A stretch of 38,654 bases of DNA, taken from positions 26,508 to 65,161 of the forward strand of contig JBBIIG010000021.1 of assembly GCA_037446635.1 (NCBI GenBank), given 5' to 3'. The notes beneath the pieces were generated by a model. That model was not told the origin of the DNA. It saw only the letters and a list, made by a program, of their open reading frames with translations, and ran no database searches. The DNA comes from a bacterium. GTDB taxonomy: Bacteria > Zhuqueibacterota > Zhuqueibacteria > Oceanimicrobiales > Oceanimicrobiaceae. Both the position numbers and the translations under genes were made by a program. Positions 1 to 38,654 of the stretch are shown here, in pieces; positions within the stretch are counted from its first letter, which is position 1, and every line of letters begins with the position of its first letter.

Positions 1-104
1 TTTCGGAGGGACCATCCATGTCGCGTTCGCCGCGCTTCGCGCTCGTCGCGGTGGGGATAAACTTTGAGATAATCTTCGCCGAACCAGTCTTTATACCACG
101 CCAT
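1..104 (-). CDS. 5' end of a probable class I SAM-dependent methyltransferase (runs off the window edge; may be a fragment)
   Basis: Not in the ORF track. Manual translation from ATG at 104 gives MAWYKDWFGEDYLKVYPHRDEREA..., resembling the W-x3-WF...Y-x-HRD-x2-EA N-terminus of a common methyltransferase family. Only 34 codons are visible. Confidence 0.55.
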   Translation of the reverse strand, partial: MAWYKDWFGEDYLKVYPHRDEREARRTRHGWSLR

Positions 105-231
105 ACATTTTAAAATAAACACTTTAAGCTTTAAATTCAAACTGATTTTTTTAACTTTCTGGCGGTGCAGCTTGACTCTATCCAAAATTTTGATTACCCT
201 TTCGGTAATTTTACTATCATTGGAGGGAGCT

Positions 232-681
232 GTGAAACTTGAAGGCAGCGTTACTTTGCCGGCGGAAGCAGAAAAAGTCTGGGCGCTACTTTTAGATCCA
301 ACCTTTCTCGCGGAAATCCTGCCCGGCTGCAAGGAATTGAAACAGAACGGCGAAGATCAATTCACTGGAATTTTAGAAGCCAAAGTCGGGCCGATTGGCA
401 GCAGCTACACCACAAAATTTGTCATCCTCGAAAAAAGACCGCCGCAAAGCTACCGCCTGCAATTGGAGGGCAGTGGCAAGGGCGGGTTCGTGCGCGCCGA
501 GACGTTCATCACTCTGCAAGCCAATGGCGCGCAAACGGTGATGATTTACTCCGGAGAAGCGAACATCGGCGGCACCATCGCCAAAATCGGGCAGCGGCTG
601 GTGGAGTCCGCGGCCAAGATGATCATCGACAAGGGGTTCAAAACGTTGCGAGAGAAAGTGGCGGAACGGGTGAAATCCTAG
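232..681 (+). CDS. CoxG-like SRPBCC-domain protein
   Basis: VWALLLDP...ILPGC...AKVGPI...YSGEANIGGTIAKIGQRLV motifs. GGAGG at 222-226 supports the GTG start at 232 rather than the ORF-track start at 172. Confidence 0.85.
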   Translation: MKLEGSVTLPAEAEKVWALLLDPTFLAEILPGCKELKQNGEDQFTGILEAKVGPIGSSYTTKFVILEKRPPQSYRLQLEGSGKGGFVRAETFITLQANGAQTVMIYSGEANIGGTIAKIGQRLVESAAKMIIDKGFKTLREKVAERVKS

Positions 682-708
682 TACGACGAAGCGGATGATT
701 GGAGTGTT

Positions 709-775
709 GGATTGATGGATTAATGGATTAATGGATTAATGGATCAATGAAATAGCTGCGTAGATCCGTTAATCC
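709..775. repeat. 8-bp tandem repeat (GGATTAAT, ~5 units) plus an inverted partial copy between convergent genes
   Basis: GGATTGAT GGATTAAT GGATTAAT GGATTAAT GGATCAAT at 709-748. GATCCGTTAATCC at 763-775 can pair back with it. Confidence 0.75.
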
Positions 776-780
776 GAACC

Positions 781-1950
781 TCAAGTCGATTGCGCTTCCT
801 GCACCGGCTCTTCCGATGGAAACTCTTCTTTGATATGAGCGAAGCTGGCGTTCTGCGCCAGATCGAGCGTGGTTTTGAATTCGATGCTATAGATGTCGAG
901 GATGGTGAGAAAAAAGACCGCGATCACCGGCCCCACGATGAAGCCCATCACGCCGAACATACTGAGGCCGCCGAGGGTCGAGAAAAAGATCATGAGGTCG
1001 TGCATACCGGCGTCTTTGCCAACCAAACGCGGCCGCAACAAATTATCGATATTAGAAATAACAAACGCGGTTATCAAAATAACGGCCACGCCCTGCCAGA
1101 ACTCGCCGGTCATCATCAAATAAAAGGCGGCGGGATAGAGCACCAGCCAGCAGCCCACCAACGGGATGACCGAGAGAATCACCATCACCACCCCCCACAG
1201 CACCGGCGAGCCGATGCCAAAAATCCACAAGGTGATCCCGCCCAGCGTGCCCTGGATAATTCCGATCAGCATGGTGCCTTTGATGGTGGCGCGAGAAACC
1301 GAAATGAAGCGGTAGATGAGCGCTTCCTCGTAGGTGTCGTCCATGGGACTAAGGTATTTGATGCGCCGTACCAAGCGCTCACCGTCGCGGAAGAAGTAGA
1401 ACATCGTAAAGAGCATGATGAACACATTGGTCACAATATGAATCGTGCTGCGGGAAGTACGCGCGATAAAATTGCCGATTTGCCGGGCTATCTCCTGCAT
1501 AGATGCTTCCCAATCTATGGTGTCAACACTAAGGTATTGCAGCAATGCAGAATTTTTAATTTTGCCAACGATGCCGTGGTCGCCTTTGATTATTTCAACA
1601 ATTTGGGGAAAGGCGGTCTTGTATAAATTAATGGCCTCCTGCGTGACCAAATCGGCGATGGTAAACAGCGGCCCCAATAATCCAATCAGCAAAATCAGAC
1701 AGCAGGCAAATGCGCTCAGGTTTCTTCGTCTGCCGGTTTTCTTCAACAGCCATTCGTACAGCGGATAAAACAGCGTGGTAAAAACCGTTGCCATTAAAAC
1801 CGGTACCAAAAAAATCTTAACCAAATTGAAGAACAAAATGAGGCTCAGAATCAGCACCACAATCAAAAAATAGCGGCTGATTTTCTGAACCCGCGCCTTG
1901 CCCTCGTCGTGATTGTGGTCGCCGGATTGAATCGACTGATCCGAAAGCAT
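781..1950 (-). CDS. AI-2E family (PerM/TqsA) membrane transporter
   Basis: Multi-pass hydrophobic protein with FYFFRDG, IDNLLRPRLVG and GGLSMFGVMGFIVGP motifs. Confidence 0.9.
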   Translation of the reverse strand: MLSDQSIQSGDHNHDEGKARVQKISRYFLIVVLILSLILFFNLVKIFLVPVLMATVFTTLFYPLYEWLLKKTGRRRNLSAFACCLILLIGLLGPLFTIADLVTQEAINLYKTAFPQIVEIIKGDHGIVGKIKNSALLQYLSVDTIDWEASMQEIARQIGNFIARTSRSTIHIVTNVFIMLFTMFYFFRDGERLVRRIKYLSPMDDTYEEALIYRFISVSRATIKGTMLIGIIQGTLGGITLWIFGIGSPVLWGVVMVILSVIPLVGCWLVLYPAAFYLMMTGEFWQGVAVILITAFVISNIDNLLRPRLVGKDAGMHDLMIFFSTLGGLSMFGVMGFIVGPVIAVFFLTILDIYSIEFKTTLDLAQNASFAHIKEEFPSEEPVQEAQST

Positions 1951-1976
1951 TTTTTCTCCAAAGCCTTAATGAAGCA

Positions 1977-2045
1977 TGAGGTGAGGATATAAGGTATAAG
2001 GTGAATTTATTTCCCTATACCTTATCTCCTTAACCCTATTCTCTC
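1977..2045. repeat. Imperfect inverted repeat built from ATAAGGT-like heptamers
   Basis: GATATAAGGTATAAGG ... CCTATACCTTATCTCC in the spacer between the aldolase and AI-2E genes. Confidence 0.55.
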
Positions 2046-2046
2046 G

Positions 2047-2970
2047 CTACGCCTGCGCTTTCAAAAAGATGTCCACGAAGCCTTTGTAATTGTTGGCCAC
2101 CATGTTGACCGCGTCTTCGCGGCTGTGCTTTTTTTCTTTATAGCCGGCGAGCGCATCCCAGAACACGGTGCGGCCCACTGCAAATCCAATCACGCCCTTC
2201 ACGCGCGCGCCTTCTTTCAGCCAGTGGCGCACTTTCTCGTCGTTTTCGCCGCGGCCCAGCACAATGATGCCGACGTTGTCGCGGCCGTTGCTGCGCACCT
2301 GCGCCACGATTTTTTCATAATCTTTGGCGTTTTCGAGACCTTCTAATTTCCAGACATCCGGTTCCACCCCCAATGACTGCAACTCGGCGATGGCCTTCGC
2401 CATCAAACCGGGGCGGACTTCGGTGTCGTAGCGTTTTTTGTCGCCGCCAACTTTCGCCAACTGGGTTTCGGTGGCGGGCACCAGCAGCTCAAACATAAAA
2501 AGGCGATTGTTTTTGTGACAGTAGTCGCTCAGCTTCGCCAGCCGCGCGGCCTGACGCTTGTTCATTTCAGCATCGTCTTCGACATTGTATCGCACCAGCA
2601 CCTTCACAAACGTCGGGTTGAATTTTTCGATATGCGCGCCAAATTGATCACCGTACTCAAAATCGAATTCATCCTGTCCGCTCTTCTCGGCCGGCATCGC
2701 CACTTTGATGCCGCGTTTCAGTGCGTCCCGCGCGCAGTCGGCGCCAAATTGTTCATCCACTAAAATGGCGCCGCGGTCTTTGGGCGCGCCCATTTCCAAC
2801 GCTTTCAAGAAACCCTCATAAACGATCTGTTTGTACGATGCGATCATCTTCGTCTCGTCATCGTTCGGTTGCCGCCCTTTGATCCCGAACATTTTCGACT
2901 GGAACGAGCCGCGGTGATCGAAGGGCATCACGTACAGGGGCTGGTTATACCCCACTTTTGCAGGTGTCAT
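2047..2970 (-). CDS. DUF2090-family class I (LacD/IolC C-terminal-like) aldolase
   Basis: PFDHR, KVLVRY, ELLVP, DVWKLEG (Schiff-base Lys), LGRG and GFAVGRTVF motifs. Strong AGGAGG RBS. Confidence 0.8.
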   Translation of the reverse strand: MTPAKVGYNQPLYVMPFDHRGSFQSKMFGIKGRQPNDDETKMIASYKQIVYEGFLKALEMGAPKDRGAILVDEQFGADCARDALKRGIKVAMPAEKSGQDEFDFEYGDQFGAHIEKFNPTFVKVLVRYNVEDDAEMNKRQAARLAKLSDYCHKNNRLFMFELLVPATETQLAKVGGDKKRYDTEVRPGLMAKAIAELQSLGVEPDVWKLEGLENAKDYEKIVAQVRSNGRDNVGIIVLGRGENDEKVRHWLKEGARVKGVIGFAVGRTVFWDALAGYKEKKHSREDAVNMVANNYKGFVDIFLKAQA

Positions 2971-3010
2971 GTTTTACCTCCTAAAAAAATTGAATAGTGA
3001 TTATTGAAAT

Positions 3011-3037
3011 AATTAGTGTAATTCGTGAAATTCGTGG
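3011..3037. repeat. 9-bp tandem repeat (AATT[AC]GTG[N], 3 units)
   Basis: AATTAGTGT AATTCGTGA AATTCGTGG, immediately after the glgA stop. Confidence 0.5.
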
Positions 3038-3038
3038 T

Positions 3039-4499
3039 TTATAACTTTGCATGCCGCTTTTGAGCTTTTTCATACAATTCGAGATAGCGCTTCGCGGAGG
3101 CGTTCCACGAAAAGTCCTCGTTCATGCCGCGCTTCATGATCGCGCGCCAGGTTTTTTGGTTTTGAAAAATATCGAGCGCGCGTCGGACCGTGAGATACAA
3201 AGCTTGCGGAGAAAAATCGTTGAACGAGAAGCCGTTGCCTTTTTCATAATATTCGTGGTAATCCTTCACCGTATCCGCCAGCCCGCCGGTTTTGCGGACG
3301 ATCGGCACCGTGCCGTAATTGAGGCTGAACATCTGATTCAAACCGCACGGCTCGTAGCGCGACGGCATGAGAAACATATCCGCGCCGGCGGTGATGAGAT
3401 GCGCCAATTCGTTGTTGTAACCGATATAAGTCGAAAACTGATCGCGATACGTCGTCGCGGCGGCACGCAAAAAATCCTCGTGCGCCGGCTCGCCGCTGCC
3501 GAGCACCACAAATTGCAGCGGCAGCTTCATCAACTCGTCGAGGACCGGCGGCAGCAGCTCGAAGCCCTTTTGCGGCGTGAGCCGGGAGATCATACCGATG
3601 ACTGCGGTCTTTTCATCGAACGGCAGCTTCATCATCTCCAGCAGCGCTTTTTTATTTTTGATCTTCTCGTCGAGGTTTTTGGCCGAGTACGGAAACGGAA
3701 TGTGGCGATCGCTTTGGGGATTCCATTCGTTGGTGTCGATGCCGTTGAGAATGCCGAAAATATCGTTTTTGCGCGACGCTAGCACCCCGTCCAGTCCGGC
3801 GCCGTATTCGTGAGTTTGAATTTCGTGGGCGTAGGTTTCGCTCACGGTCGAAATAATTTCGGAGAAGAGAATGCCGGCTTTCAAAAAACAGAACGAATTG
3901 TCGAATTCCAGCGGGCCGCCGGGATAGTAGTCGTTGAACGACAGCCCGGCGCGATACACGGCGTCGCGGGAAAACCGCCCCTGGTAGCCAATGTTGTGAA
4001 TGGAAAGCAAGCTGGCAGTGTTCGCAAACAAGGCATCCCATTTGTAATTGATTTTGAGATACACCGGCAAGAGCGCGGTCTGCCAGTCGTTGCAGTGCAC
4101 CACGTCTGGCGCCCAGTGGTAGCGCTGCAAAATTTGCAGAACGGCGTGTTGCAGCAGCACAAAGCGCTCGTCCTCGTCCCAGTCGCTGGTGTAGGGCCGG
4201 CCGCGGTGATAATATTGCGGGCAGTCGATGAGATACACTTCGACCTCAGAATTGGGGAGATGGCCGTACCAGGTGTTGAAGGTCACCAGCTTGTCGCCGA
4301 TGTGCACCGGGATATCGGCCAGCTCTTTGGCGTAAATTAAATCGTGGTCAACGACGTCGATGGAATCGTACAACGGCAGAAACACTTTCACTTGACAGCC
4401 CAGCTCTTGCAAAGCTTTTGGCAGCGCGCCGGCGACGTCAGCCAGACCGCCGGTTTTAACATAGGGGACGCATTCACTTACTGCAAAACAGACTCTCAT
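3039..4499 (-). CDS. glgA: Glycogen synthase (GT5)
   Basis: KTGGLADV, HCNDWQTAL, HNIGYQG, ISRLTPQKG and MPSRYEPCGLNQ motifs. Confidence 0.97.
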   Translation of the reverse strand: MRVCFAVSECVPYVKTGGLADVAGALPKALQELGCQVKVFLPLYDSIDVVDHDLIYAKELADIPVHIGDKLVTFNTWYGHLPNSEVEVYLIDCPQYYHRGRPYTSDWDEDERFVLLQHAVLQILQRYHWAPDVVHCNDWQTALLPVYLKINYKWDALFANTASLLSIHNIGYQGRFSRDAVYRAGLSFNDYYPGGPLEFDNSFCFLKAGILFSEIISTVSETYAHEIQTHEYGAGLDGVLASRKNDIFGILNGIDTNEWNPQSDRHIPFPYSAKNLDEKIKNKKALLEMMKLPFDEKTAVIGMISRLTPQKGFELLPPVLDELMKLPLQFVVLGSGEPAHEDFLRAAATTYRDQFSTYIGYNNELAHLITAGADMFLMPSRYEPCGLNQMFSLNYGTVPIVRKTGGLADTVKDYHEYYEKGNGFSFNDFSPQALYLTVRRALDIFQNQKTWRAIMKRGMNEDFSWNASAKRYLELYEKAQKRHAKL

Positions 4500-5323
4500 A
4501 TTTTAAAATAACTCTTGACCAAAATTAAACTTTCAAAACAGGCCCTTCCCAGCGGCGTTATTTCAAAGGATACAAGCTTGGCGTAGGTGGAATTACCAAG
4601 CGGTTCATCGCGGTAGTCGCCTTCAACGGCGCCAAAATCAAGCAAAACGTCGATGATCATGCGTTTGACCGCGGCGCGCAGCAAATCATGAGCGGAACTG
4701 GAATCGGGCTTCGACCAGGTTAAGCCGGTTTTCTCAATCAGTTTGTCGCTAAAATCTTCAACTGAAATAGGAGTTTTCACCGGCAAAGCCGTGAGTTGAT
4801 CGAGCGCCTCTTTTTTGAAACGCGGCGGCAGCGAATCTCCCATACCCTGGAAAGGGAACGCTTCCAGCCAATCAAATATATAGCACCAGATGGTGAAAAG
4901 GAACAATAATTGGGATAGCGGAATGCGCGTGAGATACAACTCAGCAACCGGAGTAAGCAGCCAGCGCCGCGACTGATTGATCGCCAGCAACTCGGCGCTA
5001 TCGGCCAAAGTGTGAAGAAACCAAAGCGGCCAAAGTTCAATCTCACTGCGAATTTTATAAACATGATTTCCGATCTTTGTTTCAAGCGCGGGCGGGTTGA
5101 CAAAGCGCCTCGTAATTTCTCGGACGTCTTTTAACGGAAAATTTCCGGTGCTCTGTGTGCCGATGACTTTGTTATCGCGAACATACGACAAAAGCGCGTT
5201 CATATCCTGGCGCAAAGCAACCGTCTCAGCGCGTTGGATGATTTCATCGCGGTGATGTTCACCGCTTCCGTTGCCGTAGTTGAGTCCGAGAAATAGTTTT
5301 TCGTGCAGCACCAGTCCTCGCAA
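4496..5323 (-). CDS. Hypothetical protein (start uncertain)
   Basis: 275-aa ORF filling the gap between the esterase and glgA. Its stop overlaps the glgA start (ATGA), implying translational coupling. No motif confidently recognised. Confidence 0.7.
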   Translation of the reverse strand: MRGLVLHEKLFLGLNYGNGSGEHHRDEIIQRAETVALRQDMNALLSYVRDNKVIGTQSTGNFPLKDVREITRRFVNPPALETKIGNHVYKIRSEIELWPLWFLHTLADSAELLAINQSRRWLLTPVAELYLTRIPLSQLLFLFTIWCYIFDWLEAFPFQGMGDSLPPRFKKEALDQLTALPVKTPISVEDFSDKLIEKTGLTWSKPDSSSAHDLLRAAVKRMIIDVLLDFGAVEGDYRDEPLGNSTYAKLVSFEITPLGRACFESLILVKSYFKI

Positions 5324-5343
5324 AATCTAAGTAGTTCTCAAGC

Positions 5344-6075
5344 CTAAAACCTCGTTTCCAGATAATGCGGCAGCATCCGGCGCCAGGTGGGCCAGTCGTG
5401 CGGCATCTCGTGGCCCCATAAATCCAGCTCGTGGGGGACGCCTTTGCTGTGCAAAATTTCCGAAAGCTGCACCGAGGCGTGCGGTGACTCGTAGGCGCCC
5501 TGCCCGGTGACGATGTGAATATGCTTGTTCGCTCGCATTTCGGATAGAACCCCCTCATCGGTCAAATTGGGCAAATAATCCACCGGCGAATTGAAATAGC
5601 AGTTGTCGTCATAGTAGCCGTTAGTGTAACTTTTCAAGTCGTAGCAGCCGCTCATGGCAATCACGCCGGCAAACAAATCTGGGCGGCGAAAAAAATTGTT
5701 GGCGGCGTGCAGCGCGCCTAATGAGGCGCCAGTGTTAATGATCGCCGCCGGCCCTTTGCAATCGTGGCGAATGAACGGCACGACTTCCTCGACGACGTAA
5801 TAATTGTACTGTTGATGACGGATGGCTTTGTCGCGGGGATTCATCCAGTCGTTGAGCCAGCTTTCATTGTTGATGCTGTTAATGGAAAACACTTTGCACT
5901 TTCCTGCTTCGATAAACGGCGCGATGGCGTCAATCATTTGGAAGCGCTCGTATTCTAAAAAATCCGCAGCGGCGGTGGGGAACATCAGCAGCGCAAAACC
6001 ATAGTGGCCATAGACCGCCATTTCCATGTGCTTTCCCAGATTGGGACTCCACCACTTGCAAATTTCTCGGCGCAT
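5344..6075 (-). CDS. Putative esterase (alpha/beta hydrolase)
   Basis: GASLG nucleophile elbow, YGHYG, and C-terminal HDWPTW. GGAGAGGA RBS supports the ATG at 6075. Confidence 0.88.
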   Translation of the reverse strand: MRREICKWWSPNLGKHMEMAVYGHYGFALLMFPTAAADFLEYERFQMIDAIAPFIEAGKCKVFSINSINNESWLNDWMNPRDKAIRHQQYNYYVVEEVVPFIRHDCKGPAAIINTGASLGALHAANNFFRRPDLFAGVIAMSGCYDLKSYTNGYYDDNCYFNSPVDYLPNLTDEGVLSEMRANKHIHIVTGQGAYESPHASVQLSEILHSKGVPHELDLWGHEMPHDWPTWRRMLPHYLETRF

Positions 6076-6172
6076 TTTTGGGTTCCTCTCCCCATAAAGG
6101 CTGGCAAAATATACGCTTTCTAAAAGGATAATCAAAGAAAATTTTGGGTCGGGAGTGCTTATTATATGTCCA

Positions 6173-6200
6173 GGTAGTGATGCCTTAAGGCATCCCTACC
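6173..6200. repeat. GTAG-type REP-like palindrome / hairpin
   Basis: GGTAG-T-GATGCC-TTAA-GGCATC-C-CTACC, just downstream of the sigma gene. Confidence 0.6.
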
Positions 6201-6206
6201 ATCAAT

Positions 6207-6809
6207 TTAGATTTTGGAATTGGAGGAGGGATAGCCCTTTTCGCGCGCATATTTGTTCAAACTCTTTTGCAGCAACTTTCGTCCGCGGTGCAGGCGCGAC
6301 ATCACGGTGCCAATGGGATGGTCGATAATCTCAGCGATTTCTTTGTAACTCAAGCCCTCGACGTCCGAAAGCAGAACGACGATTTTGTACTCCTCCGGCA
6401 GCCGGTCGAACGCGGCGTTGATTTCATCGTCAAACAAATCCTCATAGCCGTAGTTGTTGTCGCGGTCGTCGAGCTGCTCCCAAAAGTCCGCATCCTTATC
6501 TTCTAACTTAAAAGAAACCGCATCCAAGTCGGAGCGGAACGGCGCTTTTTTATCGCGGCGATAATTGTTGATGAAATTGTTGGTGAGAATGCGATAGACC
6601 CAGGCTTTAAAATTGGTGCCGGCGTCGAAGCGGTGAAAATAACGGAACGCCTTCATTGCGGTTTCTTGAACTAAGTCTTCGGCGTCCAGCGCGTTGCGGG
6701 TCATGCGCAGCGCCAAAGAATACAGTCCGTTCAGGTTTTCCTCAAATAGCCGCTCAAAATCGCTCCTCAAGTCTTTTGATTTCTTGGTCTTCAAATTCAT
6801 GTTCTCCAT
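6207..6809 (-). CDS. ECF sigma-70 factor (SigH/SigR-like)
   Basis: [22 protein letters not shown] (region 2) and [25 protein letters not shown] (region 4). Confidence 0.95.
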
Positions 6810-7003
6810 CCCGAAATAAAATCAATAACCAATCAAGATTTGTAGTTAAGTTGACGAAAATAAGTATGTTCAACAATGCCGCGACTTGAAAAGACCGGAC
6901 CCGATGACAGCAATAAGAACGTCTTCGGCTGAGACTATGACCACGCCAACAGAAATATAACGAACCGCGCCGAAGAAAATCGCGGTCATTTTTGAACTGC
7001 CCG

Positions 7004-7045
7004 AACCGTCAATCCAACAAAATTGGATTGGCGGTTTTTTTATTT
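7004..7045 (+). terminator. Intrinsic terminator-like hairpin with + polarity
   Basis: AACCGTCAATCCAA-CAAAA-TTGGATTGGCGGTT followed by a T-run. The single imperfect pair is G-U on + but C-A on -. Confidence 0.7.
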
Positions 7046-7055
7046 ACGAAACCGG

Positions 7056-7361
7056 TTACAACCAACTGGTCAGCAGGACGAGCACAGTGATAAGACTGAG
7101 CGCCATCATCAAGCCGGCGGGCATAAACTTTTTGGTTGCACCAAATCGCCGGGAAAAAAAAACCAGTAGTAGAAAAGACGCGGCCAGCGAAACATAAAAA
7201 CCGCTGGCGCTTTTCTGCAGCATGAGCAGCGAGCCCACCATCGCGATGATCCCAAACAAACTGCCTGCAATCAGCGAGGGTTTGCTTTGAGCTTTGGCAT
7301 ACCCCATTATTCCGCCGGCAATAACCAGCACACCGTAAACCAAAACCACATAAGCTGCCAT
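7056..7361 (-). CDS. TMEM14-family small membrane protein
   Basis: YGVLVIAGGIMGYAKAQSKPSLIAG...KKFMPAGLM. AGGAGG RBS. Confidence 0.9.
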   Translation of the reverse strand: MAAYVVLVYGVLVIAGGIMGYAKAQSKPSLIAGSLFGIIAMVGSLLMLQKSASGFYVSLAASFLLLVFFSRRFGATKKFMPAGLMMALSLITVLVLLTSWL

Positions 7362-7465
7362 TTATTACTTCCTCCTTCCATTTTCTCAAATTTTTAACCG
7401 TAAGGAACGCAAAGTTGGCGCAAAGACCGCGATGAAAAATCTTCCGCTTGGCACCCAGCTTGCGG

Positions 7466-8281
7466 TTAAACTGGACTGGGCACGCGGTAATTTTCCAAAT
7501 CCGTAATGCCTCGGCTTTTCAAAAATTCCTCGGCGATCAGCGCGTGCCCGGTTAACTGCGCCGGCGGCGTTTTCACGATCTCCAAACTGGCGTCGGCCAA
7601 AAGCTGCGGCGAATACCAGTTGGAGTGCGCAGCAGCTTTGAACATCTCGGCGAACACCCGCGTCGCCTGTGTGTCGATGAGACCGTTGGGCCAGAGGCTG
7701 TTGACTGCAATGTTAAACGGCCGCAGCTCCTCGGCCAGCCCCAAGGTGAGATGAGTCATGCCGAATTTGCTCATCAAATAGCCGGTGCGGCCGGCCCAGC
7801 TTTCCGCGGCCAGCACGCCGATTTGCGCCGGCGGCGACATGTTGATGATCCAGCCTTCGGATTGTTTTTTCATGAACGGAATCGCTTCGTGACAAAGAAT
7901 GAACGGCGCGCGATAGTTGATCTGCATCATCAGATCAAAACGCTTTACCGGCAGTTGCTCCACCGGCAGCCAGAAAATCGCGCCGGCGTTGTTGACGACG
8001 ATATCGATGCAGCCAAACCGCTCGATGGTTTTCTCCACCAGGTTCTGAATTTGATCTTCGAAACGGACGTCGGTGGGCACAGCCAGCGCCTCGGAACCGC
8101 GGGCTTCGATTTCTTTCACTGTGTCATAAATCGATCCCGGCGTTTTCGCCGACGACTCCACCGTCTTCGCTCCCACCGCGATTTTGACGCCGTGTTCCGC
8201 CAGCTTCAACGCCACCGCTTTGCCAACGCCGCGGCTGGCGCCGGTGATGATAGCGACTTTGTTGTTGAGAATAGCTTTCAT
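7466..8281 (-). CDS. Short-chain dehydrogenase/reductase (HSDL2/AtuG-like)
   Basis: TGASRGVG, NNAG, INMSPP, YxxSK and VNSLWP motifs. Confidence 0.92.
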   Translation of the reverse strand: MKAILNNKVAIITGASRGVGKAVALKLAEHGVKIAVGAKTVESSAKTPGSIYDTVKEIEARGSEALAVPTDVRFEDQIQNLVEKTIERFGCIDIVVNNAGAIFWLPVEQLPVKRFDLMMQINYRAPFILCHEAIPFMKKQSEGWIINMSPPAQIGVLAAESWAGRTGYLMSKFGMTHLTLGLAEELRPFNIAVNSLWPNGLIDTQATRVFAEMFKAAAHSNWYSPQLLADASLEIVKTPPAQLTGHALIAEEFLKSRGITDLENYRVPSPV

Positions 8282-8303
8282 AAATCATTCTTTATAGAAA
8301 TAC

Positions 8304-8525
8304 TCACAACAGTTTAATTAATTCTTCAGGACTAAGCCCAGCTTGACGGATAATCGCTCGCAATGTACCTCGATCCAATTCTTTGTGATCGGGAACGACT
8401 ACTTGTGAAAACGGATTCATTCTCCGAAGTATGATGTGACTGCCTTCCTGCCGTTTTTTAAAAAATCCAACTTTAGCGAGAACCTTAACACATTCTCGAC
8501 CGGAAATTCTTGGCAGCTTACTCAT
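8304..8525 (-). CDS. hicA: HicA-family toxin
   Basis: 73 aa with RQEGSHIIL, VVPDHKEL and GTLRAIIRQAGL. Confidence 0.92.
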   Translation of the reverse strand: MSKLPRISGRECVKVLAKVGFFKKRQEGSHIILRRMNPFSQVVVPDHKELDRGTLRAIIRQAGLSPEELIKLL

Positions 8526-8728
8526 ACCGCTACCAAAATGGCATCAAAGCCCTCCACCGGAACCGGCAGGCCATCCTCTTCGAGGGCCGCAATATATCCG
8601 TTGATTGCTTCCTTAATGTTTTTGAGAGCATCCTCCCTTGTTTTTCCCTGGCTAACGCAACCTGGCAGACTCGGGCATTCAGCCACCCAATAGCCGTCTT
8701 CGCCGCGATAAATGATAACCTGTCGCAT
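8522..8728 (-). CDS. hicB: HicB-family antitoxin (short, no DNA-binding domain)
   Basis: 68 aa with ECPSLPGCVSQGKTREDALKNIKEAI. ATGA overlap with hicA. Confidence 0.92.
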   Translation of the reverse strand: MRQVIIYRGEDGYWVAECPSLPGCVSQGKTREDALKNIKEAINGYIAALEEDGLPVPVEGFDAILVAV

Positions 8729-8742
8729 GTTTTTACTCCTAC

Positions 8743-10590
8743 TTATTTTTCAGTAACAATCTCAACCCGCACCATTCCGCGCACCGCATTCGTCAAAAAA
8801 ACTCCATCCGCGGATTGCACGTCTTCCAAAGTTAAAACTTTCTCGATGGCGTTGGCGTGCGCCGCCAGAAATTCCTGGCGAAAGACGCCGTTCAATAGTC
8901 CGCACTCAATCGGAGGAGTGTAGTAAATTCCATTCTTTTTTATGAAAACGTTGGAGATGGCACCCTCGGTGATCTGATCTTTTTCATTCATAAAAATCAC
9001 GTCAAAAAATCCCCGTGCTGAATATTTTTCGAATTCACTTTGATACAAATCGCGGCGCGTGGTTTTGTGAAACAAAAACACGTCGCGCGACGACGTTCGC
9101 GCCGATGAAACCGCCGCGCGCCCCAATTCTATTTTTTGATACGCCAATGGCTCGGCGCTAACCTGAACGTTTCCTTCTTTATTCAAAACCAGCCGGACTT
9201 TGTAGCGGCCCGAAATATGAAAGCGCCGTTCCAGGTCACGGAGGCCTTTCAGAACTTCATCTTCATCGTACAAAAAATCAAAATAAGCCGCCGACTCGCG
9301 CAGCCGTTTTAAATGCAGCGGCAGGCGCTGAAAACCGCCGCGCCAAAGTATAGTTTCAATTAACGAAAATTCGCGGTAGGGTTCAATCAAAAAATTGGCT
9401 TTGAGCCGGCATTCCTCGAATTCGGCGGCCGCGTCGGAGTCGTAAACCACGCCGCTGCCGACGCCCATTTCACCGCGGCCATTTTCGATAACCACGGTGC
9501 GAATGGGCACGTTGAACACCGCATTCCCTCCCGGCGCGATCATGCCAATGGCGCCGGTGTAAACGCCGCGCGGCGCGCGCTCCAGCTCGCGGATGATTTG
9601 CATGGTGCGGATTTTCGGTGCGCCGGTCACCGACCCGGACGGAAAAATACTTTTGAAAAGATCAAAGTACGACAGGCCGTTTTTTAACTCGCTGGCGATT
9701 GTCGAGGTCATTTGAAAAAGTGTGTTGTATTTTTCCACCGAGTAAAGATTTGACACCCGCACGCTGCCGGTTTTGGAAATGCGGCCCAGGTCGTTGCGCA
9801 GCAAATCGACGATCATCACGTTTTCGCTGCGGTTCTTTTCGTCGCTGGCCAAACGCTGCGCTAGCGCTTGATCTTCAGCAAACGTACGTCCGCGCGCCAT
9901 CGTGCCTTTCATCGGGCGGACGGTGATCTGACTTCCCGCTCTTTTAAAAAACAGTTCCGGCGAAAACGAAAGAATGTAGCGATCGCGAATTTTGATGAAC
10001 GCGTTATATGCCACCTCCTGCTTCTTTTTCAAATCCTGATAAAGCGGATAGGGATGACCGGCGAAATCAAACTTGTACTTAGTGGTGAAATTGACTTGAT
10101 AGGTGTCGCCGGCTTCAATGTATTTTTTGATTTGCCAAATTCGGCTCTCATAATCACTCGGCAAAATGGCGAGCTGCAGGTTGGAGATCGCATGCGGCGG
10201 CGGCGGTGCGTCCGAGTCGGCAAACCACTCCTGCTGGAAATCGATGCAGGCTCCCGTTTGATGATCGAAAATGAACGGCTTTTCAAACCGGCCTAACCAA
10301 ATCAACGGCAGAGCTTCCGGGGTGCGCTTTTTGACTTGATTAGTCAAATAGTAGCCGAGTTCATACGAAAAAAATCCAGCAAGAAAATAGCCCGGCGCGT
10401 TTTCATCGATCTGCGCGAAGACTTCGGGAATGCGTTCATCCTCGCGCGCTTCGAGAATTGCGCGCGGATTGATGAACAAAAAGCTGTGTCTGTTTTCGGG
10501 ATCGAATTTGTTGGTTTCCAACAAAATGAAGATCTCGTGGGAATCGATCCAATCGATTTTGAACGGCGGCAAGCGGTGGCTTTGCTTCAT
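8743..10590 (-). CDS. pabB: Aminodeoxychorismate synthase component I fused to an ADC lyase / class IV aminotransferase domain
   Basis: GDTYQVN, SPELFF, PMKGT, ENVMIVDLLRNDL and FPSGSVTGAPK, followed by HKTT, EGAISN, GLLNGVFR and NAVRG. The start could be 10641. Confidence 0.92.
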   Translation of the reverse strand: MKQSHRLPPFKIDWIDSHEIFILLETNKFDPENRHSFLFINPRAILEAREDERIPEVFAQIDENAPGYFLAGFFSYELGYYLTNQVKKRTPEALPLIWLGRFEKPFIFDHQTGACIDFQQEWFADSDAPPPPHAISNLQLAILPSDYESRIWQIKKYIEAGDTYQVNFTTKYKFDFAGHPYPLYQDLKKKQEVAYNAFIKIRDRYILSFSPELFFKRAGSQITVRPMKGTMARGRTFAEDQALAQRLASDEKNRSENVMIVDLLRNDLGRISKTGSVRVSNLYSVEKYNTLFQMTSTIASELKNGLSYFDLFKSIFPSGSVTGAPKIRTMQIIRELERAPRGVYTGAIGMIAPGGNAVFNVPIRTVVIENGRGEMGVGSGVVYDSDAAAEFEECRLKANFLIEPYREFSLIETILWRGGFQRLPLHLKRLRESAAYFDFLYDEDEVLKGLRDLERRFHISGRYKVRLVLNKEGNVQVSAEPLAYQKIELGRAAVSSARTSSRDVFLFHKTTRRDLYQSEFEKYSARGFFDVIFMNEKDQITEGAISNVFIKKNGIYYTPPIECGLLNGVFRQEFLAAHANAIEKVLTLEDVQSADGVFLTNAVRGMVRVEIVTEK

Positions 10591-10710
10591 ATTCTGTGCG
10601 GAGAGTTTTGAAAATGTATCGCAATCAGAGCTAGAAGTCAACCCATATGTGAGCTTGCATCTTTTGCGGCGCGTGATTATAATTTCACAAAACCGATTTA
10701 ATGAGGTTGT

Positions 10711-11355
10711 ATGGTCACGAAATTTCCACCAGTGGAATGGGCTGATGATACCGGCCTGTTAGCCATCGGCGGCGACCTTGAAGTCGAGACGCTGAAGTTG
10801 GCGTACACTAGCGGCATCTTTCCGTGGCCAATTGAAGGCGAACCACTTTACTGGTTTGCGCCGCCGCGGCGCGCCATCCTGCAATTCGACGAACTGCATG
10901 TGCCGGAGCGGCTGCAGCGTTATTTGAAAAACTCTGATTTCACTTTTCGGGTGAACTCAAATTTTGAAGCCGTGATCCGCGGCTGCGCCGCCAGCGCCAA
11001 CCGCAAAGGCGCGCGCGGCACCTGGATCACGCCGGAGATGATTGCGGCTTATTGTGAATTTCATCGCTGCGGTTTCGCGCACAGCTTCGAAACCTATAAT
11101 CGAAAAAATGAGCTGGTGGGCGGAATGTACGGCGTGATGATCAAAAAATATTTCGCTGGCGAAAGCATGTTTTACAAGGAATCCAACGCCTCAAAATTTG
11201 CGCTCATCGAAACGGTGAGCTTTCTTCGCCAGCGCGGGCTCGAGTGGATGGACGTGCAAACTCTGACGCCGCTGTTGAAACGGCTCGGCGCGAAGGAAAT
11301 CCCCCGCGCCGAGTTTATGAAAAAATTGCGAGAGGCGTTAAAGGAGGGGCTGTAA
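10711..11355 (+). CDS. aat: Leucyl/phenylalanyl-tRNA--protein transferase
   Basis: GLLAIGGDL, AYTSGIFPW, TWIT, AHSFE, FAGESMF and ASKFAL. GAGG RBS. Confidence 0.95.
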   Translation: MVTKFPPVEWADDTGLLAIGGDLEVETLKLAYTSGIFPWPIEGEPLYWFAPPRRAILQFDELHVPERLQRYLKNSDFTFRVNSNFEAVIRGCAASANRKGARGTWITPEMIAAYCEFHRCGFAHSFETYNRKNELVGGMYGVMIKKYFAGESMFYKESNASKFALIETVSFLRQRGLEWMDVQTLTPLLKRLGAKEIPRAEFMKKLREALKEGL

Positions 11356-11365
11356 CTTCGGGCGG

Positions 11366-11417
11366 CGTAACTCGACATTCACGTCGAGAAATAGGGCGAC
11401 ATAAATGTCGCATTACG
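11366..11417. repeat. Inverted pair of REP-like hairpins (REPIN-like) between convergent genes
   Basis: CGTAACTCGACATTCACGTCGAG on + and CGTAATGCGACATTTATGTCGC on -. Confidence 0.65.
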
Positions 11418-11420
11418 AAA

Positions 11421-14400
11421 TCAAACCGCCACGCCCATCAGCTTCGTTTCTAACACTGCAATCTCAGCGAGCCCCTCTTCCTCACGCCGGTTCTTTTCCT
11501 CCGGCTTCAACGGGCGCAGAACTTTGAAATCGGCGCGCCTGATTTCCGTGCGCTTGCCATTGATGGGAAGATAGAACCAGCCGTTTTCTTTCGTGAGTCC
11601 GAGAGAAAAATAGTGATCGACTTTTTGCAGCAGCTCGACGACTTCTTTCCAGTCCATCATGCGCTCCATCAGCTCGAGGCCGTCTTTCCAATCGCACTCT
11701 TTAATCACTTGTCCAAACAGCCGCACCAGTGTGCGCCATTCTTTGCCGGTGAACCGTTCTTCGATAAGCGACTTCAGCGCTTGCGAATCGCGATTGAGTT
11801 GCTGGAAGTCAGTCACCGTTTCCGGAACATCGCTGAGCAGATCGAGCAGTGAGTCGAGCGCATCCTGCTTTTCCGCCAACGGCCAATCTTCCGATTTCAA
11901 CGTGTACTTCGCGAGACTGCGCCAGCGCTCGAGGTAATCCTGCCAATTTTTTTCCGAGAAAGTGCGCTTGACCAAATTGGCGAGGTTGCGATAGACGGCG
12001 ACCCAATCTTCGGAGAGAAAACCCACGTCGAGGGCGTTGGCGAACTGCGCTTTCGTGATGCGATCGTCGGGATCATAAATGATAACTTTCCCGGCGGACG
12101 CGCCGGCCAAAATGCTGTTGCCCGCAAACGGCAAATATTTTCGGCGCAGCACGCCCTGCTCGTCCCACTCCAGCCCTAACATCAAAACCATGCCGCCCAT
12201 CAGCGACTCGGCGAGGTACTCCATCGCCGAACCGACAATCACCACTTTCAATCCCGGCCCCGTCGGGCTGCTGACGCTGTTGATCACCCAGCGCGTGCCG
12301 ACGTTGTCGCGCACGAAAATCTCTCCGCCTTTTGCGCCGTAAACGCCGGTATTGCCGGCGAGTCCGTGCACGACCACCGTGCCGGAGTGAATGATCTTTG
12401 CCATGTCGCTTTGCGCGTCGGCATGCACGTGCACCGTTCCGCCCATCAGCGAGTTGCCGATGTCCTGCCCCGGGCTGCCGTAGAGATGCAACTCCAGTCC
12501 CTGCGTGTTGGGGCCAAAGCCGGTGCCGAGATAACGCTGGCCAGTAATTTTATAAACGATGAATTTGTGCCAGCCTTTCTCATACGCGCCGATGAGGGCA
12601 CGCGCCAGCGAATCGTGGCCTTCCGCTGGAAATCCGGAAGCATCGACTACCAGCACCTGTCGATCGTCGCTGCAAGTTGGAATATCGCGATAACAAAAAC
12701 GTGTGACGCGATGAAACTTGCGCCCGCTCTGTCCTTTATTGATGATCTCAATCTCATCGAACGCGGCGTTCAACCCCTCGTTGACCATTTGAATCAACAA
12801 CGCGCGTTTCTTTGTATCAGCGCCGACGTCTATTCCTTGCATGCGATCGCGAATCAAAGTGAGCGCTGCGATGGCCAACGTCAGAGCCTCATCCGAATTT
12901 TCGTTGTGCGCCAGCGCCTCCACCAGCCAGCGGAACGTGTTGTACTCCCAATTCTTCGCATTCGTTTTCACGAATCCGAAGATCTCCTCAGCTTTCTGGA
13001 ATCGCAGCCGGCCCAGCTCATCAAACAGATTCTTCGCGACAAACTGTACTTCCTCTGATTCAAAATTGATCGGCTGACGCATATCATAATGAGCGCCGCG
13101 CTCTTGCGGCAGAATGTTTCCAAACTTGTCGGCGATTTCAAATTTGTACTCGCCACGGGCTTTGCGCCGCAGATGATAAATGAGCGCGCCGCCGCCGCGC
13201 ACGTCGCCCTCGGAGTCCTGCTCCACGCTGCCACCGCGCACGATGCGCACGCGATCCGGCTCGTTGGACGCAAGCACACCGGAGTGATAAAGCGCGTCCA
13301 TCACCGAGCGGCACGCCTGTTCTTCGGATCCCACCAAGCCAATTGAAGCCCACTTGCCATTGTGACTTTGCTGCCAAACGAACACCGACGGCCGCAGCAC
13401 CGAAGTGTCCGTCAAGCCGATGATGCGCAAATCGCGAGTGACCGCGTCCTGATCGCCGATGATGAAAAACCACGGGCCGTCCGGCGAGCCGCCGACGTGC
13501 GTTTTCTGAATGGCTTCAAAATCTGCGGCGAGCTCCGGATTCACTTTTTTCAGTCGCTGCAAGTCGATGCCGGTCGTCGGCGCGATGGCCTCGATGATAT
13601 GTGTTTGCGGGTAGCCCATCTGTTTGAGAATAGAATACGCCTTCGCCGCCATTTCGGTGTCGGTGCGGAATTGCGGCGCGCCGCCGAATTGATCCCAGAA
13701 GCGCACCATCGCCACGTAATTGGCAAAGTCGCCGTTGTGGATGAGCGCTTCGTAAACGCGGCCGTAAAATGGGTGACTGCCGCCGCTGTACGGACTGAAC
13801 ACGGTGGGGAAGCGCTGGTGTCCGATCCAGATGTGCGCGCCGCGGTTGTAGATCACAACCGAGCAATTATTCTGTGCAGGAATAACTTCGATTTTCGTTT
13901 TTCGGTTTTCGATTTTCGAAATTTCATTATTTGAGATGTACTCGGCATCGCCGACGATCCAGTAATCCGCTGCCTGCTCCGCGTAGCCCACCAATTTCCA
14001 GATGCCGCCGTCTTTCATCATCGACGCCACAAACGCTTCCGGATTGGCGCCGCGCTGCTGCGGCTCGATGTAAAACTTTTGGTTGATTTCAAACGCGCGG
14101 CGATAGATGAACTCGTCTTCCAAATCGCGCCATAAATCTTTGTACTCCGGGGCTTCCCAGAATTTAGAATCTGGATCGATGTCGTCGAGATAGTCGTCCG
14201 TGAGCAGGTCGAAGTATTTCACAAAGTAGTCGATCCACTTGCCGGCGATGTTGAGATTTTGCAGCAGCTCGCGCGGGTGGCCGTTCGCCAGAATTTTGCG
14301 ATCGCAATCAGCGAGCCGGCAATCATCCAAAACCTGCTGCGCGAAATCCAGCAGTACCTCTTTTTTCGCGCGCACGAAGAAGCGGTACATGTCGCCGGGA

Positions 14401-17400
14401 TCGACGGCCAAACCGGCTTCTTCAAACGTGATGTCGCGGCCATCTTTTTGCACCCGCGGATTGCGGAAGCGCTCGAGGTTGGCGCTGGAAATTTCGACTG
14501 TTCGCCCGTTGCGATCGAAAACGTCGAAATCGCTGAGATGCTGCCGCGCGATTTCCAACATTTTCTGCTGCCGCTGCTTCTCCGGCGTTAACGCGATAAT
14601 TTGAAACGCATAGCAATCTTCAAAATCGTCAGCGAAAATTCCGCCCAGTCCCAAAATACCGCCGCCGCGGCCGTTGCCGCGATTGTGCATCCGCTGGCAG
14701 GCGGTTTGAATGCTCTCCACCGGTACTGGTTTCGTGCACGCAAAACTCACCACCCCGCAGGCATCCCGCTCACTCGGCTCCTCTTTCGTTTTATCCCACT
14801 CATTTACTACCACGCTTCGCGTTCTGCTCTTCGCTCCACCTGCCTGCGCAGCTTCCGCTTTCCGATTTTCGCTTTTCGATTTTCGCTCATCGATTTCCCG
14901 CCAGCCCCAGTCCGAGATCAAATCCGTCCGCCCGCGCAGCTCGCGAATATCTTTGACGCCCCACACGTACATCATTTTCATCACGTGCTGCATCACCGAA
15001 ACCTGCGTGTTGATCAACCACTGCGCGTTGAGTAAAATCTCTTTCTGCTCTTCGAGCTGCTCGACAGTGGTGGTGATGCCTTTCTGACAGCCGCCCGGTG
15101 CTTCGCAGTTGCCGCAGCGGTTGCACTGCTGCGCGACAATTTCCTGCGTTCCCAAAATCACTTTGTCCGCGCCTAAGATCAGCGCCTTCGCCATGTCATA
15201 CGCCGAACGAATGCCGCCGCTCGCCACCAGCGTAACTTTGTTGCGCACGCCCTGCTCCACCAAAAATTTGTGCACGTCGGAGAGTCCGTATTCCAGCGGC
15301 ATGGCGATGCGATTGCGGGCGATGTCCGGCGCCGCGCCAGTGCCGCCGGCCGTGGCGTCGATCTGAATTTCGTCCGCGCCACCGGTGACCAGTCCCAACG
15401 CCACGTGATAGACATCGACCGGCGTGGAAATTTTCACGGTGAGAATCGCGTCGGGATTGATGGTGCGCAGCCACTCGAGCATTTTCGTGACGTCTTCGAT
15501 GGAATAGACATCGTGGAACGGGAACGGACTGAACACGCTGATGCCGGCAATCACACCGCGCAAATCTTCCACCTGCGAAGTCACCTTCGCGCCGAGGATG
15601 TGTCCACCCAAGCCGGGCTTCGCGCCCTGCGCAAATTTCAAAACCACTTTTCGCACGCGGCGAATGGTATCTTCATTGACGCCGAAATAGCCGGTGGCGG
15701 TTTGGGTTGCCACCCAGTATTCCAACTGTTTGCCGAGCCAGCGCAATTCATCATTTGAAAGATTGGGGAAAAATTTCTGCAGACGTTCAAATTTCTCCAG
15801 CGGAAATCCGCCTTCGCCAGTGCCGGTGAAACGCTTCAGCGTGGCGCCGGCGAGGTAGCGCGCCAGCGTCAATTTCCAGCCGATGGAGCCGAGCGACATG
15901 TCCGCGGCGTCGATGGGAAAATGGTTGACGTACGGCTGGCATTCCGGGCGACGATGTTTGTTGATCACGCCGGCGGAAATCGAAATCGCGTCGAGGGCGG
16001 CAAGCACTTGCGGGTCGCCGGCGCGGAGGGCGCGATCGACTTCTTCCACCGCGCTTTCCAGGCTCATAGTCTTGCCTGCCTGCGCAGGCAGGCCGTTGAA
16101 ATTCACGGACCCAAATTTCGCGCAATCGAAACTGCCGCCGCCGAAATCCGCTCCCGTTTGCGGGACCTTGTGGGACGGAACCGCGCCAGAGGCCATCATC
16201 CAGGTGGCGGTGAGCACGTCGGCGTTCCAGCGCCGATCGCCGCGGGCACTGAGCATCGATTCCAGACTCGCTTTGCGCTCGCCAAGTAAATTTGCGTTGG
16301 GCGGTGGAACGACTTTGATCAATTTACTTAATTCAGAAAATTTCCAAGAAGCGGCTTTGGCTAACTCGCCATCTTCTTTGACTTTCTTTTCGTTTACGGA
16401 AATCGCCAGCCGCCGCAGCTTTTCATCTTCCACAATCGCGCGCATTTTTTGCTCGCGCTGGCGCAGATCGATCAAGCGCCCGGTCTCGCCGACGGTGCGG
16501 CGGATGTCGCGCACTCCGAACGCGCCCAAAACTTCCTGAATTTGTTTGTGCCACGACTTGAATAAATTATGCAAACGCTGCCCACCCTCATCGGGATCGA
16601 TCTCCGGCAGCGGCTCACCGCGTTTCTCCAACATGGGGAATTCGTGATTAAGCGCCACCAGCGCCGCGCGATCCAATACCAGTGCGCTCGCGCCCATCAT
16701 CATCGCGATGCCGAGATCCGCCGGCGATTTGATGCCGTTGGCGATAATCGAAACCTGCGTGTGCAGCGACTCACTCAACAATTTCTCATAACAAACTTGG
16801 ATGATATCCGCGGATTCGTGATAGCCTTTTTGTGAATTGTAATGACAGTTGAGATGAATGATCTCGGCGCCGGCTTTTGCCAACTCCAGCACGCGATCGG
16901 CAACGTCATCCGGTTCAGCGCCGACCTCGCATTCCACGAGATGAGAAACCACTAACTTCGAACTAAAGTTTTCACGCAACTCCGCAATCGACTTTAGACT
17001 TGCTCCGCTGAACTCGATCAGTGGAATCCGCTTGAACGACTCGAGTCGTTTGTCCTCAGCTTTCGTCCGCCAGGTGTTGATGGTATCAATTTCCTCCGGC
17101 AACAAGCGCAGCCCGATGTTGCCGGCGAAAGGATGCAGTGCATCAAAATTTTCGATGAATTTGAAAAAATCCAAAATCAAAATCGTGCCCTCACGATGGG
17201 CGGTGCGAGCGAAAATGCTGGCGAGATCACGCGTCTGTTTTCGGCCCGGCAGCGCCGGCAGCTCGAGCAAAATGGGGGTCGGCAAATCGAGGGTGTTAAA
17301 ATGAGTTTTGAGTCGCGGAAAACCGTTACCATTTGTTTCGTCGAACAAATGGAAAAGCGGCTTGCGGCCCAAATTCACGCCGATATCGATGGCCTCGCGG

Positions 17401-20400
17401 ATGCCATCGCGGGTGGGCCGCACGATCACCGAAAAGTCGAACATGTAGCGGTCGAACCCTTTGCCGCCAAAAAGTCCGGTGGAACCGGTGCCGCTGGTGG
17501 GCACGCCGCCGGTGCGCGCTTCTTCATTGATGCGGCGCACGTCTTCGCGAGTGAAATCTTCGCCCGCGAGATTCACATAATAATCATTGATATTGACGCG
17601 AATGGCATCGACCGGGCACTCGATGACGCAGTACAAGCAACCGTTGCAATGCTGGTGGCCGAGATCGATCTGAGCCGGCTTTGGAAAATGGATATATTCG
17701 CCGTTGCTCTGCCCCTGCAATTTCAGCGCTTTGGGAATTGGGCCGCCAGCGTCATTAAACCACGCTTTCGGAACTTTGCCGTCCAGCTCGCGCAGCAGAT
17801 CGTCGAGGCTGACCATTTGCCGCGGGTGGCGCGGATCCCAAAAGCCGCGTTGGCTGGTGGTGTGCTCGTCGCCGCACTTGCCGCAATTGATGCAGCGGTC
17901 GCGATCGACTTCAACTTTGTAAATGGCGAAATCGGTTTTCGGCTGCAGCGTCGTGAGGTCGCCGGATTTGGGGACGCGATAATTTCCTAGCACTTCTTTC
18001 ATGGCGCGCGCAACGCCGGGATGAGTTTTCAAAATGTCCATGTAACGGGCAATCGCGCCATCGACGTCGTAGCCTTCTTTGCGCAGCAGGGTTTCGAAAT
18101 CGTCGTACGTGGGCAGCTTTTTTTGGCACGCTGGAGAACCGCCGTTCTCGACTTCCAGCAGCATGTCGCTGATCGGGCAAACCGTCTCGCGTTCGGCGAC
18201 ACCGCAGCGAAAACAGAGCACGAAACGATCGACATCTTCCTGCGACAGCTTTTTGCCCTCGAAGAGATGCTGCTGCATGAACTCCATTTTAAAACGCGGC
18301 GTGATGTAAATCGCGTCCTTCATCAATTTCGGATCGCCGGACTTTTCCCAGATTTGCGCCAGCGGACAAATCATGCACGCCGAGCATTTGATGCAGCGGT
18401 GCAGGGCGTCGAAGTTTTCGCGCTTGTACGGCAGGGTTTGATCCGACTGCAATTTTTCTTTGACTTTGCCGCGCAATTTGAAACGTGCCTGTGTGCGCAG
18501 AGCCAGATCCAGCAGATCGATGGAGCGCTCGTGCAGCAGCAATTTTCCTAAGAGATTGTGGCCCCGGCTGCGGATTTCAGTGATCTTGCCCGGATTGAGA
18601 ATACGCGCGGGATCGAAACGATCTTTGGCGCGTTTGAGATCGCGAAACACTTTCACGCCCAGCGCCCGCCGTGACAGGCCGGCGAACCAGAGGCCAAAGC
18701 CGTACGGCCGTCCGCCAAATTTTTTGATGGCCCGCCGCGCCAGCACCGGCGCCAAACTGAAGTGGCGATAGTATTGAAACTTCAGCCGGCGGTCACTGAG
18801 AAACTGCGGCAGCACCAGCGCTTCGTCGGAGTTGAGGAGATACGCAACGGGTAAAATCTCGATGCCCAATTTCGAAGCCAGATCGGATACACTTTTCAGG
18901 TAGCCATCGACTTGAGACAAAGGCAGGATCACCTCCGCGGTCAGTAGGTCGCCTTTTTTGCGCAGCTTCATGGGGGCGAAGCGCTCGTCCCAAAGAGCCT
19001 CGGCAACTTTGGGTGAGGCGACTTCGCAATTAGGTTTGGCGTAATCGACAAACGCGTCGCGATCGGCGGCGGAATCAAAAACCAAAAGCACCGTGTCGCG
19101 CGCCGGCGAATTGCTTTTGATCAAATCGGGGGAAAATAAGTCGCTGGATTTTTCTTCAGACTTGATCTTTTGGATTTGATCGAGATAAGCTTTTCCAAAA
19201 AATTCGACATGAATGGGTTTGAAAGGGACGCGCGCGGATTTAACGTCCACGGAGAGCATCTGCAAAAATTTGAAGGCGCTTTGTGAATCATTGAAATTCA
19301 GAACCACCGGAAAATCAGCAGCGGGCTTGGGCCGCGCTTTCAACGTAACTTCGGTGACGACGCCGAAGCGGCCGTTGGCGCCGAAATAATAAGCAAAATC
19401 CGGCGCGGATTTTTCCACTAATTTTTCCTCGCCATCGACGCCGACGACGCGGATGGACTCGACGGTGTCGCGGATGTGGCCGAAGCCGAACGCATTCAAA
19501 CCCAGTCCACCTTTGAAGGGCTCACCCACTGAAATAAATCCCGCGATGACGCCGTATTTGTTGCTGGGCCGGACCTTCAACGTCAAATGATGGCGATTGA
19601 GCGCTTCCTCGGCCTCATTAAAATCCACCGCGGCGCTAACCGTGATAGTTTGTTTTTCGGGTTCGACGAAAATCCTCTTTTCGAACGCAGCCATCTCCAA
19701 CACCACGCCGCCTTTGGTGAGCAGCGCGCCGCCAAGCGCCCAGGTTCCTCTTCCGCGCGGGGCAATGTTGATTTTATTTTTTGAAGCGTACGCCAAAAAC
19801 TTTTTGAGATGATCGACGGTGCGCGGGGCGAAAATGAGCTGCGGCGTGATGTTGAAAAGCGCGCGCAGTTTTTTGGGAATCGCGGCGTAATCGCGTGTGT
19901 AAACGGTTCGCCGAGAGAAGGGTTCAGTCTTAAAAAGCGCCTCCGCTTCTTCTTCGCCGAAACCCAAGTTGGAAACGATGTTTTCGAGCAGCTTTTGAGC
20001 TCGTTTCGTTGAGAGCTTCTCGAAGAACGCCATCGGCTTGGGGGTTGCGTCGTGTTCCCGTTCCCAGAGGGGCGAGTTTTCCCGCGACCGCCACCAGGCG
20101 CCGATCGCGTCGTGCAGGCGATTGTTCGTCGGTCGCGCACCCGCGGCGGCAAATGCCAGCAGGTCGGCAGTGGAAAGGTTACCATTGAGTTGGGCGCTGA
20201 AAAGCTGATCGTTATCGATCATCACTTTCAAGCGATTGCGCTGCACTTCCCCAAGTTGCCAGGGAAAGCCTTCCTGCGCATCCACGGACACGCGCCCTAA
20301 ATTGGCAAAGGTTTTTTCGCGGCCGCCATTGAAAAACTGCTCGAGGGCCAAACGTTGGGAAAACGCGCGGCGTTCGTCCTCGGCGGGCGCTGCGGAGTTA

Positions 20401-20516
20401 GAATTGGAGGCTGTAGAAATTTTGTTGAGAATCAAAGCTGGTTGGTCCAGATGTAAGTTCATAAGATGCCGCTTTGTTTTGCTTAAATTTGAGGAGAGCG
20501 TACATACATAAAACAT
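11421..20516 (-). CDS. Giant glutamate-synthase-related fusion: FAD-binding oxidoreductase + 4Fe-4S modules + degenerate FMN barrel + Glu_synthase FMN barrel + class II GATase + GXGXG domain
   Basis: PRGRGT..GG and FDP..ILNPGK (VAO/GlcD-type FAD, ~19850-18580). CxxCxxC motifs at ~18395, 17894 and 17649. MSLGS, TGEGG, KFAQGAKPGLGGH, GGTGAAP, ASGGIR and CNRCGNC..GGC (~16240-14910). ERDACG, RGNGRGGG, GHQRFPT, HPF, HNGDFANY, TDTE, DGPW and LRP (~14760-13100). GQRYLGTG, GSPGQDIG and GNTGVYGAKGG (~12660-12040). Alternative start 20462. Confidence 0.88.
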   Translation of the reverse strand: MFYVCTLSSNLSKTKRHLMNLHLDQPALILNKISTASNSNSAAPAEDERRAFSQRLALEQFFNGGREKTFANLGRVSVDAQEGFPWQLGEVQRNRLKVMIDNDQLFSAQLNGNLSTADLLAFAAAGARPTNNRLHDAIGAWWRSRENSPLWEREHDATPKPMAFFEKLSTKRAQKLLENIVSNLGFGEEEAEALFKTEPFSRRTVYTRDYAAIPKKLRALFNITPQLIFAPRTVDHLKKFLAYASKNKINIAPRGRGTWALGGALLTKGGVVLEMAAFEKRIFVEPEKQTITVSAAVDFNEAEEALNRHHLTLKVRPSNKYGVIAGFISVGEPFKGGLGLNAFGFGHIRDTVESIRVVGVDGEEKLVEKSAPDFAYYFGANGRFGVVTEVTLKARPKPAADFPVVLNFNDSQSAFKFLQMLSVDVKSARVPFKPIHVEFFGKAYLDQIQKIKSEEKSSDLFSPDLIKSNSPARDTVLLVFDSAADRDAFVDYAKPNCEVASPKVAEALWDERFAPMKLRKKGDLLTAEVILPLSQVDGYLKSVSDLASKLGIEILPVAYLLNSDEALVLPQFLSDRRLKFQYYRHFSLAPVLARRAIKKFGGRPYGFGLWFAGLSRRALGVKVFRDLKRAKDRFDPARILNPGKITEIRSRGHNLLGKLLLHERSIDLLDLALRTQARFKLRGKVKEKLQSDQTLPYKRENFDALHRCIKCSACMICPLAQIWEKSGDPKLMKDAIYITPRFKMEFMQQHLFEGKKLSQEDVDRFVLCFRCGVAERETVCPISDMLLEVENGGSPACQKKLPTYDDFETLLRKEGYDVDGAIARYMDILKTHPGVARAMKEVLGNYRVPKSGDLTTLQPKTDFAIYKVEVDRDRCINCGKCGDEHTTSQRGFWDPRHPRQMVSLDDLLRELDGKVPKAWFNDAGGPIPKALKLQGQSNGEYIHFPKPAQIDLGHQHCNGCLYCVIECPVDAIRVNINDYYVNLAGEDFTREDVRRINEEARTGGVPTSGTGSTGLFGGKGFDRYMFDFSVIVRPTRDGIREAIDIGVNLGRKPLFHLFDETNGNGFPRLKTHFNTLDLPTPILLELPALPGRKQTRDLASIFARTAHREGTILILDFFKFIENFDALHPFAGNIGLRLLPEEIDTINTWRTKAEDKRLESFKRIPLIEFSGASLKSIAELRENFSSKLVVSHLVECEVGAEPDDVADRVLELAKAGAEIIHLNCHYNSQKGYHESADIIQVCYEKLLSESLHTQVSIIANGIKSPADLGIAMMMGASALVLDRAALVALNHEFPMLEKRGEPLPEIDPDEGGQRLHNLFKSWHKQIQEVLGAFGVRDIRRTVGETGRLIDLRQREQKMRAIVEDEKLRRLAISVNEKKVKEDGELAKAASWKFSELSKLIKVVPPPNANLLGERKASLESMLSARGDRRWNADVLTATWMMASGAVPSHKVPQTGADFGGGSFDCAKFGSVNFNGLPAQAGKTMSLESAVEEVDRALRAGDPQVLAALDAISISAGVINKHRRPECQPYVNHFPIDAADMSLGSIGWKLTLARYLAGATLKRFTGTGEGGFPLEKFERLQKFFPNLSNDELRWLGKQLEYWVATQTATGYFGVNEDTIRRVRKVVLKFAQGAKPGLGGHILGAKVTSQVEDLRGVIAGISVFSPFPFHDVYSIEDVTKMLEWLRTINPDAILTVKISTPVDVYHVALGLVTGGADEIQIDATAGGTGAAPDIARNRIAMPLEYGLSDVHKFLVEQGVRNKVTLVASGGIRSAYDMAKALILGADKVILGTQEIVAQQCNRCGNCEAPGGCQKGITTTVEQLEEQKEILLNAQWLINTQVSVMQHVMKMMYVWGVKDIRELRGRTDLISDWGWREIDERKSKSENRKAEAAQAGGAKSRTRSVVVNEWDKTKEEPSERDACGVVSFACTKPVPVESIQTACQRMHNRGNGRGGGILGLGGIFADDFEDCYAFQIIALTPEKQRQQKMLEIARQHLSDFDVFDRNGRTVEISSANLERFRNPRVQKDGRDITFEEAGLAVDPGDMYRFFVRAKKEVLLDFAQQVLDDCRLADCDRKILANGHPRELLQNLNIAGKWIDYFVKYFDLLTDDYLDDIDPDSKFWEAPEYKDLWRDLEDEFIYRRAFEINQKFYIEPQQRGANPEAFVASMMKDGGIWKLVGYAEQAADYWIVGDAEYISNNEISKIENRKTKIEVIPAQNNCSVVIYNRGAHIWIGHQRFPTVFSPYSGGSHPFYGRVYEALIHNGDFANYVAMVRFWDQFGGAPQFRTDTEMAAKAYSILKQMGYPQTHIIEAIAPTTGIDLQRLKKVNPELAADFEAIQKTHVGGSPDGPWFFIIGDQDAVTRDLRIIGLTDTSVLRPSVFVWQQSHNGKWASIGLVGSEEQACRSVMDALYHSGVLASNEPDRVRIVRGGSVEQDSEGDVRGGGALIYHLRRKARGEYKFEIADKFGNILPQERGAHYDMRQPINFESEEVQFVAKNLFDELGRLRFQKAEEIFGFVKTNAKNWEYNTFRWLVEALAHNENSDEALTLAIAALTLIRDRMQGIDVGADTKKRALLIQMVNEGLNAAFDEIEIINKGQSGRKFHRVTRFCYRDIPTCSDDRQVLVVDASGFPAEGHDSLARALIGAYEKGWHKFIVYKITGQRYLGTGFGPNTQGLELHLYGSPGQDIGNSLMGGTVHVHADAQSDMAKIIHSGTVVVHGLAGNTGVYGAKGGEIFVRDNVGTRWVINSVSSPTGPGLKVVIVGSAMEYLAESLMGGMVLMLGLEWDEQGVLRRKYLPFAGNSILAGASAGKVIIYDPDDRITKAQFANALDVGFLSEDWVAVYRNLANLVKRTFSEKNWQDYLERWRSLAKYTLKSEDWPLAEKQDALDSLLDLLSDVPETVTDFQQLNRDSQALKSLIEERFTGKEWRTLVRLFGQVIKECDWKDGLELMERMMDWKEVVELLQKVDHYFSLGLTKENGWFYLPINGKRTEIRRADFKVLRPLKPEEKNRREEEGLAEIAVLETKLMGVAV
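13887..13925. repeat. In-frame 7-bp tandem repeat (AAAA[N]CG on -) within the GATase domain
   Basis: On -: AATTTCG AAAATCG AAAACCG AAAAACG AAAATCG, encoding ISKIENRKTKIE. Confidence 0.7.
14851..14896. repeat. In-frame 7-bp tandem repeat in the FMN-GATase linker
   Basis: On -: AAATCGA TGAGCGA AAATCGA AAAGCGA AAATCGG AAAGCGG, encoding EIDERKSKSENRKAE. Confidence 0.7.
16074..16093. repeat. Perfect 20-bp palindrome inside coding sequence
   Basis: GCCTGCCTGCGCAGGCAGGC (encodes GLPAQAG). Partial copy CCTGCCTGCGCAG at 14839-14851. Confidence 0.75.
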
Positions 20517-20651
20517 TCATGTTATAGCTTCAATACCGGTCAATTGGCGATAATTTGAAATGTCTCGCGGTGAATTGATTATCGACTTGGTTACACAAAA
20601 AACTTAGCTCAGCGTGCAAAACGATTTCGCTAAAAAAAATTAAAAAATCGC

Positions 20652-20679
20652 TTGACAATCACATAAAACCGGTTATATT
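20652..20679 (+). promoter_or_regulatory. Sigma70-type promoter for the ROK operon
   Basis: TTGACA (20652-20657), 16-bp spacer, TATATT (20674-20679), preceded by an A-rich UP-like tract. Confidence 0.7.
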
Positions 20680-20702
20680 AGTTGGTTGTTCAAACCAAAT
20701 AT
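20678..20702. promoter_or_regulatory. Putative ROK-repressor operator 1
   Basis: TTAGTTGGTTGTTCAAACCAAATAT, overlapping the -10/+1 region. It shares TTAGTTGGTT with the site at 21988. Confidence 0.65.
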
Positions 20703-20732
20703 ATTTCCCGGTCTGCTTTCCCCGGAGGCGTG

Positions 20733-21934
20733 TTGAAAATAAATCAAGACAACTTCATCGGCGGAAACGCAAAATTAGTCCGCAGCATCAACCGCGCTGT
20801 CATTCTCAACCTCATTCGCGAGAATCAACCCATCAGCCGCATCGAAATTGCGCGGCTGACCGGCCTGAACAAAAGCACGGTGTCCAGCATCGTCACCGAT
20901 TTATTAGAGGAAGACCTTCTCTACCAACAAGTCGAGCCCACGCCAAATGTCGGGCGCAACCCAATTAACTTGTGTCTAAAATTAGGCACCCACTTTGTCG
21001 GCGCCATCAACTTCGATTTCACACCGTCGCGCATCGCTATTGCCGACTTGGACGGCAGCATCAAAGAAACGGTGACCATCGAGGCGGTATCGGAAGACCC
21101 GCAGGCATTTGTCGCGCACTGCGTCGATGAGTTGTTTAAATTAAAAGCCCGCCTCAACATCGATCATCTTGAAGGCATTGGCGTCAGCGTGGCAGGCATC
21201 GTCGATCCGGTAAAAGCAGAGGTGGTGTTCGCCCCGCGTCTCGGTTGGGAAGATTTTAAGCTCGGCGAACTTCTGGAAAAATTGTGCCCGCCGGAAACGT
21301 TCGTCACCATCGACAACGACGCCCGCGCCTCGGCGCTGGCCGAATTGTGGTACGGCAATCACGATTTGAATCTCTCCAATTTTGTGTTTCTCTCGGTCGG
21401 GCCCGGCATTGGCACTGGCATCGTGGTGGGCAAAAATCTCATTTACGGAGATTCTTCCGCTGCCGGCGAATTCGGCCACATGACCCTGTTTGAAAGCGAT
21501 GTTTTGTGCACCTGCGGAAACTATGGCTGCTGGGAGGCCTATGCCTCGGAGCGGGCGACTATCAAACGCTACGCGGCCAAAAAATCACTCGCCGCGGCCA
21601 GCAGCTTGTCATTTCAGGATATTTTGGACGCAGCGATGAGCGGCGATCCCCACGCCAGCGAAATTTTACTCGAAACCGGCCATTATTTGGGGCTCGGCAT
21701 GGCCAATATCATCAAAGCGCTCGATCCAGAGGCAATTGTCATCGGCGGCCGCATTACCGCCGCCTGGGATATCATCTATCCCGAAATCATGCAAACCCTG
21801 TCACAGCGCGCGTTTTTTGGTAAAAAAAAACTTTACGAATCTTGCCAACTTCACTAAAAGTGCGGCCGCGCTTGTTGGGCGCCGCCACCTTAGCCATAAA
21901 GGAAATATTCAGCGACTTCCGGATCACACGTTAA
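20733..21934 (+). CDS. ROK-family transcriptional repressor (XylR/NagC-like), frameshifted at the A9 run 21822-21830
   Basis: N-terminal HTH (ISRIEIARLTGLNKSTVSSIV), NDA, GEFGH and CTCGNYGCWE. The ORF-track frame stops at 21857, but the -1 frame gives TLRILPTSLKVRPRLLGAATLAIKEIFSDFRITR* ending at 21934. GGAGG supports a start at 20730/20733. Confidence 0.88.
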
Positions 21935-21987
21935 ACTGCAATTTTGAAAATCAATCAAACTCGTTGGCGGTGTTTTTATGGCTAAAA

Positions 21988-22012
21988 TTAGTTGGTTTAG
22001 ACAACAAACTTA
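21988..22012. promoter_or_regulatory. Putative ROK-repressor operator 2 (XylR-box-like)
   Basis: TTAGTTGGTTTAGACAACAAACTTA, an imperfect palindrome 30 bp upstream of the kinase start. Confidence 0.7.
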
Positions 22013-22041
22013 ATTGATATGCTTGCTCATGGCGACTAAGA

Positions 22042-23046
22042 ATGAAAAAACCGGCTACGTTAGGCATTGATATCGGCGGTACGAACACAACTCTGGGTTT
22101 GGTGGATGCGGAAGGCAATTGCGTATATGAAGAATCATTTCCGACCCATGCACATGAATCGTTTTCAATTTTTCATCTTCGGCTCATAAAAAAAATAACC
22201 GCGATCCAGGAAAAATATGGCGACCAATACGAGGTGGTTGGAATTGGCGCGGCCGCGCCCACGGGAAATTATTCCCGCGGCGTCATCGAAGCTCCCTCCA
22301 ACTTCAAATGGGGAAAGGTTGATTTTGTGAATATTTTAAGCAGCCATTATCACTTGCCGGTGGCCATCACCAACGATGCCAAGGCGGCCGCGCTCGGAGA
22401 AATGGAATACGGCGCCGCCAGGGGGATGCAAAACTTTATGGTGGTGACCCTGGGCACGGGCGTCGGCAGCGGCATCGTAGTGAACGGTCAACTCATTTAC
22501 GGCCACGACGGCTTAGCCGGGGAATTCGGTCACACCACCGTTGAGCACGGCGGACGGCAATGCGGCTGCGGCCGGCTTGGCTGCCTCGAAACCTACGTCT
22601 CGTCCCGCGGCATTTGCCGAACTGTGTTCGAGCTGCTGGCCCGTTCCACTTGCGCCAGCGAACTTCGCCAGATTTCTTTCAACGATTTGACATCCGAAAA
22701 AATTTATCACGCGGCGCTGCGCCGTGATCCCCTTGCCGTGCAGGCCTTTGAATACACCGGAAAAATTTTGGGGCGCGCCCTCGCCGACGCTGTAACCTAT
22801 TTCAGCCCGCAAGCCATCATCCTTTATGGCGGTCTGGCAAAATCCGGCGAGCTTTTGCTCGCACCCACCCGGCGCTATTTTGAAAGCAGCCTGCTCGATA
22901 TCTACAAAAGCAAAATCGCGGTTTTGGTTTCTAAGGTGGCGAATGGCAGCGCCGCGGTGCTGGGCGCCAGCGCGCTCATTCGCCAGGAAATCGCAAAATC
23001 GCGAGACGGCGCAACGCTTAGAATTAATGGGATGATGGACGAATGA
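22042..23046 (+). CDS. ROK-family sugar kinase (glucokinase / GlcNAc kinase-like)
   Basis: GIDIGGT, NDAKAAALGE, TLGTGVGSG, GEFGH and CGCGRLGCLE. No HTH domain. Confidence 0.9.
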   Translation: MKKPATLGIDIGGTNTTLGLVDAEGNCVYEESFPTHAHESFSIFHLRLIKKITAIQEKYGDQYEVVGIGAAAPTGNYSRGVIEAPSNFKWGKVDFVNILSSHYHLPVAITNDAKAAALGEMEYGAARGMQNFMVVTLGTGVGSGIVVNGQLIYGHDGLAGEFGHTTVEHGGRQCGCGRLGCLETYVSSRGICRTVFELLARSTCASELRQISFNDLTSEKIYHAALRRDPLAVQAFEYTGKILGRALADAVTYFSPQAIILYGGLAKSGELLLAPTRRYFESSLLDIYKSKIAVLVSKVANGSAAVLGASALIRQEIAKSRDGATLRINGMMDE

Positions 23047-25382
23047 AACGTACCATCTCAAAAGTCGAAGAAATCGCCATTAGCCAAAGTGGTGAAAAAC
23101 TTATCTACTCGCCGCGCGAAAAAATCGCGACGATCGTCGTCGAAAATTTTCCGGCCCTCGGCAAGCTCGTCGCGCTGCGATTTATCGAATGGGCGCAGAA
23201 AAACGCCGGCTGGACCATCGCCCTCCCCACTGGCAAAACGCCCGAGCATTTTATCAAATGGGTGACGTACATTCTCAGCAACTGGCGCAGTCAAAAGGTT
23301 ATCAAGCTTTTGGAAGATTACGGCTTGGACCCCGCCATTAAGCCGGAAATGAAAAGCTTTTATTTCATTCAAATCGACGAGTTTTATCCCATCAATTCCT
23401 GGCAGCACAACAGCTTCTATTATTATGTGAATAAGTACTACCTCGAGGGCTTCGACCTCGACCCGCAAAAAGCGCTGCTGATCAATCCGAACGTCATCGG
23501 CCTGAGCCGCGATCAAAAATTGGAAGACATCTGGCCGCAAAACCTCGTTGATCTCACGCTCAGGACGCGCCATCCCGTTGATATTTTTGAAAAACGCCGC
23601 AAGCAAGTTTTAGACGCCGTCGATCAATTTTGCACCGACTACGAACGCAAGATTCGCGCGCTCGGCGGCATCGGATTTTTCCTCGGCGGCATTGGGCCAG
23701 ATGGCCACATCGGCTTCAACGTCGAAGGCTCGGATCACTTCTCAACCACCCGGCTCACCACTACCAATTACGAAACCCAGGCCGCTGCGGCCACGGATTT
23801 GGGCGGCATCGAAATCTCGCGCAACCGGCTCGTCATCACCATCGGGCTGCAAACCATCGTTCATAATCCGCAAACCACCGCCATCATCATGGCGGCCGGC
23901 GAGGCCAAAGCCGCGATTGTCGCCAAATCGATTGAATCGGAAAAAAGCAATGCCGTGCCGGCCTCGGTATTGCAGGAATTGCCCAATGCGACTTTTTACA
24001 TCACGCGCGGCGCAGCCAAATTACTCCTCGAACGGCGCTGCCATCACTTAAAAAAACAAGCGTTGACTAGCGACGATCAACTTCGCATATTCACTGACCT
24101 CGCGCTGGAGAATAAAAAACAGATCGTCGATCTCAACGAAGATGATTTTCAGCGCTCGCCATTTGGAAAACTGCTCTTGGAACGGCTCTCCAGCCCGCTG
24201 CCGCCGCTGCTCAAAAAAATCGAAACCGATTATCAGCAGCACATTCTGCGCGCCATGGATGCGCATCGCAACGAGATCTTCCTGCACACGGCGCCGCATC
24301 ATGATGACATCATGCTGGCCTATCTCCCCTATCTCGTGCGGCTGATGCGCGACCCCTCCAACAAACATTATTTCAATTATCTCACGAGCGGCTTCAACGC
24401 CGTTACCAACACTCACGTTCTCCACTTTATTGAAATCACTGCGCGCTTTTTGAAAACGCCAAAATTCAACGCGCTTTTGCAGGAGAATTATTTTCATCCC
24501 ACTCACGTCGCTTTTAGAAATCGCGACGTGCTGCACTATCTCGATGGTTTGGCCGCAGACGATCAATATGAAATGGAAACCGCGATGGCGCGGCGTTTTC
24601 TCAGAAACCTCGTCGAGATTTACGGCGAACAATCTCAAGCTGAATTTGAACGCCGCCTCGAAGAGCTGGCCGTCTACCTCAAAAAACAATACCCCGGCGC
24701 CAAAGATCGTCCGGATGTTCAGAAATTGAAGGGCATGATTCGCGAATGGGAAGGCGATATCAAATGGGGGTATTTCGGCCACAGCACCGAGGCCGTCATC
24801 CACTCGCGATTGGGATTTTACACCGGCGATATCTTCACCGAAGAGCCGGATATCGATCGCGACGTGCCGCCCATCCTCGCAACCTTGAAACGCGTGCGGC
24901 CAACCATTGTCACCGTCGCTTTTGATCCGGAAGGCAGTGGCCCGGACACCCATTACAAAGTGCTGCAAGCGATTTCTTCCGCGCTCAAGCTTTATCAAAA
25001 AGAATTTCCAGCGGCGAAAATCAAAGTTTGGGGATATCGCAACGTTTGGTACCGCTATCACCCCAGCGAGGCCAATCTTTTCATTCCAGTAACCCTGAAC
25101 GGAATGGCAATCATGAAAGACGTTTTTCTCAACGCCTTTCGCTCGCAAGCCACTGCCTCGTTTCCGAGCTATGAATACGACGGGCCGTTCTCCGGACTTG
25201 CCAAAAAAATTCAGGTCGAGCAATATCAATTCATGCGCACGATTCTCGGCAGCGATTTCTTCTATCATAATCCTGATTCGCGCGTGCGCTCCACCCGCGG
25301 CTTCATCTACTTGAAGGTGATGGAGTTGGACGAATTTTTCACCCACTCGCGCGAGTTGCGCAAGAAGACAGAAGATTTGTAA
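23043..25382 (+). CDS. nagB: Glucosamine-6-phosphate deaminase fused to a PIG-L/LmbE-like deacetylase domain
   Basis: LPTGKTP, IDEFYP, GGIGPDGHIGFN and PASVLQ in the N-half. APHHDD and GPDTHYK in the C-half. Confidence 0.85.
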   Translation: MKRTISKVEEIAISQSGEKLIYSPREKIATIVVENFPALGKLVALRFIEWAQKNAGWTIALPTGKTPEHFIKWVTYILSNWRSQKVIKLLEDYGLDPAIKPEMKSFYFIQIDEFYPINSWQHNSFYYYVNKYYLEGFDLDPQKALLINPNVIGLSRDQKLEDIWPQNLVDLTLRTRHPVDIFEKRRKQVLDAVDQFCTDYERKIRALGGIGFFLGGIGPDGHIGFNVEGSDHFSTTRLTTTNYETQAAAATDLGGIEISRNRLVITIGLQTIVHNPQTTAIIMAAGEAKAAIVAKSIESEKSNAVPASVLQELPNATFYITRGAAKLLLERRCHHLKKQALTSDDQLRIFTDLALENKKQIVDLNEDDFQRSPFGKLLLERLSSPLPPLLKKIETDYQQHILRAMDAHRNEIFLHTAPHHDDIMLAYLPYLVRLMRDPSNKHYFNYLTSGFNAVTNTHVLHFIEITARFLKTPKFNALLQENYFHPTHVAFRNRDVLHYLDGLAADDQYEMETAMARRFLRNLVEIYGEQSQAEFERRLEELAVYLKKQYPGAKDRPDVQKLKGMIREWEGDIKWGYFGHSTEAVIHSRLGFYTGDIFTEEPDIDRDVPPILATLKRVRPTIVTVAFDPEGSGPDTHYKVLQAISSALKLYQKEFPAAKIKVWGYRNVWYRYHPSEANLFIPVTLNGMAIMKDVFLNAFRSQATASFPSYEYDGPFSGLAKKIQVEQYQFMRTILGSDFFYHNPDSRVRSTRGFIYLKVMELDEFFTHSRELRKKTEDL

Positions 25383-25403
25383 CCCTTTGGGGTTGGCTCC
25401 TCT

Positions 25404-25477
25404 TTCCCACGCAGGAGCGTGGGAACGCCAGCGCGGGCCGAGAGTTCTCCGCCGCTCCCACGCAGAGCGTGGGAGCG
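25404..25477. repeat. Two REP-like palindromes in tandem
   Basis: TTCCCACGC-AGGA-GCGTGGGAA (25404-25425) and CGCTCCCACGC-AGA-GCGTGGGAGCG (25453-25477). Confidence 0.8.
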
Positions 25478-25495
25478 AGAATAATTTCGGATTTG

Positions 25496-25527
25496 TTTCG
25501 AGCTTCGGTTTTCGATATTCGAATTTT
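25496..25527. repeat. Intergenic 7-bp tandem repeat (TTCG core)
   Basis: TTTCGAG CTTCGGT TTTCGAT ATTCGAA. Confidence 0.6.
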
Positions 25528-25558
25528 CTAATCTCAAAAGCCTCGAAAGGAGGTAATC

Positions 25559-27448
25559 TTGACCCTCCACTGGCTCGATTTCGTGGTTATCATCGCCATG
25601 CTTGCCGCGGTCTTTGCCATCGCCGCATATTACTCCCGCGCCGCCGGCAAAAGCACGCAAGAGTTCTTCCTCTCCGGACGCAATCTCCCGTGGTACATCG
25701 CCGGCACCGCAATGGTGGCCACCACCTTCGCCGCGGACACGCCGCTCGCCGTCACTGAGCTGGTGGCGCGCAACGGCATCGCCGGCAACTGGCTGTGGTG
25801 GAACATGGCCATCGGTGGCATGCTCACGGTTTTCTTTTTCGCGAAACTCTGGCGCCGCGCCGGCATCATGACCGACGTCGAATTCGTGGAGCTGCGCTAT
25901 GCCGGCAAAACCGCGGCGGTGCTGCGCGGCTTCCGCGCCCTCTACCTCGGACTCTTCGCCAACGCTATTGTCATGGGGTGGGTGCACAAAGCGATGGAGA
26001 AAATTTTCAAAGTCACGATCCCCGGCATCGATCCATTTTTGCTGGTCGTGATCGCCGGCGGATTGATTGCAATTTACGCCGCAGCCTCCGGACTACTCGG
26101 CACCGCCCGCACCGATAGCTTCCAATTTGTATTCGCGATGCTCGGCTGCATTGTGCTCGCGATCATCGTCGTGCGGCTGCCGGAAGTCGGCGGCCTCAGC
26201 GGCATGACGCAAAAGCTCTCGCCGCAAGTGGTGAATTTCTTCCCGCGCATCGGCGAAGTGACGGCCGTGGGCATCACTGGCGGCGCGCTTAGTTTGACGG
26301 TCGGCGCGTTCATGGCGTACATCGGCTTGCAGTGGTGGTCGAGCTGGTACCCGGGTGCGGATCCGGGCGGCGGCGGTTACATCGCACAAAGAATGATGGC
26401 CTGTAAAGATGAAAAAAACAGCCTCTTCGCTACCCTCTGGTTCAACATTGCGCACTACACACTGCGCCCGTGGCCGTGGATTCTGGTGGCGCTTTCGGCG
26501 CTGATTATCTTGCCGCGCGCGGAAAACCCCGCGGCGCTACAAGCTGAAAATCCCGCCTTTTACGAACAGGCCGCGCAGGTTTTCAAAAACCCGGCGCTGC
26601 TCAATTCCGATGGCGACATTTTTCAATCAAAAGAGTTTTTAGATTTTTACGAGAAGTATGAAAACACCGTCGACCCCGGCGTACTCTATCCGAAATTGAT
26701 GCTGCGCTATCTCCCGCCCGGACTGCTGGGACTTTTGATCGCCGTGTTCCTCGCGGCCTACATGTCCACCATCGCGTCGCAAATTAGTTGGGGAACGTCG
26801 TATCTCATCAACGATTTTTATCGCCGCTTCATCAAAAGAGACGCGGACGAAAAACACTACGTTTTGATCTCCCGCCTCGGCATTGCGCTGATGGTGATCG
26901 TCTCGCTGGTGGTCGCCAATTTTTTGACGACGATCTCCGGCGCGTGGGAATTCATCATCAACGCCAGTGCCGGCATGGGCGCGGTGTTGATCCTGCGCTG
27001 GTTCTGGTGGCGCATCAACGCCTGGTCGGAAATCGCGGCGATGATTGCGCCGCTGATCATTTATCCGCTGGCGAAATCCTACGGGCTGCAAGCGCCCATC
27101 ACGCTTTACCCCGTAGTTTTGGGGACAACAGTAGTTTGGCTGGCGGCAACGTTCATTACGAAACCGGTGCCGCGCGAAGTGCTGCTGAAATTCTATCAAA
27201 AAGTTCACCCTGGTGGAGTCGGCTGGAAGGCCATTGCGCAACAACTGCCCGGCGTGCCGGGCGACTCCGGTTTTGGACGATTGTTCGTGAGCTGGCTGTG
27301 CGGCGTGGCGCTCATTTACAGCGCGCTGTTTGGGATTGGCAAAGTACTTTTCGGAGAATTTTTGTCCGCCCTGCTTTTCTTCGCGATCGCGGCGGCGGCG
27401 GTGTTCGTCATTCAAAAAAATTTGCAAAAGATCAATTTGATAAAATAG
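25559..27448 (+). CDS. Sodium:solute symporter (SSS family), probably for an amino sugar
   Basis: FFLSGRNLPW, ATTFAADTP, YIAQRMMAC and AAYMST. TTG start with AAGGAGGT RBS. The substrate is inferred from gene context. Confidence 0.9.
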   Translation: MTLHWLDFVVIIAMLAAVFAIAAYYSRAAGKSTQEFFLSGRNLPWYIAGTAMVATTFAADTPLAVTELVARNGIAGNWLWWNMAIGGMLTVFFFAKLWRRAGIMTDVEFVELRYAGKTAAVLRGFRALYLGLFANAIVMGWVHKAMEKIFKVTIPGIDPFLLVVIAGGLIAIYAAASGLLGTARTDSFQFVFAMLGCIVLAIIVVRLPEVGGLSGMTQKLSPQVVNFFPRIGEVTAVGITGGALSLTVGAFMAYIGLQWWSSWYPGADPGGGGYIAQRMMACKDEKNSLFATLWFNIAHYTLRPWPWILVALSALIILPRAENPAALQAENPAFYEQAAQVFKNPALLNSDGDIFQSKEFLDFYEKYENTVDPGVLYPKLMLRYLPPGLLGLLIAVFLAAYMSTIASQISWGTSYLINDFYRRFIKRDADEKHYVLISRLGIALMVIVSLVVANFLTTISGAWEFIINASAGMGAVLILRWFWWRINAWSEIAAMIAPLIIYPLAKSYGLQAPITLYPVVLGTTVVWLAATFITKPVPREVLLKFYQKVHPGGVGWKAIAQQLPGVPGDSGFGRLFVSWLCGVALIYSALFGIGKVLFGEFLSALLFFAIAAAAVFVIQKNLQKINLIK

Positions 27449-27463
27449 CGAAAAACCGGGGTG

Positions 27464-27480
27464 TCAAGCTTTTAGCTTGA
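27464..27480. repeat. Small intergenic hairpin
   Basis: TCAAGCT-TTT-AGCTTGA, flanked by GGGGTG ... CACTCC. Confidence 0.4.
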
Positions 27481-27535
27481 TCGATCTTGAAGTTTAGCAC
27501 TCCTAAGTTTTTCGCAATCCTATTGAGAGGCACGC

Positions 27536-29614
27536 ATGATTAACAAATCTCGTCTGCGAATCAACTTTGTCCCGACACTTTTCATCGCTCTGTTATTTGC
27601 AAGAGTCTCGTCAGCCCAACCGGATCTGATGCCCTTGCCGGCCAGCCTCGAATGGCAAGAGGGCAAATTCCGGCTCGCTGAAAATTTTAAAATCGCCGTA
27701 ACTGGCGCTGCGGACGATCGCCTTTACGCCGGCGCCACGCGCGCGCTGCGCCGCCTCGCTGGACGTACCGGACTTTTTCTACCGCAGGATTTCATCCGCC
27801 GTGATGTCAAAGTTGATTCCGCCGGACTAATCATTAATTGTGAGCGCCCCGGTCAAATGAAATTGGGCGAAGACGAAACGTACGCGCTGATTGTCTCACC
27901 AACGCAAATCAATTTAAATGCGAAAACCGATCTCGGCGCGCTGCGCGGACTCGAAACCTTTTTGCAATTGCTTTCGGTGGATGAGCAGGGCTACTATTTT
28001 CCCGCGGTGAAAATCGCTGACGGTCCGCGTTTCCCGTGGCGCGGATTGATGATCGACGCCTCCCGCCACTTTATGCCGGTGGAGGTGATCAAGCGCAATC
28101 TCGATGGCATGGCCGCAGTCAAACTCAACGTGCTGCACTGGCACCTGAGCGACGATCAGGGTTTCCGCGTCGAAAGCAAAGTGTGGCCGAAATTGCACGA
28201 GATCGGATCGGACGGCCTATACTACACACAAGCGCAAATCAAAGAAGTCATCGAGTACGCGGCGGAGCGCGGCATTCGGGTGGTGCCGGAATTTGATGTT
28301 CCCGGACACGCCACTTCGTGGGTCGCGGCGTATCCGGAACTGGGCAGCGCGCCGGGGCCATATCAAGTCGAACGCCAGTGGGGCATCTTTTATCCGGTGC
28401 TCAATCCCGTCAACGATTTCACCTACAAATTTCTCGATAAATTTTTTGGCGAAATGGCGGAGCTGTTTCCCGATCCCTATTTCCACATCGGCGGCGATGA
28501 AATCGAACACGGCGATTACCACGAGGCCAAACACTGGAACGAGAATCCGGAAATTCAGGAGTTCAAAAAGAAAAAAAACATCAAAGACAATTTCGCGCTG
28601 CAAGCGTACTTCAACAGCCACGTTTTGAAAATTCTCACCAGGCACAAAAAAATCATGGTGGGCTGGGACGAAATCCTGCACGAGTCGATGCCCACCAACA
28701 TCGTCATCCAGTCGTGGCGCGGACGAGATGCGATGGTGAAGGCAGCGCAGGCGGGGTATCAGAGCATTCTTTCCAACGGCTACTACATCGATTTGATCCA
28801 GCCGACGGACTTTCATTATCTCAACGATCCGCTGCCGGCCGACACCCAGCTGACGCCGGAGCAGCAGCAAAAAATTCTCGGCGGCGAAGCCACCATGTGG
28901 GCAGAGTACGTGAGTCCAGAAACGGTCGATTCGCGCATCTGGCCGCGCACCGCGGCGATCGCCGAGCGCTTCTGGTCGCCGCGTGATGTGAACGATGTCG
29001 ATGGCATGTATCGCCGGCTGGAGACCATCAGTTTCCAATTGGAGGAACACGGACTCATGCACGAGAAAAATTACGCGATGATGCTGCGCCGGCTCACCCG
29101 CAATCATGATATCACCGCGCTGAAGAATTTCGTCGATGTCATCGAGCCGGTGAAAATTTACAATCGCGGTCGCCTTAAACCGCACGTGCAGCACTCGCCG
29201 CTGACGCGCGTGGTGGACGCCGCGCGCCCGGATGCAAAGGTCGCGCGCGAATTCCGCCGTGACGTGGACGCTTTTCTCGGCGCGGGCGGGGATCACAGCG
29301 ATCTCTCCGCCGCCATGCGCAGCCGGCTGGAATTGTGGCAGCGCAATCACGGCGAGGTGAAAAAGATCATCGTGCTCTCGCCGGTGCTGGCGGAGATCGA
29401 AACGCTGTCCGAAGACTTGATGAAAATTTCAGAAATTGGATTGCAGGCGTTGGATAGGATCGCAGCCGGCCAAAAAGCAGATCAAGCATGGCTTGATCAA
29501 TCCAAGTCAATTTTAGAGAAAGCCAAAGAGCCGCGCGGACAAACGGAATTAATGGTGGTTTCAGCGATTGAAAAAATGGTCGAGGAGGCGGGTAAGCTTG
29601 GAGGCGGGAGATAA
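27536..29614 (+). CDS. GH20 beta-N-acetylhexosaminidase, exported
   Basis: Signal peptide, then PRFPWRGLMIDASRHF, LHWHLSDDQG, PEFDVPGH, HIGGDE (catalytic DE), GGEATMWAE and IWPR. Confidence 0.95.
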   Translation: MINKSRLRINFVPTLFIALLFARVSSAQPDLMPLPASLEWQEGKFRLAENFKIAVTGAADDRLYAGATRALRRLAGRTGLFLPQDFIRRDVKVDSAGLIINCERPGQMKLGEDETYALIVSPTQINLNAKTDLGALRGLETFLQLLSVDEQGYYFPAVKIADGPRFPWRGLMIDASRHFMPVEVIKRNLDGMAAVKLNVLHWHLSDDQGFRVESKVWPKLHEIGSDGLYYTQAQIKEVIEYAAERGIRVVPEFDVPGHATSWVAAYPELGSAPGPYQVERQWGIFYPVLNPVNDFTYKFLDKFFGEMAELFPDPYFHIGGDEIEHGDYHEAKHWNENPEIQEFKKKKNIKDNFALQAYFNSHVLKILTRHKKIMVGWDEILHESMPTNIVIQSWRGRDAMVKAAQAGYQSILSNGYYIDLIQPTDFHYLNDPLPADTQLTPEQQQKILGGEATMWAEYVSPETVDSRIWPRTAAIAERFWSPRDVNDVDGMYRRLETISFQLEEHGLMHEKNYAMMLRRLTRNHDITALKNFVDVIEPVKIYNRGRLKPHVQHSPLTRVVDAARPDAKVAREFRRDVDAFLGAGGDHSDLSAAMRSRLELWQRNHGEVKKIIVLSPVLAEIETLSEDLMKISEIGLQALDRIAAGQKADQAWLDQSKSILEKAKEPRGQTELMVVSAIEKMVEEAGKLGGGR

Positions 29615-29618
29615 GCTA

Positions 29619-29650
29619 AACTCTGTCAGGGTTAAGACCCTGACAGAGTT
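29619..29650. terminator. Perfect 14-bp stem hairpin (terminator, mRNA stabiliser or REP-like)
   Basis: AACTCTGTCAGGGT-TAAG-ACCCTGACAGAGTT directly after the GH20 stop. Only a short T-tract follows. Confidence 0.55.
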
Positions 29651-29724
29651 GGCTTTGGTGCGAATCGAACAATAAACTCCATCATCTAAATTTAGTTTAG
29701 TCCTTTTCAAAAAAAAGGAGAGCA

Positions 29725-32700
29725 ATGATGAAACTCGGAAAAATCGCCTTGACAGCGATGAGCGTCCTGCTTTCATTGGTTGTCGCCGCCACGTCAGTGC
29801 AGGCCGGCACCAAAGGCAAAATCGCCGGCAAGATTTCCAGCAAGCAAACCGGTGAAGCGTTACCAGGGGCCAACGTTTTCATAGTCGGAACCACGTATGG
29901 CGCCGCCAGCGATTTGAACGGCTTATTCACCATTCTTAACGTTCCGCCGGGCGTGTACTCGCTGCAGGCGTCGGTGCTCGGCTATGCGACGGTAACGGTC
30001 AACGGCGTGAGTGTTCACATCGATCAAACCTCTACGGTGGATTTCGAGCTGCCGGAAGAGGCCATCACAGGCGCGGAGGTGACGGTGATCGCGGAGAAAC
30101 CGCTGGTGGAAAGAGATGTGTCGGCCAGCGTTACCGCGCTTTCTCCGGCGGAAGTGAATGACCTGCCGCGCATCACGGTGACGGATGTGGTTCAGCTTCA
30201 GGCCGGCGTCGAAGAAAATTTGACCATCCGCGGCGGCGGCGCCGACGAGGCGCTGTTTCTGGTGGATGGCTTCGCGCTGCGGGACGCCCGCAACAATCAA
30301 CCCATCACCGGCATCCCCTTAAGCGCAATTCAGGAGATTTCGCTGGTGCGCGGCGGCTTTAACGCCGAGTACGGCCAGGTTCGCTCCGGCATCGTCAACG
30401 TGGTCACCCGCGAGGGCAGCCGGCAAAATTACACCGGTAATTTTACGGTTCGCTACAGCGACCCCAGCCGCAAACATTTCGATATTTCCCCCTATGATCC
30501 CAATTCCATGTGGCTGCGGCCGTATCTCGATCCGGAGGTGGCATTCGTTGGCACCGCCAACGGCCCGTGGGACAAGTATGATCAACGGCAATTCCCATCC
30601 TTCGAGGGGTGGAATGAATTTGCCCGCGCCCGCAACACCAACAACGACCCTAACGATGATATCACGCCGGCGCTGGCGCAGCAGGTGTTCCGCTGGCAGC
30701 ATCGCAAACAGGAAATCACCGACCAGCCGGACTATAACATCGACGCCGGCTTTGGCGGCCCCGTGCCAATCCTCGGTCCCAAGTTGGGCGATTTGCGATT
30801 CTTTGCAGCATTTAGAAATACCCGGGAAATGTTGGTGATTCCTCTCACGCGCGACGATTACTACGACTACGATTGGAACCTGCGGCTGACGTCAGATATC
30901 TCGCCCGCGATGAAGCTCAATCTCACCGGCGTCTTGGGAAAAAGTTTTAACATAGCGGTGAACGGCGGCGAGCAGGCCAACAGCACCGATTACATCCGCT
31001 CGCCAGTGGAGATTGCCAGCAATATCTCCACCCTGAATTTTCAGCCCAGCCGCATTTTCTCTGACTCCTACTACAGCCTCGCCGAGGTGCAACACCGCGG
31101 CATCTCCGCAGACCTGACACACGTGCTCGGCAAAAATACCTTTTATGATTTCCGGCTCGAATATTTTCAGCGCGACTATGAAACCGGGCCGCGAGAACTG
31201 CGCGACCCCACACAGTTTGAGCTGATCCCCGGCAGCGGAATTTTCGTCTCCGAAGCGCCCTTTGGCTGGAGCCCCAGCGCTGACGCCGGCGTTGGCGACC
31301 CCACCTTCCTGTTCGGCGGCCACACCAGCACCGCACGCGACAGCAGCAAAACTTCGCTGTTCAAAGTGAAGTTCGATCTCACCAGCCAGGTTAATTTTAA
31401 TAACCAAATCAAAACCGGTTTTGAATTCGTTTATAACACGCTCGATCTCGATTACGCCATTCTCAACATCCCGTTTCCGGAAGCCAACTTGTTCGTGGAT
31501 CAAAAATTCCACCCGCTGCTGGCATCCTTTTATCTGCAGGACAAGCTCGAGTTCAAAAGCCTGGTGGCGAATTTAGGAGTACGGTTGGACTACAGCAACG
31601 CCAACGCCGAATGGGTGCGCGCCAATCGCTTCGACGCCGACTTCTTCTCCGGCAGCTCCGACGGCAGCGACAAAGAACGCTCCGCCGAGGGCAAACTTTC
31701 GTTAAGCCCGCGCCTGGGAGTATCGCACCCCATCACCGATAAATCGAAGCTCTATTTCAACTACGGCCATTTCAAACAGCTTCCGACCTACGAACAAATC
31801 TTCGAGATCTCCCGCGCCCCCGGCGGGCAGATCAAACGCTTCGGCGACGTCAATCTCAATTTTGCCAAAACGGTTTCCTATGAACTGGGCTACGATCACG
31901 AATTGTTCGACAATTATCTCATCCAGCTTGCCGGGTTTTATCACGACATCACCGACCAGGTGGCCTACACCCAGCGCCGCGGCATCGATCCGGGCAGCGT
32001 GCAGGTCAGCGTTGCCACCAACGACAGCTACGAAGACATTCGCGGATTGGAGATCACCTTGCGCAAAGCGCGCGGCAAATGGTGGAGCGGATTTCTTACC
32101 TACACTTACCAGGTGACCACAGCCGGCCGCTTTGGCCGGGATGTGGAGGAAGAACGGCCGGACCTGCAGCGGCAGTTTGACCGCGACATCGGCAATTTTG
32201 CGCAAGAACGACCGCAGCCGCGCCCGCGCGCCAACCTGGTTTTGATGCTGCGCACTCCCCGCGATTTTGGGCCAACGATTTTAGGCGGGCGCTTTTTCAG
32301 TAATTGGAACGCCACGCTGCTCGGCGTCTGGCAGGCCGGTGATTATGAAACCTGGAATCCCAACCAGGCGGCGTTCGTCTCCGACAACCTGCAGCGCAAA
32401 AGTTTTTATAATCTGGATTTGCGTTTAACGAAACGGTTCGACTTGGGCCGGGTCAGCACAACCTTTCTAATGGATATCACCAACGTGCTCAACACGCGGC
32501 ATTTCTCATTTGCCAGCTTTTTCAACGCCTTCGACCGCATCAATTATTTCGAGTCCCTGCATCTGCCGCGCAGCAGCGCCTACAATAATATCGTCGGCGA
32601 CGACCGGCCCGGAGATTATCGCAAACCGGGCGTGCCGTTTCAGCCCATCGAGCAAGTCGCCAACATCAACGATCCGAATTTGAGGCCAGAGAGCAGGCCG

Positions 32701-32889
32701 TTCTATTATGAAACCAGTACCGGCCGTTATATGCAATTTGTCAACGGCGTCTGGCAAGAGGTGCCCGCCGATATTTTGAGAAAAGTATTGGATGACAAAG
32801 CCTATATCGACATGCCCAATCAAACGTCATTCACTTTTTTGAATCCTCGAAACATTTTCTTTGGAATTACGACCTCGTTTGAATTTTGA
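29725..32889 (+). CDS. TonB-dependent receptor-like outer membrane protein (N-terminal carboxypeptidase-regulatory-like domain + plug + barrel)
   Basis: Signal peptide, GKIAGKI..TGEALPGANV, IRGG, GGFNAEYG..RSGIVNVVT, SPRLGVSHPI and a terminal Phe. Confidence 0.92.
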   Translation: MMKLGKIALTAMSVLLSLVVAATSVQAGTKGKIAGKISSKQTGEALPGANVFIVGTTYGAASDLNGLFTILNVPPGVYSLQASVLGYATVTVNGVSVHIDQTSTVDFELPEEAITGAEVTVIAEKPLVERDVSASVTALSPAEVNDLPRITVTDVVQLQAGVEENLTIRGGGADEALFLVDGFALRDARNNQPITGIPLSAIQEISLVRGGFNAEYGQVRSGIVNVVTREGSRQNYTGNFTVRYSDPSRKHFDISPYDPNSMWLRPYLDPEVAFVGTANGPWDKYDQRQFPSFEGWNEFARARNTNNDPNDDITPALAQQVFRWQHRKQEITDQPDYNIDAGFGGPVPILGPKLGDLRFFAAFRNTREMLVIPLTRDDYYDYDWNLRLTSDISPAMKLNLTGVLGKSFNIAVNGGEQANSTDYIRSPVEIASNISTLNFQPSRIFSDSYYSLAEVQHRGISADLTHVLGKNTFYDFRLEYFQRDYETGPRELRDPTQFELIPGSGIFVSEAPFGWSPSADAGVGDPTFLFGGHTSTARDSSKTSLFKVKFDLTSQVNFNNQIKTGFEFVYNTLDLDYAILNIPFPEANLFVDQKFHPLLASFYLQDKLEFKSLVANLGVRLDYSNANAEWVRANRFDADFFSGSSDGSDKERSAEGKLSLSPRLGVSHPITDKSKLYFNYGHFKQLPTYEQIFEISRAPGGQIKRFGDVNLNFAKTVSYELGYDHELFDNYLIQLAGFYHDITDQVAYTQRRGIDPGSVQVSVATNDSYEDIRGLEITLRKARGKWWSGFLTYTYQVTTAGRFGRDVEEERPDLQRQFDRDIGNFAQERPQPRPRANLVLMLRTPRDFGPTILGGRFFSNWNATLLGVWQAGDYETWNPNQAAFVSDNLQRKSFYNLDLRLTKRFDLGRVSTTFLMDITNVLNTRHFSFASFFNAFDRINYFESLHLPRSSAYNNIVGDDRPGDYRKPGVPFQPIEQVANINDPNLRPESRPFYYETSTGRYMQFVNGVWQEVPADILRKVLDDKAYIDMPNQTSFTFLNPRNIFFGITTSFEF

Positions 32890-32925
32890 AATCGCGAATT
32901 TTAACTATCTACTAGAGAGGGAAAA

Positions 32926-35067
32926 ATGAGATGCAAAAAGGCGCTTTTAAATGCGAAGCTCGGCGTCGCGATAGCCATTTTTTTGGGAATCCTGGCCGGC
33001 AACCATCCGGCTTTTGCCCAGGCCCAGAGAATCAAATGGCTGCGAGTTGGCGCTCTTCATAGCTGGTACTCCAATTGGGGCGCAGAAATCGAGCTGGGGC
33101 GCGTGCCGGGTGATTTAACCCTGCAGCAGGATGGCTTGCGCTGGCCCGCCGATTTTCTGTATCAGGACACCGAAGTCGCCAAAGCGATGTGGTTAGGCGC
33201 CGTCGATTATTTCGATCCGCGCGTGAATCAAACTTTTCCACACAAAGTGATCGGAGTCGGACCACGCCAAATCAACGTCGATATTTTTGGCGAAACCTTC
33301 CCGCAGGATTTCCGCATGGTGGGCCGCTTTCGCTCCCCCACGGTGCTGGTGGATGACAACGTCGGCTCCATCAACACCTTTGACGACATCGTCGATGAAG
33401 TCGATCCAGGGCTGCTGGCCGACCGGGTGATTTTCAACACCGTGCACACGGCGATTGGCGTCACCGTCAGCCGCAAATTAATGGCGTTTGCGCAACAGAA
33501 CCACGACAACTATTTCATCTACGAATACGTGTTCAAGAACACCGGCATCATCGATAATCAAGGTACCGTGGATACGAAAACCATTAACGGCTTCATCGCC
33601 CAATTTCAGTACCGTTACGCCGCCGGCAAAGAGGCCTTTCAACTGGGGTGGGCGCCCACCAATAATATCACCTGGGGCCGAAACACGGTGCATGAAGTGG
33701 TGGGACAAGATCCCAACGCGGCAAATTTTGAATTTCGCGCGCTATACTCGTTTTACGGCCCGCACTCTTTGAGCCCGGTGGATTCCTGGGGAGCGCCGAA
33801 CCCCAACGATGGCCGGCTGGGCGCCGTGCAATTTATGGGGGTGGTGGTGCTGCACGCCGACAAATCGGCGACCGACAAATCCGACGACCCTTTCCAACCC
33901 ACCACCACCATGTATTTAAGTGCGGACCGCGGCGAATACCCGGGCTCGACCACCAATTTTCTCGGCCCTTCTTCCAATCAATTTAACGCCGCCCTCATGA
34001 GCGCAAAATACGGCGCGATGTCGGCCGGCCACCCGGCCCGCACGCACGCGCAGGAGATTGCAAACGGGTTTGCCGACACCTTTGGCAATGATCTCGGCGG
34101 CTTCCAGCAAACTCAGGGGTTTGGGCCGTACGATTTGGCGCCGGGCGACAGCATTCGCATCGTGGTGGCGGAAGCCGTTGCGGGTATCAGCCGGCAAAAA
34201 AGCCTCGAAGTTGGCCGCACCTGGTTTGAAAACACCGGCCCGTTCGTTTTGCCGGACGGCAGCGCCGCCTCCAACCGCGACGAATATAAACGGCTGTGGG
34301 TGCAGACCGGCAGAGATTCGCTATTTCAGACGTTCCGGCGCGCCATCGCCAATTTCAAAAGCAATTACAACATTCCCAAACCGCCGCCGCCGCCCAATGT
34401 TTTTGAAGTACGCTCCGGCGGCGATCGCATTGTTTTGACCTGGTCGGACAACGCCGAATCGTTCCCCAACTTTCAGGGCTACCGCATCTATCGCGCCGAG
34501 GCCCGGCCCGACACCTTCTACACCCAAATTTTTGAGACCCGAGTTCCGAACATCGTCAATCGCTACGACGACACCACGGCGCGGCGCGGCTTCAACTACT
34601 ACTACTACATTGAAAGCTTCGACGACGGCTCGACCAACGACGTCCATCCCAATACGCCGCTGGCCAGCAGCCGCTTTTTCACCATGACCAGCGAGCCGGC
34701 GTTTTTGCGCCGGCCGGCCGAAACCAGCCTGGCGCGGATCCGCATCGTGCCGAATCCGTTTCATCTGCGCGCGCTGGATTTGCAGTTCGGCCGCCTCGAA
34801 CAGGGGCGGATTTCGTTCTTCGGCCTGCCGCCGGAATGCATCATCAAAATTTACACGGAACGCGGCGACTTGATTGCGACCCTCGATCACAACAACGGCA
34901 CCGGCGACGAATTGTGGAACTCCGTCACCTCCTCCGGTCAGATCATCGTCAGCGGCGTTTACATCGCCTATTTCGAGGTGCCGCGTGATTTACACGATCT
35001 GGAAACCGGCGAGCTGCTGTTTAGAAAGGGCGAACATACCTTCCGCAAATTCATCGTCATCCGGTGA
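32926..35067 (+). CDS. Secreted protein with FN3-like region and C-terminal T9SS-CTD/FlgD-Ig-like domain
   Basis: Signal peptide, PKPPPPP..I.LTW..FQGYRIYR, and C-terminal IVPNPF..IKIYT..G.LI..W....GQ...SGVY...KFIVIR. Confidence 0.75.
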   Translation: MRCKKALLNAKLGVAIAIFLGILAGNHPAFAQAQRIKWLRVGALHSWYSNWGAEIELGRVPGDLTLQQDGLRWPADFLYQDTEVAKAMWLGAVDYFDPRVNQTFPHKVIGVGPRQINVDIFGETFPQDFRMVGRFRSPTVLVDDNVGSINTFDDIVDEVDPGLLADRVIFNTVHTAIGVTVSRKLMAFAQQNHDNYFIYEYVFKNTGIIDNQGTVDTKTINGFIAQFQYRYAAGKEAFQLGWAPTNNITWGRNTVHEVVGQDPNAANFEFRALYSFYGPHSLSPVDSWGAPNPNDGRLGAVQFMGVVVLHADKSATDKSDDPFQPTTTMYLSADRGEYPGSTTNFLGPSSNQFNAALMSAKYGAMSAGHPARTHAQEIANGFADTFGNDLGGFQQTQGFGPYDLAPGDSIRIVVAEAVAGISRQKSLEVGRTWFENTGPFVLPDGSAASNRDEYKRLWVQTGRDSLFQTFRRAIANFKSNYNIPKPPPPPNVFEVRSGGDRIVLTWSDNAESFPNFQGYRIYRAEARPDTFYTQIFETRVPNIVNRYDDTTARRGFNYYYYIESFDDGSTNDVHPNTPLASSRFFTMTSEPAFLRRPAETSLARIRIVPNPFHLRALDLQFGRLEQGRISFFGLPPECIIKIYTERGDLIATLDHNNGTGDELWNSVTSSGQIIVSGVYIAYFEVPRDLHDLETGELLFRKGEHTFRKFIVIR

Positions 35068-35103
35068 CGCCCTTATTTTGAATATCTAAGGTGGAGACCA
35101 AAC

Positions 35104-36111
35104 ATGAAAAAACGCGACCTACTCATATTCGCGGCGCTGATAATGGCCGCCAGCCTCGCGCAGCCGGCGGCGGCCCAGGAAAAATTGGCGCAAACCGGTT
35201 TGCAGTTTCTCAGCGTCATCTCGGACGCCCGCGCCGCGGCGTTGGCCGGCACGATGACCGGCTTGGAAGCCAACTCCAGCGCCATGTTTTTTAATCCCGC
35301 TACCATGGCCCTGGGCGCGCATTTTCTCGACGTCAGCTTCAGCTACAACCAATGGATCGCCGACATCAACCACAATACCTTCAGCCTCTCCCTGCAGCCG
35401 GCGAACGGGAAATTCGGCGTCTTCGGCGTCAGCGTGCAAGCCGTCGATTACGGCGAAATTTTTGGGACGATGGTGGCAAACAACGAACAGGGGTATATCG
35501 AAACCGGCAACGTCTCGACCTCCGCTTTCGCCGCTGGCCTCGGTTACGCCAAAATGCTCTCCGATCGCTTCGGCGTCGGCGGCCAGGTGCGCTGGGCGCG
35601 GCAGCATCTCGGAGATAACTTCATCCCTATCGATATCTCGCCAACCGACACCACCGTCACCAGCGTCAAAAACGAGCTCAAAGTCCTGTCGTTTGACTTC
35701 GGCACCATCTACAAAACCGGCCTCAAAAGTCTGACGTTCGGCTTCAACCTCCGAAATTTTTCGGAGGAGGTGGAATTTGCGGAAGAAAGCTTTCAACTGC
35801 CGCTGGTCTTTTCGCTGGGCGCTTCCATCGACCTCATCGATTTAACCCGGCTGAACAACCGGACTCATTCGCTGCTGCTGGCGGTGCAGGCCACCAATGA
35901 ACGCGCGCACGCCGAGCAGGTGAGCTTCGGCCTGGAATACAAATTCATGAACGTGCTGATGCTGCGCGGGGGTTACATCACCAACAACGATGAGGACGAC
36001 GTGAGCTTCGGTTTCGGCGTTACCAGCTTCGGCTTGCAGGTGGATTATGCCTATACCCCGTTTGGCGTCTTTGATAAGGTGCAGCGAGTAACCGTTCGTT
36101 TTTCAAAGTGA
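35104..36111 (+). CDS. PorV/PorQ-family outer-membrane beta-barrel
   Basis: QFLSV..ARAAALAG, FFNPA, alternating beta-strands, LRGGY and VDYAYTPFGVF. Confidence 0.85.
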   Translation: MKKRDLLIFAALIMAASLAQPAAAQEKLAQTGLQFLSVISDARAAALAGTMTGLEANSSAMFFNPATMALGAHFLDVSFSYNQWIADINHNTFSLSLQPANGKFGVFGVSVQAVDYGEIFGTMVANNEQGYIETGNVSTSAFAAGLGYAKMLSDRFGVGGQVRWARQHLGDNFIPIDISPTDTTVTSVKNELKVLSFDFGTIYKTGLKSLTFGFNLRNFSEEVEFAEESFQLPLVFSLGASIDLIDLTRLNNRTHSLLLAVQATNERAHAEQVSFGLEYKFMNVLMLRGGYITNNDEDDVSFGFGVTSFGLQVDYAYTPFGVFDKVQRVTVRFSK

Positions 36112-36141
36112 CTAGGAAATTCAAATTTTGGAGATAGCCCC

Positions 36142-37326
36142 ATGAATTCCTCAAGAATTAAACGAGTCGGCCGCGCGGCAATTTGGCTCGTCATCGCGAG
36201 TTTGATGGCCTGCAATTACGAGGACCCAGCCGTCATTTTCGATCCGAACGCCACCGGCGCGCCGACGCCGGTGATTACCGCCCTCGATCCCAGCGACGAG
36301 GCCGTCGCCGGCGTAACTCGCATTCGAATCCTCGGCAGCAATTTCGCGCCGGCGGTCGATCAGAATTTCGTCTATTTCGGCGCGGCTCGAGGCGCCGTTC
36401 TCGCAGCTTCGACCACCGAGCTAACCGTGATCCCGCCGCTTCTCATCGCGGATTCCTTAACGGTGCGGGTCGAGGTGCAGAATGCCTTTCTGCCGGCGGT
36501 TTATGCCCAACCGTATCGCTTAACGCCCATCGCCACGCCATACGGGAATCTGGGACGAGTGCGGGTGATCACGGTGGATGGCGATGAAAACCTGTTTGCC
36601 AGTAACAGCGGCGGTTCGGTCTTTAAATTAGCTCGCGATCTGACTGTGACACGATACGGCTCCTTGAGCTTTCCCACCGCTTCAACCATGCGGATTGGGC
36701 CGGAGGGATTTTTATACGTGCAGCGCAATGAGAATATCCGCCTCTACCGCATCCCCCCCGGCGGCGGCGCGGACGCCGAGTTCGTGCGCTTTCCCCAGGC
36801 CGTTTCATTCTTCGATTTCGACGCCAACGGCAACATTTTCGCCGGCGGCGAACGGGGATTATTTGTGCTGACGCCCGGCGGCGCGCCGCGCGCCGTGGGC
36901 CAGTACCAAACAACGGTGATTCAAGCGGTGCGTGTTTTTAACGGCTATGTTTATGTTGCAACCGGCAATCCTGCTCCCGGCGTCTCGCGTAATCAAATCC
37001 TATCCGCAGACGGCAGCCTCGGCGATAATGAGCTGGTTTTTGATTGGAGCAGCGCCAGCGGCTTCTCCACCTTTCAAATCAGCGACATCACCTTTGCTGA
37101 AGATGGCGACCTTTACATCGCCGCCGCGGCCAAAGCCGCCGATCCCATTCTTGTCGTTCATCCGGACGCGAGTACAGAAATCCTCTACCCGGGCGTGCTC
37201 AGCTTCGTCGTCGCCGATTTCGTTTGGGGCAACGACGAATTTCTCTATATCAACCACGACAATAACTCGGGCGTCAGCCGCATCGCCATGGGCAAACGCG
37301 GCGCGCCCTATCACGGTCGTGAATAA
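36142..37326 (+). CDS. Lipoprotein with IPT/TIG domain and NHL/SMP-30-like beta-propeller
   Basis: Lipobox LMAC, PVITALDP..I.GSNF....N.VYFG (IPT/TIG), and repeated D.DGN.Y/F blades. Confidence 0.8.
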   Translation: MNSSRIKRVGRAAIWLVIASLMACNYEDPAVIFDPNATGAPTPVITALDPSDEAVAGVTRIRILGSNFAPAVDQNFVYFGAARGAVLAASTTELTVIPPLLIADSLTVRVEVQNAFLPAVYAQPYRLTPIATPYGNLGRVRVITVDGDENLFASNSGGSVFKLARDLTVTRYGSLSFPTASTMRIGPEGFLYVQRNENIRLYRIPPGGGADAEFVRFPQAVSFFDFDANGNIFAGGERGLFVLTPGGAPRAVGQYQTTVIQAVRVFNGYVYVATGNPAPGVSRNQILSADGSLGDNELVFDWSSASGFSTFQISDITFAEDGDLYIAAAAKAADPILVVHPDASTEILYPGVLSFVVADFVWGNDEFLYINHDNNSGVSRIAMGKRGAPYHGRE

Positions 37327-37446
37327 ACTCATTCAAACACCCGGAAAGGAGGGATGCCCGCGAGGGAGTGAAAAAAAGCTATTTCGAGCGAGAGCTTGAA
37401 CGGGGCTCTCAAACCATTCACCAATTTTAATCAAGGGAGGCAAACA

Positions 37447-38654
37447 ATGTTATCGAGACGCGTGTTCACAATTTTTTTGGTGTTGATCGCCGCGGCGGTT
37501 TTTGCCCAAAACAACGCGCCGGTATCCGTGCCGTTTATGGTTAAAGCGCCAACCCCGCCAACCATCGACGCAGACCTGGGCGATTGGAATTTGGTTTATT
37601 GGATCAACTTAAACAAAGCCACCGAGCCGGACGGCGGCCGCACCGAAGTTAATTTCCCAACTGACGGCACCGACGCGGATCTCTCCGGCCAGATCGCGAT
37701 GCAATGGGATGATGACAATCTCTATTTTGCCGCGGTGGTTAACGATGACACCTCGGGTGCGGCCGGCAGCGCCTGGTTCGGGGATGGCATCGAAATTTAC
37801 CTCTCGAACGTTCCCCTGGCTCCGGATGCGCTCCATGGCCCGGACCACGGAACGGTATTTTTTGACGAAGCCAACGGCGATTATGAAGTGCATCTCTTCA
37901 TCCGCTACGACGCCGACGCCGACACCTCCGCGCTGATCGTTTTTATGCCCGCGGTCCTCGGCCAAGTCAAATCGCCCGACGTGGTGATCGATGGCGAGCT
38001 CAACGCCGATGAAAACGGTTATTTCCTCGAAGGCCGAATCGCCTGGAGCGCCATCGCCTCGCCCACCACCGGCAACACCTTTAACTTCAGCGGTGGAGAG
38101 CGCGTGGCGGCCACCTGGAGCTTGATCGATATCGATATCGATGAATCCTCTGAGCGCTACGCCGCCCTGCAGTTTGTTGTTGACCCAACCCGCGGTCCCA
38201 ACGGCAACCCGGGCGGGCCGATTTGGGAAGTTTTGGATGTGCGCTCTGATGCCGCTGCCATCGCCGCCGCACAGGATACGATTTTCACCTACCTCAATGA
38301 ACCGTTTATGAAACGGCCCGATGGCCCGGTCGTCATCGACGCCGATCTCTCCGAATGGAACTTTGCATTTTGGGTTGATATGAACAAGCTCACTGAGCCG
38401 GATGGCGGACGCACCGAGGTCAATTTCCCAACCGACGGCACCGATGCGGATTTGTCCGGACGGGAAGCGCTGATGTGGGACGAAGACTTTCTCTATTTTG
38501 CCGCCGAAGTTAAGGACGACACGGCCGGCGCCGCCGGCAGCGCCTGGTTCGGGGACGGCATCGAGATTTACTTATCGAACGTGGACATCGGCGCGGGCAC
38601 GCTGCACGGCGCCCGGGCGTTAGGCGCGCCCTTCCTGGATGAGGCCAACGGCGG
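37447..38654 (+). CDS. Secreted protein with tandem CBM9/DOMON-like sugar-binding domains (truncated by window end)
   Basis: Absent from the ORF track because it has no stop. AGGGAGG RBS, then MLSRRVFTIFLVLIAAAVFA|QNN..PTIDADLGDW..WDDDNLYFAAVVNDD..WFGDGIEIYL. The domain repeats 771 bp (257 aa) later. Confidence 0.85.
   Translation, partial: MLSRRVFTIFLVLIAAAVFAQNNAPVSVPFMVKAPTPPTIDADLGDWNLVYWINLNKATEPDGGRTEVNFPTDGTDADLSGQIAMQWDDDNLYFAAVVNDDTSGAAGSAWFGDGIEIYLSNVPLAPDALHGPDHGTVFFDEANGDYEVHLFIRYDADADTSALIVFMPAVLGQVKSPDVVIDGELNADENGYFLEGRIAWSAIASPTTGNTFNFSGGERVAATWSLIDIDIDESSERYAALQFVVDPTRGPNGNPGGPIWEVLDVRSDAAAIAAAQDTIFTYLNEPFMKRPDGPVVIDADLSEWNFAFWVDMNKLTEPDGGRTEVNFPTDGTDADLSGREALMWDEDFLYFAAEVKDDTAGAAGSAWFGDGIEIYLSNVDIGAGTLHGARALGAPFLDEANG

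Follow-up and report, generated by a model that had tools for sequence, protein, structure and literature searches.

The closest described systems are the glutamate synthases GltB/GltD and ferredoxin-GltS (A. brasilense 1ea0/2vdc/6s6s; Synechocystis 1ofd/1ofe; PMC8097209), which share a class II glutaminase and a GXGXG helix with the protein described here. In characterised glutamate synthases the electron donor is NADPH, NADH or ferredoxin; forms linked to F420 have been proposed (PMC8097209, PMC3448663). In GltB, the central domain comprises residues 423-780 and the synthase domain residues 781-1202, and the catalytic Cys is marked as Cys1; the same paper raises the question of whether the central domain derives from a duplication of the FMN barrel (PMC8097209). 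Split 'archaeal-type' GltS, including the putative F420-dependent FGltS, has the same domains with a swappable electron-input module (PMC3448663, bioRxiv 2021.09.25.461819). The N-methylglutamate synthase MgsABC likewise has glutaminase-like, GXGXG and FMN domains, encoded by small separate genes that are linked to gmaS and mgd (PMC6237917).

The gene compared here with these systems lies in a window of 38,654 nucleotides, i.e. the whole stretch of DNA that was analysed. It is a single frame (20516-11421, minus strand) with zero internal stops, as the original prediction had stated; GC3 was 0.63-0.73 in 11 blocks along the frame, and codon-position GC was even throughout. Translation probably starts at the ATG at 20462 (Met19), as in the database gene call P0002 and in the aligned KSB1 homologues. 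The following features were assigned:

11421..20516, minus strand: whole open reading frame, 3031 codons from the first ATG; 3013 aa from the likely start at 20462, about 337 kDa
19932..20462, minus strand: N-terminal extension (aa 19-195), lineage-specific, of no family, missing or unrelated in the other two clades
18567..19931, minus strand: FAD module (aa 196-650), VAO/PCMH fold of the D-lactate dehydrogenase type, keeping W509, R512 and E528
18147..18419, minus strand: Fe-S dicluster 1 (aa 700-790), C708/711/714/717 and C768/771/780
17592..17933, minus strand: Fe-S dicluster 2 (aa 862-975), C875/878/881 and C957/960/963/967
16461..17564, minus strand: degenerate FMN-type ('dead') barrel (aa 985-1352), by model and sequence a structural stand-in for the GltB central domain
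14907..16256, minus strand: intact FMN/synthase barrel (aa 1421-1870), with K1627, Q1630, K1633, R1653, E1674, K1695, T1726, G1767, R1770 and T1790
Residues 1798/1801/1804/1810, within the intact barrel, minus strand: Cys of the FMN-barrel cluster
14760..14906, minus strand: linker (aa 1871-1919), charged and poorly conserved in alignments, ending in ERDA at the putative cleavage site
14757..14759, minus strand: codon of Cys1920, the internal class II glutaminase nucleophile, invariant in alignments A1 (15 rows) and A6 (51 rows)
13197..14759, minus strand: class II glutamine amidotransferase domain (aa 1920-2440), with C1920, R1946, H2233, R2235, N2261, G2262 and D2286
12027..13196, minus strand: helical middle region and GXGXG beta-helix (aa 2441-2830), also found in the split glutaminase-GXGXG subunit
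11424..12026, minus strand: C-terminal tail (aa 2831-3031), partly clade-specific

A Pfam scan returned the domains in the order originally predicted: FAD_binding_4 at aa 225-363 (E 5e-21), FAD-oxidase_C at aa 501-645, Fer4-type matches at about 707-781 and 867-982, Glu_synthase in two stretches (best 1532-1853, E 1e-81), a weak GATase_6 match at aa 2227-2305 (E 1e-3) and GXGXG at aa 2659-2826. Neither the N-terminal extension nor the C-terminal tail gave a usable match in an Atlas search. The neighbours of the giant ORF in the window are unrelated to it: its 3' end converges with a Leu/Phe-tRNA transferase gene, and on the other side a divergent ROK regulator stands at the head of sugar-use genes. 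None of the 20 other window ORFs scanned resembled gltD, and neither gmaS nor mgd was found among the scanned window genes.

The architecture recurred among long homologues. A total of 41 of these were matched, of which 40 were not the window's own protein; 26 of these 40 carried FAD_binding_4, Glu_synthase and GXGXG together, five were apparently partial members and nine covered only 7-10% of the query. The 26 fused proteins come from three phyla and fall into a KSB1 type of 3000-3350 aa (53-85% identical to the query), a Thermodesulfobacteriota/Deltaproteobacteria type of about 2530 aa (28% identical) and a Calditrichota type of about 2880 aa (27% identical). As judged from its sequence, the window holds an intact copy of the longer KSB1 form.

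The polyprotein shares with GltB the pair of barrels (central and FMN domains), the FMN/2-oxoglutarate residues and the Fe-S Cys on the FMN side. In contrast to GltB, its glutaminase follows the FMN barrel instead of standing first, a fused VAO-type FAD domain and two diclusters are found in place of GltD, four Cys are present at the FMN cluster, and the dead barrel can still be recognised as an FMN-barrel copy. The NF008730 (GltB) score was 191.9 bits against a cut-off of 1047, and the order and the length of about 1500 aa typical of GltB were not found. By its residues the polyprotein would work like a glutamate synthase, yet it departs from GltB in order, score and partner.

The intact barrel aligned with residues 908-1169 of A. 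brasilense GltB with few gaps (E 5e-47), and the synthase residues matched; the barrel positions listed above are those which we take to be the FMN, 2-oxoglutarate and tunnel residues of the GltB structures. Among 15 fused rows, 9 of 11 listed positions and three of four cluster Cys were invariant. Outside the KSB1 type K1627 is replaced by Ala and Q1605 partly by Glu, so that one FMN-contact Lys is Ala in two clades. Set against the three-Cys [3Fe-4S] motif by the FMN of GltB, Cys 1798, 1804 and 1810 were invariant but differently spaced, and the fourth (1801) is found in the KSB1 type and is Asp/Asn elsewhere, so that the cluster may be of another type; the Cys triad named in the original prediction was present, but in this protein a fourth Cys accompanies it. 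The dead barrel has neither the QGAKPG loop nor the Cys cluster and is 23% like the intact barrel over 176 aa; of two split copies tested, one reached the cut-off of Glu_syn_central. An AlphaFold model of residues 862-1870 (pLDDT 79, pTM 0.85) superposed as one body on 1ea0_A 451-1171 (Z 29.3, rmsd 3.6, 637 residues aligned), compared with Z 22.5 and 280 aligned residues for the best non-GltS match; this was a template-free prediction by a predictor whose training set probably included GltB. The superposed stretch spans both GltB domains, indicating that in the model the dead barrel is the equivalent of the GltB central domain. The latter lines the ammonia tunnel. Both residues and model agree with the predicted pair of a degenerate barrel and an intact barrel with cluster Cys. 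The term 'permuted' proved apt for the displaced glutaminase and not for the barrels: the protein is not a scrambled GltB, as the dead barrel holds the place of the central domain.

A search for shorter two-barrel relatives yielded 346 proteins; most of the 120 listed were about 970 aa long, with the order Fe-S/dead barrel/Fe-S/FMN barrel, and came from many lineages. The order dead barrel, FMN barrel, glutaminase-GXGXG was seen in 49 of 80 split metagenome loci (35 with three genes, 14 with two), and most of the remainder were interrupted at their ends. Directly upstream, mvhD, metV or metF was found in 68 of the 80 loci; glnA, amtB, PII, glnD, glnE or nrpR occurred in 28, and a same-strand FAD gene in 0 of 80, in a set that had been selected with two motifs characteristic of mvhD-lineage proteins and that therefore under-samples FAD-headed split operons. 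These bacterial operons show the same order as the polyprotein at 32-41% identity, and the shared order indicates that the apparent permutation is an operon order frozen into one gene. The collapse of a split-type operon that had been proposed is thereby borne out, since two-gene, three-gene and partly fused forms all exist. The polyprotein differs from split GltS in being one gene and in having a FAD_binding_4 input, not a FrhB-like, GltD-like or MvhD/MetVF one. In a quick FAD tree, the synthase-linked modules formed one clade (97%) with 11 of 12 stand-alone modules, apart from the CCG-fused relatives, and all full fusions were joined with 89% support, but a quick barrel tree left the branching of the KSB1/Omnitrophota-type, Calditrichota/Thermodesulfobacteriota-type and mvhD-type split forms unseparated. 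As results of quick searches only, the trees are compatible with a single fusion event, and there may equally have been several.

The model of the FAD module (pLDDT 90) matched D-lactate dehydrogenases best (8jdy; Z 34.3, rmsd 2.6, 419 residues aligned), in agreement with a fusion to a VAO/GlcD-type flavoprotein. With LctD, GlcD, mouse LDHD and D2HGDH (7qh2, 9qit, 8jdy, 6lpn) the module shares its fold, its FAD motifs and the arginine of WxxR. In contrast to these enzymes, the module has replaced the HAGDGNLH and GEHG motifs, with GRPYGFG standing where GEHG would be, and is devoid of the metal-binding His/His/Glu and the catalytic His; these aligned positions presumably have the roles assigned to them in D-2-hydroxyacid dehydrogenases. 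The GlcD label is thus valid for the fold but not in the sense of an ordinary GlcD/LctD. The TIGR00387 score of the module was 70 against a cut-off of 568, and no NCBIfam model exceeded its cut-off for the six module members scanned. The replacement motif GxxYxxGx[WFY], found in 109 of 146 new top profile matches (EHG in 0 of 146), marks a large FAD subfamily. A profile search of 1.84 billion representatives revealed stand-alone FAD-Fe-S proteins of 600-750 aa and, at 1100-1220 aa, partial fusions of the form FAD-Fe-S-Fe-S-dead barrel, two clusters of which carry the name Chloroflexota. It also gave a circular permutant of 3152 aa in which the glutaminase comes first, and a giant protein from Omnitrophota that spans FAD to FMN barrel; a plasmid search for the partly fused form gave only distant FAD oxidases. 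Other relatives are fused to CCG, NrfD or glycine-cleavage H domains, and in KSB1 genomes Nqr genes follow the FAD-Fe-S-CCG form in 7 of 12 loci.

In this clade, Ala occupies one of the ligand positions of dicluster 1, and dicluster 2 contains a clade-specific insertion and has His at one Cys position; two of the four clusters upstream of the barrels have only three Cys in this type. The FAD model was confident, but the two-barrel model did not place dicluster 2 (pLDDT under 50, model residues 18-97) and thus gives no FAD-to-FMN distances.

Taken from the sequence, residues, modelled fold, distribution and operon order, the best explanation is a single-gene glutamate synthase with a new, built-in electron input and a working FAD, which we regard as probable; formation of glutamate from 2-oxoglutarate in any form is more probable still. 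Cleavage, assembly, direction and electron path would be as follows. Glutamine, 2-oxoglutarate and two electrons would give two glutamate. The precursor would, probably autocatalytically, be cleaved at the Ala1919-Cys1920 bond, yielding a redox chain of about 212 kDa and a glutaminase-GXGXG chain of about 126 kDa that would stay together. The redox chain would hold FAD, up to four Fe-S clusters, the dead barrel and the FMN barrel, the latter with a cluster of its own. The freed Cys would hydrolyse glutamine, the ammonia would pass to 2-oxoglutarate along the interface of dead barrel and FMN barrel, as in GltB, and FMNH2 would reduce the imine. Electrons would enter the FAD as a pair and then pass singly through the Fe-S chain to re-reduce FMN. 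That the synthase occupies the place which CCG has in the relatives suggests, by analogy, a flow from donor to FAD, Fe-S and FMN; the electron input is putative, as the FAD module lacks the catalytic set known from dehydrogenases.

Given the missing metal-binding His/Glu motif, only candidate donors can be named. NAD(P)H is a tentative candidate, a small carboxylic acid a doubtful one and a protein or quinone-linked partner an unlikely one, and there is a small chance that the FAD is vestigial. The FMN of GltS has a potential of about -240 mV, for which NAD(P)H would suffice; the lactate couple lies at about -190 mV, so that lactate would be slightly uphill and pulled by the overall reaction. 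A lactate-permease fragment was seen upstream in one locus (G133) and was found neither in the other fetched loci nor in the source genome; as an argument for lactate as the donor, this single locus was judged too weak. The boldest version of the synthase reading would be a class of glutamate synthase in which a small organic acid is oxidised at a metal-free VAO-type flavin in place of NAD(P)H or ferredoxin, with self-cleavage after a 'propeptide' that is the 1900-residue redox half, and with a dead barrel revealing the origin of the GltB central domain; taken together, this is unlikely.

The same FAD features bear on whether the FAD is the point of entry at all. In a glutamate synthase in which ferredoxin or another carrier reduces the Fe-S domains directly, the FAD arm would be structural, regulatory or a relic, in line with the missing metal-binding His/His/Glu and GEHG motif and with the split operons, which have mvhD/metV/metF upstream and no same-strand FAD gene, so that the core can do without the arm. 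This is improbable in view of the confident FAD model, of the FAD-binding glycine motifs and R254, R512, E528 and Y605, conserved in three clades that share only about 28% identity, and of the arm remaining attached in the partial fusions and the circular permutant.

In the source genome (97% complete, 0.3% contamination), no protein other than the polyprotein gave a strong Glu_synthase match or any GXGXG match. A weak second Glu_synthase match on C86 (E 2e-5), with frames of about 500 aa in five genomes, is probably another barrel enzyme. One glutamine synthetase gene was present, beside amtB-like (ammonium-transporter-like) and PII-like ORFs, as well as three genes of the glutamate-dehydrogenase family, and the genome may therefore not need the polyprotein for glutamate. 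No true GltD was found in the genome (best TIGR01317 score 231, cut-off 447.7), consistent with the prediction that none is needed. A 623-aa GltD-like ORF on contig C20 was rejected as a partner, as it is under the TIGR01317 cut-off and precedes a Rieske-like gene on another contig than the polyprotein.

Carriers numbered 26 among 167 genomes of the phylum, seven with the window's type (own genome included) and 19 with the 2880 type; the counts include the unpublished genomes G158 and G162, and carriers other than those read from DNA were assigned by match pattern and frame length only. Canonical GltB was detected by PF00310 in 4 of the 26 carriers (0 of 7 of the window's type), compared with 65 of the 141 other genomes; G158, with a divergent canonical-order GltB, is a fifth carrier with both (5 of 26), which allows a different role for the polyprotein. 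True GltD occurred in three carriers, all among the four with canonical GltB. Glutamine synthetase was matched in 23 of 26 carriers and in none of the other three, one of which is 95% complete. In the other genome of the same genus (74% complete), a canonical GltB was present and the polyprotein was not matched. As the related genomes are not independent, these counts describe a replacement pattern and not a statistic. No conserved nitrogen-metabolism genes were observed among the scanned neighbours of the fused genes.

An amidotransferase-reductase that uses a different amine donor or accepts a different oxo acid, e.g. one resembling N-methylglutamate synthase, has a slim chance. It would fit the presence of the three Mgs domain types on separate genes (PMC6237917), the divergence of the glutaminase, too great for a GATase_2 match, and the genomes that hold both polyprotein and GltB. 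Against it, the 2-oxoglutarate-site and glutamine-site residues are conserved, the single gene of the glutamine synthetase family in the genome means that no separate gmaS was found, and genes of ammonia assimilation accompany the split relatives; a role akin to that of N-methylglutamate synthase was thus not borne out. The accessible part of the Mgs description mentions neither a dead barrel nor a FAD arm (PMC6237917). A SoxD search gave no match anywhere, controls included.

The glutaminase-subunit profile matched PurF and GlmS structures, and C1920, R1946, H2233, R2235, N2261, G2262 and D2286 were invariant in 15 of 15 fused rows. Class II amidotransferases need their catalytic Cys at the N-terminus. 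Here the nucleophile is internal, as in 31 of 31 other family proteins listed, and its position after ERDA suggests a cut between Ala1919 and Cys1920. Cleavage before the Cys has precedent: split glutaminase genes encode a leader of mostly about 30-38 aa ending in EGG before CG (motif in 47 of 50), and two deposited A. brasilense GltB forms are offset by 36 residues. Both GltB and the polyprotein thus have a leader before the catalytic Cys, but that of the polyprotein would be 1900 residues of working protein. Alternatively, the chain might stay uncut, with the glutaminase silent and the enzyme aminating 2-oxoglutarate with free ammonia, like glutamate dehydrogenase. In favour of this, Cys1920 lacks a free amino group as long as the chain is uncut, and the residues before it differ by clade (DA, SD, SN/TN); the invariant nucleophile and listed glutamine-binding residues, and the charged linker of variable length, as expected of a cleaved loop, make an uncut enzyme very unlikely.

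The original prediction had also considered a reverse-running amino-acid oxidiser, in which glutamate is oxidised at the FMN and electrons leave through the FAD. Stand-alone FAD relatives join CCG or NrfD and lie upstream of Nqr in the KSB1 loci mentioned above, pointing to use with a respiratory chain. However, glutamine hydrolysis makes the glutamate synthase reaction effectively one-way, an oxidiser would not need an intact glutaminase, the glutamate-dehydrogenase-family genes could serve catabolism, and in the relatives CCG follows the Fe-S domains as the likely acceptor, a place taken here by the synthase. An oxidiser is therefore not supported and is highly improbable.

Intact fused frames were read from DNA in 14 other KSB1 genomes; the copies in G162 and G048 were interrupted by contig ends. 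Three read runs, of which two seem to be the same data set, yielded related-strain contigs that were all short, none spanning the gene and its junctions, but in a related strain the indels inside the gene summed to multiples of three and thus keep the frame. An assembly artefact or read-through of separate genes, which the metagenomic source, the lack of a spanning related-strain contig and the G055 copy, broken into three frames, might suggest, is ruled out by those whole frames, by the same fusion in independent genomes of three phyla (26 database proteins) and by the frame-keeping indels.

No published description of the fused architecture was found in a literature search of the main text of mostly open papers, and databases gave only automatic names for family members, in keeping with the first impression that the architecture was not a described one. 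If the polyprotein is the glutamate synthase proposed here, the family points to a further electron-input module in the main ammonia-assimilation pathway, in a protein that is often the only glutamate-synthase candidate in its genome. As one gene holds every part, expression and assay would be possible without guessing partners, and access would be opened to a widespread, uncharacterised FAD subfamily and to the split dead-barrel operons. The dead barrel bears on the origin of the GltB central domain, as the model puts a barrel that resembles the FMN barrel in sequence precisely where that domain lies. Finally, the class II amidotransferase of this family would be expected to mature internally, which is unusual.

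A circular permutant of the polyprotein was found in the database protein P0392 (3152 aa), in which a signal-peptide-like start is followed by the glutaminase Cys (position 79, after EGG), GXGXG, the FAD domain, Fe-S and both barrels. The FAD-to-FMN-barrel stretch was also contained in a giant ORF of Omnitrophota, P0406 (3444 aa, partial). In quick tree searches both proteins clustered with the KSB1 type, the longer form of the family. Two further polyprotein loci were observed in genomes of the window's phylum:

L058 (G133), 3886-4974: lactate-permease gene, apparently fragmented, immediately upstream of a 2877-aa polyprotein
L015 (G055), 5476-12644: polyprotein split over three frames (1513, 752 and 161+ aa), a break that may be error or decay

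KSB1 also contains split forms, at L049 and L050 (genomes G045 and G010), in which the Fe-S dicluster profile did not match the dead-barrel gene. Among the metagenome loci L065-L144, picked by motifs of the mvhD lineage, 68 of the 80 split dead-barrel glutamate synthase operons were headed by mvhD, metV or metF, and glnA, amtB, PII, glnD, glnE, nrpR or carAB were frequently close by. Divergent GltB proteins of canonical order (1525-1625 aa; L145-L148, genomes G006, G139, G057 and G158) formed a separate branch, and GATase_2 did not attain an E value of 1e-60 against them.

Two other features lie in the window, together with a promoter:

8743-10641, minus strand: PabB-PabC fusion, in which aminodeoxychorismate synthase component I is joined with an aminotransferase-like domain of class IV
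20652-20679: near-consensus predicted sigma-70 promoter of the sugar-use cluster
20682-37326: sugar-use cluster of co-directional genes

The cluster is headed by a ROK regulator and includes a ROK kinase, a 779-aa glucosamine-6-phosphate-deaminase-like protein, a sodium symporter, a GH20 hexosaminidase, a TonB-dependent receptor and a PorV-like gene.

The FAD subfamily lacking the HAGDGNLH and GEHG motifs also occurred in P0439 and P0377, attached either to CCG and three glycine-cleavage H domains or to NrfD as a membrane anchor, and in a conserved 1030-aa FAD-Fe-S-CCG protein of KSB1 genomes (L150-L160, L169). The gene of the latter was always preceded by a conserved gene of about 145 aa and, in 7 of the 12 loci, had an Nqr operon downstream. 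On contig C20 of the window's own genome a GltD-like flavoprotein was present:

L008, 718-3760: flavoprotein of 623 aa, ferredoxin domain at the C-terminal end, with a Rieske-like gene after it

The flavoprotein probably belongs to a respiratory complex.
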